Source: Rhodocyclaceae bacterium (GTDB lineage: Bacteria; Pseudomonadota; Gammaproteobacteria; Burkholderiales; CAIKXV01). From it: a DNA stretch of 64,000 bases. Made by a program: the position numbers and the translations under genes. Of the stretch, positions 1 through 64,000 are shown one piece after another. Where the stretch lies: NCBI GenBank assembly GCA_020248265.1, contig JADCHX010000004.1:28183-92182 (forward strand), in the 5' to 3' direction. Every line of letters begins with the position of its first letter. Position 1 is the stretch's first letter. The notes below the pieces were generated by a model, which worked only from the letters and a program-made list of their open reading frames with translations, did not search any database and had not been told where the DNA came from.

Positions 1-996
1 CGTCCCTTCCGTCGCGGCTTGCTGCACGCATCGGCTGCCGGCCTCGTTGCCGCCGCCACCGGGACGCTCCTGCTCGCGGCGGACTCCGCACACGCACAGC
101 CTGCGCAGGCGTGGCCGGTGAAGCCGGTCACGGTGATCATTCCGTTCGCGCCGGGCGGCACCACCGACATCCAGGCGCGGATCGTCTCCGAAGGGCTGTC
201 GCGCAGGCTCGGCCAGCCGTTCCTGCCGCGCAACATGCCCGGCGCGACCGGCGCCATCGCCACTGAATACGTCGCGCGCGCCGCGCCGGACGGCTACACG
301 CTGCTGTTCGCCTCGTCGGCGCAGACGACAAGCGTGCCGATGACCGAGAAGGTCAACTACAAGCTGGAAGACCTCGCCCCGGTCAGCGTGTTCGGCCGCG
401 GTGCGCTGGTGCTCGCCATCCACGCCGGCGTGCCGGCGAAGACGTTGCGCGAGTTCATCGAGTACGTGAAGGCGAACCAGGGCAAGCTCAACTTCGCATC
501 CCCGGGCGAGAGCTCGGTCGGGCACCTGGCCGGTGCGCTGTTCCTCGCGCGTGCGGGCCTGAACATGGTGCACATTCCCTACAAGGGCGGCGGCCCGGCG
601 ATCGCGGACCTCATCGGCGGACAGGTTCCGATGCTGTTCGGCAATTCCGGCGAGGTGATGAGCCACGCGAAGAACGAGCGCATCCGCGTCATCGGGGTGT
701 CGACGCCGCAGCGGTTGAAGCAGTTGCCTGGCATCCCGTCGGTGGGCGAGGTGCTTCCCGGCTTCGAGATCACTGCATGGCAGGGCATGCTCGCGCCAGC
801 GAAGACGCCGCGTGCGGTCATCGAGACGGTATCGGCAGCGATACAGTCGCTGGTGCGCGAACCCGCGATCGCCGAGCGGCTTGAACAGCTCGGCGTCGAA
901 CCCATCGGCTCCACCGCGGAACAGATGGCCGCGATCATCAAGGCCGAGCAGCCGGTCTACGCCGAAGCGGTCAAGGCGGCTGGGCTGGGCCGATGA
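1..996 (+). CDS. Bug/TctC-family periplasmic substrate-binding protein (tripartite tricarboxylate transporter receptor); 5' end probably just outside the window
   Basis: ORF 19..996. The frame stays open back to base 1 and reads RPFRRGLLHASAAGLVAAA, a Tat-like signal that continues upstream. Family hallmarks PVTVIIPFAPGGTTD and HIPYKGGGPAIADLIGGQVPM. Confidence 0.85.
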   Translation, partial: RPFRRGLLHASAAGLVAAATGTLLLAADSAHAQPAQAWPVKPVTVIIPFAPGGTTDIQARIVSEGLSRRLGQPFLPRNMPGATGAIATEYVARAAPDGYTLLFASSAQTTSVPMTEKVNYKLEDLAPVSVFGRGALVLAIHAGVPAKTLREFIEYVKANQGKLNFASPGESSVGHLAGALFLARAGLNMVHIPYKGGGPAIADLIGGQVPMLFGNSGEVMSHAKNERIRVIGVSTPQRLKQLPGIPSVGEVLPGFEITAWQGMLAPAKTPRAVIETVSAAIQSLVREPAIAERLEQLGVEPIGSTAEQMAAIIKAEQPVYAEAVKAAGLGR

Positions 997-1973
997 GCGC
1001 AGCGAGACGCGCTGCCACGACGACTGCGGCGGTCGCCATCCTCGCCGCCATCGGCGGGTCACCCGCCGCGCATGCTGGCTGGCCCGACAAGCCGATCCGC
1101 ATCGTGGTGCCTTTCGCCCCCGGCGGCAGCACCGACAGCGTCGCACGCCTTTCGGCCGAGTGGCTTGCCCGGGCGCTCGGGCAGCCGGTCACCGTCGAGA
1201 ACCGCACCGGGGCGAGCGGAACGATCGCCGCCGAGTTCGTCGCTCAGGCCCCGCCCGACGGCCATACCCTGTTCATGGCCTCGCTCGCGCAGATGTCGAT
1301 CGTGCCGCACATGGGCAAGGTCCGTTACGACCCGTTCAAGAGCTTCGTGCCGATTTCGGTGATCTCGACCAGCTTCTTCGCGCTCGCCGTGCATCCGAGC
1401 CTGCCGGCGAAGAACGTGCAGCAATTGGTCGCGCTCGCGAAGGCAAGGCCGGGCCAGCTCGTCTACGGCTCGTCGGGCAACGGGTCGGCCGCACATCTGA
1501 CGATGGCGCTGTTCCTGCAGCGCGCGGGACTGAAGATGGTGCACGTGCCCTACAAGGGCGTCGCTCCGGCGATCGCCGACCTGATGGGCGGTCACGTGCC
1601 CATGGTTTTCGGCAGCGTGTCCGAGGTACTGCGCTACTACAAGGGCGGCAAGCTGCGCGTGCTCGGCGTGTCGAGCGAGAAGAGGCTCGACCAGATGCCC
1701 GAGGTGCCCACCGTGGCCGAGCAGGGTTTCCCGGGCTATTTCGTATCGACATGGAACGGGCTCGTCGCCCCGGCAGGCACGCCCAAGGAGGTGCTGTCCG
1801 TCCTCTACAACGCCATTCGCCCGGCGTGCAGGGACGCGGGCTTCAACGCGAAGTTCGATGCGATGGATGCGAATGCGTGGTGCAGCACGCCGCAGGAGTT
1901 CGCCGACATGTTGAGGTCCGAGTGGACGAAGTGGGGCGATGCGGTGAAGTTCGCCGGCGCCACGCTCGAGTAG
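993..1973 (+). CDS. Bug/TctC-family substrate-binding protein
   Basis: The ATG overlaps the upstream stop (ATGA). Signal-like N-terminus, then PIRIVVPFAPGGSTD and HVPYKGVAPAIADLMGGHVPM. Confidence 0.9.
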   Translation: MSAARRAATTTAAVAILAAIGGSPAAHAGWPDKPIRIVVPFAPGGSTDSVARLSAEWLARALGQPVTVENRTGASGTIAAEFVAQAPPDGHTLFMASLAQMSIVPHMGKVRYDPFKSFVPISVISTSFFALAVHPSLPAKNVQQLVALAKARPGQLVYGSSGNGSAAHLTMALFLQRAGLKMVHVPYKGVAPAIADLMGGHVPMVFGSVSEVLRYYKGGKLRVLGVSSEKRLDQMPEVPTVAEQGFPGYFVSTWNGLVAPAGTPKEVLSVLYNAIRPACRDAGFNAKFDAMDANAWCSTPQEFADMLRSEWTKWGDAVKFAGATLE

Positions 1974-1974
1974 G

Positions 1975-2365
1975 CGCACGTAGTCCGAATCCGGGGTGCC
2001 CGGATTCGAGGCGACCAGCGTCAGTCCGTGGGTGAGAGCGGTCGCGGTGAGCAGGCTGTCGATTGCCGGCAGCGGCCGTCCTGCGCGAGCGGCCAACTGG
2101 CCCCAGCGGTCGACAACGCGCGCGTCGATCGGGAGCACCCGCCCCGCGAAGAACTGCGGCAGGTCCGCCTGCAGCCAGTCCGGCAGGGTGTGCTTGCGCG
2201 GGTCATCCGCCAGCCCGTCGATACCCTTTCGCAGTGCTCCAATCGTCGACACCGAGAGGTAAAGGGTCAGGGTCCGGCGACCTTCGAACCATGCAGGCAC
2301 GCCGGGATCGGGCGAACGGCGCCGCAGTTCCGACAGCGCGTTCGTGGCGATCAGGTAGCTCAGAG
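1975..2365 (-). pseudogene. Degenerate PIN-domain VapC/FitB-like toxin remnant
   Basis: The first ~130 codons of ORF 1059..2453(-) read SYLIATNALSELRR..LSVSTIGALRKG..AIDSLLTATALTHGLTLVASN, a VapC-like layout. The start position is CTG, not ATG. The first catalytic Asp is Ala (LIATN for LLDTN). The GEL Glu is Ala (GAL). There is no stop codon, so the frame runs on antisense to the Bug gene. Confidence 0.5.
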
Positions 2366-2479
2366 CGGCACCTCGCGGCCAGGGCTGCGGTCGCGCGGGA
2401 ACTCGATGTCTTCGGTCTCGGCCAGGGGCGCCTTCGCCGCCTGCATTTGCCACGTACCCACGGGTTTGCCCATTCTGAC
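2360..2479 (-). pseudogene. C-terminal remnant of a Phd/VapB-type antitoxin
   Basis: The tail of ORF 2360..2557(-) reads GKPVGTWQMQAAKAPLAETEDIEFPRDRSPGREVPL, which is typical of antitoxin C-termini. Its TGA overlaps the first codon position of the PIN remnant (CTGA where ATGA is expected). No recognisable N-terminal DNA-binding half. Confidence 0.35.
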
Positions 2480-2584
2480 CTGAAAGGTCAGGTTATGGGC
2501 TGAGGGTCTCGCGCCGCCAACGCCCGTACGCACCGGTTCGGGCCGGAAACCCGGCATGCCTGGGAACCGATCAGGCTCGCTACC

Positions 2585-3475
2585 TCAGCCCGGATACACC
2601 TGCGTCCCATGTCGCCCCTCGGCACGAATCCGCCAGTAGGCTTCCTGCAGCCTGCGCGTGATCGGCCCCGGCACCGCCTGGCGCACCGGACGCCCTGAGA
2701 CCTCTCGTACCGCCAGCGCCGCGCCGGAGGTGCTGCAGGTGAACACCTCGTCGGCGACGAACAGGTCGAAGGCGGTGAGCGGGCGCACCTCGACCGGGAT
2801 GTCGAGCTCACGTGCCAGTTCGCAGAAGGTCATGCGCGTGATGCCATGGAGCACGCCGGCGGCCGGAGTGTAGAGCACGCCGTCGCGCGCGGCGAACAGG
2901 TTCGAGCGGGGCGCCTCCTGCACATGGCCCTCGTGCGACAGCCAGACGAGATCGTCATAGCCTGCCTCGGCCGCCTCGATCCGCGCGAGGTTGTACTGCA
3001 GCCGCGAGATGTGCTTGTAGCGCGGATCGAGCGTGTCGGCCGGCATCCCGCGCTGGTGCGCGATCATCAAGCGGATGCCTTGCTCGCGCTGCTCATCGGT
3101 GCCGAGGAACATGTAGGGCGAGGCGGCGATGAACACGTTGGGCTGACAGAGGCGCAGGTCGTTCGTGCCCGGCGGTTGCGCGCCACGACTGACGATGATC
3201 TTCGTTCCCGCATCGCGCAGTCCGCTGCGCCGCGTGACCTCAAGCACGGCCTCGCGCCACTGCGCGCGGCTCATGCCGGGATCCAGCCAGGCGGCGTGCA
3301 TCGATGCGTCGAGCCGGTCGAGGTAGTCGTCGAGCCGGAACATTGTCCCCTGCCAGGTGGAGATCACCTCGTACACGCCGTCGCCGAACTGGAAGCCCCA
3401 GTCGAAGAAGGAGACCTGCGGCTGGTCGGCCGGCAGGTAGCGGCCGTTTACATACACCTCGGGCGCGTTCGCCAT
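2585..3475 (-). CDS. Class IV (fold-type IV PLP) aminotransferase, branched-chain/D-amino-acid aminotransferase family
   Basis: 296-aa ORF. Contains FQFGDGVYEV, EAPRSNLF and LHGITR, and the length is typical of the IlvE/Dat family. Confidence 0.85.
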   Translation of the reverse strand: MANAPEVYVNGRYLPADQPQVSFFDWGFQFGDGVYEVISTWQGTMFRLDDYLDRLDASMHAAWLDPGMSRAQWREAVLEVTRRSGLRDAGTKIIVSRGAQPPGTNDLRLCQPNVFIAASPYMFLGTDEQREQGIRLMIAHQRGMPADTLDPRYKHISRLQYNLARIEAAEAGYDDLVWLSHEGHVQEAPRSNLFAARDGVLYTPAAGVLHGITRMTFCELARELDIPVEVRPLTAFDLFVADEVFTCSTSGAALAVREVSGRPVRQAVPGPITRRLQEAYWRIRAEGRHGTQVYPG

Positions 3476-3599
3476 GCGGGGCCTCGGCTGGGTTTCGGGC
3501 TGGCCCGGGGACGGGCGCGTGCGGGCGGGCCCAGTATAGGGGACCGGTCAGGGGCGCGCCGCCGCTCCGGTATCCGGTTTGCTGGTGCGCGACCCCGCT

Positions 3600-4547
3600 T
3601 CACGCCAGGGGCTGGCGCACCATCTGCAGCACCTTGCTCGCGTCCAGCGTGCGCGCCTGATGCTGGATCTGCGGTAGCGCCTTTGTCTTCATCTGCTTCG
3701 CGCTCACCAGCAGATCCTGATACGTCTGCTTGAGCAGCGCCGTGCTCATCTGCCGGCCACCGCCGTAGTAGCGCACGGCCAGTTGCCCAAGGGCGTAGGT
3801 GGTCGCGAAGCTCATCGCCATGCCGGTGCCTGCGCTGCCCACGCCGCGGCCGAGCCCACCCATCACCTTGCCGAGCAGGCCGCCCACCAGCTTCCGGCCG
3901 ATCTGTTCCAGGTACTGTCCGGTCAGGCCGACACCGGCCGTGGCGATGAACTCCTTCACCATGCCGGCGTCGATGGACGTGACGCCGTGGGCCTGCGCGA
4001 CGCTGTGTACCAGCTTCACCTGCAGCGGGATGATCGCCATGCTGGCCCAGCTTTGCGGCAGCAGTTCCAGCGCACCGCAGAGCACGGCCCGGTTGAAGAT
4101 GCGCTGGTCGAGCGCCGCGCGATCGATGGGGCTGGCAGGCGCTGCATCCGCGCTGACCGCGACCAGCGCATCGGTCTCGCGTGCCAGGCCGTCGGCCTGG
4201 GTGACGAACGCCGTGTCGACGTTGCCACCCAGCGCTGCCTTGAGGCCGACAAGGAAGTGGCGCTCGGCCGGCGACTGCAAGCCGTCGGCATCGCAGACGC
4301 ACACCGCCAGTTCGTAGGCCAGCTGGCGATGCTCCGGGGCCTTCAGCGCAGCCAAGGCGTCGGGCACGCCCAGGCGCTTGAGCAGCACGTCCTGCATCAG
4401 CGCCGAAACGTCGAGCCCGGCGGCCTGGCCACTGAGATTGCGCACGATCCGCTTCACTTCATCACGCTCGGCGTCGGACTTGTCGCCGTCGGAGAATGCA
4501 GCCAGCAGTGCAATGGCGAGCAGCGCGCGTTGTTCTTCAGCGGTCAT
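3600..4547 (-). CDS. TerB-like (tellurite-resistance TerB fold) domain protein with a Gly-rich membrane-associated-looking C-terminal half
   Basis: Two TerB-like repeats: LLAIALLAAFSDGDKSDAERDEVKRI and AYELAVCVCDADGLQSPAERHFLVGL. Start chosen at ATG 4547, preceded by AGGAG. The ORF track start is 4592. Confidence 0.7.
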   Translation of the reverse strand: MTAEEQRALLAIALLAAFSDGDKSDAERDEVKRIVRNLSGQAAGLDVSALMQDVLLKRLGVPDALAALKAPEHRQLAYELAVCVCDADGLQSPAERHFLVGLKAALGGNVDTAFVTQADGLARETDALVAVSADAAPASPIDRAALDQRIFNRAVLCGALELLPQSWASMAIIPLQVKLVHSVAQAHGVTSIDAGMVKEFIATAGVGLTGQYLEQIGRKLVGGLLGKVMGGLGRGVGSAGTGMAMSFATTYALGQLAVRYYGGGRQMSTALLKQTYQDLLVSAKQMKTKALPQIQHQARTLDASKVLQMVRQPLA

Positions 4548-4612
4548 TTTGTCTCCTGCGGGGTGGTGGCGCCTGGAAATCAGGGGCATCAATCACCGCG
4601 TGCAGCGGATAG

Positions 4613-5311
4613 TCACGCACTGCCAGGCGAATCCTTGCGAACGCGCGGCACGGTCACGCCCACCAGCGTGTCCCGGGTCAACATCTCGGCGAGCTTTTCC
4701 TCGCTCCAGCCTTCGGTGCCGGCCGGACGCATGGGCACCACGATGTAGCGCATGTCGGCGTTCGAATCGTGCACGCGCATCGTCACGTCGTCGGGCAGTT
4801 CAGTGCCGAATTCCTTCAGGACTGCGCGTGGTTCGTAGACGACCCGTGCGCGGTAGTTGTCGCTCTTGTACCAGGTCGGCGGCATGCCGAGCAGGGTTCG
4901 CGGATAGCACGAACACAGCGTGCACACGATGACATTGTGCACCTCGGGGGTGTTCTCGACCGCGATCAGGCGCTCGGCCTCCATGCCGATGCCCAGTTCC
5001 GAGATGGCAGCCTTGCCGTCGGCGAGCAGGCGCTGCTTGAATGCCGGATCGCTCCATGCGTGCGCCACCACCATCGCGCCGCGGTACGGAAACTCTTCGT
5101 CGAAGATCTCCATGCGCTCGCGCACTTCATCGGCGGTGATGATGCCTTTCGCCTCGAGCAGCTCCTGCATGGCGCGGCTCATGATCTCGTATTCCGAAGG
5201 AGGGCCGTCGTCGTGCTCTTCTATCGGATGGTGCGCATCGTGGTCATGGTCATGTCCATGGCCACGACCGGGGCGGCGGTTGGCGTAGTGGTCGAACGGA
5301 TGATCGTGCAT
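4613..5311 (-). CDS. Nitrile hydratase alpha-subunit-like / thiocyanate hydrolase gamma-like metalloprotein (Co-type centre) with a His-rich N-terminal extension
   Basis: Metal-binding motif VCTLCSCYP followed by LGMPPTWYKSDNYRARVV..RYIVVPMRPAGTEGW. The internal ATG at 5311 has a GGGGAG RBS. The N-terminus reads MHDHPFDHYANRRPGRGHGHDHDHDAHHP. Confidence 0.85.
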   Translation of the reverse strand: MHDHPFDHYANRRPGRGHGHDHDHDAHHPIEEHDDGPPSEYEIMSRAMQELLEAKGIITADEVRERMEIFDEEFPYRGAMVVAHAWSDPAFKQRLLADGKAAISELGIGMEAERLIAVENTPEVHNVIVCTLCSCYPRTLLGMPPTWYKSDNYRARVVYEPRAVLKEFGTELPDDVTMRVHDSNADMRYIVVPMRPAGTEGWSEEKLAEMLTRDTLVGVTVPRVRKDSPGSA

Positions 5312-5348
5312 GTCGTGACTCCCCGGGCGGGTAGGGTTGCGGACCGCT

Positions 5349-5702
5349 TCAGGCCGGCTCGAGCCAGTGCTCGAAGATTTCCATCTCGATGAGATCGTGC
5401 GTCGGCCCCTGGTAGTCGGGCCAGACAGCGTTCTGCATGAAGCGCACACGGTAGAGGACCTTCTTCGGCTCGCCCGCGAACCCGTAGGCGAGTTCTTCCG
5501 GGTTGGGGAAGGCACCGCAGATGCGCTCGATCACGCCGGTCTTGCCCTTGATGTAATCGGGCGTGCGGCGATGGCCTGGCGGATAGCTGCGCCGGATCCG
5601 TACCCGGTCGCCCACGTTGTAGAGATGCCCGGGCGCGGGCGTGTAGGCCGACAGGGCGTCGACCGGCGCACCGGAGGCGGAGGGCGCGGATGCCGCGCTC
5701 AT
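5349..5702 (-). CDS. Nitrile hydratase beta-subunit C-terminal (SH3-like) half, encoded as a separate polypeptide
   Basis: YNVGDRVRIRRSYPPGHRRTPDYIKGKTGVIERICG..VLYRVRF..IEMEIFEHWLEP matches the C-terminal half of NHase beta. Confidence 0.8.
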   Translation of the reverse strand: MSAASAPSASGAPVDALSAYTPAPGHLYNVGDRVRIRRSYPPGHRRTPDYIKGKTGVIERICGAFPNPEELAYGFAGEPKKVLYRVRFMQNAVWPDYQGPTHDLIEMEIFEHWLEPA

Positions 5703-6058
5703 TGACCACCCGGCTGCGCAGGTGGGGACTGCGTAGCGCGCGGTACGTCGAAGCGCGCCCGTACTTCAGCCATCTTCGCAGCGAGCTCGTCCTCGGTGAT
5801 GAGGCCCTTCTCGATGAGGATGGTGCGCAGCGCGCTGGTCGTGCGCTCGAAGTAGGCCAGCCCGGCGTAGCGCTCGCCGAGCTCTTCCGCCGCGCGGCGC
5901 AGCTCGTCGGTGCGCGTGATGCCCTTGCGGCTCAGCGTCGAACGCATCGCGTTCGCCTGCTTCTCCCAGAACTTCATGCCGTGGTCTGCGGTGTCCACCG
6001 GGCCGGCCCGGTCGCCGCCGATGTCGGCCGCCAGGCGCTTGTGGTCTGTATCGCTCAT
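5699..6058 (-). CDS. Nitrile hydratase beta-subunit N-terminal half, encoded as a separate polypeptide
   Basis: The internal ATG at 6058 has a GAAGGGA RBS. MKFWEKQANAMRSTL..YFERTTSALRTILIEKGLITEDEL resembles the helical half of NHase beta. Its stop overlaps the next gene's start (ATGA at 5699-5702). Confidence 0.7.
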   Translation of the reverse strand: MSDTDHKRLAADIGGDRAGPVDTADHGMKFWEKQANAMRSTLSRKGITRTDELRRAAEELGERYAGLAYFERTTSALRTILIEKGLITEDELAAKMAEVRARFDVPRATQSPPAQPGGQ

Positions 6059-6108
6059 GGTCGTCCCTTCACTAGGCTCGGGCAGAAAGCATAGTCCAAT
6101 AGCACCGC

Positions 6109-6133
6109 GGGCCGCGATCGTGGGCCGCGATCG
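6109..6133. repeat. Tandem direct repeat GGGCCGCGATCG-T-GGGCCGCGATCG in the divergent NHase-like / ECF sigma promoter region
   Basis: Read directly from the sequence. Two identical 12-mers with a 13-nt period, each containing the CGATCG palindrome. Confidence 0.6.
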
Positions 6134-6238
6134 CGCCTGATCAGCGGGATATTTGCAGCCAACCGGAACACCAATCACACATTCGAGCCGAAAACAGTGC
6201 ATTATGTCACGGTTGCTAAAAATTTCGTCCCCGGCCGA

Positions 6239-6856
6239 ATGACTATCCATTCTGATCTAGACGCTGACCGCACCCTCATCGAAGCCGTCATTGCCAGCGA
6301 TCCCGACAGCATCGATCGTTTCGTTCGCCAGTACGTCCGCTTCATCTACTGCAGCGCCTGCCGCGACGCCCGCCTCGGGCACCATGATGCCGTCGACGTG
6401 ACCCGGAGGGTCTTCGTGCGGCTGCGCGAGAATGACTGCTGGCGGCTGCGCCTGTGGCACGGTACGGCCTTCGAGCGATTCCTGCGCGAAATCGTGAACA
6501 ACGAAGCACTGTCGTTCGCGCGTGGCCGACCCCGTCCGGTCCATGACCTTTTCCCTGCGAACGATGCCGAGCGCGAGGACGCCAGCGCTAGCATTCCCCC
6601 TTCCGACCGCGATCCCCAGGCCGACCCGCTGCTCGCCGAACTGCGGGACTTCATCGTTCAAAGTTACGACAAGCTGCCGCCCCGGCAGCAAAAGGCAATC
6701 GCTGGCCGATACCAGTATGCACTGGACCAGCGGTCGATCGCCGCCATCTTCGGTCTGTCGCAGGCCAGCGCGGCGCAGCGGGTATCGCGGGGTACACAGG
6801 CGCTGCGCGACTGCCTGTCGTCCCGGCTGGGCGAGCGTCCGTGGCTGCTGGCATGA
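6239..6856 (+). CDS. ECF-type RNA polymerase sigma-70 family factor
   Basis: Region-2-like DRTLIEAVIASDPDSIDRFVRQYVRFIY. Region-4 HTH LPPRQQKAIAGRYQYALDQRSIAAIFGLSQASAAQRVSRGTQALR. The start is uncertain: ATG 6239 or GTG 6197. Confidence 0.8.
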   Translation: MTIHSDLDADRTLIEAVIASDPDSIDRFVRQYVRFIYCSACRDARLGHHDAVDVTRRVFVRLRENDCWRLRLWHGTAFERFLREIVNNEALSFARGRPRPVHDLFPANDAEREDASASIPPSDRDPQADPLLAELRDFIVQSYDKLPPRQQKAIAGRYQYALDQRSIAAIFGLSQASAAQRVSRGTQALRDCLSSRLGERPWLLA

Positions 6857-6876
6857 GCGCGCGGCAGGGATAGCGT

Positions 6877-7386
6877 ATGCAGACGCGCGGCCACCTGGAT
6901 GCCGCCGAGCTGGACGCGCTGCTGTTCGACGACACGCAGGGCAGCGGCGTGACCGTTGAAAGTTTCCACGTCCAGGGATGTCGGGCATGCCGAGAGGCGC
7001 TGCTCGAACTCGCGCTGATGGTTGGCCTGTTCCGCGGTCTGCCGCTGCAGCCGGATCTGGACATCGTCCACGAACTCGACGCAGAAGAGCCCGAGGCGCC
7101 GCTTGCAGCAGCAGTCGATTACCAGCGTGTGACCGGATGCGTCAGCCCCCGGGATTCCCTTCCGCGCCATCCGGCCGACGATGCGCTGCATGCGCTGCTC
7201 GCCTGCGCGCTCGACGAGCGCTTGCGTACGCCGGCCGACTTCTTCGTCGATGTTCGCCACGTCTCCCGCTGCGACCAGTGCCTCGCGCGCACCCTGCGCC
7301 TGTCGGAACGCTTCGCCCCGCCGGCGCATCTGCTGTCCGCCATCCTGGAGGCGACAGGGAAGGGGCCGCCCCGTCCGGAGGAGTGA
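6877..7386 (+). CDS. Putative soluble zinc-binding anti-sigma factor carrying two HxxxCxxC (ZAS) motifs
   Basis: Lies immediately downstream of the ECF sigma gene. Motifs HVQGCRAC and HVSRCDQC. No obvious transmembrane segment. Confidence 0.6.
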   Translation: MQTRGHLDAAELDALLFDDTQGSGVTVESFHVQGCRACREALLELALMVGLFRGLPLQPDLDIVHELDAEEPEAPLAAAVDYQRVTGCVSPRDSLPRHPADDALHALLACALDERLRTPADFFVDVRHVSRCDQCLARTLRLSERFAPPAHLLSAILEATGKGPPRPEE

Positions 7387-7443
7387 CGTTCCGCCGCACC
7401 AGCCAGTTGTCGTATCTTCCCCATCGACACTGGAGGAGCTGCC

Positions 7444-8343
7444 ATGCAGGAAGACCTGTTCTACTACAGCGATTGCCTGAAGATCTCGGCCCGGATCTAC
7501 GTGCCCGATGGCCTCGCGCCGGGCGAGCGGCGCCCCGCCGTGATCTGCGTCCACGGCAACTCGGGCCGCCGGGATGTCTACATGCCGGCCTTCGCCCGCT
7601 ACCTGATCGCGCACGGCTACGTGGCGCTGATCTTCTATCACCGTGGCTTCGGCGACAGCGAAGGCGTACGCACCCGGAACATCCCGATGGAACAGGTGAG
7701 CGACATCGTCAACGCGGTCACCTTCATGCAGCAGCGGCCGGAGGTCGATCCGGCGCGGGTCGGCCTGTTCGGGGTCAGCTTCGGCGGCGCGACGGTGACC
7801 TATGCAGCGGCCATCGACGAGCGGGTGCGCTGCGTGGTGGAGGTCGCGGGCCCGGCAAACGGTGAGCGCTGGACGCGCAGCAAGCGCCCGACCTGGGAGA
7901 TGCTCAGGCTGATGGACGAGCTGAAGGAGGACCGCATCCGCCGGGTCATGACCGGGCAGTCGAAGCGGCTCCCCTACCAGGTACTGTTCCCGCAGGGCCC
8001 GGGAATCACCCAGCGCCAGGCCGATGCCTATGCCGAAGGGCAGCGCTACGAGGGCCAGTACCCGGAAGGCTATCCGCTGGAGAGCGTGGACGCCGCGATG
8101 ACCTTCCGTCCCGAGGATGTGGTGCACCGGATCTCGCCGCGTGCCGCACTGTTCATCCACACCGAGCGCGACACGATGGTGCCGGTGGAGGAAGGGCGCA
8201 CGCTGCATGCGAAGGCGGGCGAGCCGAAGAAGCTGGTGATCATCCCGGGCATGGACCACAAGGAGGTCTACCAGGAGATCAACGCCGAGGTGTTCGAGGT
8301 CGTCATGAAAGAGACGGTCGACTGGTACCGGCAGTACCTTTGA
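7444..8343 (+). CDS. Alpha/beta-fold hydrolase (dienelactone-hydrolase-like)
   Basis: Nucleophile elbow GLFGVSFGGAT; VICVHGNSG; late GMDHKE histidine region. Confidence 0.8.
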   Translation: MQEDLFYYSDCLKISARIYVPDGLAPGERRPAVICVHGNSGRRDVYMPAFARYLIAHGYVALIFYHRGFGDSEGVRTRNIPMEQVSDIVNAVTFMQQRPEVDPARVGLFGVSFGGATVTYAAAIDERVRCVVEVAGPANGERWTRSKRPTWEMLRLMDELKEDRIRRVMTGQSKRLPYQVLFPQGPGITQRQADAYAEGQRYEGQYPEGYPLESVDAAMTFRPEDVVHRISPRAALFIHTERDTMVPVEEGRTLHAKAGEPKKLVIIPGMDHKEVYQEINAEVFEVVMKETVDWYRQYL

Positions 8344-8392
8344 GGGTGGCGCGCGGTGCCGTCCGAAGCACCGTCGCTCGGGGAGGAAGAAG

Positions 8393-9382
8393 ATGAAACG
8401 AAGTACGCTGGTGTCGATCGGCCTTCTGGCGGTTGCAGGACTCCCGTCGGTCGCGCCCGCCGCCGAGGCACCTGCGGCAGTGTGGCCCGCAAAGCCGTTG
8501 CGGATGATCGTTCCGTTCGCCGCAGGCGGCGCAGTCGACACCACCGGTCGCATGATCGCCGTGCGGCTTGGTGACGCGCTCGGCCGGCCGGTGCTGGTCG
8601 AGAACCGGCCCGGCGCTGCGGGCATGATCGGCGTCGAGGCGCTGCTCAAGGCGCCCGCTGACGGATACACGTTGTTCGTCGGCGCGGCCGGTGTGCTCGC
8701 CACCACCCCGGCCGGCCAGGAGAAGCCGGTCTACGATCCGTTGCAGGACGTGGCGCCGGTCACGCTGGTCGCGACCTTTCCGTTCGTGCTGGTGGTGAAT
8801 CCCTCGTTGCCGGTGCGTTCGCTGGCGGAACTGGTGCGGCTGGCGAGATCGAAGCCGCTCGAACTCACCAATGCGACCACTGGCCAGGGCACGGCGACGC
8901 ATCTGGTAGCCGAGTACCTGAGCCTGACCGCCGGCATGAAGCTCACCCACGTGCCCTACAAGGGAGACAACCCCGCTGCGAGCGACATCATGGCCGGCCA
9001 TGTGTCGATGGGCATGCTGACCCCGATCATCATGGTGCAGCAGGTGAAGGCCGGGCGGCTGCGTGCGCTCGCGGTGTCCTCGCCGGGCCGCTTCGCGCCG
9101 CTGCCCGACGTGCCGACGGTCGCGGAACAGGGTTATCCGGGCTTTGCCGCCGAATCCTGGCATGCGGTGGTGGTACGCAGCGGCACGCCGCGCGAGATCG
9201 TACAGCGGCTCAATGCCGAGATCGTGACGATGCTGCGCGATGCGCCCGACCTGCGTGCCGCGCTGGAGGCGGCCGGTGGCAAGGTCGTCGGCAGCACGCC
9301 CGAGCAGTTCGGCGACTACCTGCGCAGCGAGCTGGCCAGGTGGCGCAAGGTGATGAAGGCGGCGGGGATACGGCCGCAGTAG
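8393..9382 (+). CDS. Bug/TctC-family substrate-binding protein
   Basis: Signal peptide, then PLRMIVPFAAGGAVD and HVPYKGDNPAASDIMAGHVSM. Confidence 0.9.
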   Translation: MKRSTLVSIGLLAVAGLPSVAPAAEAPAAVWPAKPLRMIVPFAAGGAVDTTGRMIAVRLGDALGRPVLVENRPGAAGMIGVEALLKAPADGYTLFVGAAGVLATTPAGQEKPVYDPLQDVAPVTLVATFPFVLVVNPSLPVRSLAELVRLARSKPLELTNATTGQGTATHLVAEYLSLTAGMKLTHVPYKGDNPAASDIMAGHVSMGMLTPIIMVQQVKAGRLRALAVSSPGRFAPLPDVPTVAEQGYPGFAAESWHAVVVRSGTPREIVQRLNAEIVTMLRDAPDLRAALEAAGGKVVGSTPEQFGDYLRSELARWRKVMKAAGIRPQ

Positions 9383-9529
9383 TTGCCCGACCGGGAGCGA
9401 CGATCTGCGTCACGGAAAGGCCGTCGTAAGCCTCCAGGGCGCAGCATGTCGCTGTTGTCTCACGGTCGCGCACCCGCGGCCGTGGTCCCGGCGCCACCGC
9501 CCTGGCGCCCATTGCCTAGGGAGATCGCG

Positions 9530-10135
9530 ATGTTCGACGAGTTCAACCCCCTGCCGGTGGTCACGGTCCTCGCCGGTGCCGGCATCCTGCAACCGGCGCA
9601 GGCGCTTCCCGATCGTGTCACGCTCGAGAGCCCTGCCCTGGATTCGATGACCGACCTGCGCCGTAATGCTGCGGTCGTGGTGCGTGCCGGCGATTCGGTC
9701 GCACACGCCCGCGAGCGCATGCGCAACCGCGGCGTACGCATGCTTTTCTGCGTCGATATCACCGGCCACATTGAAGGATTGGTGACGCTCAACGACATGC
9801 TCGGCGAGCGGCCGGTTCTGGCCGCCAGCCAGAACGGCGTGCCGGTATCCGAGTTGCTGGTGCGCGACATCATGACGCCGCGTACGCGGCTGGAGGCGTT
9901 CCGCGTCGAGGACGTACTGCATGCGCGCGTAGGCCATGTGCTCGCCAGCCTGCGTGGTTCGGGCCGCCAGCATGCGCTCGTGGTGGAGTCGCTTGCCGAT
10001 GGCGCACAGGCGGTGCGCGGCGTGTTCTCCGCCACCCAGATCGAACGCCAGCTCGGCCCGACAGGCCGCGTGCAGCCCCAGCCGCTGGAGGTCGCGCGGA
10101 CCTTTGCCGAGATCGAGGCTTCGCTGGCGCACTGA
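9530..10135 (+). CDS. CBS-domain pair protein
   Basis: The internal ATG at 9530 is preceded by AGGGAG. Two CBS-like repeats: VVVRAGDSVAHARERMRNRGVRMLFCVD..GLVTLNDML and LVRDIMTPR..HALVVES..VRGVFSATQI. Confidence 0.7.
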   Translation: MFDEFNPLPVVTVLAGAGILQPAQALPDRVTLESPALDSMTDLRRNAAVVVRAGDSVAHARERMRNRGVRMLFCVDITGHIEGLVTLNDMLGERPVLAASQNGVPVSELLVRDIMTPRTRLEAFRVEDVLHARVGHVLASLRGSGRQHALVVESLADGAQAVRGVFSATQIERQLGPTGRVQPQPLEVARTFAEIEASLAH

Positions 10136-10165
10136 CCGCGAGGTCAGTGCGAGGTGCTCGATACG

Positions 10166-11389
10166 TTACGCCGTCGTGATCGAGCCAGCCGCAGGTACGG
10201 ATCGTGCCGCCCGGGATGCGATCTGATCTTCCGAGTATCCCAGCTCGCGCAGGATCTCCGCGGTGTGCTGTCCTAGCGAGGGCGCGGGTACCGGATGCCG
10301 CAGGGCAAGCCCTGCCGTGGCGAACGGACTGACCAGATGCGGTATCCGTCCCTCCTGTGGGTGGTTGAAGTAGTCGATCGATCCGCGTGCGCTGACGTGC
10401 GCGAGATCCATCGTATCCTGCGGGCTGCACACCGGGCAGATCGCGATGCCGGTACGCTCCATGTGCGACAGGATCTCGGCCCATGTATACGACGCGCAGT
10501 ACTCTGCCAGTGCAGCGCGGTACGCAAGCCCGCGCTCGCCGTGCGTGCTCAGGCGATCGGCCGGCGACTCGTCGGCGTGGACGAGGTCCAGGCGACCGAT
10601 GGCGGTGCAGAACTCCTTCCATATCTTCGTTTCAAGCAGCGTCACCGCGGCGTATCGCCCATCCTTCGTCCGGTAGGTCGAGTACCTCGGATTGCCCCCG
10701 AAGGCTTCCATCCGCGGCTCACCCGACCCGCTGGCTGCCCTGGAAAACGCCGAACTGAGCGGAATGAGGCACAGGTCGAGCAGGGCTTCGAACATCGCCA
10801 GATCGACTTCGCAGCCCTCGCCGCTCCTGGCACGGCGGGCGAGAGCGGCCTGGATGCCGATCACCGCGTAGAGACCTCCGGCGAAGTCGGCCGCCTGCAG
10901 GCCGGGCACTGGCGCCGATCCGTCGGGGGCGCAGCCCATCAGGCCGGTCATCGCCTGGATCACAAGGTCATGGCCGGCTACGTGGGACAGCGGCCCGGTC
11001 TGTCCGAAGCCGCTGATCGAGCAGTAGATGATGCCCGGATTGATCGCCTTCGCGTTGCCGTAGTCGAGGCCCAGCTTGCGCATCAGCCCCGGCCGGAACG
11101 ACTCGACGACGACGTCGCAGTGTCCGATCAGCCGGCGCGCCTGTTCCTTGCCCTGTTCGCTGCGCAGGTCGATCTCGATGCTGCGCTTGTTCGTGTTGAC
11201 CGCATGGAAATAGACACTGTTCTCCCGGTAACGAGGATAGCTGTGGCGGCTGGGGTCACCCGTGACCGGCTCTTCGACCTTGATGATGTCTGCCCCCAGT
11301 GCGCCGAGCATCTGTGTGGCGAAGGGCCCCGGCAGCAGCCGGCTGAAGTCGGCGATGCGCACGCCGGAGAGCGGAAGGTTGCCGTTCAT
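10166..11389 (-). CDS. Family III CoA-transferase (CaiB/BaiF/Frc family)
   Basis: LSGVRIADFSRLLPGPFATQMLGALGADIIKVEEPVTGDPSR. Confidence 0.9.
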   Translation of the reverse strand: MNGNLPLSGVRIADFSRLLPGPFATQMLGALGADIIKVEEPVTGDPSRHSYPRYRENSVYFHAVNTNKRSIEIDLRSEQGKEQARRLIGHCDVVVESFRPGLMRKLGLDYGNAKAINPGIIYCSISGFGQTGPLSHVAGHDLVIQAMTGLMGCAPDGSAPVPGLQAADFAGGLYAVIGIQAALARRARSGEGCEVDLAMFEALLDLCLIPLSSAFSRAASGSGEPRMEAFGGNPRYSTYRTKDGRYAAVTLLETKIWKEFCTAIGRLDLVHADESPADRLSTHGERGLAYRAALAEYCASYTWAEILSHMERTGIAICPVCSPQDTMDLAHVSARGSIDYFNHPQEGRIPHLVSPFATAGLALRHPVPAPSLGQHTAEILRELGYSEDQIASRAARSVPAAGSITTA

Positions 11390-11402
11390 GTTTCCAGGTC
11401 TT

Positions 11403-13463
11403 TCATGTCGTTGAATGGTCTTCTCCGAGCCGGGCCATTCGGGTCGGTACCGATACCGGGATGCCGAACGGGGCTGCGAACACGTCGATCATGCAATGTC
11501 CGAGCGGTGCCTGCACCGAGTGCAGCGAACCGCGGGCAGCCAGTGGCGGCTGCTTGAGTACTTCGCCGGCTTCGAGCACCGGCACTGCTGCGATGCCCGA
11601 CCCTGTCAGCGCCTGTACGAGTGCAGCCCGCGTGAGGAGCGACTCGGCGGGCACCTCTGCCGAGGCGGCCACTACCCAGCCATCGCGCGCGCGCACCATG
11701 CGGGTCGGTGGTAACGCGTCCCCGTCGGCCCAGGCCAGGTGCGTGAGCCAGGCGATGGCATCGACCATCGCGATGTCGACATGCTGCGCCTGTCCCGTAC
11801 GGGCAACGGCGTGCAATGCCGCGATGATCCCGGTGGCGGCGAAGTGGCCGGTCAGCTGGTCGGCGATCGAATAGCCGATGCGAAGTGGTACCGACCCGTC
11901 GCCCACCGCCGACGCCAGCCCTCCGTGGCCCTGGATCACGGTATCGAGCGCCGGCAAGGAAGGGCCGTCGCTGCCGTATCCCGAAATGGCGCAGTACACG
12001 ATGCGCGGGTTTCGCCGCACGACCGGGTCGATGCCGAATCCGAGCCGCTCGACCGCGCCCGGCCGCAGGTTGTGCAGGAATACATCGGCCCGATCGAGGA
12101 GGGCCCAGAGTCGCTGGCGGTCCTGCTCGTTGCGCAGGTCGAGGCAGAGCGAGCGCTTGCCGGCATTGTAGTTGGCGAAATAGCCGCTCACACCGTCGAA
12201 CTGGGGTTGCCACTGCCTGCATGCTTCGCCATCCGGCGATTCGATCTTCGTCACTTCTGCGCCGAGGCTGGCGAGTCCGAAACCGGCCAGGGGCCCGGCC
12301 GCATACACGGTCAGCTCTACCACTCGAGTGCCCGAGAGCGCATGCCGTTGCGCGCCGGGCTGCTCGGCGCAGGCCGGTTCGGGCCGCCGCGGCCTTGCCG
12401 GATCCAGGCCGACTGGCCGGATGCGCACGGGTACCCGCGACACCGCCTCCGAGCGATAGCGCTCGACGCTGCCGCTGGCCTGCAGCACGCGGTCCGAGGC
12501 GACCTCCCCTAGAGGGACGACCGGCCCCACCGGCACGCCAGACGCGCCAAGTGCCTCCAGCAGGTCCCGGACGGTCCGGCTTTGTGTGCGGTCTTGCAGC
12601 AGCCGGTCGACGTCAGCCCGGTTCGCAAGGCGCGCCGAACGCGTCGCATAGCGTGGATCGCGGGCGAGCGCGCCCTCACCGATCGACTCGACGATCGCGG
12701 TCCAGTGCTCGTCGGTGGCCGAACAGATCAGTATCCAGCCATCGAGCGCGCGATAGGCATTCCACGGACAGCACAGAGGATGACCACAGCCGGAGCGGAA
12801 TCCGCTGTCCTGCCCGCCTTGCAGCAGCGATACATGCGACCTGAGCTGGTCGGCGACAATCTCGACCAGGCTCAGGTCGATCATCTGCGACTGAGGTGAA
12901 AGGAGCGACGCCACCACCGAGATGCTGGCGATCACCGCGGCGCTCGATTCGCCGATCGGCACGCGTGCAAACTCCGGCTCGCCCTCGGGCTCGCCGGTCA
13001 CGGCCATCAGCCCGCCCAATGCCTGTATCAGGGCATCGGTGGCTTCTTCGGGAAGGTCCGGGTGCCCCAGGCCTTGCGCGGAAATACAGCAGACGACCGA
13101 CGAGGGGACATGGCCGCGAGCGGCCGACGGCGGGGCGGCAGGATCATTCAGGCGGTCGATGGTTGCGCGCAGCATGCCAAGCAGTGGATCCGAATCTCCG
13201 CCCGAGAGCAGGACGACGCGCGCGATCGAAAGCGCCTCGGACCACTGGAAGTCGTCGGCCTTGACGCGTGTCTTGCCTCCGATCAGCAATCGCTCGAGCG
13301 CGGTGGGTGCCGATGCGACCGTCGCCTCATCGGCAGCCTGTTCGACCCGGATCACTCGCGCCCCCAGGCTGGCAAGCAGGAAGCCGCAGGCACTGACCGA
13401 CAGCCTGCCGGCGCGTTCCACGACGACCAGGCCGGTCAGCGGGCCATCGGGGCGCTCGATCAT
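11403..13463 (-). CDS. Tandem-domain (duplicated) family III CoA-transferase fusion protein
   Basis: Two CaiB-like halves. The N-terminal half reads GLVVVERAGRLSVSACGFLLASLGARVIRVEQ and is degenerate, with no GDxxR. The C-terminal half reads GTRVVELTVYAAGPLAGFGLASLGAEVTKIESPDGEACR. ATG 13463 with a GAAGG RBS is preferred over TTG 13475. Confidence 0.8.
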   Translation of the reverse strand: MIERPDGPLTGLVVVERAGRLSVSACGFLLASLGARVIRVEQAADEATVASAPTALERLLIGGKTRVKADDFQWSEALSIARVVLLSGGDSDPLLGMLRATIDRLNDPAAPPSAARGHVPSSVVCCISAQGLGHPDLPEEATDALIQALGGLMAVTGEPEGEPEFARVPIGESSAAVIASISVVASLLSPQSQMIDLSLVEIVADQLRSHVSLLQGGQDSGFRSGCGHPLCCPWNAYRALDGWILICSATDEHWTAIVESIGEGALARDPRYATRSARLANRADVDRLLQDRTQSRTVRDLLEALGASGVPVGPVVPLGEVASDRVLQASGSVERYRSEAVSRVPVRIRPVGLDPARPRRPEPACAEQPGAQRHALSGTRVVELTVYAAGPLAGFGLASLGAEVTKIESPDGEACRQWQPQFDGVSGYFANYNAGKRSLCLDLRNEQDRQRLWALLDRADVFLHNLRPGAVERLGFGIDPVVRRNPRIVYCAISGYGSDGPSLPALDTVIQGHGGLASAVGDGSVPLRIGYSIADQLTGHFAATGIIAALHAVARTGQAQHVDIAMVDAIAWLTHLAWADGDALPPTRMVRARDGWVVAASAEVPAESLLTRAALVQALTGSGIAAVPVLEAGEVLKQPPLAARGSLHSVQAPLGHCMIDVFAAPFGIPVSVPTRMARLGEDHSTT

Positions 13464-13471
13464 AGTGGCCT

Positions 13472-15064
13472 TCAACGCCGTGCCAGCCGCTTGTAGAGAT
13501 GCGAGCGCGAGATGCCCAGTTCACTGGCGGCCTGCTTCTTGTTTCCGGCGCAGCGGATCAATGCGTCCTCGATCATCTTCAACTCGACATCCTCGAGGGT
13601 CTCGCGTACGTGCGACATGGTTCCGGAGTGGATCGGTGCGCGGCGCGGCAGGTCGTCGGCACCGATGACATTGCCCTCGCTGAAGATAGCCGCCTGCTCG
13701 AGATCATGCTGGAGCTGGCGAATGTTGCCTGGCCAGGGCAAGGTTCGAAGCACGGCACACGCCTCGGGCGAAATGTCCTTGGCCATGCGCTCGTTGCGCT
13801 GCGCGAAGGCCTTGAGGAAATGCCCGGCGAGCAGCGGGATGTCCTCCAGCCGCTCGCGCAGTGGCGGCAGCCGCAGCACGACCGTGCTGATCCGGTAGAA
13901 CAGATCGAGCCGGAAACGACCGGTGCCGACCAGTTGTTCGAGGTCGCAGTGGGTGGCACTGATCAGCCTGAAGTTGGACTGGGTGCTGGTCGATCCGCCG
14001 ACGCGTTCGAACTGTCCGTCCTGGAGCACCCGCAGCAGCTTGACCTGCACCTCGATCGGCATGTCGCCGATCTCGTCGAGGAACAGCGTCGAGCGATGCG
14101 CCATCTCGAAGCGGCCGTGGCGACCCTTGCGGTCGGCCCCCGAGAACGCGCCCGGTTCGTACCCGAACAGCTCGCTCTCGACCAGCCCCGAGGGCAACGC
14201 CGCTGCGTTGACCGACACCATGGGCTTGCCGTGGCGCGTGCTCAGCGCGTGAATCGCGGTCGCCGCGAGCTCCTTGCCCGTGCCGCTCTCTCCGATCAGC
14301 AGGACCGGGACATCCAGTGGTGCCACGCGCTCGATGTCCGCCTTCAGTTTGCGCACGGCACTGCTGGTGCCCACGATCTGGTCGACCATGCTGCCGCGAA
14401 GCCTCATGTCGGACAGTTCCCGGCGGTAGTACGCGACCTCGGAGCGCAGCCTCGTCACTTCCCGCGAGAGGTCATGCACGGCCTCGGGGGCCTTGAACAT
14501 CACCTGACCGATCGCACCCACCGTTTTCGAACCCGAGACGATCGGAATACGGCTGACGACCCGGGCCACGCCGCGCATGCTCTGTACCTGGCCGATCTCG
14601 GCCTTTCCGGTGCGCACTACTTCATGCAGCCTCGTGTTTTCGATGATGTCGGTCACGTGGCGCCCGAAACCTTCGCCCGGTGCGAGCCCGAAGAAGCGCG
14701 CATGGACGGGGCTGATGTAGCGAACGCAGCCGCGGTCGTCCACCACGGTCATCGCTTCATACGGGCTGCTCAACAGATGCTCGAAAATCGCATAGGCGAA
14801 GTCGACACTGGCAACGAAGTCGAACAGCGCGTCCTCCACGCCTGCCTGGTGGGCGAAGCGCACCGACGTGTCGTGGCCGGCGCGGTACATGAGTATCAAC
14901 CGCTGGCCGTCCACTTCGACCACGTTCATGTCCGCGGGCTGCGAGGGCTGCCACGCAAGCGCGGCCTCGCGTACCCTCGGGTTCTCCATGAGATCGCTCA
15001 CATGCAGGACCAGGCCCTGTCGATCCGTGACCAGCACGCCGATGCCAGACCGCCGATGAGACAT
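13472..15064 (-). CDS. Sigma-54-dependent transcriptional activator (PAS sensor + AAA+ + Fis-type HTH; AcoR/PrpR-like)
   Basis: Walker A GESGTGKE. Sigma-54 contact loop GAFSGA. C-terminal [23 protein letters not shown] 15064 is preceded by GGAGGA. The track ORF extends to 15322. Confidence 0.9.
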
Positions 15065-15097
15065 CCTTTCCTCCGCCCCGGCGCCCGCGTCCTTATC

Positions 15098-15141
15098 GAG
15101 GACACTGTATGTCACCGTGTCCTCAATGAGAACACGGACAC
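15098..15141. promoter_or_regulatory. Candidate enhancer (UAS) for the sigma-54 activator
   Basis: GAGGACAC (15098-15105), an 11-nt spacer, then GTGTCCTC (15117-15124). A third GGACAC half-site lies at 15136-15141. All sit about 50-90 bp upstream of the -24/-12 element. Confidence 0.45.
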
Positions 15142-15188
15142 GCCACGGTTCGCAAGCCGTTCCTAGGGCGCGCGTACGGCGACACCGG

Positions 15189-15204
15189 TGGCATGGGCCT
15201 TGCA
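15189..15204 (+). promoter_or_regulatory. Sigma-54 (-24/-12) promoter candidate TGGCAT-N5-TTGCA
   Basis: TGGCATgggccTTGCA matches the TGGCAC-N5-TTGCW consensus with one mismatch. It faces the long plus-strand operon and lies opposite the divergently encoded sigma-54 activator. Confidence 0.55.
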
Positions 15205-15216
15205 TTATCGCAAGCC

Positions 15217-16467
15217 ATGTCCAAGACCACTGCCTCGCCGTTGCCGCTCGACTCGTTGCCGCCACCTGCCCCGGCGGGCGAGGGTCTGCTCCGGGGGGTT
15301 CGCGTACTCGACCTGACAACATCTGTTGCGGGGCCCTACGCGACCATGATGCTGGGCGACATGGGTGCGGAGATCATCAAGGTCGAGCGGCCGGGCCGCG
15401 GTGACGACGCCCGTGCATGGGGGCCGCCATTCCTCGATGGTGAGTCGCTCTGGTTCCTCAGCGTGAACCGCAACAAGCAGAGTTTCACCCTCGACTATGC
15501 ATCCGAGGCGGGTCGGGCCGTACTGCACGACCTCGTCCGGCACGTCGATGTCGTGGTGGTCAACCTGGTCGAACGGGTCCAGCGCAAGCTCGGCATCGAT
15601 TACGCCGCGCTCGCCGCAGTGCGCGCCGACCTCGTGCATGTGTCGATCACGGGGTTCGGCCTGTCTGGACAGCGCGGCGATCTTGCCTGCTACGACCTCA
15701 TTGCCGAGGGCTACAGTGGCGTGATGGATCTCACCGGCGAGGCCGATAATCCGCCGCAGAAGGTTGGTACGCCGGCCGCCGACCTGGTGTCGGGCATGGA
15801 CGCTGCCTTCGCCGTCGCCAGCGCGCTGTTCGACCGGCGCGCAACGGGCCGCGGCCATCAGATCGACATCGCCATGGTCGAGAGCATGACCCGCTTCATG
15901 TCGCCTCGCATCGTCCCCTACCTCGGCTCGGGTCGCGTGCCGGCGCGCTCCGGGGCCAGGGACAGCGTCATCGCCGTGTATCAGGTTTTCGACACGTCGA
16001 CCGAACCGCTCACGCTCGGCCTGGGCAACGATGCCATCTGGAAAAGGTTCTGGCAGGCGATCGGCCATCCTGAATATGCGGGCAACGAAGCGTATGCGAG
16101 CAACGCCGGGCGACTCGAGCACCGGTCGCAGATCGTCAGCGACATACAGCAGATCCTGAAGACTCGGCCGCGCGATCATTGGCTGTCGCTGCTGGCGCCT
16201 GCCGGCGTACCGGCTGGCCCGGTAAACCGTGTCGACGAGCTGGTGCACGACGAAGAACTGGTGGCCCGCGGCCTGTTCTACAGCGCGTCGGCTTCCGATG
16301 CCCGGCGCGTTCCCCAGGTGGGGCTGGGCATCGGCGTCGACGGCAACCGTTCGACCTACCGCAGCGCGCCGCCCCTGCTGGGCGAGCACACTGCCGCGCT
16401 GCTTGGAGACCTGCTGGGTTACGACGACAAGAGAATCTCCGCACTTCGCGAGGCCAACGTCATATGA
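15217..16467 (+). CDS. Family III CoA-transferase (CaiB/BaiF family)
   Basis: LRGVRVLDLTTSVAGPYATMMLGDMGAEIIKVERPGRGDDAR. Start set at ATG 15217 because ATG 15193 lies inside the -24 element. Confidence 0.85.
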   Translation: MSKTTASPLPLDSLPPPAPAGEGLLRGVRVLDLTTSVAGPYATMMLGDMGAEIIKVERPGRGDDARAWGPPFLDGESLWFLSVNRNKQSFTLDYASEAGRAVLHDLVRHVDVVVVNLVERVQRKLGIDYAALAAVRADLVHVSITGFGLSGQRGDLACYDLIAEGYSGVMDLTGEADNPPQKVGTPAADLVSGMDAAFAVASALFDRRATGRGHQIDIAMVESMTRFMSPRIVPYLGSGRVPARSGARDSVIAVYQVFDTSTEPLTLGLGNDAIWKRFWQAIGHPEYAGNEAYASNAGRLEHRSQIVSDIQQILKTRPRDHWLSLLAPAGVPAGPVNRVDELVHDEELVARGLFYSASASDARRVPQVGLGIGVDGNRSTYRSAPPLLGEHTAALLGDLLGYDDKRISALREANVI

Positions 16468-17243
16468 GCTACGAAACCATACTTTATGAAGAACAGGGTC
16501 CCATCGGCTGGCTGACGTTGAACCGCCCGGACGACGGCAACATGTTCACCGCGCAGATGTGCCACGAGATCCGTGACTGCATCGACGACATGCGCCGCGA
16601 GACGCGAACCCGCGTGCTGGTGATCACGGGGGCAGGCGATCGATTCTTCTGCATCGGCGGCCGCAAGGAAGGAATGGAAGACACGACCCTCTACGCCGGA
16701 ATGCTGCCGACGCTGGAGATCTACGAAAGCATCGAGCGGCTGCAGAAGCCTGTCATTGCCTCGGTCAACGGCTTCGCGGTCGGTGGCGGCCAGGTGCTGC
16801 AGGTGATGTGCGACATTACCATCGCCAAGGAAAGCGCCGTCTTCCGGCAGGTCGGGCCGATGATGGGCAGCTTCGACGCGGGGTACGGAACGTGGTATCT
16901 CGAAGACCTCGTCGGCAAGAAGAAGGCCAAGGAGATGTGGTTCACCAACCCCAGGCTGTCGGCCCATGAAGCGCTCGCGCTGGGCCTGATCAACAAGGTC
17001 GTCCCGGACGACCAGCTGCGCGAGGAAACCACGCGCATGGCCATGGAGATGTGCGAACGCGGCGCGTTCGCGCTGGCAGCGGTCAAGGCCGCCTTCACCG
17101 CAAGGCATGGCGGGGTCGGCGGGCTTGCACGGGTGAGCCACGATCTGCTGCTGAGGCTCTACCTCGAGACGGACGAATCGAAGGAACTGGGCGAAGCGTT
17201 CCGCGGCAAGCGCAAGCCCGATCCGGACAAGATGGGCCACTGA
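16464..17243 (+). CDS. Crotonase-superfamily enzyme (enoyl-CoA hydratase/isomerase family; MenB/BadI-like)
   Basis: ATGA overlap with the upstream stop. LTLNRPDDGNMF..VLVITGAGDRFFCIGGRKEG..ASVNGFAVGGG. Confidence 0.85.
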   Translation: MSYETILYEEQGPIGWLTLNRPDDGNMFTAQMCHEIRDCIDDMRRETRTRVLVITGAGDRFFCIGGRKEGMEDTTLYAGMLPTLEIYESIERLQKPVIASVNGFAVGGGQVLQVMCDITIAKESAVFRQVGPMMGSFDAGYGTWYLEDLVGKKKAKEMWFTNPRLSAHEALALGLINKVVPDDQLREETTRMAMEMCERGAFALAAVKAAFTARHGGVGGLARVSHDLLLRLYLETDESKELGEAFRGKRKPDPDKMGH

Positions 17244-17254
17244 CGCAACGCATC

Positions 17255-18925
17255 ATGACCACGCTGCTGACCCTGCACGATCCTGCCGTTGCGCGCGCGT
17301 ACTACGAAGCGGGCCACTGGCGCGACGACACGCTCTATTCGCTGCTGGAAAAGCATGCGCTCGAACGCCCCGACGCCTTCGCACTGCGCGACAGCCGCGT
17401 CCGCCTCACATGGCGCACGCTGCTGGCTCAGGTCGACCGCCTGGCGGCCGACCTGCACGGCGCGGGCTTGCGCCGCGGCGACCGGGTGGCCATCTGGTTG
17501 CCCAACCGGGCCGAATGCGTCGTCATCATGCTCGCCTGCTCGCGCAACGGATATGTGTGCAATCCGTCGCTGCACCAGAACTACACCGGCGCCGACGTGA
17601 TGTCGCTGCTCGAACGCACGGGCTGCGCGGCCCTGTTTGCGCAGTCCGAGTACGGGGCCGATGGCGAGCGCTTCGACATCTTCGCAGCCGTCGAGGGCCT
17701 GCCGAAGATGAAGCGGTTCTACCGCTTCTCGAAAGACCGGGATGCAGAGACGCCACTGCCATCGACCGGCGGCGACCACGCCGTCGATGCGCCGCCCGTG
17801 GACACCAACCCGGACAAGGTCTGCTACCTCGCGTTCACCTCGGGAACTACCGGTGCCCCGAAGGGTGTGATGCACTCGGATAACACGCTTCTGGCCAATG
17901 CCCGCGCGATGGTCCACGACTGGGGCCACGACCCTTCCACGATCCTGTGCTCGCTGAGCCCGCTGTCGCACCATATCGCCACGGTCGCCGTACTGCAGTC
18001 GCTGGTGGCCGGTTTCGAGCTGGTGATCAACGATCCGCCCGCGGGCGTCAAGCCACTCGACTGGATCCTGCAAACCGGCTCGACCTACGTGATGGGCGTG
18101 CCGACCCACGGCATCGACATCCTGGCCGAAGCGCGCCGCAGGGGCCTGCAAGACCTGGGTGCGGTACGCATCTTCTACATGGCAGGCGCGCCCATTGCGC
18201 CGGAGCTTTGCCATGGCTTCCTCGACATGGGCATTTCCACCCTGAACGTGTACGGCATGACCGAGAACGGCTCGCACCAGTACACGCTGCCCGACGACCC
18301 GGTCGAAGTCGTTACCGGTACCTGCGGACGGGCCTGCGCGGGGTACGAGACGCGGCTGTGGAATGCCGAGAACCCCGACCTCGAAGCCGCCCCCGGCGAG
18401 ATCGGCGAAATCGGCACGCGCGGCGCGCTGCTCACGCTCGGCTATTTCGACAACCAGTTCGCCACCGAGTCTTCGTTCAACGCGAGCGGCTGGTTCATGA
18501 GTGGCGATCTCGGCCGGCTCGACGCGCATGGCAACCTGCAGATCGTCGGCCGCAAGAAAGACCTGATCATTCGCGGTGGCCACAACATCCACCCCGCGCA
18601 CATCGAGAACCTCGCCATGAAGCACCCCGACGTGCTGAAGGCGGCGGCGTTTCCGATCGCCGATGCCCGGCTGGGTGAGCGTGTCTGCCTCGCAGTGATT
18701 CCATGCAACGGGGCGCAGATCGACGCCCAGGCGATGCTCGAACACCTCGATGCCGCCGGCCTGTCGCGCTACGACATGCCGGAGTACTGGGTGACCCTTG
18801 AAGCCTTTCCGCTGACCGCCAGTGGCAAGGTGCTCAAGCGCGAACTCATCGAGATGACCCGCACAGGTGCCATCGTCGCGCAGGCGATCCGGCGCGCTGC
18901 TGTCCGTGCTGCTACCGAGGCCTGA
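17255..18925 (+). CDS. AMP-dependent acyl-CoA synthetase/ligase
   Basis: AMP-binding motif YLAFTSGTTGAPKGVMH; GYFDN..WFMSGDLG; C-terminal SGKVLKREL. Confidence 0.9.
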   Translation: MTTLLTLHDPAVARAYYEAGHWRDDTLYSLLEKHALERPDAFALRDSRVRLTWRTLLAQVDRLAADLHGAGLRRGDRVAIWLPNRAECVVIMLACSRNGYVCNPSLHQNYTGADVMSLLERTGCAALFAQSEYGADGERFDIFAAVEGLPKMKRFYRFSKDRDAETPLPSTGGDHAVDAPPVDTNPDKVCYLAFTSGTTGAPKGVMHSDNTLLANARAMVHDWGHDPSTILCSLSPLSHHIATVAVLQSLVAGFELVINDPPAGVKPLDWILQTGSTYVMGVPTHGIDILAEARRRGLQDLGAVRIFYMAGAPIAPELCHGFLDMGISTLNVYGMTENGSHQYTLPDDPVEVVTGTCGRACAGYETRLWNAENPDLEAAPGEIGEIGTRGALLTLGYFDNQFATESSFNASGWFMSGDLGRLDAHGNLQIVGRKKDLIIRGGHNIHPAHIENLAMKHPDVLKAAAFPIADARLGERVCLAVIPCNGAQIDAQAMLEHLDAAGLSRYDMPEYWVTLEAFPLTASGKVLKRELIEMTRTGAIVAQAIRRAAVRAATEA

Positions 18926-18929
18926 TGCC

Positions 18930-19697
18930 ATGTCGATCGAACTGACGCGCATTGAAGAGTTCGCCCTGATCACGATCAATCGTCCGCAGGCGCTCAACGC
19001 GCTGTCGTTCGCGCTGATCGCCGACCTTGGCGCTGCGATCGACAAGGTCGCTGTCACCGATGCCCGTGCGCTTCTCATCACCGGCAGCGGCCCGAAGGCG
19101 TTCTGTGCGGGTGCCGACATCAAAGAGCTCACCGGGCGGTCGATGCAGGCCCAGTATGACGGTGCGGTCTTCGGCCAGACGACATTCGCCAGGCTCGATC
19201 GCCTTCCGATGCCATCGATCGCGGTCATCAACGGGTTTGCCTTCGGTGGCGGCCTGGAACTGGCGATGGCATGCACGTTCCGGCTTGCAACGGCCAACGC
19301 GAAGATGGGGCTGCCCGAAGTGCGGCTCGGTCTCATCCCCGGCTATGGCGGCACGCAGCGACTGTCGCGCCTGATCGGCGAGTCGCGCGCGATGGAGATG
19401 ATCCTCACCGCGCGCACGCTCACCGCCAGCGACGCGCTGCAGGTCGGTCTTGTGAACCGCCTCATCGGCGCCGATCCGCTCGCCGAGGGCATTGCCTTCG
19501 CACGCGAGTTTTCCGGCTTCAGCCTGCCGGTACTCGCGCTCGCCCGGTCGGCGATCTCCCGAGGAATGGACCTGCCGCTTCAGGACGGCTTGAGGCTGGA
19601 GGCCGATCTGTCGACGCTGGCTTTCCAGACGCAGGATGCGGCCGAGGGAATGGATGCATTCAGCGCGAAACGCAAGCCCGAGTTCAAGGACCGATAG
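18930..19697 (+). CDS. Enoyl-CoA hydratase
   Basis: ITINRPQALNAL..LLITGSGPKAFCAGADIKEL..AVINGFAFGGGLELAMAC. Confidence 0.9.
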   Translation: MSIELTRIEEFALITINRPQALNALSFALIADLGAAIDKVAVTDARALLITGSGPKAFCAGADIKELTGRSMQAQYDGAVFGQTTFARLDRLPMPSIAVINGFAFGGGLELAMACTFRLATANAKMGLPEVRLGLIPGYGGTQRLSRLIGESRAMEMILTARTLTASDALQVGLVNRLIGADPLAEGIAFAREFSGFSLPVLALARSAISRGMDLPLQDGLRLEADLSTLAFQTQDAAEGMDAFSAKRKPEFKDR

Positions 19698-19705
19698 CCG
19701 TGCAT

Positions 19706-20452
19706 ATGCCGACGCATGAACGGGTGGTTGCAGTGACCGGCGCGAGCCGTGGCATCGGCGCAGCGATCGCCGTCGAACTGGCGCGCCGCGGTTTCACGGT
19801 CGCCTGCCTCACGCGCAAGGGGATGGGCGTGGAAACGCCGGTGCCGGCGGGGTTGGCCGGACGCCTGCTCAGCGTGCAATGCGACGTGACCGATGAGCAA
19901 AGCCTCGCCGCAGCATTCGAGCGCGTCGCCCGTGAGGCCGGGGGGCTGCATGCACTGGTCAACAATGCGGGCATCCATGTCGAGTCGCCCAGCAACCAGA
20001 TGACTTCGGAAAGCTTCGAGCAGGTGATGGCCACCAACACCACTGCGGTGTTCGCTGCCTGCCGGCTGGCCTATCCGCACCTGCTGAAGGCCGGCTCAGG
20101 CATGATCGTCAACATCGGGTCCTTCTTCGACCGGATCGGTGTCAAGCGCAACCTTGCCTACTGCGCGTCGAAGGCAGCGGTTGGTGCCATCACCCGCTGC
20201 CTGGCCGTCGAGTGGGCCAGCAAGGGTATCCGTGTGATCGACATCGCGCCCGGCTACATCCAGACCGACCTCAACCGGGCAGCGCTCGAGAGCGGTCCGC
20301 TCCACGAATACCTGAAGCGGCGCATCCCCGCGGGGGCGTCCGGTACCGCAGAAGACGTGGCACGGCTGATCGGTGCGCTCCTGGCCGAAGACATTCCCTT
20401 CCTGACGGGCGAGACGATCTATCTCGACGGCGCACAAGGCATCGCGCACTGA
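19706..20452 (+). CDS. Short-chain dehydrogenase/reductase (SDR)
   Basis: VAVTGASRGIGAAIA Rossmann motif and the YCASKAAV (YxxxK) catalytic motif. Confidence 0.9.
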   Translation: MPTHERVVAVTGASRGIGAAIAVELARRGFTVACLTRKGMGVETPVPAGLAGRLLSVQCDVTDEQSLAAAFERVAREAGGLHALVNNAGIHVESPSNQMTSESFEQVMATNTTAVFAACRLAYPHLLKAGSGMIVNIGSFFDRIGVKRNLAYCASKAAVGAITRCLAVEWASKGIRVIDIAPGYIQTDLNRAALESGPLHEYLKRRIPAGASGTAEDVARLIGALLAEDIPFLTGETIYLDGAQGIAH

Positions 20453-20453
20453 C

Positions 20454-21620
20454 ATGAACGCGCTGACCCGGCTCGATCGCACGATCAATCTCTCCGAAGA
20501 CGAGCAGATGCTGCTCGAAAGCGTGCGCGCGCTCGCACGCGATCTGATCGCACCGAACGCGCAGCAGATCGACCGAACGGGCGTCTTTCCCCAGGACAAC
20601 GTCGACGCGATCAACGCGCTGGGCCTGAACGCCATGTTCATCCCCGAGGCCTATGGCGGTGCGCCGATGTCGTATACCGCCTATCTCGAGTGCGTGCGAG
20701 AACTGTCCAGAGCCTGTGCGTCCACGGGCGTGATCTGGGCGACCAACTTCCACGCGATCAAGCCATTGATCGACTTCGGAACCGAAGAGCAGAAGCAGCG
20801 GCTGCTGCCCGTGATGGTCGAGGGTGGCCTTGCTTCCCTTACGATCACCGAGCCATCGGCGGGCTCCGACGCCACCGGCATGCGCACGTCGTTCACGCCA
20901 GATGGCGACGAGATCGTGGTCGACGGTTCCAAGATCTTCATCACGAACGGCGCCCATGCCGACCTCTATCTGGTCTTCGGCAAATGGAGCACGATCGAAG
21001 ACGGCAAGGCAGCCATCTCCGCGTTGATCGTCGAGAAAGGTACGCCAGGGCTGTCGGTGGTCCGCGAGGAAGACAAGATGGGCCTGCGCGCCTCGAGCAC
21101 CGCCGCCCTCAGCTTCGAGTCGTGCCGCGTGCCGAAGGCAAACCTGCTGGGTGCGCCCGGTGACGGCCTGCGCATCCTGCTGGCCTCGCTCAACAAGTCG
21201 CGCCCGAGCGTGGCGGCCCATGCCCTGGGCATCGCGCGCGCCGCCTTCGAGGACGCAGTCGCCTACATCAACGAGCGGCGGCAGTCCGGGCGCCGTATCG
21301 TCGAATTCCAGGGTATCCAGTTCATGCTGGCCGACATGGCCACCGACCTGGCCATGTGCGAGCGCTGGCTGTGGCATGTCGCGGCGCTGGTCGACGCCGA
21401 AGCGACCGACTTCGGCATCGAAGCGTCGATGCTCAAGTTGCGGGCGTCCGACCTGGCCATGCGTATCACGACCGATGCAGTGCAACTGTTCGGTGGCTAC
21501 GGATACATCCGCGACTATCGCGTGGAACGCTTGATGCGCGATGCAAAGATCACCCAGATCTGGGAAGGAACCAACCAGGTCCACCGCCAGCTGATCGGGC
21601 GGAGTTTCATGCAGAAGTAG
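20454..21620 (+). CDS. Acyl-CoA dehydrogenase
   Basis: 388 aa; ITEPSAGSDATGMRT, FITNGAHADLYLVF, GGYGYIRDYRVERLMRDAKITQIWEGTNQV. Confidence 0.9.
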   Translation: MNALTRLDRTINLSEDEQMLLESVRALARDLIAPNAQQIDRTGVFPQDNVDAINALGLNAMFIPEAYGGAPMSYTAYLECVRELSRACASTGVIWATNFHAIKPLIDFGTEEQKQRLLPVMVEGGLASLTITEPSAGSDATGMRTSFTPDGDEIVVDGSKIFITNGAHADLYLVFGKWSTIEDGKAAISALIVEKGTPGLSVVREEDKMGLRASSTAALSFESCRVPKANLLGAPGDGLRILLASLNKSRPSVAAHALGIARAAFEDAVAYINERRQSGRRIVEFQGIQFMLADMATDLAMCERWLWHVAALVDAEATDFGIEASMLKLRASDLAMRITTDAVQLFGGYGYIRDYRVERLMRDAKITQIWEGTNQVHRQLIGRSFMQK

Positions 21621-21704
21621 CTGCAGGTCGACGCCGGCCCAGAAAGCATCCACGGGAGCAACAGACTCCTGGCCGGTCCACGCGAACGCTGGAGGAGATC
21701 ACAG

Positions 21705-22673
21705 ATGGATCATCTGAAGACATCATTGCTGTTTGCAGGGCTTATCGCTTCGACCGGTTGTCTGGCCCAGGCGCCCGCATTCCCTTCAAAACCGGTGCGG
21801 ATCATCGTACCGTACGCCCCCGGCGGTTCGACCGACGTCGTCATGCGAACCATCGCGCCGCGGCTGGCGGACGACTTCGGACAGCAGGTGGTGGTCGACA
21901 ACCGGCCGGGCGCATCCTCGACCATCGGTCTTGACCTTGCGGCAAAGTCCGCGCCGGACGGGTTGACCTGGGGCGTGCCGAACATCGCGTTCGGTGCCAA
22001 CCCCAGCATGATCAAGAAGATGCCGTTCGATTCCGAGAAAGACCTGATCCCGGTCACGCAGGTGTCCGTGGTGAGCATGGTCCTGGTGGTCAACTCGGCG
22101 CTGCCGGTACGCTCGGTGAAGGAACTGCTGGCCCTGGCCAAGGCGCGCCCCGCGCAACTGACGTTCGGGTCTGCGGGAAACGCCACGGCAAACCACCTCG
22201 CGGCTGGCCTGTTCATGCAGCGGACCGGCGCCGACATGGTCCATGTGCCCTACAAGGGTGGCGGACCGGCCGTGGTGTCGCTGCTCGCGGGAGAGACTTC
22301 GCTGCTGTTTGCCACGATCCCCGCAGCCCTCCAGCACATTCAGAGCGGCCGGCTGCGCGCGCTCGGCGTGACCCGTGCGCGCCGCGCGGCCATGCTGCCG
22401 GATGTCGCGACCGTCGCCGAGTCGGGTGTGCCCGGTTACGAAGCCATCGAGTGGAATGGCGTGATGGTGCCGGCCGGCACGCCGATGCCGGTCGTTCGGC
22501 GTATTCGTGACGCGGTCGCGAAAGTCCTGGCTCCCCCGGAAATGAGGGAGCGCCTGCTGGCCGTCGGCGCCGAGGGCGTCGGCAGCACACCCGAGGAGTT
22601 CGCCGCCTTCATCCGCACCGAACTTGCAACCTGGTCGAAAGTCGTCCGCGAGCTTCAGCTGAGCGCGGACTGA
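21705..22673 (+). CDS. Bug/TctC-family substrate-binding protein
   Basis: PVRIIVPYAPGGSTD and HVPYKGGGPAVVSLLAGETSL. Confidence 0.9.
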   Translation: MDHLKTSLLFAGLIASTGCLAQAPAFPSKPVRIIVPYAPGGSTDVVMRTIAPRLADDFGQQVVVDNRPGASSTIGLDLAAKSAPDGLTWGVPNIAFGANPSMIKKMPFDSEKDLIPVTQVSVVSMVLVVNSALPVRSVKELLALAKARPAQLTFGSAGNATANHLAAGLFMQRTGADMVHVPYKGGGPAVVSLLAGETSLLFATIPAALQHIQSGRLRALGVTRARRAAMLPDVATVAESGVPGYEAIEWNGVMVPAGTPMPVVRRIRDAVAKVLAPPEMRERLLAVGAEGVGSTPEEFAAFIRTELATWSKVVRELQLSAD

Positions 22674-22704
22674 CCGAGCCGCAGAAAGAGGAAAGGACGC
22701 AGCA

Positions 22705-23580
22705 ATGAGCGACATCCGGACCGTCGGCATCGCCGGCAGCGGAACGATGGGTGCCGGCATCGCCATCGTCGCCGCCCGTGCAGGCTTTCGCACGATCGTC
22801 TACGACACCCGCCAGGCGGCGCTGGACCGCGCTCGCAAGCAGACCGAAGGCTTCTTCGCGAAATCGGTCCAGCGGGGCAAGCTGACCCAGGCAGAGGTCG
22901 ACGCCATCCTTGCCCGCCTGGAAGGCACCACCGAGATCGGTGCCATGGCCGAATGCGATATCGTCATCGAGGCCGTGTTCGAAGACCTGCAGACCAAGCA
23001 CGCGGTGCTGCAACAGCTCGATTCGGTATGTCCGGCCAGCACGCTGTTCGCGTCGAACACGTCGACCCTCGCGATCACCGAGATCGCGGCAGGTTCAGGC
23101 CGCGCCGATCGCGTCGTCGGCATGCACTTCTGCCTGCCAGCGCAACTGATGAAGCTGGTCGAGATGTCGCCCGGCATCCGCACCAGCAGCGACACGTTCG
23201 ACGCCGCCTGGGCGTTCTGCAAGGCGATGGGACAGACCCCGGTCAGGACCCGAGACAACCCCGGGTTCATCCTCAACTACTTCCTGGTGCCGTTCAACAA
23301 CGATGCGATACGCCTGGTCGAATCGGGGGTGGCGCAGCCGCGCGACATCGACCTCGCCATCAAGCGTGCACTGGGCTACCCGATGGGCCCGCTGGAACTG
23401 CTCGACCTGGTCGGGCTCGACACGCATCTGCTGGTTGCCGAAGCGCTGTTCGCATCGACCCATGAACCGCGCGCCGCGGTGCCTGCACTGGTGCGCAGGA
23501 TGATCGCGGCCGGGCACCTCGGGCGCAAGACCGGCCAGGGGTTCTACACCTACGAGACCAACGCGATGTTCGGAGGCTGA
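22705..23580 (+). CDS. 3-hydroxyacyl-CoA (3-hydroxybutyryl-CoA-type) dehydrogenase
   Basis: VGIAGSGTMGAGIA NAD-binding motif, NTSTLAI, PGFILNY, GYPMGPLELLDLVGLD. Confidence 0.9.
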   Translation: MSDIRTVGIAGSGTMGAGIAIVAARAGFRTIVYDTRQAALDRARKQTEGFFAKSVQRGKLTQAEVDAILARLEGTTEIGAMAECDIVIEAVFEDLQTKHAVLQQLDSVCPASTLFASNTSTLAITEIAAGSGRADRVVGMHFCLPAQLMKLVEMSPGIRTSSDTFDAAWAFCKAMGQTPVRTRDNPGFILNYFLVPFNNDAIRLVESGVAQPRDIDLAIKRALGYPMGPLELLDLVGLDTHLLVAEALFASTHEPRAAVPALVRRMIAAGHLGRKTGQGFYTYETNAMFGG

Positions 23581-23586
23581 ACCGAT

Positions 23587-24255
23587 ATGCCCTACACCAT
23601 CCTGTCCACCGGACCCAGCCCCGCGTTCGCGGCCGACCACCCACTGCTGACCGGCGGCGCTGCACAAGGCGAGGTGGTTGTCATTCTCGGGCCTGGCGCG
23701 GGCGCGGCGGCCATGGCCCTTGCCCCAGCCAGCGACCGCGTCGCGGTGCTGGTCGAACTCTGCACCGAATGCCTGGGCGAGTACACCGGCGAGTCGCGTG
23801 GGCAGGAGGGATCCTGCGTCGTGGGCTTCTCCCGCTTCCGGCTTGGCGACCTGCCGCCGAGCAACCTGGTCGAACTGGTGCGCCAGCCGGCCACGCCTGA
23901 CGCAGTCATCGAGGCTGCACGCAGCGTGCTCGAATCGGCCGGGCTCGAAGTCGCCGTGTGCGGCGATTTCGTCGGTCGTATCGTCGACCGCCTCGTACGT
24001 CCCTATTACAACGCTGCGCTGCGCCGGCTCGATGAAGGCCTGGCCACGGCCGACGACCTCGACACCACGCTGCGGCTCGGGCTGGGCTATCCGCAGGGTC
24101 CGATCAAGTTGCTGGAAGACAGCGGGCTGGCTGCGCACTGGCAGGTCTCGCAGGCCCTGTTCGAGCAGACGGGCGACACCGGCTACGCGCCGGCGCGCCG
24201 TGCGACGGTCGCCCACCGCCGCCGTGCCGGCTCGACGCAGGACGGGCCCGCATGA
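23587..24255 (+). CDS. 3-hydroxyacyl-CoA dehydrogenase family protein (divergent; C-terminal domain well conserved)
   Basis: DFVGRIVDRLVRPYYNAALRRLDEGLATADDLDTTLRLGLGYPQGPIKLLED. The N-terminal part lacks a clean GxGxxG. Confidence 0.65.
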   Translation: MPYTILSTGPSPAFAADHPLLTGGAAQGEVVVILGPGAGAAAMALAPASDRVAVLVELCTECLGEYTGESRGQEGSCVVGFSRFRLGDLPPSNLVELVRQPATPDAVIEAARSVLESAGLEVAVCGDFVGRIVDRLVRPYYNAALRRLDEGLATADDLDTTLRLGLGYPQGPIKLLEDSGLAAHWQVSQALFEQTGDTGYAPARRATVAHRRRAGSTQDGPA

Positions 24256-24274
24256 CGCACTCGAGACCCCTCCG

Positions 24275-25405
24275 ATGAGCCAGCCACTGAAAGGCCTGCG
24301 CGTGCTCGACTTCAGCACGCTGCTTCCGGGACCACTCGCCAGCCTCATCCTCGCCGAGGCTGGCGCCGAGGTGATCAAGATCGAGCGTCCGGGCCGCGGC
24401 GACGAGATGCGCTCGTATGTGCCGCGCTTCGGCGATGACAGCGTCAACTTCGCGCTGCTCAACCGCGGCAAGCGCAGCGTCGCCATCGATCTCAAGGCCG
24501 CCGGTGCGGTCGATCGGCTGGCACCGCTGATCGCCTCGGCCGATGTCGTGCTCGAGCAGTTCCGTCCCGGCGTGATGGATCGCCTGGGCCTGGGCTACAG
24601 CGCCCTGAGCGCCGTCAATCCGCGCCTGATCTACTGCGCGATCACCGGCTACGGCCAGCACGGACCGCGGGTGGATGTGGCAGCGCACGACCTGAACTTC
24701 ATCGCCGAGGCAGGCATGCTCGGACTGTCGGCCGGTGCCGACGGTGCGCCGATCCTCCCTCCAGCGCTGATCGCGGACATCGCGGGAGGGACTTATCCCG
24801 CCGTGCTCAACATCCTCCTCGCGCTGCGGGAACGTGACCGCACCGGCAAGGGAAGCCGGCTGGACATCGCCATGGCCGACAATGTCTTCACGTTCATGTA
24901 CTGGGCGCTGGGCAATGCGCATGCCGCCGGCCAGTGGCCGCAGCCGGGCGGCGAGCTCGTGACTGGCGGCAGCCCCCGCTACAACATCTACCGCACACGC
25001 GACGATCGATTCATCGGGGCCGCGCCCCTGGAAGACAAGTTCTGGGCGACGTTCTGCGAGGTCGTCGGCGTTCCGACCGAGGCCCGCGATGACGCACGCG
25101 ATCCGGCGGCGACGCGCGCCTGCGTGGCCGCGCTGATCGCGCTCGACACGGCCGACGGCTGGCGTGCGCGGTTCGAGGGGCGCGAAGTGTGCTGCTCGGT
25201 GGTGGCGACGCTGGCCGAGGCCCTCGCTTCTTCGCACTTCGCCGCGCGCGGCATCTTCTCGCGTTCACTGCAAGGCGATGGGCGTGCCATTGCCGCCCTG
25301 CCGGTACCCGTCGACGAGGCGTTCCGTGCCCCGGTGCTCGACGCCGGTTACCCGGCCCTGGGTGAAGGCAATTACCTGCTTGCCCCCGGGCATGGTTCCC
25401 CATGA
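24275..25405 (+). CDS. Family III CoA-transferase / alpha-methylacyl-CoA-racemase-like
   Basis: LKGLRVLDFSTLLPGPLASLILAEAGAEVIKIERPGRGDEMR. Confidence 0.85.
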   Translation: MSQPLKGLRVLDFSTLLPGPLASLILAEAGAEVIKIERPGRGDEMRSYVPRFGDDSVNFALLNRGKRSVAIDLKAAGAVDRLAPLIASADVVLEQFRPGVMDRLGLGYSALSAVNPRLIYCAITGYGQHGPRVDVAAHDLNFIAEAGMLGLSAGADGAPILPPALIADIAGGTYPAVLNILLALRERDRTGKGSRLDIAMADNVFTFMYWALGNAHAAGQWPQPGGELVTGGSPRYNIYRTRDDRFIGAAPLEDKFWATFCEVVGVPTEARDDARDPAATRACVAALIALDTADGWRARFEGREVCCSVVATLAEALASSHFAARGIFSRSLQGDGRAIAALPVPVDEAFRAPVLDAGYPALGEGNYLLAPGHGSP

Positions 25406-25415
25406 GGGCGTCGCG

Positions 25416-26423
25416 ATGCTAGCCCTGGTCGTCGAGAGCCACGGGCCCGTCGACACCCTGCAGTTGCGCGACCGGGCGCAGCCACCTGCGCCTGGCCCGG
25501 GCGAAGTGCTTGTAGAGGTGCATGCCGCAAGCATCAACTTCCCCGACCTTATGGTGATCGGGGGAACCTATCAGAACCTGCCGCAGTGCCCGTTCGTGCC
25601 AGGCAAGGACCTCGCGGGGCGGGTAGTGGCCACCGGGCCTGGCGTACGTCGACTGCGATCCGGTGACCGCATCATGGCGCATGTGGAGCATGGAGCGTTC
25701 GCCCAGCGCGTGCTGGTACCCGAACGCCAGTGCCACCCGCTGCCTGCCAGCATGAGCTACCGGCAAGGCGCCGCGATGGGCCTGACCTACCTGACTGCCC
25801 ACTTCGCGCTGGTCGAGCGCGCGCGGACGCAGCCGGGCGAGATCGTGATGGTGACCGGCGCAGCCGGCGGCGTGGGGCTCGCAGCGGTGCAGGTGGCACG
25901 TGTGCTCGGTGCGACCGTGGTTGCCGCAGTCGGATCCGAGGCCAAGGCCAGGTTCGTCGCCGCGCAGGGCGCGCATCACGTCGTGCGTACCGACCGACCC
26001 TCGCTGCGGGACGCGCTGCGCGAGCAGGTGTACGCCGCCGTCGGCAAGCGCGGGGTCGACGTGGTCATCGACCCGGTAGGCGGCGATGTGTTCGATGCGA
26101 GCCTGCGCACGCTGGCCTGGTGCGGCAGGCTGGTGATCGTCGGCTTCGCAGAGGGCCGGATCCCCGAGGTGAAGGCGGGACTGCTGCTGGTCAAGAACAT
26201 CTCGCTGATCGGGCTGCAGGTCAGCGACTACCGAGACCGGGCGCCGGACAGGGTGGATCAGGTGCAGGACGAACTGTATCGATTGTTCGAGCGTGGCAGC
26301 CTGAGCCCGTCGATCATGGCCAGTTTCCCGCTGCAGGATTATCGCGCCGCACTGCGCACGGTACAGGACCGCAGCGTCCTCGGAAAGGTCGTGCTCGACC
26401 TGTGCGGGCCGGCGGCAGATTGA
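25416..26423 (+). CDS. NADPH:quinone oxidoreductase / zinc-type alcohol dehydrogenase superfamily (MDR)
   Basis: EVLVEVHAASINFPDLMVIGGTYQ and VTGAAGGVGLAAVQ. Confidence 0.85.
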   Translation: MLALVVESHGPVDTLQLRDRAQPPAPGPGEVLVEVHAASINFPDLMVIGGTYQNLPQCPFVPGKDLAGRVVATGPGVRRLRSGDRIMAHVEHGAFAQRVLVPERQCHPLPASMSYRQGAAMGLTYLTAHFALVERARTQPGEIVMVTGAAGGVGLAAVQVARVLGATVVAAVGSEAKARFVAAQGAHHVVRTDRPSLRDALREQVYAAVGKRGVDVVIDPVGGDVFDASLRTLAWCGRLVIVGFAEGRIPEVKAGLLLVKNISLIGLQVSDYRDRAPDRVDQVQDELYRLFERGSLSPSIMASFPLQDYRAALRTVQDRSVLGKVVLDLCGPAAD

Positions 26424-26440
26424 GTCACCGGCCCGCTCCC

Positions 26441-26455
26441 CGGCACAGGTGAAGC
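26441..26455 (+). promoter_or_regulatory. Weak internal sigma-54-like element CGGCAC-N5-AAGC
   Basis: GG-N10-GC spacing is correct and it lies 33 nt upstream of ATG 26488. The -12 region is AAGC rather than TTGC. Confidence 0.2.
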
Positions 26456-26487
26456 GGGCCCATCCCAATTCGAAGGAGTACTTCCAG

Positions 26488-27216
26488 ATGGCACGACTCG
26501 GGCTTCTTGTTCCCTCTTCGAACACCTCGGTAGAGACCGAGTTCCATCGCACGCTTCCCGACGCGGTGACGCTGCACGTGGGACGACTGTTCCTCACCCA
26601 GGTCACGCCGGAATCGGTGCGCCGGATCGTCGCCGACATGGAGGGGCAGGCGAAGCTGCTGGCCTCGGCCGATGTCGACCTGATCGTGCTCGGGGCGACC
26701 CTGCCCAGCCTGCTCAACGGCCTGGGCTACGACCAGCAGTTGATCGGCACGATCGAGGCGGCCACCGGCAAGCCTGCGACCACGACCACCACGGCGCTGG
26801 TCAAGGCCTTGCACCGCATGGACGTCCGGCGTGTGGTGATGGGTGCGGCCTACGACGACACGATGAACGGCGTGGCATGCAATTTCCTGCAGGCGAGCGG
26901 TTTCGAGGTCCTGCAAACCGCTTCGCTCGGCTACGTAGACAACCTGCAGATCGGCCGGCTGTCGTCGGAGACGGCCTACGAACTGGGCTGCAGGATCGCC
27001 CGGCCCGACGCCGATGCGATCGTGCTCGCGTGCACCAACTGGATGACGCTCGATGTCATCGAGCGCATCGAGGCCACCACGGGCAAGCCTGTGATCACGA
27101 CGACGCAGGCGACGCTGTGGGCGGCACTCGGCCTGCTGGGCGTGGAGCCACGCGCCGGATTCGGTCGCCTGATGAACATGAGTGCCGAACGCGCTGCCTC
27201 GACGCCGGCCGCGTGA
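26488..27216 (+). CDS. Asp/Glu/hydantoin racemase superfamily enzyme with an arylmalonate-decarboxylase-like single-Cys configuration (maleate isomerase family relative)
   Basis: LGLLVPSSNTSVETEF N-terminus; GAAGGAG RBS. The first catalytic-Cys position reads LGATLPS (Gly/Ala). The second Cys is retained in VLACTNWMTLDVI. Confidence 0.7.
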   Translation: MARLGLLVPSSNTSVETEFHRTLPDAVTLHVGRLFLTQVTPESVRRIVADMEGQAKLLASADVDLIVLGATLPSLLNGLGYDQQLIGTIEAATGKPATTTTTALVKALHRMDVRRVVMGAAYDDTMNGVACNFLQASGFEVLQTASLGYVDNLQIGRLSSETAYELGCRIARPDADAIVLACTNWMTLDVIERIEATTGKPVITTTQATLWAALGLLGVEPRAGFGRLMNMSAERAASTPAA

Positions 27217-28703
27217 TGGATGCGCACACCGATGTCCTGGTGATCGGCGGTGGCGGCGCCGGCCTTGCGGCAGCGGCCGAGGCCGCAGCTGCCGGCCGCA
27301 GGGTCATCCTGCTGGAAAAGAATGCCGCGCCCGGGGGCTCGACATCATGGTCCGTGGGTTCCGTCACGGCTACCTCCACGGCGCTGCAGCGGCGTGCCGG
27401 CATCGAGGATTCTGCGCAGGCCCACTTCGAGGACCTCGGCCTCCATGCCGGGGCGCTCGCGCCGCGCGACAACCTCGCCCTGCGGCGCCTCTTGGCAGAC
27501 AACACGACCGAGATGCTCGAGTGGCTCATTTCGCTCGGCGTGGTCTTCGTCGGCCCCATGCCGGAGCCGCCGCACCGCGTCGCCCGCATGCACAACGTGG
27601 TGCCGAACTCGAAGTCCTTTGCGTATCACCTCTCACGCCACTGCAAGCGCCTCGGCGTCGATATTCGCTGCTCGATGAAGACCGAGCGTCTGATCACCGA
27701 TGATGGTGCAGTCCTCGGCGTGGAGGCGCGCGCCGCCGACGGCACCCTGCATCGGTTCCTGGCCCGGGGCGGCGTGGTGCTGGCGAGCGGCGACTACAGC
27801 GGCGCAACCGACCTCAAGGCGCGCTTCGCCTCGGAGGCAGTCGCCGACGTCGATGCCGTGAATGCAACGAGCACCGGTGATGGTCACCGGATGGCCATGG
27901 CCGTGGGCGCGCGGGTGATCAATGGCGACATCGTTCGCGGCCCGATCATGCGCTTCATACCGCCGACGCGGCCGAACCTGATCCAGCGCCTGCCGCCGGC
28001 CCGGCCGATCGCCCGGCTCATCGCGTGGTCGATGGACGTGCTGCCGCAATGGATCCTGCGCCCCTTCCTGATGAGCTTCCTCACCACCGCGCTCGGTCCG
28101 TCGACTGATCTGTTCACGGAAGGAGCGATCCTCGTCAACGATGCCGGCCGCCGCTTCACCGATGAACTCGGCAAGCCCGCCCAGGACATCGTCCACCAGG
28201 GCGAGCGCAAGGCGTGGATCGTCTTCGACCAGGCGCTCGCGCAGCGCTTCACCGCCTGGCCCTTCTTCGTGTCGACGGCGCCCGGGGTTGCCTACGCCTA
28301 CCTCGACGACTACCGGCGCAATCGCGCGGATATCTTCCATCGTGCAGATACGGTCGAGCAACTCGCCCGCTCGATGGGGATCGACGGCGATGGCCTCGTC
28401 GAGACGCTCGCGCAATACAACGGGGGCGAGCGCGGCAGCCGCCCGGCCCTGGTGCAGCCGCCGTTCCATGCCCTCGGTCCGGTGAAGGGTTACGTGGTGT
28501 TCACCGACGGTGGCCTGCAGGTCTCCGAGCAGTTGGAGGTGGTCGGGGCCTCGGGGCAGCCGATCCCCGGCCTGTACGCGGCCGGCTCTACCGGACAGGG
28601 CGGACTGCTGCTCGAGGGGCATGGACACCACCTGGGCTGGGCCTTCATTTCCGGACGTATTGCAGGGCGCAATGCGGGACAGAGAGCGGAGCAGTCACGA
28701 TGA
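27216..28703 (+). CDS. FAD-dependent oxidoreductase (fumarate reductase/KstD-like flavoprotein)
   Basis: DVLVIGGGGAGLAAAAEAAAAGRRVILLEK dinucleotide fold; C-terminal GLYAAGSTGQGG. The start overlaps the upstream stop. Confidence 0.85.
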   Translation: MDAHTDVLVIGGGGAGLAAAAEAAAAGRRVILLEKNAAPGGSTSWSVGSVTATSTALQRRAGIEDSAQAHFEDLGLHAGALAPRDNLALRRLLADNTTEMLEWLISLGVVFVGPMPEPPHRVARMHNVVPNSKSFAYHLSRHCKRLGVDIRCSMKTERLITDDGAVLGVEARAADGTLHRFLARGGVVLASGDYSGATDLKARFASEAVADVDAVNATSTGDGHRMAMAVGARVINGDIVRGPIMRFIPPTRPNLIQRLPPARPIARLIAWSMDVLPQWILRPFLMSFLTTALGPSTDLFTEGAILVNDAGRRFTDELGKPAQDIVHQGERKAWIVFDQALAQRFTAWPFFVSTAPGVAYAYLDDYRRNRADIFHRADTVEQLARSMGIDGDGLVETLAQYNGGERGSRPALVQPPFHALGPVKGYVVFTDGGLQVSEQLEVVGASGQPIPGLYAAGSTGQGGLLLEGHGHHLGWAFISGRIAGRNAGQRAEQSR

Positions 28704-29224
28704 TCTTCATGAGTCAGAGCGGGCTGGTCGACGCCAGCCGCCAGGCCGAGTGGGATGCGTGGTATCTCGACCACCTGGCGATCATGGCCACTGTGCCCGG
28801 CGTCCTTTCCGCCCAGCGGTTTACTACCAGCAGCGCGGGCCATCCGCCTTCGCTGGGGCTCTACACGATCACGTCGCCAGACGTATTCAACGGCACCTAC
28901 TACCAGAGCGTGCGCGGCATGGGGCCCTGGTTGCCGCTGATCGCCCGCGAACACTACCGGCGCAATCTGTTCGAAGGACTCGATTGCGCGCCTGAAGTCG
29001 AGGCAGGGCAGGTGCTGCTGCTCGAAGACCTGAATGCGGTGCCCGCCGGTGATGCCAGCGCGACCTCGTACCGCGGCCACTGCCTGCGCTCGGTGGGGCT
29101 CGATCGATCGACACCCTGCCGCTTCGTGCAGGTGGTGCCCGACGCGGCCGAGCACCTGCCGCACCGCGCCGAGGTGGCGGTTTACCGTCCGGTCAGTGCG
29201 CGCCTTGCGGGGAAGCCGGCATGA
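28700..29224 (+). CDS. Hypothetical protein (174 aa), possibly a small alpha+beta barrel
   Basis: ATGA coupling to the upstream flavoprotein gene and to the downstream SDR gene. Balanced amino-acid composition. I recognise no family. Confidence 0.5.
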   Translation: MIFMSQSGLVDASRQAEWDAWYLDHLAIMATVPGVLSAQRFTTSSAGHPPSLGLYTITSPDVFNGTYYQSVRGMGPWLPLIAREHYRRNLFEGLDCAPEVEAGQVLLLEDLNAVPAGDASATSYRGHCLRSVGLDRSTPCRFVQVVPDAAEHLPHRAEVAVYRPVSARLAGKPA

Positions 29225-30273
29225 AGCACGGCGTGGCAGTGATCGTCGGCGCGACCGGCCTGATCGGGCAGCGTCTGGCGCACCACCTGCAGGGTACCGG
29301 TTCGTGGGACCTCATCGGACTTTGCCGCAACGCAGCCCGGCCGAGCCCGATACCCCTGCTGTCGGTGGACCTGGTCGATGCCGCAAGCTGCCGGCAGGCC
29401 TTGGCGGGCCTCGATGAGGTCACGCATGTGTTCTATACGGCACGTTTCGACCATCCCGAAGGCGTCCATGAGTCGGTCGAAACCAACGCGACCATGCTGC
29501 GCAACGTGGTCGATGCAATCGATGACGCCTCGCCCCGCCTCGTCCATGTGCACGCCGTGCACGGAACCAAGTATTACGGCCACAACCTCGGGCCGATTCC
29601 GGTGCCGGCCAGCGAAGACAGCGCCCGGGCCTCGAGGGTCAACTTCTACTTCCCGCAAGAGGACTACCTGCGCGAGCGCAGCAAGGTGCGTCCCTGGACG
29701 TGGAGTACCTCGCGCCCGCACATCTTCTGCGACGACTCACCCGGGACACCCCGAAACCTTCCGCTGCTGATCGCGGTCTACGCATCCGTCCTGCGCGAAG
29801 CCGGGGAGCCCCTGTACTTTCCCGGCACCGAGGCCAGTTACCGCGCGCGTACGCAGTTCACCGATCTTTCGATGCTGTCCCGGATGATCGAATGGATGGC
29901 GATCACGCCAGCCTGCGCGAACCAGGCGTTCAATGTCGTGAATGGCGACTGCCCGCGCTGGTGCGACCTGTGGCCGGTGTTTGCCGCCTGCTTCGACATG
30001 CAGCCCGGGCCGGTCCGTCCCGCCCGGCTGCGCGACATGATGGCGCCTCGGGCTGCGCAATGGGACGCCATCGTCACTCGCCATGCCCTCGAGCCCTCGA
30101 GCCTTGGCGATGCGGTGTTGTGGGAGTACGGCGATTATGTGTTCTGGCCGGAGTGGGACATCGTTTCAGACATGAAAAAAGCCCGCCAGCACGGCTTCAC
30201 GGAGCAACTCGACAGTGCCCGGCAGCTCGTCGCGCTGTTCGACCGGATGCGTGCGCAGCGGATCATTCCGTAG
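29221..30273 (+). CDS. NAD(P)-dependent extended/atypical SDR (epimerase/dehydratase or enone-reductase-like)
   Basis: VAVIVGATGLIGQRLA Rossmann motif; 350 aa. Confidence 0.75.
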   Translation: MKHGVAVIVGATGLIGQRLAHHLQGTGSWDLIGLCRNAARPSPIPLLSVDLVDAASCRQALAGLDEVTHVFYTARFDHPEGVHESVETNATMLRNVVDAIDDASPRLVHVHAVHGTKYYGHNLGPIPVPASEDSARASRVNFYFPQEDYLRERSKVRPWTWSTSRPHIFCDDSPGTPRNLPLLIAVYASVLREAGEPLYFPGTEASYRARTQFTDLSMLSRMIEWMAITPACANQAFNVVNGDCPRWCDLWPVFAACFDMQPGPVRPARLRDMMAPRAAQWDAIVTRHALEPSSLGDAVLWEYGDYVFWPEWDIVSDMKKARQHGFTEQLDSARQLVALFDRMRAQRIIP

Positions 30274-30286
30274 GAGGAGACTTCGA

Positions 30287-31249
30287 ATGAAGAGCATCTG
30301 CCGCGCATTGATCATCGCATCGCTGTCGGTTGCCGCGACTGCCCATGCACAGACCTATCCGGACAAGCCCATTCGCTGGATCGTGCCGTGGCCACCAGGT
30401 GGCGGTGCCGATGTGCTGTCGCGCATGCTGAGCGGGCGCCTGGCCGAGCTGATGGGACAGCCGGTGATCATCGACAACCGCGGTGGCGCGGCGGGCAACA
30501 TCGGCGCGGAGGTCGCCGCACGCTCGACCCCCGACGGCTACACCATTGCCTTCGCCTACTCCGGCACGCACTCGATCAATCCACACATCTATTCGAAGAT
30601 GCCGTTCCGCGACAGCGATTTTGCGCCGGTGATCTGGTTGTCGATGGTGCCCCAGGTACTGGTGGTCAATCCGGCCGTCCCGGCCAAGACGGTGAAGGAA
30701 CTGATCACGCTTGCCCGCGCGCGCCCCGGTGAGCTGACCTTCGGTTCCAGCGGCAACGGCGCCATCAACCACCTGACCGGTGAGCTGTTCAACATGCGCG
30801 CTGGCACGAAGATCCTGCATGTTCCCTACAAAGGGGGTGGCCCGGCCTCGATCGCGCTGATCTCGGGCGAGATCAGCATGATCTTCGGTGAGCCGGCGAC
30901 CATCGTGCAACAGGTCAGGTCGGGCAAGCTGCGCGCGATCGCAGTGACCAGCGCGGCGCGCGCCAAGGCCATGCCCGAGTTGCCGACGCTGGCCGAGTCC
31001 GGTATTGCAGATTACGAGGTCACTTCCTGGAACGGCGTGCTGGCTCCGGCGGCGACCCCGCGTGAAATCATCAACCGGCTGAATACCGAATTCAACCGGA
31101 TGATCGCGGCACCGAGCATGCAGGCAAGGATGCTCGAATTCGGATTCGAGCCTACTGGCGGAACGCCGGAGCGGTTCGGGAGCCTGATCCGCGATGAGCT
31201 TGCCAAATGGGCGCCGGTCGTCAAGGCGGCCAGCATCAAGATCGATTGA
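30287..31249 (+). CDS. Bug/TctC-family substrate-binding protein
   Basis: AGGAGGAG RBS, signal peptide, PIRWIVPWPPGGGADV, HVPYKGGGPASIALISGEISM. Confidence 0.9.
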   Translation: MKSICRALIIASLSVAATAHAQTYPDKPIRWIVPWPPGGGADVLSRMLSGRLAELMGQPVIIDNRGGAAGNIGAEVAARSTPDGYTIAFAYSGTHSINPHIYSKMPFRDSDFAPVIWLSMVPQVLVVNPAVPAKTVKELITLARARPGELTFGSSGNGAINHLTGELFNMRAGTKILHVPYKGGGPASIALISGEISMIFGEPATIVQQVRSGKLRAIAVTSAARAKAMPELPTLAESGIADYEVTSWNGVLAPAATPREIINRLNTEFNRMIAAPSMQARMLEFGFEPTGGTPERFGSLIRDELAKWAPVVKAASIKID

Positions 31250-31275
31250 CGAGACACTGAAGGGAAGAATCTCCG

Positions 31276-31497
31276 ATGGATCAGTATCCAACCTTGAACC
31301 TGATCGTGCGGCATGGTGAGGCCCTGGCCGTCGTCTCCGGGCTTCTGCCGCTCCTGGGCGCGATTGCCGCGTTCGTGCTCGGTACGCACTGGGTCGTGGT
31401 TGTGGCAGGAGCGGTTGCCGGCGGATTCCTTTACCTGCTGATGCGCAGTTACGTCGAGCTGGTGCGCGTGATGGCCGACATGCTGATTCCCAAGTGA
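31276..31497 (+). CDS. Small (73 aa) predicted two-helix membrane protein
   Basis: Hydrophobic stretches ALAVVSGLLPLLGAIAAFVLG and VVVVAGAVAGGFLYLLM. It fills the gap between flanking same-strand genes. Confidence 0.5.
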   Translation: MDQYPTLNLIVRHGEALAVVSGLLPLLGAIAAFVLGTHWVVVVAGAVAGGFLYLLMRSYVELVRVMADMLIPK

Positions 31498-31507
31498 GGC
31501 AGAGCAG

Positions 31508-32920
31508 ATGAACAACGAAGATATCCGTGATGTAGTCGTCGTCGGTGGCGGCCTGGGCGGGTTGAGTACGGCCGTGCGCGCGGCCCAGCTCGGCCTGCGC
31601 GTGACCGTGCTGGAACGCGGCGAGGAAGAGCTGTACCTCTGCAACTCGCGTTTCTCGGGGGGCATACTGCATATCGCCCAGCACAACGTGCTCGAGCCGG
31701 CGGAACAGCTTGAACAGGTCATCCTCGAAGCCACCCTGGGCGAGGCGGATCCAGCGCTCGCCCGCACGCTTGCGCTCGATGCCCGCCGTGCCGTAGGCTG
31801 GCTCGCCGAAGCGGGCACACGGTTCATCAAGGTCGGACAGATCGTGTGGCAGCAGCATGTCCTTGCGCCACCGCGACCGATCACCCCCGGCCTGGATTGG
31901 AAGGGGCGCGGACCGGATGTAACGCTCCGGGTGCTCGAAGCGCAGTTGACCAAGGCGGGGGGCTCGATACTGCGCGGCACCGCCGCCTGCAGCCTGATGG
32001 AAAGCGGCGGCAGGTGCATCGGGGTCGAAGCGCAGTCGCGGGACGGCAAGGCCCTGCAGTTTCCCGCGCGTGCGGTCGTACTCGCCGATGGCGGCTTCCA
32101 GGCGAACCTGCAGATGATCGGCGAACACATCACCCCTGCACCGGCCAGGCTCAAGCAGCGTGGCGCTGCAACCGGTGTCGGCGATGGCATGCGCATGGCC
32201 CGCGCGCTCGGCGCCGAAGTCAGTCCGCTGAACGCCTTCTATGGCCACATGCTGTCGCGCGACTCGTTCACCAACGACAAGGTCTGGCCTTATCCGCAGC
32301 TTGACGAACTCGGCACCGCCGGTATCGTCGTCAACGCGGACGGTGAGCGTTTCGTGGATGAAGGCATGGGTGGCGTCTACGTGGCCAACATGATCGCCCG
32401 GCTCGCCGACCCGCTCTCGACCTGGGCCGTTTTCGACGAGGCGATCTGGAACGGCCCGGGCAAGGACGCCCGGATTCCAGCCAATCCGCATCTGGTCAGG
32501 GGCGGGGGTACGGTGCTGCAGGCAGCCACCCTGACCGACCTGGCCGCGCAGATGCACGTTCCCGCCGAGCGGTTGATGCTGACTGCAGAGCGGTACAACG
32601 ACGCCATCGCACAAGGCAGCGGCGAGCAGCTCAGCCCGCGCAGGACGTCCACCCGGATCTCCGCCCGGCCCCTGCGGGAAGGCCCGTTCTATGCCGTGCC
32701 CCTGTGTGCAGGCATCACCTACACGATGGGCGGCATCTGCATCAGCGCCGATGCCCGCGTGGTTCGCGGCGGCGGCGAGTCGATCAGCGGCCTGTACGCC
32801 GTCGGCGCGACGACCGGTGGGCTGGAAGGCGGCAGCGGTGCCGGTTATGTCGGTGGACTGATCAAGGCGGCCACCTTCGGCATTCGTGCAGCCGAAGACA
32901 TCGCGCGAACGATCCGATGA
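31508..32920 (+). CDS. FAD-binding dehydrogenase (succinate dehydrogenase/fumarate reductase flavoprotein-like; TcuA-like)
   Basis: DVVVVGGGLGGLSTAVRAAQLGLRVTVLERG and C-terminal GLYAVGATTGG. Confidence 0.85.
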   Translation: MNNEDIRDVVVVGGGLGGLSTAVRAAQLGLRVTVLERGEEELYLCNSRFSGGILHIAQHNVLEPAEQLEQVILEATLGEADPALARTLALDARRAVGWLAEAGTRFIKVGQIVWQQHVLAPPRPITPGLDWKGRGPDVTLRVLEAQLTKAGGSILRGTAACSLMESGGRCIGVEAQSRDGKALQFPARAVVLADGGFQANLQMIGEHITPAPARLKQRGAATGVGDGMRMARALGAEVSPLNAFYGHMLSRDSFTNDKVWPYPQLDELGTAGIVVNADGERFVDEGMGGVYVANMIARLADPLSTWAVFDEAIWNGPGKDARIPANPHLVRGGGTVLQAATLTDLAAQMHVPAERLMLTAERYNDAIAQGSGEQLSPRRTSTRISARPLREGPFYAVPLCAGITYTMGGICISADARVVRGGGESISGLYAVGATTGGLEGGSGAGYVGGLIKAATFGIRAAEDIARTIR

Positions 32921-32969
32921 TCGCGCGCTGGCTGGCCCAGGCCTGCCTGCACCAGCGGAGCAGCCCGCG

Positions 32970-33371
32970 TTGAAGGTGAGCGGACGGTGTCAATGCGGGC
33001 AGATCACCTATGAGGCGACGGTTGATCCGGAGCAGGTCGGAATCTGCCACTGCACCGATTGCCGAAGGTTGTCGGGCGCACCGTACCGCGTGCGCCTGCC
33101 GGTACCGATCGAGGATTTCAAGCTGCTGAGCGGCAGCCCGAAGACATACCTCAAGACGGGCGACAGCGGTGCGCGCCGGATGCATGCGTTCTGCGCCGAG
33201 TGCGGAAGCCCGGTCTACGCCAGCGCGCCGGAAAGCCCGACCTCGATCACGCTGCGCGTGTGCTGCCTCGATCACGCAAACGACCTGCCGCCGAAGAGAC
33301 AGATCTGGTGCCGCTCGGCACTGTCCTGGGCTGGGCCGCTCGAGGGATTGCCTGGCCTCGACCGACAGTGA
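32970..33371 (+). CDS. GFA/CENP-V family zinc-thiol protein (glutathione-dependent formaldehyde-activating enzyme fold)
   Basis: CQCGQITYEA, CHCTDCRRLSGAPY, CAECGSPVY. The start is uncertain: TTG 32970, GTG 32976 or track 32886. Confidence 0.75.
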   Translation: MKVSGRCQCGQITYEATVDPEQVGICHCTDCRRLSGAPYRVRLPVPIEDFKLLSGSPKTYLKTGDSGARRMHAFCAECGSPVYASAPESPTSITLRVCCLDHANDLPPKRQIWCRSALSWAGPLEGLPGLDRQ

Positions 33372-33509
33372 CGACCCGGCCTCGCCAAACGGCAAGCCCG
33401 CAGCCCATGGGGGTGGGGGTCAGGTCTTGAATTTTGCAGAATACGAAACGGGATTGCTCTCGGCATTCGAGCACGCTGCACTAAAGCCACCTTCGATTCA
33501 TGCCCATCG

Positions 33510-33815
33510 ATGATCCACACCCGTAACGGCAGCGAAGTCCTCGACGCCCTGCGCCCGGTCGCTTCGCGCGGCACCGGCGTATAGCACTGGGGCGCGTCCT
33601 GCTTCGGCCCGCGCTGCAGCAGCGAGGGGCTCGCGCCGGGGCTCGACCCGAAGGCGGGCAATGGCTGCTACCTGTTCGTTGCCAACGGCAGTCTGCTCCT
33701 CGGCGGGCAGTCGCTGCCGGAGTGGTCGATGGTGTTCGTCGACCCCGGCGAGGCGGGGTCGACGAACACCGCCGGGCCACTCGGAGCCGAGGTGCTGGTG
33801 ATGCAGTTCCTGAGG
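33510..33815 (+). pseudogene. Degraded cupin (pirin-like C-terminal) gene fragment
   Basis: One frame reads GNGCYLFVANGSLLLGGQSLPEWSMVFVDPGE..GAEVLVMQF. It is interrupted upstream by an in-frame TAG at 33582-33584. There is no start and no natural stop. Confidence 0.3.
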
Positions 33816-33846
33816 CCAGCGGTGACCCTGGGCGTCCGGACCAGCT

Positions 33847-36800
33847 CTATGGCGCTTGTACCTCGCTGCTGCGCAGGCACGCGACGAGCTTGTCCACTTC
33901 TCCTTCGGCGTCGCGCCACCAGTCGGTCGACCACACCCGCGCGATCTTCCAGCCGAGGTTCTCCAGCACGAACTGACGCAACCGGTCGCGATCGCGTGCC
34001 GTCGCCCCGGAGTGGTACGTCCGGCCGTCGCACTCGATGCCGAGCAGGTAGCGCCCTGGTGCGTTCGGGTCGACCACCGCCAGGTCGATGCGGTAGCCCG
34101 AGCAGCCTACCTGCGCATGCACATCCCAGCCGCGTTCGCGCAGCGCCTGCATCACCGCCTGCTCGAACGGGCTCTCCGGTTCGCGTCCGGTCGGCGTGGA
34201 CTGCGCGATGAGTGCGCGCGGACCCTTGATCGCGAAGTCGAGGTAGTGCTTGAGGTCGCGCACGCCCGCGGCGCGTACCTTCGAGGTGTCGATCTGCCCG
34301 GGGTCCAGCGAACTGAAGATACGCACGGCTTCGCGCGCGCGGGTGATCGCCACGTTCAGGCGTCGATGACCGCCTTCGCCGTTGAGCGGGCCGAAGTTCA
34401 TCGTCATGCGCCCCGCGGCGTCCAGGCCGAAGGTGGTCGAGAAGCAGATCACGTCGCGCTCGTCGCCCTGCACGTTCTCGAGGTTCTTGATGAACAGCGG
34501 CTCGTTGCTGGCAGCCGAGATCGCGCGGTCGAGTTCGGCGTTCGTGCTGCGCCGCTGGTCGAGCAGCGTCTCGATCAGCGCCTGCTGCGGCTGGTTGAAG
34601 GTGACCACGCCGATCGAGCGGGGCTTGCGGTCGATCGGCGTGCCGTCGGCTGCAGCCGGTGCGTCGAGGTAGTGCCGCTCGATCGCCGCGACGACCGCCT
34701 CGGCCTCGATGCGGTTGGTGCGCGAGCCACCGCGGTCGTACACGCCTTCGACCCGCTCGTAGCGTACTGCGGTGTCGTTGGTGACCGGTGACGGGAAAGT
34801 GATCAGGCTCGACTCGTAGTACGTCACGTTGCTGAACGCGATCAGGCTCTCGTGCCGGCTGCGGTAGTGCCATTGCAGGCTGCTGCGGTTCATGCCGGCG
34901 CCAAGGCACTCGTCGAGGATGCTCTCCAGGTCTTCGATCTGTTCCTCGTCGGTCGTCGCGCCGTCGTTGTCGGTGGACTTGTTGAAGAAGTTGGTCGGCG
35001 GCAGCTGCTTCGGATCGCCGACCACCACCAGTTGCCGGCCGCGCGCGATGGTGCCCACGGCGTCCCAGACGGTGATCTGCGAGGCCTCGTCGAACACCAC
35101 CAGGTCGAACGGTGCATAGCCGGCATCGAGGTACTGCGCGACCGACAGTGGCGACATCAGCAGGCAGGGCTTGAGCCGCGGCAGCAACGTCGGCAGCGCC
35201 TGCACCAGCTGGCGGATCGGCAGGTGCCGGCGCTGCTTCTGCAGCTCGCGGCGCAGCCGGCCGAGCTCGGCGTCCGCGCCCGGCAGCGACAGGCCGGACC
35301 AAGGCACGCCGGCGGCGAGCTTCGCGGCGATGTAGGCCTGGGTGAGCGCCTGGAAGCGCGCGTCGGCATCGCGGAACTCGAGGATGCAGCGCGTATGATC
35401 GGCGCTCGAGAAGCCACGCAGCAACGGTTCGCCGTCGATGGTCTTCTTCACCCACCAGTGGCGATAGCTGTATTCGAAGTGGCTGGCGATCGCGGCGAGC
35501 GGCACGGTGCGGCTGGATCCGGCATTCTCCAGCGTGGCCACGATGCCTTGCAGCCCGTGCGCGATCGCCTGTTCGCGCACCTTGCGCCACAGGCACCACG
35601 GCTGCAGCCGGCGGTGTGCAGCGGCCCATCCGGCGAGGGTACTGCGAATGCGTTCGAGTGCGCCACCGGCGGCGGTTGCGCCCTGTACCGGCGCAGGTGC
35701 GGACGCAGTTACAGACGCAGCTGCCGGCGCCGTCACGTGTTCGAGCGCGGTCTTCGCCAGCGCTTCGACCGCCTGCAGCGCGGTGTTCAGCGCGCGCCAG
35801 GCATCGCGCTGCTCGACCAGCGCCCGGCCCACCGGGCCGTCGGGCCGCAGCAGCGCGCGGTCCTCGGCTACCAGCGGTTGCAGCGTGGCGCGCAACGCGT
35901 GCGTCCGCGCCGGATCGCTGCCCGCGACCCGGGTGACGCTGTCGGCGAACTGCTTCGCCCATCGCTCATGGCCGGCCACAGCGGCCCAGTCGGTGGCGAT
36001 GCCGTCGAACTGCTCCTGCAGCAGTGCCTGGGCATCGTCCTGCATCGAGCGCAGCAGCTGGTCTTCTTCGTTCACCGCGGCCAGCGGTTCGAACAGCATG
36101 GGGATGGCGTCGGCGGCCGGCGGTGCGCCGTCGTCGCGAAAGGCAGCCAGCCGCTTGCGCATCGAGCGTTTGTCCAGTGCCGACTTCGGCCACCAGGTTG
36201 CGCTCGCCTGCGACCACTCGGCCTGCAGCTCGATGGCGTTCAGTTTCGCCAGCAGCGGTGTCCAGCCAGGGCCGATGGCCTGCCAGTGAGCGTTGCGCGC
36301 CCTGCCGCACCTGGACAGCACCTGGATGCGGGCGCGCGCACGCGCATCGTGGGCCGCACGGGCGAGGCCGGCCGGCACCGTCGGGGCCGCGAGCAGCAGG
36401 TCGGCGAGCTGGTCGAGGCAGCGCCAGCCGTCCATCGACAGCCCGCTGCACGGAAGTTTCAGGTGGGCACCGACGGCCTGTGCGGCCTGCTGGAACGCCG
36501 CGATCGCGGTATCGAGCGTGCGCGCCGCGGCAAGCAGGTCGTCCTGCCAGCTCGGACTCCACTCGGTGTGGCCGATCGCGGCGAGCGGATGGCCCTCGAT
36601 GCGGCCGACCGGGTCGGCGAGCGAGGCCATCCGCCGCGACAGTTCGCGCAGCGCGTCGAGCGCTTCCCGGTCGTGCACCTGCGGGTCTGGCCAGGGCATC
36701 GGCGAGGCAGGCGCAGCGTCGTCGCGCCCTTGTGCCGCGATGCAGGTGCCGATCGCGTCGAATACAGTGAGCCCGTTCGGATACGCCCGGTGCAGCGCAT

Positions 36801-39357
36801 CGACCAGCCCGTTGAGCGACTGCCGCAGCGCGCCGAGGCGATCGGCCTCGCGCTGCCATTCACCGGATGGCTTCCGTGCGGCGATATCGAGTGTCGCCCC
36901 GAGCGCGCGTACGATCTCGGCCTTCTTCGCCTTCGCCGAATGCAGCTCGAGGCAGAACGGGCCGAGGCCGATCTGCTCCAGCCGCCGGTGCACCACTTCG
37001 AGCGCGGCCAGCTTCTCGGAGACGAACAGAACGGTGCGGCCCTTCGCCAGCAGGTGCGCGATCAGGTTGGTGATCGTCTGGCTCTTGCCGGTGCCGGGCG
37101 GGCCCTCGAGCACCAGGTCGCGGCCGGCGTCGATCGCGCAGATGGCTTTCAGCTGCGACGAGTCGGCGATCAGTGGCGCCAGGATGTCTTGCGGCGCATA
37201 GGTGTCGTCGAGGCGGTCCAGGCCGGGCAGTGGCTCGTCACGCACGAACGCTTCGCCCGGGCGGTCGATCAGGTGCTGCACCACGCGGTTGGCCTTGAGC
37301 TGCGCGGTGCGGTCCTGCAGGTCCTTCCACATCAGGTATTTGGTGAACGAGAACAGGCCGAGGTGCGCTTCATCGAGCACCTCCCATTGCTTGAGGTCGG
37401 TGACCGCGAGGCGGAACGCCTGCAGCAGGCGGGCGACATCGATGCCCTTGTCGTCGGTGGGCAGGGCTTCCGCGGCAGCGCCGGCACTGGCGGTGCTGCC
37501 GAGGCTGCCCAGGTCGCCGATGCGGATCTCTTCGCGCAGCCGCATCATCTGCAGCAGCGTCGGGTTGACGATCGCGTCGTCGTCGTGGCGCACCAGCCGG
37601 AAGCCGGAGCGTACCGACTGGCGCAGCAGCGTCACCGGCACGAGCAGGATCGGCGCCAGGTGCGAGGCCTCGGCCCGTTCGGTGTCGGTCCAGCGCAGCA
37701 GGCCGAACGCGATGAACAGCGTGTTCGCACCGCCTTCCTCCAGCCCCTCGCGTGCCTTGCGGAACAGGTTGGTCAGCGTCGCGCTCAGGTCCTCGGGCGA
37801 GAGCCTGACCAGCAGTTCGCGGTCGGCGAGCGCGTTGCGTGCCATCTCGTCCCACGGCGTCTGGCCGGTGCGGTTGCGATGGACCTCGGACGAGCGGGGG
37901 TCCTTCCCGTCCATGATCTCTGGTTCGGCGCGCAGGCGGAACTCGCCGCCGTCGGACAGCGCATCTTCCAGCGCGGCGAGGTCGGGCGCGGCGATACGCA
38001 GCGTCGACTTCGATGGCTTGAAGTTGAGCAGCCGGTTGCGCAGGGTCAGGTCGAGCAGCTTCGACTTCCACTTCGACAGCCGGCCCTCGGGCGTGTCGTC
38101 TGGGCCGGCGTCGACGATCCTGAGCAGCGCCGGGTCGAGCGGCGGCAGGTCGGGCATGGGCTCGATGGGGGCGGCCGCGGCCGCCGGAGTGCCGCCCGCC
38201 GCGCCTTTGTCTGTGTCTGCGCCGGGGCCGTCCACCGCCATCGACCGCGACGGCAGCGGCCGGATGTGCACCGCGCGCGCGCGCCGGATGTCGATCGCAT
38301 AGAGGAACTGTCCGCCATCGGCGAGGTAGCCCTGCCCCTGCTCGAGCGCGATGCGCAGCGACGGCCGCTGCGTCGGATGCTGCGCGACGCCGGTGGTCTC
38401 GAACACCAGCAGCTCGCCGCTCGCCACCCGCTTGCGCACCGACTGCACGTCATCGACCAGCGGATCCGGGAATGCGGCGTCGTGCAGCCAGGCGCCGATC
38501 CATGCATGGCCTTCCTTCAGCAGCACCACGGCCCCGAGACCGGCCTGTTCCAGGCAGGAGGCGAACAGCATCGCGAGATCCAGGCAACTGCCCACCCGGT
38601 GCTCGAGGATGCGGCCCGGCGTGCGTACCTTCTGCCCGTCGGTGCCGAACGAGGCCGGCGGCTCGACATACTGCAGCCCCTCGTTGCACACGGCGGTGTA
38701 GAGCGCCGACACCTGCTGCCACACTGCTTCGCGGCGCTTCGACTGGTAGCCGTCCATCGACAGCCCTGGCTGCGCCACCTTCAGCAACTGCGACGCCTTG
38801 CCCACCAGCGAATCGACTGCCGGGTCGTTCGGCATGGAGAACGCCGCCAGCAGTTCCGGCAGTGACCGTGTGCCGGCCCACTGGTCGTAGGCGAGCACTT
38901 CCACTGCCTGGGTGGCGCGGGCGAGTTCACGGTCTCCGGTGCGCACGGCAACCGTGATGCTGGCCTGCACCGCCTCGGCCAGGTTGGCCAGGAAGGCGTG
39001 GTCCGGCGGCAGGTCGAGCGGTGCGACATGCCGGCGCTCGCCCGGCTGCAGGCGGTCGAAGCGCAGCATGACCCCGCGCGCGAACGGTGGGTTGCAGGCG
39101 ACCTCGACCTGCAGGTCTTCCAGCGGCGCGTCGCCGGCATGGACCAGCACGAGGGATCGCACCACCGGCACCCCACACTGGATCGATGCGTAGCCGAGGA
39201 TGGCATCGGCGTCGAGGGTGATCTCGAGGAGGGGCGCGGCGGCGGCAGTGGGCGCAGGGGTGTTCAGGGTCGGTCCGTTTCGGTGGCGCTGGGGTGCGGT
39301 GGGACTTCTGGACTTCTGGACTTCGGGACGGCGGGACGGCGGATCGGGAGGGACCAT
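33847..39357 (-). CDS. Giant (1,836 aa) multidomain protein: N-terminal transglutaminase-like module + Upf1-like SF1 helicase + C-terminal Vsr/DUF559-type PD-(D/E)xK nuclease
   Basis: Transglutaminase-like HRVGSCLDLAMLFASCLEQAGL..GHAWIGAWL (~38.55 kb). Walker A LEGPPGTGKSQT (~37.09 kb). VVFDEASQI and VVVGDPKQLPP (~35.05-35.10 kb). YRSRHESL, VTFNQPQQ, VQGDERD, VAITRAR. Nuclease RIDLAVVDP..GIECDGRTYHSGATARDRDRLRQFVLENLGWKIARVWSTDWW (~33.9-34.1 kb). Confidence 0.9.
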   Translation of the reverse strand: MVPPDPPSRRPEVQKSRSPTAPQRHRNGPTLNTPAPTAAAAPLLEITLDADAILGYASIQCGVPVVRSLVLVHAGDAPLEDLQVEVACNPPFARGVMLRFDRLQPGERRHVAPLDLPPDHAFLANLAEAVQASITVAVRTGDRELARATQAVEVLAYDQWAGTRSLPELLAAFSMPNDPAVDSLVGKASQLLKVAQPGLSMDGYQSKRREAVWQQVSALYTAVCNEGLQYVEPPASFGTDGQKVRTPGRILEHRVGSCLDLAMLFASCLEQAGLGAVVLLKEGHAWIGAWLHDAAFPDPLVDDVQSVRKRVASGELLVFETTGVAQHPTQRPSLRIALEQGQGYLADGGQFLYAIDIRRARAVHIRPLPSRSMAVDGPGADTDKGAAGGTPAAAAAPIEPMPDLPPLDPALLRIVDAGPDDTPEGRLSKWKSKLLDLTLRNRLLNFKPSKSTLRIAAPDLAALEDALSDGGEFRLRAEPEIMDGKDPRSSEVHRNRTGQTPWDEMARNALADRELLVRLSPEDLSATLTNLFRKAREGLEEGGANTLFIAFGLLRWTDTERAEASHLAPILLVPVTLLRQSVRSGFRLVRHDDDAIVNPTLLQMMRLREEIRIGDLGSLGSTASAGAAAEALPTDDKGIDVARLLQAFRLAVTDLKQWEVLDEAHLGLFSFTKYLMWKDLQDRTAQLKANRVVQHLIDRPGEAFVRDEPLPGLDRLDDTYAPQDILAPLIADSSQLKAICAIDAGRDLVLEGPPGTGKSQTITNLIAHLLAKGRTVLFVSEKLAALEVVHRRLEQIGLGPFCLELHSAKAKKAEIVRALGATLDIAARKPSGEWQREADRLGALRQSLNGLVDALHRAYPNGLTVFDAIGTCIAAQGRDDAAPASPMPWPDPQVHDREALDALRELSRRMASLADPVGRIEGHPLAAIGHTEWSPSWQDDLLAAARTLDTAIAAFQQAAQAVGAHLKLPCSGLSMDGWRCLDQLADLLLAAPTVPAGLARAAHDARARARIQVLSRCGRARNAHWQAIGPGWTPLLAKLNAIELQAEWSQASATWWPKSALDKRSMRKRLAAFRDDGAPPAADAIPMLFEPLAAVNEEDQLLRSMQDDAQALLQEQFDGIATDWAAVAGHERWAKQFADSVTRVAGSDPARTHALRATLQPLVAEDRALLRPDGPVGRALVEQRDAWRALNTALQAVEALAKTALEHVTAPAAASVTASAPAPVQGATAAGGALERIRSTLAGWAAAHRRLQPWCLWRKVREQAIAHGLQGIVATLENAGSSRTVPLAAIASHFEYSYRHWWVKKTIDGEPLLRGFSSADHTRCILEFRDADARFQALTQAYIAAKLAAGVPWSGLSLPGADAELGRLRRELQKQRRHLPIRQLVQALPTLLPRLKPCLLMSPLSVAQYLDAGYAPFDLVVFDEASQITVWDAVGTIARGRQLVVVGDPKQLPPTNFFNKSTDNDGATTDEEQIEDLESILDECLGAGMNRSSLQWHYRSRHESLIAFSNVTYYESSLITFPSPVTNDTAVRYERVEGVYDRGGSRTNRIEAEAVVAAIERHYLDAPAAADGTPIDRKPRSIGVVTFNQPQQALIETLLDQRRSTNAELDRAISAASNEPLFIKNLENVQGDERDVICFSTTFGLDAAGRMTMNFGPLNGEGGHRRLNVAITRAREAVRIFSSLDPGQIDTSKVRAAGVRDLKHYLDFAIKGPRALIAQSTPTGREPESPFEQAVMQALRERGWDVHAQVGCSGYRIDLAVVDPNAPGRYLLGIECDGRTYHSGATARDRDRLRQFVLENLGWKIARVWSTDWWRDAEGEVDKLVACLRSSEVQAP
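39302..39341. repeat. Five tandem 8-nt units (GGACTTCT, GGACTTCT, GGACTTCG, GGACGGCG, GGACGGCG) inside codons 6-19 of the giant helicase-nuclease gene
   Basis: Read directly from the sequence. The unit length is not a multiple of three. Confidence 0.8.
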
Positions 39358-39496
39358 GCAATGTAGCCGTTTCGACGGGGTCTGCTCAATGCCGGGGGGC
39401 CGTCGTCATGCATGCGGTACATTCGCGAGCGGGGCCTCCCGCGCCCCGCGAGGGATACGCTGCCGGCAACGTTCCGGCTACACGGAGGAGGTCATC

Positions 39497-40480
39497 ATGT
39501 CAGTCGGCCAACATGTCGGGATGGTTTCCGGTTTCCTGGGCCTTGCACTGTCCGGCATCGCGCTCCAGGGCGCGGCCCAGCAGGATTTCCCGGTGAAGCC
39601 GATCCGGCTCATCGTGCCCTCTGGCGCGGGGGGTGGTACCGACGGCACCACGCGCCTGGTGGCGCCGAAACTCGATGAATTCTTCGGCCAGCGCGTGCTG
39701 GTCGAGAACCGGCCGGGTGCCGGCTCCATCGTCGGCACCGAGTTCGTGGCCCGTTCCGCGCCCGATGGTTACACGCTGCTCACCGCGATCAGCAGCATGA
39801 CCATCCAGCCGTCGATCACGAAGAACCTGCCGTTCGATCCGGTGCGCGACTTCGCGCCGGTGAGCCAGTACGTGTCGCTGCCGAACATCCTGCTCGGCAA
39901 CCTGTCCCTGCCGCCGCGCAACGTCAAGGAACTGATCGCCTTCGCCCGCGCACGGCCCGGCACGCTCGAATTCGCCTCGGCGGGCACTGGCTCCAGCCTG
40001 CACATGAGCATGGAACTGTTCCTCAGCATGGCCGGGCTGAAGATGGTGCACGTGCCATACAAGAGCGCGACCACCGGCATCGGCGACGTGGTCGCCGGCC
40101 ACCTGCCGCTGATGGTGAACAACATGATCGTCGGCACGTCGTACGTGAAGTCCGGTCGCCTGCGCGCCTACGGCGTGACCAGCGCCACGCGGTCGAAGAG
40201 TGCCCCCGAGATCCCGACCATCGCCGAGCAGGGCGTGCCGGGCTACGAGGCGGTGCAGTGGTACGGCATGATCGCCCCCGCCGGCACGCCGAAGGAAGTG
40301 ATCGCGCGCCTGCACAAGGGCGTGGTGTTCGCGCTGCAGGATCCGGGCACGCGCGAGCGGCTGGTCTCCAGCGGCGCCGAACCGGTGGCCAGCACGCCGG
40401 AGGAGTTCGCGGCGCTGATGCGCGCCGAGGTGGTGAAGTGGGCGAAGGTGGTGAAGGCCGCGGGGATACGGCAGGAGTAG
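39497..40480 (+). CDS. Bug/TctC-family substrate-binding protein
   Basis: GGAGGAGG RBS, signal peptide, PIRLIVPSGAGGGTDG, HVPYKSATTGIGDVVAGHLPL. Confidence 0.9.
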   Translation: MSVGQHVGMVSGFLGLALSGIALQGAAQQDFPVKPIRLIVPSGAGGGTDGTTRLVAPKLDEFFGQRVLVENRPGAGSIVGTEFVARSAPDGYTLLTAISSMTIQPSITKNLPFDPVRDFAPVSQYVSLPNILLGNLSLPPRNVKELIAFARARPGTLEFASAGTGSSLHMSMELFLSMAGLKMVHVPYKSATTGIGDVVAGHLPLMVNNMIVGTSYVKSGRLRAYGVTSATRSKSAPEIPTIAEQGVPGYEAVQWYGMIAPAGTPKEVIARLHKGVVFALQDPGTRERLVSSGAEPVASTPEEFAALMRAEVVKWAKVVKAAGIRQE

Positions 40481-40724
40481 GCGGCGGGCGTTCCGCGCAC
40501 GCTGTGGCTGCGATGTCCACGTTGGCAAGGTTCACAGCCCACGGGCCCCTGTTCTTCATCATTCGTGAGGATATGCTCGGAGAATCACGCACCTAACCGC
40601 GCTCCTGCCCAGTGAGCGTGCAGCCGTCCATGGGGACGGTCGGCACGCCGCAGACAGGAGCCACCATGACGACGCCGGCCTCGAGAACCCGTCGGGCCTG
40701 CAACCGCGCGCGCATGACCCTGGC

Positions 40725-41549
40725 TTGAGGGGTCCGGTGGGTGGCGTCGGCATCGAGTCCAACGACGTTGTCTCCATGACCGACACGATGGTGCGCGACA
40801 TGATGGCGATGCCCGAGATCGTCGGGCGATCGGTCGCACCGCGGGTGATCAGCGATGCCGAGTACTTCGTGAACGATTCGGCGCAGCCGATCAACCGGAA
40901 CCTCATCACCGACCGCCTGCGCCTGAACCTGAATCGCGCAGCCCGGAACCGGCTGGTGTTCGTGGGCCGCAACCACTCGCAGGCGGTGGCCCTTGAGCGG
41001 GACCTCAAGCGGTCGGGTGCCGTCGATGTCGGCACCACGGGCCTCACCAAGGCGCAGGCAGGAGCCGACTTTCGCCTGGGCGGACGCATCTCTTCCCTCG
41101 ATGCTCGCAACCCCAGGACTGGCGTGATGCAGCGCTACAAACAGATCGTGTTCGAACTGTTCGACCTTGAGACGGGCGTGATCGTGTGGACGAACATGTC
41201 AGCGGTCGGCGCAACAGCCCGCTTCGGGAGGCGGACGAATGGACCCTCGTGTCAGCGTTCGAGGCTGGCCTGCGCGACGCCGGGTGCTGGGCTGGTTCCT
41301 GTCGCGCGACGTGACAGATGCCGCAGGCCAGGCCCGTCCTTCCGCCCGTCGCCGTCCGGCTTCGAACGTATCGAGTCGGCAAAGGGGCCGGAGTCCGCCG
41401 GCCGCAGCGCCACGGCCACCGGACACGCCCGCCTCGCCCTCACCATGCCAATGCACTGTCGGGCCGGGCAAGGCCTGCGCCTTTCTCCGCGCTGCGTTCG
41501 GTGTTCGGGATCGCAGGTCCAACCCCGGCCTCCGGTGCGAGGTCCCTGA
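40725..41549 (+). CDS. LpoB-like (penicillin-binding-protein activator, COG3417-like) domain ORF lacking a lipoprotein signal and a natural stop; probable pseudogene
   Basis: SNDVVSMTDTMVRDMM..NLITDRLRLNLNRAARNRLVFVGR..GADFRLGGRISSLDA..YKQIVFELFDLETGVIVW resembles the LpoB core. No signal peptide or lipobox in any upstream frame. The frame runs on ~110 codons into the antisense of the LuxR gene. Confidence 0.4.
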   Translation: MRGPVGGVGIESNDVVSMTDTMVRDMMAMPEIVGRSVAPRVISDAEYFVNDSAQPINRNLITDRLRLNLNRAARNRLVFVGRNHSQAVALERDLKRSGAVDVGTTGLTKAQAGADFRLGGRISSLDARNPRTGVMQRYKQIVFELFDLETGVIVWTNMSAVGATARFGRRTNGPSCQRSRLACATPGAGLVPVARRDRCRRPGPSFRPSPSGFERIESAKGPESAGRSATATGHARLALTMPMHCRAGQGLRLSPRCVRCSGSQVQPRPPVRGP

Positions 41550-42165
41550 TGCGCGCCTGTAGTGCGGACATCGGCGGCAGTGTCGATGCCTTCCGTACGA
41601 CGTGCGTGATGGTCCGCACGCCCACCTTCCCCCGGATCGCTCCGATCTGCGTGCGGATGGTGTGCAGGCTCACGGAGCGCTGATCTGCGATGTCCTGGGG
41701 AAGAAGGCCATCGCACAGGGCCACCAGCACCTCCCGTTCGCTCGGCGTGAGCCCGAAGGCCTTTGCGAACAGGGTGAGTACGATGGGTTCGAGTGGCTCG
41801 AAGTGGCCGGACAGCAGCACGACCATCGGCTCTGCGCCTTCGAACTCGCCCACGAGCGGGATGATTGCGTACAGTCGGCCGTCCGCCGCGTCTCCGAGTT
41901 CCACCAGCGATCGCATGCCGCGGACGGCTCCGGCGAGGGCCTGTTCGAAGCACGCCTGCTGCGCACTCGAGGCAGCCCTGACCTGTCCGCTGCGCAGATC
42001 CAGGCCGCCGCCTGCCTCCAGCGAGGCATGCCCAGCGAGGTTTGCGTATAGCAGCGTGGCGCGCGCATCGAGCAGCAGCACGCGAAGCGAGATTGCATTC
42101 AGGACCTCGCTGAGCCGCTGGCCCAGGTCGACGGAAGATGGCACGGACGGAATAGGACTTGGCAT
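41440..42165 (-). CDS. LuxR-family transcriptional regulator (N-terminal sensor-like domain + C-terminal HTH)
   Basis: SEREVLVALCDGLLPQDIADQRSVSLHTIRTQIGAIRGKVGV. Confidence 0.85.
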   Translation of the reverse strand: MPSPIPSVPSSVDLGQRLSEVLNAISLRVLLLDARATLLYANLAGHASLEAGGGLDLRSGQVRAASSAQQACFEQALAGAVRGMRSLVELGDAADGRLYAIIPLVGEFEGAEPMVVLLSGHFEPLEPIVLTLFAKAFGLTPSEREVLVALCDGLLPQDIADQRSVSLHTIRTQIGAIRGKVGVRTITHVVRKASTLPPMSALQARIRDLAPEAGVGPAIPNTERSAEKGAGLARPDSALAW

Positions 42166-42395
42166 GGGGGCTCGATGGCATCTCGCCGAGGGAGTCGGCG
42201 GCTCCTGCTTGATCGAGGCGGACTTTGCGGGATGCTGTCAGCGATGCCAACCTACGTTTCCTAATGGACGCGATTACCGCGAAGGCATCCACGATTACTA
42301 ATGATCGTCATTAGGAGTGGGCAGGAGCGTGACCTTGGCAGCGCGCGCGCAATCCGATAAAGAAGAGGCTTCGATGACAAGAGGAGTGCTCGCGA

Positions 42396-44648
42396 TTGGA
42401 CGGTCTTCCGCTGCGCTGGGTCGATGAATTCAGGGGGCAGGTGCTGGATGCACGCTGGGTCGGTGGTCACACGAACGATAGCCGTGAAGCCAGCGTGGAA
42501 ATCTCGAACGGCTTCCGGGTCACGCTGGCCCAAGGCACGCAGTACGCATCGGCCGGCATCGCGCTGCGCACGCCGGTCGTCGGCGACTTCGACGTGCGGG
42601 TCGCGTTCCATGTCTCCGCTCCCGCGAAGGGAACGACCTTCGAGGTGGCGGCGGTCACGGTGGATCCCCCCCGGGAGTCGGCGCTGGACAACACGAACGA
42701 AGCGTTGACCGCCTACGGCCGTAGCCGCATCTACGACGTACACGGAGCGCCGCCCTATGTGAGCAGCGAATTCGACGAGAACGACGGCTGGCGCATCGGC
42801 TGGAACCGTGCGGCGGGACAGACCCGGCCCGGTCCGACGGGTGTGCTCATCGCGGACAATCACTTCAACCGTTACGGTCACACCTCGGGCCCGAAGCCCA
42901 CCGGTGAGACAAGCGGCTGGCTCCGGCTCGTGCGCACCGGCGACGACTGGACGAGCTATCGCAGTGGCGAGGGTGCGGCCTGGGTGCCGACCGGCATGGT
43001 TCGCTGGATGAACATGCCGCTGGCGGTGTTCATCCGGCTGGCCGCGAAGCACTGGCCCAAGGTCGAGGGACGCGCACCAGCCAACGCGGTCACCTTCACG
43101 CGGGTCGAGTTGCGTTCGGCCGTACCACCCGACGTCGCGTACGCGACCGCGTCCCATGAACTGTCCCGGGCGCCGGTCTCGCTTCTGGCGACGCAGCCGT
43201 CCGCGATGGTCGACCGCGTGCGCGCCGTGCGAGCGTGCCAACGCTGTGGACCGTTCTGGAAGGACACGGTCTATGGGCCCATCATCCAGGTGCAGCCCGC
43301 CAAGCCTGGAAAGGCCACGATCAAGGCATTCGCCCAGCCCGAGCCGGCGACCCTGTACGGTTGCCGCAAGGCGCCGGTGATGCTGGTAGGGATCAACCCG
43401 AACCTGCCGTCGCACTTTCCGGGGCGCTCCGGCTTCGTCACGCCCTTCTTCGATTCCGACGCGGCATACGCTGAGCATTACCGCAAGGCACCGGGGCCGC
43501 GGCTCGCGATCGAGCCCGAAGCGATGGCGTCGCTGCTTGAGAATGATGGAAGGATCGTCGCCAGCAAGGACGGCCGGCTCGTGGTGGACCGTGAAAGTGC
43601 GTCCGCCTCGGCTCGCATTCCCGGGCAACGGAAGGCGAGGCTGGTGGTCGATTACGACGGCGAGGACCCGCCCGTCCAGCATGACATCACCTGGCAGCGC
43701 GGCCAGTCCTTCGCCATGTTTCGTCCCTCGTTCAAGGCTGGCGAGGTGGTTGCAGGCATCCTGACCGAAAGGGTGGTTGGGCACGACGTGCCCGTCGTGA
43801 CGGATTCCAGGCGCGGTGCCTACTACGAACATGCCGAACAGCTGGTCAAGCTGTTCGCCGAGCGGCGTGGCGGGCCAGGGCTGGAGCTGGGCGAAGACAT
43901 GTCCTTGCACGACGCCGTCGCCTGCGCGAGCCCGAACTGGAACAACGACGAGTTTTCGACCAGCGCGGTGGAACAGGCCTGCGTGCGCGAGCAGCGCTGG
44001 ATGCACCGCGACCTGGCGGAGTGTGCGCCGGCGGTGGTGGTCCTGGCCGGTCGCGTTGCCCTGGGCCTGTTCGCGCAGCCGTCGGAAGGGCGCTTGTCCC
44101 ATCCACTGGATACCCTTCCGCAACGCGCTGGCGGTGTCGATGGCCTGTTCGACGTGGTCGCACGGAAGGGGCTGTGGTGGAACTACCGCGTCGGCGGCGA
44201 CGAGCGGACCGTCCGCCTCGTGGTGGGTCCGCATTTCTCGTATCCGGACAACATGCGCCCGCAGTGCTACTTCCCGGAGGAGGACTGGCGGCAGTTCGAG
44301 GCCCAGCATCCAGCGCTGGTGGCAGACCTCACGCGCCGGCGCATGAAGGACGGACCCGTGGTGCGAAAGGCCCACGGTACCGCCGACACGCAGGTGTTCA
44401 TCGACAAGGAAGATCCACTGTGGGCTGAGACCGAACGCATCGATCGGGACGCCGTGGCGACGATGCGTTCGTGGTGGATCCATCCCCTGGACCGGATCGC
44501 CGAAGCCGTCGTGGCAGGGCTGGACGAACGCGGCGTCGCCCGGATCGGTAGTGGACACCTCGGGCGTGAGAAAGGCAGCTGCGACTACTGCGACAACGCA
44601 GCCTGGAAGATCGGACAGGGTTGCGCATATGTCAGAAATGCTCCATGA
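42396..44648 (+). CDS. 750-aa fusion protein: N-terminal lectin/LamG-like beta-sandwich (DUF1349-like) + Fe-S-type uracil-DNA-glycosylase-superfamily domain with a large insertion
   Basis: TTG start 9 nt after GAGGAG. N-terminal part GWLRLVRTGDDWTSYRSGEGAAW. Then C281-x2-C284 (CQRC), VMLVGINPNLPSHF (aa 329-341), C510..C529 (VACASPNW..EQACVREQ), APAVVVLAGRVALGLF and VVGPHFSYP. C-terminal CDYC..GC. Confidence 0.6.
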   Translation: MDGLPLRWVDEFRGQVLDARWVGGHTNDSREASVEISNGFRVTLAQGTQYASAGIALRTPVVGDFDVRVAFHVSAPAKGTTFEVAAVTVDPPRESALDNTNEALTAYGRSRIYDVHGAPPYVSSEFDENDGWRIGWNRAAGQTRPGPTGVLIADNHFNRYGHTSGPKPTGETSGWLRLVRTGDDWTSYRSGEGAAWVPTGMVRWMNMPLAVFIRLAAKHWPKVEGRAPANAVTFTRVELRSAVPPDVAYATASHELSRAPVSLLATQPSAMVDRVRAVRACQRCGPFWKDTVYGPIIQVQPAKPGKATIKAFAQPEPATLYGCRKAPVMLVGINPNLPSHFPGRSGFVTPFFDSDAAYAEHYRKAPGPRLAIEPEAMASLLENDGRIVASKDGRLVVDRESASASARIPGQRKARLVVDYDGEDPPVQHDITWQRGQSFAMFRPSFKAGEVVAGILTERVVGHDVPVVTDSRRGAYYEHAEQLVKLFAERRGGPGLELGEDMSLHDAVACASPNWNNDEFSTSAVEQACVREQRWMHRDLAECAPAVVVLAGRVALGLFAQPSEGRLSHPLDTLPQRAGGVDGLFDVVARKGLWWNYRVGGDERTVRLVVGPHFSYPDNMRPQCYFPEEDWRQFEAQHPALVADLTRRRMKDGPVVRKAHGTADTQVFIDKEDPLWAETERIDRDAVATMRSWWIHPLDRIAEAVVAGLDERGVARIGSGHLGREKGSCDYCDNAAWKIGQGCAYVRNAP

Positions 44649-44721
44649 TTTCGATCTTTATGGTCGGGCAATCGGCTCTCTGGCCGGCCTCTGTACTCAG
44701 GAATCGCGCTCCGGGGATCGA

Positions 44722-45684
44722 ATGGGCTGGACGGCAAGCGACTTCGAACGGCTGGATCCGCGGCTGATCCGGTCTTTCCTGGCGGTCGCTAGGGCGCAGA
44801 GCTTCTCTGCAGGCGCCGTCGCAGCCTCCCTCACTCAGGGCGCGGTCAGCCAGCAGATCGCCAAGCTCGAGGAGCGGCTCAACGCACAGTTGTTCGTGCG
44901 CTCCGGGACCCGGGTGGTCACCACCGAGGCCGGGCAGATGCTTGCGGAGTACGCGCAGGCCTACATGGATCACGCGACCCAGTTCCTCGAGAAGCTGAAC
45001 GCGGAGTTCGAGTCGCTGCGCGGTGAAGTGCGCTACGCGATGCCCGAGAGCTGCATCCATGCGCCACACTTCGGCTGGCTGCTCGAGCGTCGGCGCGAGC
45101 ATCCGCACATCACGCTGAAGATCGACCTGCTGCCGGTCGACGACGTATTGAAGTGCCTGCTGGCGGGGGACATCGATTTCGGTTTCGTGAACCAGGACAT
45201 CGAACTGCCGGCAGTGAAGCGCTATCCGTTCTGCTTCGAACAGTATTCACTGGTTGCCTCGGCAGGATCGGCGCCCGGGATGCCCGGCAGCCTCGACGAA
45301 CTCCTGAAGCTGCCGATGGTCGTCTATCCCGGCATGACGCACTGCCTCAACCAGTGGATTGCCGCGCATTACCAGGAAGACGACCCGATCTCTACCGTGG
45401 CGCTCAAGGTGGTCGGCGAGTTCAACGACATGCGGGGCGCGCTGGCGATGGTCGAGGGCGCGCTCGGCTGCACGATCATGCCGGACCATGTTGCGCAGGC
45501 TTCGCTCGACCGCGGTTCGATTGCTGCCGTGCGCTCCGCGCAGGGCGGGGTCATGGCGAGCCAGCAGATCTCGATCGTGCGCCTGAGAGAGCGCCGAATG
45601 CCCGCCAGGGTCAGGCGGGTGATCCACTGGTTCCTGGACATGCACACCGAGCTCCAGCCGGTACCCGAGGAGTTCTTCGCATGA
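44722..45684 (+). CDS. LysR-family transcriptional regulator
   Basis: IRSFLAVARAQSFSAGAVAASLTQGAVSQQIAKLEERLNAQLFVRS. Start chosen at ATG 44722; the track ORF starts at 44551. Confidence 0.85.
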   Translation: MGWTASDFERLDPRLIRSFLAVARAQSFSAGAVAASLTQGAVSQQIAKLEERLNAQLFVRSGTRVVTTEAGQMLAEYAQAYMDHATQFLEKLNAEFESLRGEVRYAMPESCIHAPHFGWLLERRREHPHITLKIDLLPVDDVLKCLLAGDIDFGFVNQDIELPAVKRYPFCFEQYSLVASAGSAPGMPGSLDELLKLPMVVYPGMTHCLNQWIAAHYQEDDPISTVALKVVGEFNDMRGALAMVEGALGCTIMPDHVAQASLDRGSIAAVRSAQGGVMASQQISIVRLRERRMPARVRRVIHWFLDMHTELQPVPEEFFA

Positions 45685-46415
45685 GCGAGCCGCAGTTCCG
45701 GGTGTGGGTGGGATGGCGCGTGCCATCGCTGCGAAACCCGGGCGGCTGGAGCAGGTTCCTCGAGGCGCTCTCGAAGACCTTCATCCCCGCCACTTGGATG
45801 GTCATGCGCCGTTACGGGCTGAAATCCTATGTGCCGAGCGTGACGCGGCCGGATCTTCCGCACGGCTGCCCGGAGGAAACGGCGCTCCTGGTCTATGAAT
45901 CGCGTGAGGCCTACGAAGTGAGCCGTACCACGGTGGGCGGCCGCAGCTACGGGCTGATGCATGGCGCGGTATTCGAGATGCCGTCTCCGTCGAGGTCGAC
46001 GTGGGCCGAGCAGTGGACGGGTACCGGACCGGGGCGCAAGCTGGACGCATGGGTCTGGCCCGCCACGGGTGGCGCCCGCTGGTCACTGGCCGACCGGTCC
46101 GCGCAGGTCGTGTTCGTGCTCGTTGGGCATGCCGCGGATGGGCGCCCGGCGGCCGATGTGCTGTACCAGTCGCTGAACTACGCCGACGGACAGGTCGTGC
46201 TTTGCCCCACGGAGACGTTCACGGCCGCGTGGATCGCGACCGGCGAGGGCGTCACTCCCGTCGTCTTCGGGTCCGCGCTCGCGTCCCGACTAACGGTCGC
46301 GCAGGTGCTTGTCGCCCATGTCGCACGGGCCGTCGATACGAATGGCGACTACTTCGAGGGGCCTGACGGCAGCGTGCCGGTAGGGGACGACGAGACACTT
46401 CGGTTCATATCGTAG
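45681..46415 (+). CDS. Hypothetical protein (244 aa), translationally coupled to the LysR gene
   Basis: ATGA overlap with the LysR stop (45681-45684). Balanced composition. No motif I can name. Confidence 0.5.
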   Translation: MSEPQFRVWVGWRVPSLRNPGGWSRFLEALSKTFIPATWMVMRRYGLKSYVPSVTRPDLPHGCPEETALLVYESREAYEVSRTTVGGRSYGLMHGAVFEMPSPSRSTWAEQWTGTGPGRKLDAWVWPATGGARWSLADRSAQVVFVLVGHAADGRPAADVLYQSLNYADGQVVLCPTETFTAAWIATGEGVTPVVFGSALASRLTVAQVLVAHVARAVDTNGDYFEGPDGSVPVGDDETLRFIS

Positions 46416-47311
46416 GTGCACCCGCAGGCGGCTTCTTCGGTCTGGCCTTGCAAGGATCGGCCGCCCGCAGGCTGCCGGGCAGGGCGTCGTAGCCCGCTTC
46501 GGACAGGCCGTTGCCCTGCGCGGCGTTGCCCGGCGCCCGGTGCGTGTCGGTTTCATGCATGATCCGGTCGAACGCGAGGCCAGTGTGGTTCGCGATCCAC
46601 CGCAGCGAACGCTGGTCCGGGCGCATCAGTGCATCGAGCTGCAGTTCCTCGAGCACGAGGTGCTGGCGCAGCAGCGCTTCCTGCGACAGTTCCCAAGCCG
46701 TCGTCCGAAGCCTGCCACCCTGCTCGTACCAGACAACGATCTTGAAGAAGCTGACCGCAAGCTTCACGCCGCTGCGGACGGGATCGCTGTCCCGGAAGAC
46801 GGGGCCGCTGAAGATGCAGATGCGGGCGGTCTTTCCGCCTTCTTTCAGGACGCCGCGCTCGAGGATCCACCGTTCCAGGCACGACCACGTGTCGGTGTCG
46901 CTTGTGCTCCGCTGATTGAACCCGGGATGCTGGGGTGCTGCATTGGTGTAGAAGTGCGTCAATGCAGAGGCCTGATGCGCCAGTGACCGTGTGGTGCCCC
47001 ACTCTGCATCTTCGCGGCGCGACAGGTGCCCTTTGTCCAGCCCGCTGCCCGCGGACCAGCTCATGGCCAGCTGGTGTTGCAGCGGGATCCGGCAGTCGCG
47101 TACCCAGAGAGCGGGCTTCGTGGTCAGCGAGGCCATCCACCTCGACCGTGCCCACTACGTGGCCATCGATTTGTCGCTGATCCATCCAGTTCCACACGCC
47201 AAACACGCAGTTCGTTAATTCCATCCTGTCGACGCTTGTGAACACGGCATCGTGGTGCACGAATCCGGTTGCAGCACCGTTGATCGGAGCCTTGAGCCTC
47301 TGCATCGCCAT
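46405..47311 (-). pseudogene. DNA/RNA non-specific (Serratia NucA/EndoG-type, beta-beta-alpha-Me) endonuclease, split by a frameshift
   Basis: The catalytic part is in ORF 46405..47136: WVRDCRIP..GSGLDKGHLSRRED..TNAAPQHPGFNQ..WSCLERW. The N-terminal strands TGFVHHDAVFTSVDRMELTNCVFGVWNWMDQ are in a different frame (part of ORF 46553..48043). The frames must switch between 47107 and 47154. Confidence 0.65.
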
Positions 47312-47937
47312 TACGGATGCCGCCAGCGGCGCTCGTACCGCCGGGTGCCGGATGGGCTTCCTGTCGGGCGGCGCCGAGAGCAAAAGGATTCGGCAGCCAA
47401 GGCTGCGCACAGGCCACCGGAATGGCAGCTGTGCTCCGGCGACCATCGCCGGGCCGTAGGCCTGGTCGGTGATCTCGAGAGCGAAGCCAGGCCCGGCATG
47501 AAGGAACTGCTGCAACGGCGTTTCGGCGCCCTTCTGGTGTGCCTTTCGGTCCCCGCCGACGTGACAGCCTGCAAGGAGTGCCAGGTGTCCTCGCTGCGGC
47601 GGCTGGTGAAGGCGTCTGACTGCATGGGGGTCTGGTCGAAGGCTGCGGGCACGCGTACGCCGTGCAGCGATGCTGCACCTGCCGGCGCCTCTGCGCCCGA
47701 ACCGTCCCCCGTGCCGGAACCGGCCTCCTGATTCCGGCCATCGACGTTGGCGCGCACGACGCGCGCAGTTGACGCAACGCACGGCAGACTTCATGCTGAT
47801 GCCGTTGTCTGTCAGCATCGATCGATGGCGCGAGCGGGGATACATCCGCCGCGTCGACGGAGGAGGGCGGCTTGTTCGCTCGCTGCACCCGTATCCACGC
47901 CAGCTGCCTCCTGCGCCGCTGGGTGCGCGCGTCATCC

Positions 47938-48906
47938 ATGGTGGCCGGCCTGGCAGGGGGCGGCATGTTCGTGGCCGCAGGTACAGCCTTGCCCCAGGGG
48001 AGTGCGCCCGATCGTCCGGTCCGGTTGATCGTGCCCTTCGCACCCGGCGGGATCAACGATACCGTTGCGCGGCCACTGGCCGAACGCATGCGGACATCGC
48101 TCGGCAATGTCGTGGTCGAGAACCGTGCCGGCGCCGGCGGCACGATCGGCGCTGCGGTCGTGGCGCGCGCCGAACCGGACGGCAACACCCTGCTGCTGGG
48201 CAGCGCAGCCACCCACATCGTCGGGCCGCTGGTGACGACCGCGCCCGGCTACGACCCGGTGAAGGACTTCGCGCCGGTCGGCATCATCGCGGTGAGCGGG
48301 CTGGCGATTGCCGTCCATCCCTCCTTGCCGGTGAAGACACTGCAGACGTTCATCGCGTTCGCCCGTGACCGTCCGAACCAGCTTTCCTATGCATCGGCTG
48401 GCGCCGGCTCGGCGACACACCTGGGCGGCGAGTTGTTCAAGTCGCTCGCGAGGCTGCCGTCGCTGTCGCACGTGCCCTATCGCGGCGGCGGTCCGGCGAC
48501 CGCCGACCTGCTGGGCGGACATGTTCCGGTCGGCGTGCTCAACATCAGCGGCCAGATGATCGAATACCACCGGGCGGGCCGGCTGCGCATCCTCGCGGTA
48601 ACGACCACGAAGCGAGCCGGCAGCGCCTCCGAGATTCCGACCGCGATCGAGTCCGGGTTGCGGGACATGGTCGCCCTCAATTTCGCCGGGCTGCTGTTGC
48701 CGGCGGCAACGCCAGCCGCCACGGTCGAGCGCATCTCGAATGCGCTGCGGGCCGCCATCGCCGACAAGGCCCTGGTAAAGCTGTTCTTGAACGCGGGCCT
48801 CGAAATGTCCGCGGACGATACACCGGAGCGCGCCCAGCGCTTCATCGAATCCGAGATCGGCCGCTGGTCGCCAGTGATCCGGTCCATCGGACTCAAACCG
48901 GGCTGA
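47938..48906 (+). CDS. Bug/TctC-family substrate-binding protein
   Basis: PVRLIVPFAPGGINDT and HVPYRGGGPATADLLGGHVPV. The start is uncertain: ATG 47938 or TTG 47872. Confidence 0.85.
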   Translation: MVAGLAGGGMFVAAGTALPQGSAPDRPVRLIVPFAPGGINDTVARPLAERMRTSLGNVVVENRAGAGGTIGAAVVARAEPDGNTLLLGSAATHIVGPLVTTAPGYDPVKDFAPVGIIAVSGLAIAVHPSLPVKTLQTFIAFARDRPNQLSYASAGAGSATHLGGELFKSLARLPSLSHVPYRGGGPATADLLGGHVPVGVLNISGQMIEYHRAGRLRILAVTTTKRAGSASEIPTAIESGLRDMVALNFAGLLLPAATPAATVERISNALRAAIADKALVKLFLNAGLEMSADDTPERAQRFIESEIGRWSPVIRSIGLKPG

Positions 48907-48971
48907 CCTGACGGTCGAGCCCGTCCTTGCTGCATTTGACCCCCCGAGTCGATAGACAGGAGACCCTGACG

Positions 48972-49916
48972 ATGTCCACACCGCTGAAGCACACCCGCAT
49001 CGAACTCAACAACGCCGTGTTCTCGCTGCCCGACATCGTGGCCAAGGCAGAGGGCTATTTCCTCGACGAGGGCGTCGACGTCGAGCTGGTCCTGCCCGAG
49101 AAGCGCAAGGCCATGATCGCGGCCGCGGATGCGCCGATCAAGCAGCACTCGGCCATCCAGTCGTTCCTCTGGCACGAGGGTATCGAGAAGGGCGAGTTCT
49201 CGGTCTATCACGCGTGCGAATGGGGACAGATGCGCCGCACCCAGGACACCTGCGCCGGCGTGAAGGTGATCACCAAGCGCGCGGCCGTGTCGACACAGGC
49301 CATCATCGTGCGCGGCGATTCACCGTACAACGTGCCGCAGGACCTCGCGAATGTCGAGGTCGCCGTCAACTACCATGCCGGCTCGCACTACATCACGCTC
49401 GGCATGCTGGCCGGTTTCATGAAACAGGACCAGGTGAAGACCGTTCACATCGGCGTCCCCAACCAGCGCTTCAAGGCCGTGATGGAAGGCCGCATCCAGG
49501 CCGCCGCGCTGATGGAGCCGTGGATCTCGGTCGCCGAGAAACTCGGCTTCAAGGTGATCTGCGAGTCGTTTTACAACGGACTCGAAGTGGCCGACCCGTC
49601 GGTGGACACCGAACTGTTCGATGCGCTGCGCCGCGCCCACATCCGCGCGGTCGACAAGATCAACCAGGACATCCGGCCCTGGCTGCACCACCTCACCGCC
49701 GAGGTGCCGGCCGACATCGTGAAGCTGGAGACCTCCGACCTGCACCTGCCGCGGCTGCGCTACAACTATCCGGAGTTCTATTCGCCGGCGGAGTTCCAGC
49801 GCACCTACGACTTCATGGTCGAGCGGGGTCTGATCAATCCGGAAAGCACCTTCGACAAGCTGGTCGGCGGGCGGGCCGCCGAGCTGGGCAGGGGGGGCGC
49901 GCCGCTGGCGTCCTGA
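48972..49916 (+). CDS. NMT1/THI5-like (SsuA/NitT-type periplasmic-binding-fold) protein without a signal peptide
   Basis: AGGAG RBS. FSLPDIVAKAEGYFLDEGVDVELV..NYHAGSHYITLGML..ALMEPWISVAEKLG. Confidence 0.7.
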   Translation: MSTPLKHTRIELNNAVFSLPDIVAKAEGYFLDEGVDVELVLPEKRKAMIAAADAPIKQHSAIQSFLWHEGIEKGEFSVYHACEWGQMRRTQDTCAGVKVITKRAAVSTQAIIVRGDSPYNVPQDLANVEVAVNYHAGSHYITLGMLAGFMKQDQVKTVHIGVPNQRFKAVMEGRIQAAALMEPWISVAEKLGFKVICESFYNGLEVADPSVDTELFDALRRAHIRAVDKINQDIRPWLHHLTAEVPADIVKLETSDLHLPRLRYNYPEFYSPAEFQRTYDFMVERGLINPESTFDKLVGGRAAELGRGGAPLAS

Positions 49917-50070
49917 GTCGTAGTCGATCGTATCGGTGTCGGCTGCGGCCGATGCCGATGCGGCCGATGCGCGTAACCCTGGATTCATCGTTCGCGCAGG
50001 CTACAGTCGAATCTCCTGAAGTCCTGACCGATGCAACACCCCGAGCTATTTCGCGGAGCCCATCGGGAAA

Positions 50071-50087
50071 GCTCACGTGGTGAGCCA
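50071..50087. repeat. 17-nt element GCTCACGTGGTGAGCCA (contains the palindrome GCTCAC-GTG-GTGAGC), copy 1, upstream of the OMP gene
   Basis: Identical 17-mer to 50926..50942. Both copies are followed within ~20 nt by CGTAAGC. Confidence 0.7.
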
Positions 50088-50164
50088 TGCGTCGGGCATC
50101 GTAAGCCGACGCCCACCCGCGAACGTCATCGCATCCGGGACGGCTCAAACACACAGGAGAAGAC

Positions 50165-50842
50165 ATGAAACGCGCAGTCCTGATGGCCGGAATCCTTGCC
50201 GCTGCAAGCAGCGGATCTTTCGCACAGCCCTCTACCTACATCGCGGTCGGCTTCGGTACCGCGAAGGTGAGCAGCGACATTGCCACCTATTCGCAAACGT
50301 CCGGTGGCCTCAGATTCACCCAGAGCGCCGACACCAACGGTACCGCTTCCGGCCTGCTGCTCGGTCGCAGCTTCAACAGCCAGTGGTCCCTCGAAGGCGG
50401 CTACCTGAACATTCGAAGCCTGTCCGCGAACGCGTCCCTCGTCGCGACCAACGCGGTGGTTGGTGGCAATACCTACAACGGCTCCATCACTGCCAGGCAG
50501 GATATCTCGGGCTACGCATTCACCCTCGCGCCACGCTTCACCCATCGCATCGGTTCGGTCGACCTGTTCGCGAAGGCCGGGCTTGCGCATGTCAAGGTCG
50601 AAAACGAAGTGATCCTGACCGGCAGCGGCACGGTCAACGGCACCGCCGTGGCAGCCGGCTTCAGGCAGACCTTCAGCGACCGGAGCACCGTCCCCATGAT
50701 CGGCATCGGCGCGCAGTTCTTCGCCACGCCGAGCATCGGCGTCCGGGGCGACTATACCTACATCAGCAAGGTCGGTGACCGGGCGACCACCGGAGAGTCC
50801 TCGATCAAGGTGCTGATGATCTCGGGCGTATATCAGTTCTGA
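50165..50842 (+). CDS. Small outer-membrane beta-barrel protein (OmpA-N/OmpW-like, 8-stranded type)
   Basis: Signal peptide MKRAVLMAGILAAASSGSFA, alternating beta-strand pattern, C-terminal ISGVYQF ending in Phe. Confidence 0.8.
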   Translation: MKRAVLMAGILAAASSGSFAQPSTYIAVGFGTAKVSSDIATYSQTSGGLRFTQSADTNGTASGLLLGRSFNSQWSLEGGYLNIRSLSANASLVATNAVVGGNTYNGSITARQDISGYAFTLAPRFTHRIGSVDLFAKAGLAHVKVENEVILTGSGTVNGTAVAAGFRQTFSDRSTVPMIGIGAQFFATPSIGVRGDYTYISKVGDRATTGESSIKVLMISGVYQF

Positions 50843-50925
50843 GCCGGAATGGCCCGGGCGGCTCCGGTAGTGCACAAGGCGGTAGAAGCCGTAGCGTAAG
50901 CTTCCCATCAGGCGGTAAGGCGCTG

Positions 50926-50942
50926 GCTCACGTGGTGAGCCA
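50926..50942. repeat. 17-nt element GCTCACGTGGTGAGCCA, copy 2, between the OMP gene and the WYL regulator gene
   Basis: Identical to 50071..50087. Confidence 0.7.
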
Positions 50943-50987
50943 GCGAGTCCGTAAGCTGCGCAGCTACCAGCGGTAAACGGGCGAGCC

Positions 50988-51968
50988 TTGAATCCCATCG
51001 AACGCTTCTATCGTATCGACCAGCTGCTCACCGAACACGGCAGCCTGTCGATGCAGTCGCTGTGCGCGGCACTCGAGGTCTCGCGCGCGACCGCCAAGCG
51101 CGACCTGACCTACATGCGCGATCGCCTCAATGCGCCGATCGTGTTCGACCGGTTCATCGGCGGCTATCGGTTCGAGAAGTCGAAGAGCCGCTCAGGGCCG
51201 CGGTATGCGCTGCCGGGCCTGTGGTTCTCTTCCGACGAGATCCACGCGCTGATGACCATGAACGCCCTGTTGAAGGAACTCGATCCGGATGGTTTCATCG
51301 GTGCCGAGGTGCGCCCGCTGATCGACCGGCTCGAAGGGCTGCTCGGGCGGGCGAACGCGCCGGCGCGGGCGGTGATGCTGCGGGTGAAGCTGGTACGCAG
51401 TCTCGGCCGCCCGGTGCCCTTGAAGTGGTTCCAGATGGTCGGTGCGGCGGTCATGGCCGGCCGGCGGCTGCAGATCGCCTACCTCGGGCGTCACCGGAAC
51501 GAGCGCTCCACGCGCGAGGTGTCGCCCCTGCGGCTCGTGTTCCATCGAAACTCCTGGTATCTGGACGCCTGGTGCCACCAGGTGGACGACTTCCGCACCT
51601 TCGCGATCGACGCGATCGAGCAGGCCGTTCCCCTCGACGCACGGGCACGCCGCGTGTCTCTGGCGGAGGTCGACGCGCGGCTGGGCGGTGGCTACGGCAT
51701 CTACAAGGGCGAGCAGTTGCAATGGGCAAGGCTGCGCTTCGAAGCGCAGGCCGCCGTCTGGGTGCGTTCCGAGCAATGGCATCCGCAGCAGAAGGCGCGG
51801 GTGCTGCCCGATGGCAAGTACGAGTTGCGCCTGCCCTATGCCAAGCCACACGAACTGGTGATGGACATCCTGCGCCACGGCGAGCAGGTCGAGGTGATCG
51901 AGCCCGCCGAGCTGCGCGCCGAGGTCGCCCGGAGAGTACGACTGGCGGCGGAGCGATACGCCGTGTGA
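50988..51968 (+). CDS. HTH + WYL-domain transcriptional regulator (YafY-like)
   Basis: N-terminal HTH SLSMQSLCAALEVSRATAKRDLTYMRD. WYL core REVSPLRLVFHRNSWYLDAWCHQVDDFRTFAIDAI. TTG start. Confidence 0.85.
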   Translation: MNPIERFYRIDQLLTEHGSLSMQSLCAALEVSRATAKRDLTYMRDRLNAPIVFDRFIGGYRFEKSKSRSGPRYALPGLWFSSDEIHALMTMNALLKELDPDGFIGAEVRPLIDRLEGLLGRANAPARAVMLRVKLVRSLGRPVPLKWFQMVGAAVMAGRRLQIAYLGRHRNERSTREVSPLRLVFHRNSWYLDAWCHQVDDFRTFAIDAIEQAVPLDARARRVSLAEVDARLGGGYGIYKGEQLQWARLRFEAQAAVWVRSEQWHPQQKARVLPDGKYELRLPYAKPHELVMDILRHGEQVEVIEPAELRAEVARRVRLAAERYAV

Positions 51969-52130
51969 GCGCCAGCCGCACAGGTGCCGGATTCGCGATG
52001 GGACGACACGGGAAGAGGCGCGGGGAAGGGACACCGCTTGACGCCTTGCCCCCGTGATTCCTACACTGCGTACCTGCATGTGATCATGAAGCCACGCGAC
52101 AGACGGGGCCACGATCCGGAGGAGAACCCG

Positions 52131-53156
52131 ATGTCCCAGCCCCGTCCGCTCTGCGGGCAGCAGCGCCGCTCGCGCCTGCTGCCTGTTGTCATGGCCACCC
52201 TGGCGCTGTCCTGCGCGCTACCCGCGGCAGCGCAGCCCCAGGAGTTTCCCGCGCGTCCCATCCGTCTGATCGAAGGCTTCGGTGCCGGTGGCGTCGTCGA
52301 CCTGGTGGCGCGGTTGGTGATGCCGAAGATGTCCGCAGCGCTCGGCCAGCCGATCATCCTCGAGAATCGCGTTGGCGCAGCCGGGGTGATCGCGAGCAGC
52401 CTGGTGGCGAAGGCTGCGCCCGACGGCCATACCTGGCTGATCACCACTGGCTCGCATACGTCGAACACGGCCTTCAACCCGTCTGGCGTACCGTACGACC
52501 CCGTCAAGGACTTTGCGCCGGTCACGCAGATCGCGCGCACCTACGGCATGGTGCACCTGGTGCATCCGTCGATCCCGGCGCGCAGCGTCAAGGAGTTCGT
52601 CACGCTCGCGCGCAAGCATCCGGGCAAGCTCACCTACGGCGCGGCGGGGGTCGGCAACATCCTTTACATCGGCGCAGAGATGCTCAAGGCGGTATCGGGC
52701 ACCGATATCCGATACGTGCAATACAAGGGTGCGGCACAGGCCACCAACGATCTGATGGGCGGTCATATCGACACGCTGTTCCTGACCACCCCGGTGGCGA
52801 TGCCGCTGATCAAGGGTGGCAAGGCGCGGCCGCTGGCGATCACCGGTCCGGTGCGCTGGAAGGGGCTGCCCGACGTGCCGACGATGCGCGAGGCTGGCTA
52901 TCCCGACTTCGACCTGATCGGCTGGTTCGGGCTGTGGCTGCCCGCCAACACGCGTCCGGAAATCATCGCCCGCCTGCACGCCGAGGTCGACCGCGCGGTT
53001 GCCGATCCGGAAATCCGCAACCGGTTCGATGAACTCGGACTGCTGCCCGGCGGCATGAGTACCGCCGATTTCGCGCGTTACGTCGCGCAGGACCTCGCGC
53101 AGATGCGCGACCTCGCAGCCCGCATCGCGAAGGCTGGCGGCCACAAGACCGACTGA
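52131..53156 (+). CDS. Bug/TctC-family substrate-binding protein
   Basis: GGAGGAG RBS, RRSRLL Tat-like signal, PIRLIEGFGAGGVVD, YVQYKGAAQATNDLMGGHIDT. Confidence 0.9.
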   Translation: MSQPRPLCGQQRRSRLLPVVMATLALSCALPAAAQPQEFPARPIRLIEGFGAGGVVDLVARLVMPKMSAALGQPIILENRVGAAGVIASSLVAKAAPDGHTWLITTGSHTSNTAFNPSGVPYDPVKDFAPVTQIARTYGMVHLVHPSIPARSVKEFVTLARKHPGKLTYGAAGVGNILYIGAEMLKAVSGTDIRYVQYKGAAQATNDLMGGHIDTLFLTTPVAMPLIKGGKARPLAITGPVRWKGLPDVPTMREAGYPDFDLIGWFGLWLPANTRPEIIARLHAEVDRAVADPEIRNRFDELGLLPGGMSTADFARYVAQDLAQMRDLAARIAKAGGHKTD

Positions 53157-53217
53157 GGGTCCTCCTGCGACCCGCCCTGGTTGTCCACCGTTTCTGCTTC
53201 CATCCACCGGCCTGCAC

Positions 53218-54993
53218 ATGAGCACAACCCCGATCTCCGACGACCCCTATCGCCACGCCCGCCGCAGCGAGGTACGCGACGGCATGCAGATCGACTGGGA
53301 TATGCCGATCCTGATGGACGACGGCGTGGTGCTTCGCGCCGACGTGTTCCGGCCGCTGGGCGAAGGCCGCCATCCGGTGATCCTGTCGAGCGGGCCGTAC
53401 GCGAAGGGGCTCGATTTCCAGGAGGGCTACCCGAGCCACTGGGCGCGACTGGTGAAGGCGGCCCCCGAGATCCTCGAAGGATCGTCGAACAAGTACCAGA
53501 ACTGGGAGCTGGTCGACCCGGAAAAGTGGGTGCCCGACGGCTATGCCTGCGTGCGCGTCGATTCGCGCGGTGCGGGCCGCTCCCCCGGTGTGATCGACTG
53601 CTGGTCGCCGCGTGAGACGCTCGACATGAAGCTGTGCATCGAGTGGGCGGGCGAGCAGCCGTGGAGCAGCGGAAAGGTCGGGCTGAACGGCATCTCGTAC
53701 TACGCGATGAACCAGTGGCAGGTCGGTGCACTCAAGCCGAAACACCTGGCCGCGATGTGCATCTGGGAGGGGTCGTCCGACTACTACCGCGAACTCTCGC
53801 GCCATGGCGGCATCCTGTGCGGTTTCCTCGACGGCTGGTACCGGCGGCAGGTGAAGTCGGTGCAGCACGGCCTGGGCGCGCGCGGACCGAAGAGCAAGGT
53901 GACCGGCGAGCCAGTCGCCGGTCCGCTCGAACTCGGCGAGGCGGAACTCGAAGCCAACCGGGTCGATCTTGGTGGCGAGGCGCTGGCGCGGCCGCTGATC
54001 GACGACTACTACCGCGCGCGCATGCCGCGCTTCGAGGATATCGAGGTGCCACTGGTGTCGTGTTCGAACTGGGGCGGCATGGGGCTGCATCCACGCGGTA
54101 ACTTCGAGGGTTTCCTGCGCGCGGGTTCGAGACAGAAGTGGCTCGAGATCCATGGCGATACCCACTTCACGCATTTCTACACGAGCTATGGCATCGCCCT
54201 GCAGAAGCGGTTCTTCGGCCACTTCCTCAAGGGCGAGGACACCGGCTGGGCGAAGCAGCCGCGGGTGTCGGTCAACGTGCGCCATCCGGGCGAACGTTTC
54301 GAACTGCGCGATGAACAGGAATGGCCGCTGGCCGGCACCCGCTTCACGCCGTTCTACCTCGACCCGGCCAGCCGTACGCTCACCACCACGCGTCCGTCTG
54401 TCAGCACCACGCTCGATTACGAAGCGATGGGCGAAGGGCTGACCTTCAGCACGCCGCCGCTGACCACGCCGATGGAAATCACAGGCCCGGTGGCGGCGAA
54501 GCTCTGGCTGTCGTCGCGCACCCGCGATGCAGACGTATTCTTCGTCGTGCGCGTATACGACCCGCAGGGCAGGGAAGTCACCTTCATCGGTGCCAACGAT
54601 CCGCGCGTGCCGGTGGCCATCGGCTGGCTGCGTGCATCCCAGCGCAAGCTCGACCCGGGCGAGAGCCGGCCGTGGCGGCCGTGGCACCCCCATGACGAAG
54701 CCTGGCCGCTGCAGCCCGGTGTGCCGGTCGAACTCGATGTCGAAGTCTGGCCGACCTCGATCGTGGTGCCGGTGGGCTATCGCCTCGCGGTCACCGTACT
54801 CGGGCGCGACTACGAGTTCGACGGTACCGATGCATCGCCGCCGAACGGGCCGTATCCGATGAAGGGCGTGGGCCCGTTCCTGCACAACGACCCGGTCGAC
54901 CGTCCGCCCGAGGTGTTCGGCGGCGTGAATACGCTGCACTTCGACCGGGAGCGGGCGTCGTATGTGCTGTTGCCGGTGATCGGGGCGCCCTGA
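53218..54993 (+). CDS. CocE/NonD-family (X-Pro dipeptidyl-peptidase S15-like) hydrolase
   Basis: DGYACVRVDSRGAGRSPG and nucleophile region LNGISYYAMNQW; 591 aa with the C-terminal beta-sandwich typical of the family. Confidence 0.85.
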   Translation: MSTTPISDDPYRHARRSEVRDGMQIDWDMPILMDDGVVLRADVFRPLGEGRHPVILSSGPYAKGLDFQEGYPSHWARLVKAAPEILEGSSNKYQNWELVDPEKWVPDGYACVRVDSRGAGRSPGVIDCWSPRETLDMKLCIEWAGEQPWSSGKVGLNGISYYAMNQWQVGALKPKHLAAMCIWEGSSDYYRELSRHGGILCGFLDGWYRRQVKSVQHGLGARGPKSKVTGEPVAGPLELGEAELEANRVDLGGEALARPLIDDYYRARMPRFEDIEVPLVSCSNWGGMGLHPRGNFEGFLRAGSRQKWLEIHGDTHFTHFYTSYGIALQKRFFGHFLKGEDTGWAKQPRVSVNVRHPGERFELRDEQEWPLAGTRFTPFYLDPASRTLTTTRPSVSTTLDYEAMGEGLTFSTPPLTTPMEITGPVAAKLWLSSRTRDADVFFVVRVYDPQGREVTFIGANDPRVPVAIGWLRASQRKLDPGESRPWRPWHPHDEAWPLQPGVPVELDVEVWPTSIVVPVGYRLAVTVLGRDYEFDGTDASPPNGPYPMKGVGPFLHNDPVDRPPEVFGGVNTLHFDRERASYVLLPVIGAP

Positions 54994-55067
54994 AGGCGCG
55001 CGGCTGCGCTGGCTTCGTTATTGCTTCCGGTGGATCGGTCGCGGCCCCACACGCCGCACCGCTCTCC

Positions 55068-56081
55068 GTGATGAAAGGGTCCCTCGTGTACGCCAGCCCG
55101 CACCGCACCGCCACATCGGCGCGCCTGTATCTGGTCGCAGCCGCTGCAACCATGGCCGCCTCCAGCGGCGCGTCCGCCCAGTCCTGGCCCGTGTCACCCG
55201 TGCGCATGATCGTGCCGTTCACCGTCGGTGGTGCATCGGACACCGCCGGCCGTATCCTGGCCCAACAGTTCAGCGAGCGCTGGGGGCAGAAGGTGTTCGT
55301 CGAGAACCGACCGGGCGCCGGCGGCACCATCGGCACCGAAATCGCCGCGCGGGCGAAGCCCGATGGCTACACGCTCCTGCTCGGTTCGTCGACCGAACTC
55401 GCGGTGAACCCGAACCTGTACCCCAGGCTCGCGTACGACACGCTGCGCGACTTCGCGCCGATCGGGCTGATCTCCTCGACGCCGATGCTGCTGCTGGTGC
55501 ATCCGTCGCTGCCGGTGAAGACGGTGGCCGACCTGGTGAAGCTCGCAAAGGCGCGGCCGGGCGAGCTGATCTATGCCTCGTCCGGCAATGGCGCCAGTAC
55601 CCATCTCGCACCGGAGATGTTCAAGCGCGCAGCGGGCATCGATCTGCTGCACCTGCCACATACCGGCGCGGCCCCGGCCGTCGTGAGCATCATGAACGGA
55701 CAGGCTCAGGCAGGCATCCATGCGGTGCCGGCCGTACTCGGCCAGGTGCGCAGCGGCAAGCTGCGCGCACTCGCGGTCACCAGCGCAAGGCCGATCGACC
55801 CGTTGCCGGGCGTGCCGACGCTGGTGCAGTCGGGCTATCCCTCGATGGACGTGGTGATCTGGAACGGCCTGCTGGCTCCTTCGGGTACGCCGGCCGAGGT
55901 ACTGTCTCGCATCGAGTCGGACCTGCTCGTGGTGCTGAAGGATGCGCAGGTGCAGGAGAGCTTCGCCAACCAGGGCGCCGAGATGACTCCCGGCGATGGC
56001 AAGGTGCTCGGGCAGCTGATCCGCTCCGAGCTCGCACGCTTCGGGCAGGTGATACAACAGGCGAAGATCCGGCTTGACTGA
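55068..56081 (+). CDS. Bug/TctC-family substrate-binding protein
   Basis: PVRMIVPFTVGGASDT and HLPHTGAAPAVVSIMNGQAQ. Confidence 0.85.
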   Translation: MMKGSLVYASPHRTATSARLYLVAAAATMAASSGASAQSWPVSPVRMIVPFTVGGASDTAGRILAQQFSERWGQKVFVENRPGAGGTIGTEIAARAKPDGYTLLLGSSTELAVNPNLYPRLAYDTLRDFAPIGLISSTPMLLLVHPSLPVKTVADLVKLAKARPGELIYASSGNGASTHLAPEMFKRAAGIDLLHLPHTGAAPAVVSIMNGQAQAGIHAVPAVLGQVRSGKLRALAVTSARPIDPLPGVPTLVQSGYPSMDVVIWNGLLAPSGTPAEVLSRIESDLLVVLKDAQVQESFANQGAEMTPGDGKVLGQLIRSELARFGQVIQQAKIRLD

Positions 56082-56112
56082 TCCGGCTCGACTGACCCGC
56101 AGGAGGAAGGCA

Positions 56113-56595
56113 ATGGCACTTGATCACGCGCACTTCATGGACATCGCGCTGGAACTGTCGCGCGAAGCGTGGGTGCAGGGCAACCGGCCGCTCGGCTCGC
56201 TGATCGTCGATCGCGACGGCAACATACTGGCGCGCGGTGGAAACCGGGTGTATTCCGATTCAGACCCGACCGCGCATGGCGAGATGGTGGTGATCCGCGA
56301 GGTCTGCCATGCGCAGCAGCGCGTGGAACTGTCCGACTGCACGCTGTACACCGCGATGGAGCCTTGCCCGATGTGCTGCTGGGCGATTCTAGAAGCCCAG
56401 GTGGGCTGCCTGGTGATCGGTGGCCGCCACGCCGGCATCGGCCGCAAGGATATCGGTCGCTACAGCGTCGAGACGCTGCTCGACCTCACCGGCCGCAAGC
56501 TGGATTTCGTCACCGGCGTGCGCACGAAGGAGTGTGAGGAACTGCGCCTGAAATGGATCGCCGAGCGCGCGGCGCGCGGGCTCGGGCCAAGGTAG
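56113..56595 (+). CDS. CDA-fold nucleoside/nucleotide deaminase (TadA/guanine-deaminase-like)
   Basis: AGGAGGAAGG RBS. Zinc motifs AHGEMVVIRE (HxE) and MEPCPMCCWA (PCxxC). Confidence 0.85.
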   Translation: MALDHAHFMDIALELSREAWVQGNRPLGSLIVDRDGNILARGGNRVYSDSDPTAHGEMVVIREVCHAQQRVELSDCTLYTAMEPCPMCCWAILEAQVGCLVIGGRHAGIGRKDIGRYSVETLLDLTGRKLDFVTGVRTKECEELRLKWIAERAARGLGPR

Positions 56596-56677
56596 GGGCG
56601 CATGATGCATCCGGCGATGCGCGTCACACAAGATCCGTTGCAGGATTGATTTTTTCGGCAAGCTGCCAGAGAGTGGG

Positions 56678-57223
56678 ATGACCATGCAATCGATCAAGCA
56701 CACCATCGATCCGGCCTGTGCCGGGGTTCCGTTGCAGGACCTGATCGACACTCGCGTCGCCCGCTTCACCGCGATACCGGGTGACTGGGACGCCTTCGCC
56801 GACTCGCAGGTCGAAGGCCGGCGGCGCGCCCAGCACCGTTTCATCGGCGCTGGCGGGTCGGGCAAGCATGATCCGCACGCGATCCCCGCGGGCGGCTTCA
56901 CGCTCAGCATCATGCAGGTGCCACCGGGCCAGGGTGGCTCCGCCCATACGCACGAGGTCGAGGAAGCGTTCTTCGTGCTCGAGGGCGTACTCACCGTCTT
57001 CATGGAAGATGGCCATGGCAACCGGGTCTCGACCCGGCTCAACCGCTGGGAGGCTATCTCGTGCCCGGCAGGCGTGCTGCACGGCTTCGAGAACGAGGGT
57101 GACGTGGACGTCTACATGCAGACCTTCATCGGCTCCGGCAAGCCGGGGCCCGTCGGCTACGCCGACGACGCGATCTACTCGGAAGAAACGACGCGGCTGG
57201 CCGCGCGCCAGTCTGCGACCTGA
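56678..57223 (+). CDS. Cupin-domain protein
   Basis: GGSAHTHEVEEAFFVLEGVLTV..CPAGVLHGFEN. Confidence 0.8.
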   Translation: MTMQSIKHTIDPACAGVPLQDLIDTRVARFTAIPGDWDAFADSQVEGRRRAQHRFIGAGGSGKHDPHAIPAGGFTLSIMQVPPGQGGSAHTHEVEEAFFVLEGVLTVFMEDGHGNRVSTRLNRWEAISCPAGVLHGFENEGDVDVYMQTFIGSGKPGPVGYADDAIYSEETTRLAARQSAT

Positions 57224-58200
57224 TTGTCGGACAGGGACACCAGGGGGGGCGGCGCATCGTTGACCTGCAGGTGGAACACGTCCGGCCGGTTGTAGTGCCC
57301 GCCGAAGTCGTGCACCAGCCGCGCGCGAACGGTGAGCTCGAGGTCGATGTCCGCATGCAGGATGCCTTCGCGATCGCCGTGCCAGGTCTCGGTGATCGCG
57401 ACCCCGCGCGGATCGATGATGACCGAGCCACCGCTGTGGGCGGGCTCGCGCAGCCAGGCGCGGTCCGCATCCGTCGCGGGCAACCGCTCGGCCATCTCGG
57501 CAGTGACGATGCCGCAGGCGCTGATCACGAAGCACTTGCAGGTATAGGCGACGTTGCGCGCGACGAGCAGACTCATCTCTGGCATGTCGGGGAAGCCTGG
57601 CGTGGGCTTGAAGTGGTTCGGCCATGACGCCACATGGATGCGCGAATACTGCGAGGCGATGACGGCCTGCGCCAGCGGGTTCGAGTTCTCGCCACAGATC
57701 AGCCCGCTCACTGGCCCGAACTCGGAGGGCCAGGTGCGCTGGCTGTCGCCCCCACCGCCGGTGTGTACCAGGCGCTCGCTCATGGTGGGCATCAGCTTCT
57801 GGTGCCGGCCGACGATCGTCCCCGTTCGATCGATGAACAACTGGGTGTTGTAGAGCGTGCCGGTGGTCGACGCGCGCCGCTCCGTCACGCCGATCACGAC
57901 GAACACCCGGGCAGCGGCAGCTGCCGCGCAGAGTGCATCGACCTGGGGCCCCGGAATCTCCACCGAATTGGCGAACAGGGCGGTCGCCATGTCCATGCTT
58001 CTCGGGCTGAAGGCCGGATGGAAGTAGTACCAGACCGGATGGCCAGGGATGAAATTCTCGGCGAAGCCGAGCATGTCCACGCCGAGCGTGCCCGCTTCGG
58101 CGATGAGCTCGCAGGCGCGCGCGACCGCAGCTTCCCGGTCCAGGAAGGCCGTGCCGGCCTGTGCTGCGGCTACACGAAGCTTCGGCCAGCTATCACCCAT
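57175..58200 (-). CDS. Nitrilase-superfamily carbon-nitrogen hydrolase (nitrilase-like)
   Basis: E-K-C triad contexts FAENFIPGHP, RHQKLMPT and LICGENSNP. ATG 58200 with an AAGGGGA RBS. The 3' end overlaps the cupin gene's 3' end by 49 nt. Confidence 0.85.
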   Translation of the reverse strand: MGDSWPKLRVAAAQAGTAFLDREAAVARACELIAEAGTLGVDMLGFAENFIPGHPVWYYFHPAFSPRSMDMATALFANSVEIPGPQVDALCAAAAAARVFVVIGVTERRASTTGTLYNTQLFIDRTGTIVGRHQKLMPTMSERLVHTGGGGDSQRTWPSEFGPVSGLICGENSNPLAQAVIASQYSRIHVASWPNHFKPTPGFPDMPEMSLLVARNVAYTCKCFVISACGIVTAEMAERLPATDADRAWLREPAHSGGSVIIDPRGVAITETWHGDREGILHADIDLELTVRARLVHDFGGHYNRPDVFHLQVNDAPPPLVSLSDNQVADWRAASRVVSSE

Positions 58201-58225
58201 CGGTCGTCCCCTTGTCCAGTGACGG

Positions 58226-59203
58226 TCACTGCAGCGAGATCTTCGCCTCGCGGATGATCGGTCCCAGCCGGCGCAGGTCATCCGCGATGGCCTGTCCCAG
58301 CTGCTCCGGCGTGGAGGTGGCGTTCACGAGCCCCATGCCGTTGACCCGCTCCATCACCCCTGGCTGGCGCATGATGCGAACGATCTCGGTGTTGAGGCGG
58401 GACACCACGTCCGGTGGCGTGCCTGCGGTGGCCATGACGGCATAGAAGCCGTTCACCGCCGTCATGTCGGCGAAGCCCAGCTCCGACAGCGCGGGGACCG
58501 TCGGCAGCGAAGGCAGTCGTGCCGGACCCACCACGGCCAGTGCCTTGACCTTGCCGGCCTGCACGTGCGGGATCGAGGTCGCCGAGTCGAACATGTAGTC
58601 GACCTGTCCTCCCAGCAGGGCATTGAGCGCAGGTGCGATGCCGCCGAACGGCACGTGCAGCGAACTCGTGCCGGTCTGCATCCCGAACAGGATGCCACCC
58701 AGTTGCGGGTTGGTGCCGTTGCCCGACGAAGCGTATGTGAGCTTGCCCGGCTGCGCCTTCAGCAGCTCGACGAACTCCTTCACCGTGTTCACTGCATGGC
58801 GCGGATGCACGGCAAGGATGAGGTTCAGGCGTGCCGGCATCACGATCGGCGCGAAGCTCTTGATCGAATCGAAAGGCATGTTCTTGTACACATGCGGGTT
58901 CACGGTCAGCGTACTCGAACTGCTGATCATCAGCGTGTGGCCATCGGGTGCCGCGCGCGCGACGGACTCACCAGCCAGATTGCCGCCCGCGCCGGGGCGA
59001 TTGACGACCAGCACCGGCTGGCCCAGCACCGGGGAGAGGTCGGCTGCGATCAGCCTGGCCACGGCGTCGATCGAACCGCCCGCGGGAACCGTGACGACCA
59101 GGTTGACCGGCTTCGAGGGAAATCCCTGCGCGGCGGCGGGCGCTGCAAGCAGCAACGCTGAAATCGCGATGGCGTCTGCAAACGATGAGTGGGGCCGGTT
59201 CAT
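58226..59203 (-). CDS. Bug/TctC-family substrate-binding protein
   Basis: Signal peptide, PVNLVVTVPAGGSIDA, HVPFGGIAPALNALLGGQVDY. Confidence 0.9.
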   Translation of the reverse strand: MNRPHSSFADAIAISALLLAAPAAAQGFPSKPVNLVVTVPAGGSIDAVARLIAADLSPVLGQPVLVVNRPGAGGNLAGESVARAAPDGHTLMISSSSTLTVNPHVYKNMPFDSIKSFAPIVMPARLNLILAVHPRHAVNTVKEFVELLKAQPGKLTYASSGNGTNPQLGGILFGMQTGTSSLHVPFGGIAPALNALLGGQVDYMFDSATSIPHVQAGKVKALAVVGPARLPSLPTVPALSELGFADMTAVNGFYAVMATAGTPPDVVSRLNTEIVRIMRQPGVMERVNGMGLVNATSTPEQLGQAIADDLRRLGPIIREAKISLQ

Positions 59204-59401
59204 GGTTGGCGCTCTCCTGATGGCTTATCGGATGCTACGTACCTGACGCAAGCTTCGTACCACGAAGAAAGCTGCCGTCTGCGGGTCGCCAGCGATCTTC
59301 TTGCCGGATCGACGGGAAGACCGAGGTTCGATGATTATCGGCCAAAGCCATACACGACAGATATCGATCTGCCTGAATGCAGGCTTCGCAGTCAGTGATG
59401 C

Positions 59402-60709
59402 TCAGGCTATCCGCCTGGTCATTTCTTCGAGCACGGTGTGCAGGACAACCCGGAGGCAGCGCGATTCACCGGCCATCGTCGCGGACAGTTCAGGGCGTGC
59501 ATGGGCGATCCGGGCATTCTCGGCTTCGACCTCGGCGTACAGCGCTTCCGCTTCCCGGATAGCGCGGCTGCGGAGGCTTTCCAGCAGGCGCTCGGCTGTA
59601 CCTCTGGCTAGATTCAGCGATGCGCCTGCCTCCAGCAACAGGCCATGGCTGATATCCGAGAAGTGCTGAAAGCCCAGAATCGGCCACGCCAGCCGGGTGT
59701 GAGCGGGCCATCCTTTCTTGTCGAAGGCGGGTGTGTCATAGGCGGCGACGCTGAGCATGTCGTAGAACGGTGCCAGCTGAACGCCCTCGTGCGAGACCAG
59801 AAAACTCAGGTTTTTCAGGTGGGCATCGCCATTGCCGACGAGCACGTTGAACACCAACCAGCAAAAAAGCCGGGAACGCGCGACTGCCGGGCTGCGACAG
59901 GCATTGGCCAGTGCCGCGAGGTTTTCCATGCTGCCCTGGCTGTATTTGAAGCTGCGATCCAGCCCGAGCAACTGGCATGCGTCGATCACGTGTCTGCGTT
60001 GCCAGCCTCGACCCTCTCGAACGCGGTCAAAGCGATCGATCAGGTACACCGGTGACGGTACGTATCGACGATGCACGTCGGGTACATCGAGTCCCAGTCG
60101 CTTTGCCAGCCGCATCACGAACCATTCATTGATCACGGAATGGGGGTAGTCCTCATCCGGGTGATCGGGCTTCAGGATATGGGTCGAAGGCGTCGCGCCA
60201 GCGGGTTCAAACAGTGCGCCATCTTGCAGGACGACCGCCAACTTGTGCTGGGCCCCCGCCAGCGACATGCGCTTGATGGCGGCATGCGTCAGCGGTGCCC
60301 TGGGCAACTGACGAATGCGGTTCTCCATTGCATCGTCCGGTAACGGTTGCAGGGGCTCTGTTGTTTGCGGCGCAGCGTCCGGGGGCAGCAAAGTCAGCGA
60401 CCCAGCTGATTCCGCGCCGTACCAGGCCAACAACCCGAACGCGTCTGCCGCATCCAGCCCGGCATCGCCGGCCAGCAGAACACGTTGGCTTTCTTCGGGG
60501 AGCAGGTTGTCGAAGTACCATTGCACGGGGCGCTTGCTGGCGCCGTCCAGTAACGATCCTGCTGTCAGTGGAAGGTGCGCGCTGAGCGCGAAGCCCCTCG
60601 GGCTGCCCAGCCAGTCTGCGGAGTACTGAAAACTCCACAGGCCAGCCACTTCCTGCAACGTGCCAACTTCCGTCTGATTGATCGAGGCGCGCAAGGCCCG
60701 GCCGTTCAC
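59402..60709 (-). CDS. hipA: HipA-family serine/threonine kinase toxin (type II TA)
   Basis: N-terminal coupling domain VGTLQEVAGLWSFQYSADWL..YFDNLLPE. Catalytic loop VGNGDAHLKNLSFL. GTG start at 60709 overlaps the hipB stop (GTGA). Confidence 0.85.
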   Translation of the reverse strand: MNGRALRASINQTEVGTLQEVAGLWSFQYSADWLGSPRGFALSAHLPLTAGSLLDGASKRPVQWYFDNLLPEESQRVLLAGDAGLDAADAFGLLAWYGAESAGSLTLLPPDAAPQTTEPLQPLPDDAMENRIRQLPRAPLTHAAIKRMSLAGAQHKLAVVLQDGALFEPAGATPSTHILKPDHPDEDYPHSVINEWFVMRLAKRLGLDVPDVHRRYVPSPVYLIDRFDRVREGRGWQRRHVIDACQLLGLDRSFKYSQGSMENLAALANACRSPAVARSRLFCWLVFNVLVGNGDAHLKNLSFLVSHEGVQLAPFYDMLSVAAYDTPAFDKKGWPAHTRLAWPILGFQHFSDISHGLLLEAGASLNLARGTAERLLESLRSRAIREAEALYAEVEAENARIAHARPELSATMAGESRCLRVVLHTVLEEMTRRIA

Positions 60710-60972
60710 GGCTTGTCTCTGCTGTTCGCTGGGTCGTTCAAGTACGCGGCCACGCGCTCGGGCACATCCACCATGACACGGACGCCCAGACCTTCGAGCA
60801 CCTGAAAGAGCTTGCCCCACTGCACGGATCCACTGCCGCGTTCGATCTTGCCCAGAAAATTCTCGCTGACGCCGATGCTGCCTGCGGCATCATCCTGACG
60901 GATCTTCTGTGCCTTGCGGCTGGCGCGTACGACCCTGCCGATGGATGCTGCGTTTTCGATAGGTATCTTCAT
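60706..60972 (-). CDS. hipB: XRE-family HTH antitoxin HipB
   Basis: 88 aa from ATG 60972. IRQDDAAGSIGVSENFLGKIERG HTH. Lies directly upstream of, and overlapping, hipA. Confidence 0.8.
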   Translation of the reverse strand: MKIPIENAASIGRVVRASRKAQKIRQDDAAGSIGVSENFLGKIERGSGSVQWGKLFQVLEGLGVRVMVDVPERVAAYLNDPANSRDKP

Positions 60973-60975
60973 GAA

Positions 60976-61099
60976 AGAATCCTCACGCAAGTAAGGATTC
61001 TGCGCCAAGTGGACGCATTTGGCACAAAATCCTTTTGATCGTGTGGATTGTTTGTGTCCGCGAGCTTCATCACCTGAAATCCTCTTGATCACAAGGACT
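60976..61099. promoter_or_regulatory. Three hipB-operator-like palindromes AATCC-N12-GGATT, spaced exactly 50 bp apart
   Basis: AGAATCC-N12-GGATTCT at 60976-61001. AATCC-N12-GGATT at 61028-61049. AATCC-N12-GGACT at 61078-61099. The AATCC half-sites start at 60978, 61028 and 61078. Confidence 0.6.
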
Positions 61100-61318
61100 T
61101 TAGCGAGAGGCACGCTCCACTCCAGTCAGGACATGACGAACCTGGCTACCTTTCGCGCTGACGACTGGGCTGGCTGCGCTGCATTGGATCTCGCAAGGCC
61201 GCGGCCATGAGAGCACCGGGGTTGGCGGCACGGACTGATCTGTTCGACCTGCCTCGAAAGGTTTCTCAACCCACGAATGCGTCGTAGAGTCGGCCGGTGG
61301 CAGCAACGTTCAGGAGCC

Positions 61319-62341
61319 ATGATCATGATCGAGTTGCAGCACGACGAGCTGGTTTTTCAGTTTCCCGAGGTACACGCGGATGCGGCTTGCCGAGTGGACT
61401 TTCAGCGGACGCTGCGCATCCCTGACGACAACCGGGAATATCCACTGCCGCCGGGGTTAGGCCGTTTTCCATTGGCGCATGTTGAAGAACATTGTTCACG
61501 ATTGCCCGCTGGATGGATCGAGCGTTCCGGCGTCATGCTGCCGATGTACCAGGCCGAGGCGTTGTGGATCAGTTTTTCCAGCGAGTCCGGTTCGCAAACG
61601 GGGGTGAGTTATCCGTTCGCAGTCAAGATCGCGGCAGGCAGGATCAATGCGGTGACGGGGGACGAATGGAGCAACGCCCTCGTCAAGGACCCGCAGGACT
61701 ATCTCGTGGTGCCCGATCAGCCCTGGCTCGACGGTTTCTGCGTGCAGAAGGGACTGATCAGGCAGTTTGTCGCGATGCCGCTCGGGCAGGGTTACACAGC
61801 CGAGGAGCAGATTTCTGGTGCCGCAGAACATGGCGGCATCCAGATCATCGTCTACCCGATGAAACGAGAGCGCTACGAAGAGATATTGGAGCGGAGCACT
61901 CGCGCTTTCGGTGCAGACGTCTGCTACAGCGTTGCCGAACCATGCATGTCGGCAGCGATGGGGTTGGCGCCTGGTGGGCTGATGCGGCAGGAGATCTACG
62001 AAGACGAGTATGGATACGACGCATGGGACATGTCCAGGTCCAGCCGGTGCTTCGTTCACATCCTCAACAGCGCCCAGTGGACAATCGCGACCGGCAAGCC
62101 TGTGCCGGGGCAGCAACCTTCGGCGGCCGACTACACGAAAGCAGGTTTGCCCTGGTTCGAGTACTACGATGACAGGCTTGGTGCGCTGGGTGGCGCGAAG
62201 AAACTTGCAGGCCTGGACAGCGTCGCCGCCAAAGGCGTGAAGCTCGGCGAGAAGCCGATCGTGGAGAATGACGCGGTCAAGCCGCAGAAGATCGTGCCGC
62301 TCGGGTCAGGGGCCGCGAAGGTGAGTGAGGGGAAGTGGTGA
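61319..62341 (+). CDS. Conserved-looking hypothetical protein (~340 aa), unknown family
   Basis: Balanced composition. RTLRIPDDNREYPLPPGLGRFPL..MLPMYQAEALWISF..QFVAMPLGQGYTAEEQ. The likely start is ATG 61319 or 61325, after GGAG. Confidence 0.6.
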   Translation: MIMIELQHDELVFQFPEVHADAACRVDFQRTLRIPDDNREYPLPPGLGRFPLAHVEEHCSRLPAGWIERSGVMLPMYQAEALWISFSSESGSQTGVSYPFAVKIAAGRINAVTGDEWSNALVKDPQDYLVVPDQPWLDGFCVQKGLIRQFVAMPLGQGYTAEEQISGAAEHGGIQIIVYPMKRERYEEILERSTRAFGADVCYSVAEPCMSAAMGLAPGGLMRQEIYEDEYGYDAWDMSRSSRCFVHILNSAQWTIATGKPVPGQQPSAADYTKAGLPWFEYYDDRLGALGGAKKLAGLDSVAAKGVKLGEKPIVENDAVKPQKIVPLGSGAAKVSEGKW

Positions 62342-62345
62342 AGTC

Positions 62346-62906
62346 ATGACCATACGCACCAGCATCACCCATCCGCTCTGCCTCGACCCGCTGCCGGTGG
62401 GGACGCAGGGTGGAGTACTCGGCATCACCCTCTGTCCCGGCAAGCATGCGCCGAGCTACAACGGCCCGGCCTGGGCGCGCGACCTGGAACTCGACCTCGA
62501 CCACATCCGGCGCTGGGGTGCGCTGGCCGTGCTTACGCTGATCGAAGACCACGAATTCGATGCGCTGCATGTCACGGGCCTGGGTGCCGGCGTCACGGCC
62601 AGGGGCATCGACTGGCATCACCTGCCCATCACGGATGGCAGCACGCCGGATGACCGGTTCGAGGCCGGATGGTCTCGCATCGGGCCGGGGCTGCGCGACC
62701 TCCTGGTCGGCGGTGGTCGCGCGGTCGTGCACTGCAAGGGCGGCCTCGGTCGTGCGGGCACCATCGCCGCCCGCATCCTCATCGAGACCGGTACCGCGCC
62801 GGCGGAGGCGATCCGCCAGGTGAGGGGCGCGCGCGGCAAGGACGCGATCGAGAACGCGCGCCAGGAGCGATATGTCCTGGGTCTCGCCCCGGGTACCCAT
62901 CGCTGA
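62346..62906 (+). CDS. Dual-specificity / KAP-like protein phosphatase (Cys-based PTP fold)
   Basis: P-loop VVHCKGGLGRAGT (HCx5R) preceded by HLPITDGSTP. The start is 4 nt after the upstream stop. Confidence 0.8.
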   Translation: MTIRTSITHPLCLDPLPVGTQGGVLGITLCPGKHAPSYNGPAWARDLELDLDHIRRWGALAVLTLIEDHEFDALHVTGLGAGVTARGIDWHHLPITDGSTPDDRFEAGWSRIGPGLRDLLVGGGRAVVHCKGGLGRAGTIAARILIETGTAPAEAIRQVRGARGKDAIENARQERYVLGLAPGTHR

Positions 62907-62917
62907 GCCCTTCGCGG

Positions 62918-62931
62918 GAGGGCACGCCCTC
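62918..62931. terminator. Short GC hairpin (GAGGGC-AC-GCCCTC) between convergent genes; possible bidirectional terminator
   Basis: An inverted repeat seen in the 23-nt gap between the stops at 62906 and 62930. No U-tract. Confidence 0.25.
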
Positions 62932-63961
62932 AGTCGAATGCCGCGACCATTTCGATCAGCTTCTGCGAAGGCGGGCCGTAGCTGACCACCCGCACGTCGA
63001 GTGCGCGATCTTCGAGCCGCCGAAGCGCCCGTTGCATCGCCGAGAGGATCCACGCCTCGTCGTTCCGGAACACGCCGCCGCCGAGGCTGGTCAGCAGTAC
63101 CTTGCACGAGCCGCCGGCCTGCGCCCGCGCGAGCGCCGCGCACAGCGTCGCTTCGTAGGCGGCTTCGAGCACCAGCGTCGCGAACGACCGCCAGAGGCTC
63201 GGCGCCTGGTCTTTGCAATAACCGACCGGCAGTGCCGAACAGAACGCCTGCGATACCACGGGCCGTGTGCCCGCTGCCGGTGCGCCTGGCGGTGCGTCGG
63301 TCACTTCGACATCGTGGTGCACGCCGATGCACAGCGCGCTGCGCAACCGGTCGATCGCCGCCTCGTCGAGCGTGCCCAGGCAGGTCGCGATCGCCTCGAG
63401 GCCCTCGCGCGTGCAGAGCGCGTAGCCGTTGCGCATCTTCCAGAGCGCATCGATCGGCAGACCGGTCGCATCCGCCAGTGCGGCGCCCAGCGGCGCCAGT
63501 CCGTCGAGCTGCCGGTGCCGGGTCTGCCCGACCTGAGTCCCGACCGGTGCGAAGTAGTTGCGGTAGATCGTGGCTGCCCCGGCAGCGATCGCGCAGGCCG
63601 GCCCCTGGGTGAGGTCGCCCGCGTACCGCGTGACGCCGGCGTCGGGCGTGACATCCGGACCCACCATCTCGAGCAGGTTGAACTGCGACGCCACCTGGAA
63701 CAGCGCGCCGGCGTTCTCCGGTGCCTGATGCAGGTCGCGGACGTTGCCGCGGACGATGCCGACCTTCAGGCGACCTTGCAGCGCGGCCTGGCTCGCGGTG
63801 CGTTCGCGCAGCGCCTGCAGCGATACGAGTTCGAGCGTGCCGATGTCGTAGGCCGCACCGTTGATGCGCGAGCGCAGGGTCGTGCCGACCACTTCGAGGT
63901 TGGCCTGCGTCTGCGCGTAGGTCGATTCGCGGAAGCCGGTGAGGCGTTCGAACCAGTCCAT
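62930..63961 (-). CDS. Hypothetical protein (343 aa) with macro/bacterial-PARG (TIGR02452/DUF2263)-like motifs
   Basis: ALFQVASQFNLLE..DLTQGPACA and VLLTSLGGGVFRNDEAW resemble the xNFASxxN and GCGVFGNDP signatures of microbial PARG-like macro folds. The assignment is by eye only. Confidence 0.55.
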   Translation of the reverse strand: MDWFERLTGFRESTYAQTQANLEVVGTTLRSRINGAAYDIGTLELVSLQALRERTASQAALQGRLKVGIVRGNVRDLHQAPENAGALFQVASQFNLLEMVGPDVTPDAGVTRYAGDLTQGPACAIAAGAATIYRNYFAPVGTQVGQTRHRQLDGLAPLGAALADATGLPIDALWKMRNGYALCTREGLEAIATCLGTLDEAAIDRLRSALCIGVHHDVEVTDAPPGAPAAGTRPVVSQAFCSALPVGYCKDQAPSLWRSFATLVLEAAYEATLCAALARAQAGGSCKVLLTSLGGGVFRNDEAWILSAMQRALRRLEDRALDVRVVSYGPPSQKLIEMVAAFD

Positions 63962-64000
63962 GTGAGGTCGCTTTCCGGTGAATGGTCGTGCGCGGCGAGG

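What the first reader, a model, noticed from the sequence alone, without database searches (positions are those of the whole stretch)
33847..39357. 1,836-aa protein combining a transglutaminase-like module, an SF1 helicase and a Vsr-type nuclease: candidate stand-alone defence or DNA-surveillance gene
One ORF carries three modules.

- **Transglutaminase-like Cys/His module:** GSCLDLAMLF..GHAWIG.
- **Complete Upf1-like SF1B helicase motif set:** GPPGTGKS, DEASQ, GDPKQLPP, YRSRH, QGDERD, VAITRAR.
- **Vsr/DUF559-type PD-(D/E)xK endonuclease tail:** GIECDGRTYH..RDRDR..W.

From memory, this is the DUF4011/AAA_11/AAA_12/DUF3320/REase architecture. From memory, PADLOC lists such helicase + Vsr-nuclease single-gene candidates as 'Hhe'. 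I am not aware of a mechanism having been worked out.

Here the gene is monocistronic. It sits between a degraded cupin gene and a Bug gene, and it has a frame-breaking repeat tract in its first 20 codons. This is my top candidate for an accessory immune or genome-policing function in the window.
Basis: partly seen in the sequence, partly recalled or inferred. Interest (0 to 1): 0.7.

Follow-up and report, generated by a model that had tools for sequence, protein, structure and literature searches.

The report
ProA-type helicase–nuclease defence gene, short form
This intact 1,836-residue gene belongs to the already-catalogued ProA family, which joins a transglutaminase-like domain to a helicase and a nuclease and is named anti-phage; it is a correct but not new find, lacks the family's usual DNA-binding tail, and is present in every sampled member of its lake-bacterium population.

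Summary
The ORF at 33847–39357 (−) is real, intact and under purifying selection (dN/dS about 0.18).
- an N-terminal β-sandwich plus a transglutaminase-like core, with invariant Cys258 and His284 and a conserved acidic Asp302/Asp303;
- DUF4011 plus an Upf1-like SF1B helicase, split by a roughly 660-residue insertion;
- a Vsr-type MTES_1575 nuclease.

It is not Hhe. NCBIfam places it in "anti-phage protein ProA" (2081 bits, cut-off 1500) and PADLOC in PDC-S37. It falls below the Hhe cut-off (857 vs 2000), and a bona fide Hhe lacks the N-terminal module altogether. The architecture was described computationally in 2013.

This copy is a recurrent short form without the C-terminal DUF3320/wHTH tail. 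It has no conserved partner gene. It is not accessory here: all 10 contigs found through a neighbouring gene carry it at the same position.

Strain-level variation is concentrated in three places: a polymorphic 8-bp repeat in the 5′ leader (2 or 3 units, with the ORF open either way), an in-frame Gly/Ala repeat, and nonsynonymous patches in the helicase insertion.

The mechanism is unknown, and I could not find the paper behind the ProA name. Verdict: a new member of a known kind, of moderate-to-low interest.

The parts
33847..39357 (-). Whole ProA-family ORF, 1,836 aa, ATG start as called. The true start is uncertain within the first ~43 codons.
   Evidence: NCBIfam ProA 2081 bits against cut-off 1500. 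PADLOC PDC-S37 1233 bits. dN/dS 0.14–0.20.
39229..39357 (-). Poorly conserved Pro-rich 5′ leader (codons 1–43). It holds two adjacent 8-bp tandem repeats at 39302–39329 and 39324–39342; on the coding strand these read (CCGTCCCG)×~2.4 then (GAAGTCCA)×~3.5.
   Evidence: TRF. There are 3 units in the window, L110, L112, L113 and L118, and 2 units in L111, L114 and L115. All three frames have an upstream start codon. Leader dN/dS is 0.5–0.7.
38893..39228 (-). N-terminal β-sandwich (Ig-like) domain, residues 44–155.
   Evidence: AlphaFold2 model with pLDDT 91.7 and strands through fragment residues 5–115. Foldseek matches the β-sandwich domains of TG2, factor XIII, protein 4.2 and CARDB.
38248..38892 (-). 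Transglutaminase-like (papain-like) core, residues 156–370. The putative triad is Cys258 (38584–38586), His284 (38506–38508) and Asp302/Asp303 (38449–38454).
   Evidence: Cys and His are invariant in 61 of 61 homologues. Positions 302 and 303 are acidic in 57 and 59 of 61. dN/dS is 0.04–0.13.
38068..38247 (-). Low-complexity Gly/Ala/Pro linker, residues 371–430, with an in-frame repeat polymorphism after residue 384 (+GAAG or +GAAGGAAG in other strains).
   Evidence: pLDDT below 50 in the model. Indels seen in L112, L113 and L115.
37543..38061 (-). DUF4011 domain, residues 433–605.
   Evidence: Pfam E = 2.3e-48. Shared with Hhe.
36868..37167 (-). Helicase RecA1, N-terminal part, with Walker A GPPGTGKS (37081–37104).
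   Evidence: AAA_11, AAA_30 and AAA_19 hits. Motif position. dN/dS 0.03.
35158..36867 (-). Large insertion between Walker A and Walker B, residues ~831–1400, with no Pfam domain. It is the fastest-evolving folded part and has strain-level nonsynonymous patches at 935–950 and 1205–1228.
   Evidence: dN/dS 0.27–0.47. Window vs L111: 16 nonsynonymous and 12 synonymous differences here, against 3 and 34 in the rest of the gene; Fisher p = 2e-5.
34288..35157 (-). Helicase RecA1 C-terminal part plus RecA2, with motifs DEASQ, GDPKQLPP, YRSRH, QGDERD and VAITRAR.
   Evidence: AAA_11 and AAA_12. PDB sequence hits to IGHMBP2, Sen1 and Upf1. TIGR00376 hit. Motif positions.
33880..34167 (-). Vsr-type PD-(D/E)xK nuclease (REase_MTES_1575), residues 1731–1826, with RIDLAV, GIECDGRTYH and RDRDR. 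The protein ends 10 residues later, with no DUF3320/wHTH tail.
   Evidence: Pfam E = 8.4e-39. 42% identity to Hhe over the C-terminal 595 residues. No tail remnant downstream.
39358..39502 (.). 145-bp divergent intergenic region shared with the TctC/Bug gene; presumed promoter region. A conserved TTGAGC–18 nt–TACATT element lies just upstream of, and overlapping, the called ATG.
   Evidence: Sequence and conservation across 8 relatives. The consensus scan found no promoter at its threshold, so this is inference only.

Best explanation
The gene encodes a short-form member of the ProA family (PADLOC PDC-S37). It is a stand-alone, single-polypeptide helicase–nuclease that most likely polices foreign DNA from phages and possibly plasmids.

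Proposed working, with each step marked:
1. It is expressed on its own from the divergent intergenic region (inferred).
2. The Upf1-like SF1B motor binds and translocates along nucleic acid using ATP. The motifs are shown to be intact. The substrate and the 5′→3′ polarity are inferred from the helicase class.
3. The fused Vsr-type PD-(D/E)xK nuclease cuts the DNA being tracked. Domain and motifs are shown. The activity is inferred from the sister family Hhe, where a nuclease Glu→Ala mutant loses protection.
4. Target or trigger recognition probably lies in the ~570-residue insertion inside the helicase, the fastest-diversifying part (inferred from the evolutionary pattern). This short form lacks the wHTH/DUF3320 tail that was proposed to read DNA in long forms.
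5. The N-terminal β-sandwich plus transglutaminase-like Cys-His-Asp module is catalytically competent and is the most constrained accessory part (shown). It most likely acts as a peptidase, amidase or isopeptidase. It could license the enzyme, for example by cleaving at the flexible Gly/Ala linker, or it could attack a DNA-associated foreign protein (speculative).
For: - Family assignment: NCBIfam 'anti-phage protein ProA' is an equivalog model, scoring 2081 bits against a cut-off of 1500 and covering residues 56–1831. PADLOC gives PDC-S37 at 1233 bits.
- The thresholds discriminate in controls: long-form P0018 scores 2304 bits over the whole model, short-form P0225 scores 1941, and a real Hhe scores only 1131 on ProA but 2735 on Hhe.
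- Domains and motifs are intact.
- The helicase class is Upf1-like: the closest solved sequences are IGHMBP2, Sen1 and Upf1.
- The transglutaminase fold and triad are supported.
- Selection is purifying overall and strongest on the transglutaminase core and RecA1.
- Within-population nonsynonymous changes concentrate in the helicase insertion: 16 nonsynonymous to 12 synonymous there, against 3 to 34 elsewhere (p = 2e-5). The patches are mosaic among strains, a pattern typical of conflict genes.
- No partner gene is conserved across 80 loci.
- Full-length homologues occur on 24 plasmid records, including a 54-kb P. aeruginosa plasmid.
- The gene is absent from the equivalent position in a more distant relative that keeps the same flanking operon (L082).
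[quoted passage not shown] Hhe protects against λ, T3, T7 and ΦV-1, and a nuclease E1731A mutant abolishes protection (bioRxiv 10.1101/2022.06.16.496414).
Against: - The experimental basis of the name 'ProA' could not be located. Ten literature searches found no paper, so the defence function rests on a database label and on analogy with Hhe.
- Locally the gene behaves like a fixed chromosomal gene. It is present at the same position in 10 of 10 contigs found through a neighbouring gene. It is syntenic in relatives at 84–99% identity and across about 12 Achromobacter loci.
- There are no adjacent defence genes, no tRNA in the window, and only a slight GC rise.
- A DUF4011 gene is a core gene in P. 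aeruginosa (PMC10250203), although I did not test whether that gene is ProA-type.
- The substrate (DNA or RNA), the polarity, the trigger and the role of the transglutaminase module are all untested.
- Loss of the wHTH tail could mean altered or reduced function.
Confidence: 0.6

Rival explanations
1. It is a housekeeping genome-maintenance enzyme rather than an immune gene. The helicase–nuclease would resolve or repair endogenous DNA problems such as DNA–protein crosslinks, stalled forks or R-loops. The transglutaminase-like peptidase would remove the protein adduct, and the Vsr-like nuclease would incise the DNA.
For: - The gene is fixed at one chromosomal position in the whole sampled population.
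- It is syntenic in related lineages and across Achromobacter species.
- There are no mobile-element or defence-island marks nearby.
- Purifying selection is strong.
- Structural neighbours of the core include the DNA-damage sensor Rad4/XPC and PNGase.
- Vsr itself is a repair nuclease (established knowledge).
- A DUF4011 gene is core in P. aeruginosa.
Against: - Curated resources classify the family as anti-phage or as a defence candidate.
- The sister family Hhe has a phage phenotype.
- Homologues occur on plasmids, and the gene is absent from the same site in L082.
- Excess nonsynonymous, mosaic variation in the helicase insertion is unusual for a repair enzyme.
- Domain shuffling in the family, with RNase_T or HEPN additions and loss or gain of the wHTH tail, is typical of conflict systems.
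Confidence: 0.2
2. It is a member of the Hhe family.
For: It shares the body DUF4011 + SF1B helicase + MTES_1575 nuclease. Identity is 42% over the C-terminal 595 residues and 30% over residues 512–1063. The PADLOC Hhe HMM gives a 610-bit partial match.
Against: - NCBIfam Hhe scores 857 bits against a cut-off of 2000, whereas ProA scores 2081 against 1500.
- A genuine Hhe starts at DUF4011, with its residue 1 aligned to window residue 404, and so has no β-sandwich or transglutaminase module.
- The reciprocal control behaves as expected.
Confidence: 0.03
3. The 8-bp repeat in the 5′ leader makes the gene phase-variable. Slipped-strand changes in copy number would switch expression, or switch the N-terminal isoform, between subpopulations.
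For: - The repeat is real.
- Both the 2-unit and 3-unit alleles are common among near-identical contigs, 3 and 5 of 8.
- A neighbouring 8-bp repeat also varies, as seen in L066.
- The unit length is not a multiple of 3, so each step changes which start codon is in frame, ATG versus TTG.
Against: - Every copy number from 1 to 6 leaves an open frame with a canonical start, so there is no OFF state at ORF level.
- The leader evolves almost neutrally (dN/dS 0.5–0.7).
- The leader is deleted altogether in L002, L003 and L005, which is consistent with an unconstrained or untranslated region.
- Only two or three units are seen, which is short for an efficient contingency locus.
- No promoter or ribosome-binding site could be assigned.
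Confidence: 0.1
4. It is a decaying or inactivated copy, because the C-terminal DNA-binding tail has been lost.
For: The last ~197 positions of the ProA model (the DUF3320/wHTH tail) are missing. Genes on both flanks have suffered deletions or insertions.
Against: - The ORF is intact in all population contigs.
- dN/dS is about 0.18 and all catalytic motifs are kept.
- Tail-less forms that end just after the nuclease recur in distant lineages and still pass the ProA cut-off (P0225 and P0228).
- No tail remnant lies downstream.
Confidence: 0.03

Closest known systems
ProA (NCBIfam NF058533 'anti-phage protein ProA'), equal to PADLOC candidate PDC-S37
   Same: The whole architecture from residue 56 to 1831 matches: β-sandwich plus transglutaminase-like module, DUF4011, a split Upf1-like SF1B helicase, and an MTES_1575 Vsr-type nuclease. 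The score is above the curated cut-off. It is a single gene with no conserved partner.
   Different: It lacks the C-terminal DUF3320/wHTH tail (model positions ~1707–1903) that most members carry. It belongs to a recurrent short sub-architecture. I could not find the primary paper, so I do not know what was shown for ProA.
Hhe (Gao et al. 2020 single-gene system; NCBIfam NF042953)
   Same: It shares DUF4011, an SF1B helicase with a large insertion, and an MTES_1575/Vsr nuclease, with 30–42% identity over residues 404–1836. Hhe is also a single gene. In Hhe a nuclease Glu is required for defence.
   Different: Hhe has no N-terminal β-sandwich or transglutaminase module. The window protein fails the Hhe cut-off, 857 against 2000.
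[quoted passage not shown] 2013, PMC3710099)
   Same: The combination of transglutaminase-like peptidase, SF-I helicase and Vsr-family REase is the same. That paper predicted these proteins to be modification-independent, restriction-like defence proteins.
   Different: The window protein has no N-terminal HEPN RNase and no C-terminal wHTH pair. The 2013 proposal that the wHTH domains recognise invading DNA therefore cannot apply to it.
Upf1-like SF1B helicases (Upf1, IGHMBP2, Sen1)
   Same: The motif set and the AAA_11/AAA_12 core match, and these are the closest solved structures by sequence.
   Different: Similarity is limited to the motor core (E about 1e-6). The window protein has a ~660-residue insertion between Walker A and Walker B and carries fused peptidase-like and nuclease domains.
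Transglutaminase-fold superfamily (animal TG2/TG3/factor XIII, PNGase, bacterial transglutaminase-like Cys proteases, Rad4/XPC)
   Same: A β-sandwich is followed by a papain-like core, as in animal transglutaminases. Cys sits at a helix N-terminus, His on the next strand, and an acidic residue 18–19 residues later.
   Different: Sequence similarity is below Pfam thresholds and structural scores are modest (TM 0.2–0.39). The substrate and chemistry (protease, amidase or cross-linker) are unknown.

Membership tests
ProA (NCBIfam NF058533) / PADLOC PDC-S37 | Whole-protein HMM score at or above the curated equivalog cut-off of 1500 bits | tested here: met
   The window protein scores 2081 bits over residues 56–1831. 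Controls: long form 2304, short form 1941, Hhe 1131, which is below the cut-off. PADLOC PDC-S37 scores 1233 bits.
ProA (NCBIfam NF058533) / PADLOC PDC-S37 | N-terminal β-sandwich plus transglutaminase-like module with a Cys/His active site | tested here: met
   The module matches the ProA model from position 2. The AlphaFold model has pLDDT 91.7. Cys258 and His284 are invariant in 61 of 61 homologues. The module is N-terminal in 1,730–2,340-aa proteins across 4,037 representative clusters.
ProA (NCBIfam NF058533) / PADLOC PDC-S37 | DUF4011, split SF1B helicase and MTES_1575 nuclease in one polypeptide | tested here: met
   All Pfam hits are above their cut-offs.
ProA (NCBIfam NF058533) / PADLOC PDC-S37 | C-terminal DUF3320 (2×wHTH) tail, model positions ~1707–1903 | tested here: not met
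   There is no DUF3320 hit. The model match stops at position 1706 of 1903. tblastn of five tails finds no remnant downstream. Other tail-less members still pass the cut-off, so the tail is common but not required by the curated model.
ProA (NCBIfam NF058533) / PADLOC PDC-S37 | Protection against phage when expressed | not testable with these tools
   This needs an experiment. The primary report for ProA was not found in the paper library.
Hhe (NCBIfam NF042953) | Whole-protein HMM score at or above the curated cut-off of 2000 bits | tested here: not met
   The window protein scores 857 bits in three partial stretches. A genuine Klebsiella Hhe scores 2735.
Hhe (NCBIfam NF042953) | Architecture starting with DUF4011, with no N-terminal enzymatic module | tested here: not met
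   Hhe residue 1 aligns to window residue 404, and the Hhe Pfam profile begins with DUF4011 at residue 30. The window protein has ~400 extra N-terminal residues.
Transglutaminase-like superfamily (Pfam Transglut_core / DUF553) | Pfam score at or above the gathering threshold | tested here: not met
   Transglut_core scores 15.7–16.2 bits against a cut-off of 23, and DUF553 scores 13.1–13.4 against 20.5. However, 24 and 30 of 61 homologues give the same weak hits, and no competing family recurs.
Transglutaminase-like superfamily (Pfam Transglut_core / DUF553) | Papain-like transglutaminase fold with a Cys (helix N-terminus) – His (β-strand) – Asp triad | tested here: met
   Models have pLDDT 91.7 and 90.5. 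Foldseek top hits are TG2/TG3 (E = 1e-5, probability 0.99) for the two-domain model, and PNGase, 3isr, 3kd4, TglA and Rad4 (E = 2e-3, TM 0.30–0.39) for the core alone. The triad is conserved. The scores are modest, so this shows the fold, not the enzymology.
Upf1-like SF1B helicases | Motifs I, II, III, V and VI, plus AAA_11/AAA_12 core hits | tested here: met
   TIGR00376 (IGHMBP2 family) gives a partial hit.
Vsr-type PD-(D/E)xK nucleases (REase_MTES_1575) | Pfam PF18741 above its cut-off, with the acidic and His motif residues conserved | tested here: met
   132 bits against a cut-off of 38.2. The RIDLAV…GIECDGRTYH…RDRDR block aligns closely, with a few conservative substitutions, with the Hhe nuclease block.
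Accessory or defence-island gene | Presence/absence polymorphism among close relatives; neighbouring defence or mobility genes | tested here: not met
   The gene is present in 10 of 10 contigs ascertained through the neighbouring FAD gene. Flanking genes are metabolic or transport genes. The adjacent 7.3-kb insert has no PADLOC hits, and the window has no tRNA. At longer range the position is not conserved and plasmid copies exist.

The most novel reading that the evidence does not exclude
The most novel reading not excluded is that ProA is a three-enzyme machine aimed at protein-capped or protein-bound foreign DNA. The transglutaminase-like Cys peptidase would remove or modify a DNA-attached invader protein, such as a terminal protein, a relaxase, or an end-protecting or anti-restriction protein. 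Alternatively it would self-cleave at the flexible Gly/Ala linker to license the enzyme. The helicase–nuclease would then destroy the exposed DNA. In this reading the fast-diversifying insertion inside the helicase, not a wHTH tail, is the specificity determinant. The polymorphic 8-bp leader repeat would tune which start codon, and so how much protein, each strain makes.
Probability: 0.1. Interest if true: 0.7.

Novelty: new member of a known kind. Interest (0 to 1): 0.35.

Why it matters
The family is very large. The N-terminal module alone defines about 4,000 clusters at 50% identity. It is widespread in Burkholderiales, rhizobia, Paracoccus, Nitrospira and on plasmids. Even so, I could find no mechanistic study or solved structure for it.

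This window adds three usable facts:
- The transglutaminase-like module has an intact, invariant active site and is the most constrained accessory part, so it is probably enzymatic.
- Natural tail-less forms show that the wHTH/DUF3320 domains are dispensable for whatever keeps the gene under selection.
- Within one natural population, amino-acid variation is concentrated in two patches of the helicase insertion. This points to where specificity or antagonist contact may lie and gives ready-made allele swaps for experiments.

It also shows that a gene listed as 'defence' can be fixed and syntenic, which is a caution against equating defence genes with accessory genes.

Tried and rejected
- Hhe membership was rejected on curated thresholds and on direct comparison with a Klebsiella Hhe.
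- A truncated gene with a DUF3320 remnant downstream was rejected: tblastn of five tails found nothing.
- A conserved partner gene or operon was rejected: the largest neighbour cluster covers 12 of 80 loci and reflects genus-level synteny only.
- A defence-island context was rejected. The 7.3-kb strain-variable insert next door has no PADLOC hits. It encodes an LpoB-like protein, a LuxR/GerE-type regulator, a 750-aa unknown protein, a LysR regulator and an Endonuclease_NS protein, and I found no terminal repeats.
- An ON/OFF phase switch through the 8-bp repeat was rejected at ORF level.
- A sequence-level link of the N-terminal profile to any solved structure was sought, with no hits.
- A promoter and terminator scan found nothing at its thresholds.
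- Literature: ten full-text searches and one targeted look at the PADLOC 'embedded defences' preprint and its supplements found no paper that defines ProA or PDC-S37.
- A metagenome scan with the FAD neighbour gave only distant relatives, 80% identity or less. The exact-identity look-up served the purpose instead.
- The 'cupin' label for the degraded neighbour could not be verified.


Full report
**1. Observation**

The ORF at 33847–39357 on the − strand is exactly as described: 1,836 codons with an ATG start. In DNA of about 70% GC, long ORFs arise by chance, and a 1,337-codon antisense ORF overlaps this one. ORF length is therefore not evidence. The evidence is as follows:
- The − strand has the coding GC pattern, 0.72/0.49/0.88 by codon position.
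- Pfam hits are strong.
- dN/dS is 0.14–0.20 against five relatives.

**2. Domain anatomy**

Pfam gives:
- DUF4011 at residues 433–605 (E = 2e-48);
- AAA_11/AAA_30 at the Walker A region (~733–792) and again at 1414–1455;
- AAA_12 at 1481–1682;
- REase_MTES_1575 at 1731–1826 (E = 8e-39).

Walker A (752–759) and Walker B (1423–1427) are 663 residues apart, so the RecA1 domain carries a very large insertion. The closest solved proteins by sequence are IGHMBP2, Sen1 and Upf1. That confirms an Upf1-like SF1B motor, and it shows that no structure of this family is in the PDB.

Most homologues at 62–66% identity are about 1,980 aa and do carry it. tblastn of five such tails finds no remnant downstream.

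**3. The transglutaminase claim**

Pfam does not call the domain at threshold (Transglut_core 15.7 bits against 23). I built a 61-sequence alignment of N-terminal regions at 33–67% identity. I then predicted the structure of residues 40–400, giving pLDDT 91.7 and pTM 0.88.

The model has two parts:
- a β-sandwich (residues ~44–155);
- an α/β core with Cys258 at the N-terminus of a helix and His284 on the following strand.

Evidence for the fold:
- Foldseek against the PDB puts TG2, TG3 and factor XIII at the top (E = 1e-5, probability 0.99). TM is low (about 0.2) because the domain orientations differ.
- A core-only model (pLDDT 90.5) hits PNGase, two transglutaminase-like 'putative cysteine proteases' (3isr, 3kd4), TglA, Rad4/XPC and menin. 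All are transglutaminase-fold proteins (E = 2e-3, TM 0.30–0.39).
- Thirty of 61 homologues weakly hit DUF553 and 24 hit Transglut_core. No competing family recurs.
- Cys258, Asp260 and His284 are invariant in 61 of 61. Positions 302 and 303 are acidic in 57 and 59 of 61.
- The Cys–His (26) and His–Asp (18–19) spacings are close to those I recall for PNGase. That comparison is from my own knowledge, not from a tool.

I take the fold and a competent triad as shown. The chemistry is not shown.

**4. Which family**

NCBIfam gives 'anti-phage protein ProA' (NF058533, an equivalog model) at 2081 bits against a cut-off of 1500. The match covers residues 56–1831 and model positions 2–1706 of 1903. Hhe scores 857 against a cut-off of 2000. 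PADLOC gives PDC-S37 at 1233 bits, with Hhe only partial at 610 bits.

Controls:

| Protein | ProA score (cut-off 1500) | Hhe score (cut-off 2000) | ProA model positions matched |
|---|---|---|---|
| Long-form relative P0018 | 2304 | 923 | 2–1903 |
| Distant short form P0225 | 1941 | 806 | 1–1711 |
| Annotated Klebsiella plasmid Hhe | 1131 | 2735 | 428–1717 |

Direct BLASTP shows Hhe residue 1 aligned to window residue 404, and the Hhe Pfam profile starts with DUF4011. So ProA equals an Hhe-like body plus an N-terminal β-sandwich and transglutaminase module, usually with a wHTH tail as well. The window protein is ProA, not Hhe.

[quoted passage not shown] There DUF3320 was equated with the wHTH pair. 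The proteins were proposed to be a modification-independent restriction-like defence (PMC3710099).

I could not find a paper that defines ProA or PDC-S37, despite using all ten searches and checking one likely preprint and its supplements. The anti-phage label therefore rests on the database name and on Hhe. Hhe protects against λ, T3, T7 and ΦV-1, and protection is lost in a nuclease E1731A mutant.

**5. Family breadth and sub-architectures**

An exhaustive search with the N-terminal module finds 4,037 representative clusters at E ≤ 1e-3, of which 901 have E ≤ 1e-30. In the listed hits long enough to be full-length (about 1,730–2,340 aa), the module is nearly always at the N-terminus. It starts near residue 190 in two longer proteins, P0274 and P0360.

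- Tail-less forms that end just after the nuclease recur (P0225, P0228).
- One longer form adds an N-terminal RNase_T exonuclease.
- Hosts include Achromobacter, Variovorax, Polaromonas, Paraburkholderia, Massilia, Noviherbaspirillum, Ralstonia and Nitrospira.
- Full-length homologues occur on 24 plasmid records, including rhizobial and Paracoccus plasmids and a 54-kb P. aeruginosa plasmid.
- Across 80 loci no neighbouring gene is conserved beyond genus-level synteny. It is therefore a single-gene system.

**6. Is it accessory here? No**

The window comes from an uncultured freshwater Burkholiales-type lineage represented by lake MAGs; more precisely, the closest records are labelled Burkholderiales or Betaproteobacteria MAGs. 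Relatives at 84–99% protein identity keep the gene next to the same TctC/Bug gene.

To avoid ascertainment through ProA itself, I looked up contigs that encode the identical neighbouring FAD protein. Twenty-three contigs were read and ten places shown. All ten carry ProA immediately after the GFA gene.

At greater distance the site is not conserved. L082 keeps the ADH–Amdase–PRISE–TctC–FAD–GFA block but has a GST-like gene where ProA would be. There is no tRNA in the window, and GC rises only slightly over the gene.

**7. What does vary**

(a) The 5′ leader.
- An 8-bp repeat (GAAGTCCA on the coding strand; 39302–39329) has 3 units in the window, L110, L112, L113 and L118, and 2 units in L111, L114 and L115.
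- A simulation of 1–6 units shows that each frame has an upstream ATG or TTG, so the ORF never closes.
- The leader has dN/dS of 0.5–0.7 and is deleted in L002, L003 and L005.
- No canonical start lies between the repeat and the first conserved residues (~44), so the true start remains uncertain.

(b) An in-frame GAAG or GAAGGAAG insertion after residue 384, in the disordered linker.

(c) Amino-acid changes.
- Window vs L111: the helicase insertion (831–1400) has 16 nonsynonymous and 12 synonymous differences. The rest of the gene has 3 and 34 (Fisher p = 2e-5).
- The changes cluster at residues 935–950 and 1205–1228. Different strains carry different combinations, which suggests recombination.
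- The 1200–1250 patch has 7 nonsynonymous and 2 synonymous differences (dN/dS about 1.5). These are small numbers.

(d) Both flanks.
- A 7,278-bp segment (40487–47764) is present in the window, L110, L112 and L118, and absent in L111, L113, L114 and L115.
- Downstream, a 255-aa gene is reduced to two fragments. A TctC gene and a PRISE-like gene present in L001 are missing.

**8. Mechanism**

Shown:
- intact active-site motifs in all three enzymatic modules;
- strong constraint on the transglutaminase core (dN/dS 0.04–0.13) and RecA1 (0.03);
- relaxed or diversifying evolution in the helicase insertion;
- absence of the wHTH tail;
- stand-alone gene organisation.

Inferred: ATP-driven translocation on foreign DNA with coupled Vsr-type cleavage, by analogy with Hhe. 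Recognition or regulation would work through the insertion domain. The transglutaminase-like module would act as a peptidase or amidase that licenses the enzyme or attacks a DNA-associated invader protein.

The main rival is a genome-maintenance role. It is favoured by fixation and synteny, and by the Rad4/PNGase-like fold neighbours. It is disfavoured by the curated labels, the plasmid copies, the domain shuffling and the pattern of variation.

**9. Verdict**

It is also wrong on DUF3320 and on the expectation that the gene is accessory. This is a new member, in a recurrent short form, of a known and catalogued family whose mechanism I could not find described. Interest is moderate to low.

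Noticed in passing
window 40487-47764: A 7,278-bp segment lies one gene upstream of ProA. It is present in some near-identical population contigs (window, L110, L112, L118) and absent in others (L111/L081, L113, L114, L115, and also L001, L002, L005, L066). It encodes an LpoB-like lipoprotein, a GerE/LuxR-type regulator, a 750-aa protein with only a faint DUF1583 hit, a LysR regulator and an Endonuclease_NS protein. It has no PADLOC hits, no integrase or transposase, and no clear terminal repeats.
   Followed up: partly
window 33372-33846 (fragments at 33510-33641 and 33639-33809, + strand): This is a degraded remnant of a 255-aa gene that is intact in L001 (14317-15084). Residues ~45–193 are deleted. 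A TctC gene and a PRISE-like gene that follow it in L001 are also missing here and in the whole near-identical population.
   Followed up: partly
window ~38200-38210 (after codon 384 of the ProA ORF): An in-frame Gly/Ala repeat polymorphism sits in the disordered linker between the transglutaminase-like module and DUF4011. L113 and L115 have +GAAG and L112 has +GAAGGAAG relative to the window.
   Followed up: partly
window 36508-36555 (codons 935-950) and 35674-35745 (codons 1205-1228): Two patches of clustered nonsynonymous differences among population alleles lie inside the helicase insertion. Strains carry them in mosaic combinations: L112 has only the first, L113 only the second, and L111 and L114 have both. 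This suggests recombination between alleles and possibly diversifying selection.
   Followed up: partly
window 39358-39400, − strand: A sequence resembling a sigma-70 promoter (TTGAGC, 18 nt, TACATT) is conserved among eight relatives, although the surrounding leader is highly variable. It ends only 2 nt before the called ATG. If it is real, that would place the called ATG at or upstream of the transcription start. It falls below the scan tool's threshold.
   Followed up: no
window 30215-31249, 39503-40480, 47872-48906 and elsewhere: The region has many TctC/Bug-family periplasmic binding-protein genes interleaved with small metabolic operons (ADH, arylmalonate decarboxylase-like, PRISE-like SDR, FAD-dependent oxidoreductases, GFA). 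This is typical of Burkholderiales.
   Followed up: no
literature (PMC10250203), not in the window: In Pseudomonas aeruginosa a large DUF4011 gene (PA14_RS11765) is a core gene that marks the right flank of defence hotspot cDHS1. Here too a fixed DUF4011-family gene sits beside strain-variable DNA. I did not test whether the P. aeruginosa gene is ProA-type.
   Followed up: no
L035 and L071 (genome-contig loci): Close ProA homologues of the Burkholderiales type occur on MAG contigs labelled Chitinophaga pinensis and Enterobacteriaceae (62% and 52% identity to the window protein). This could reflect binning contamination or horizontal transfer.
   Followed up: no
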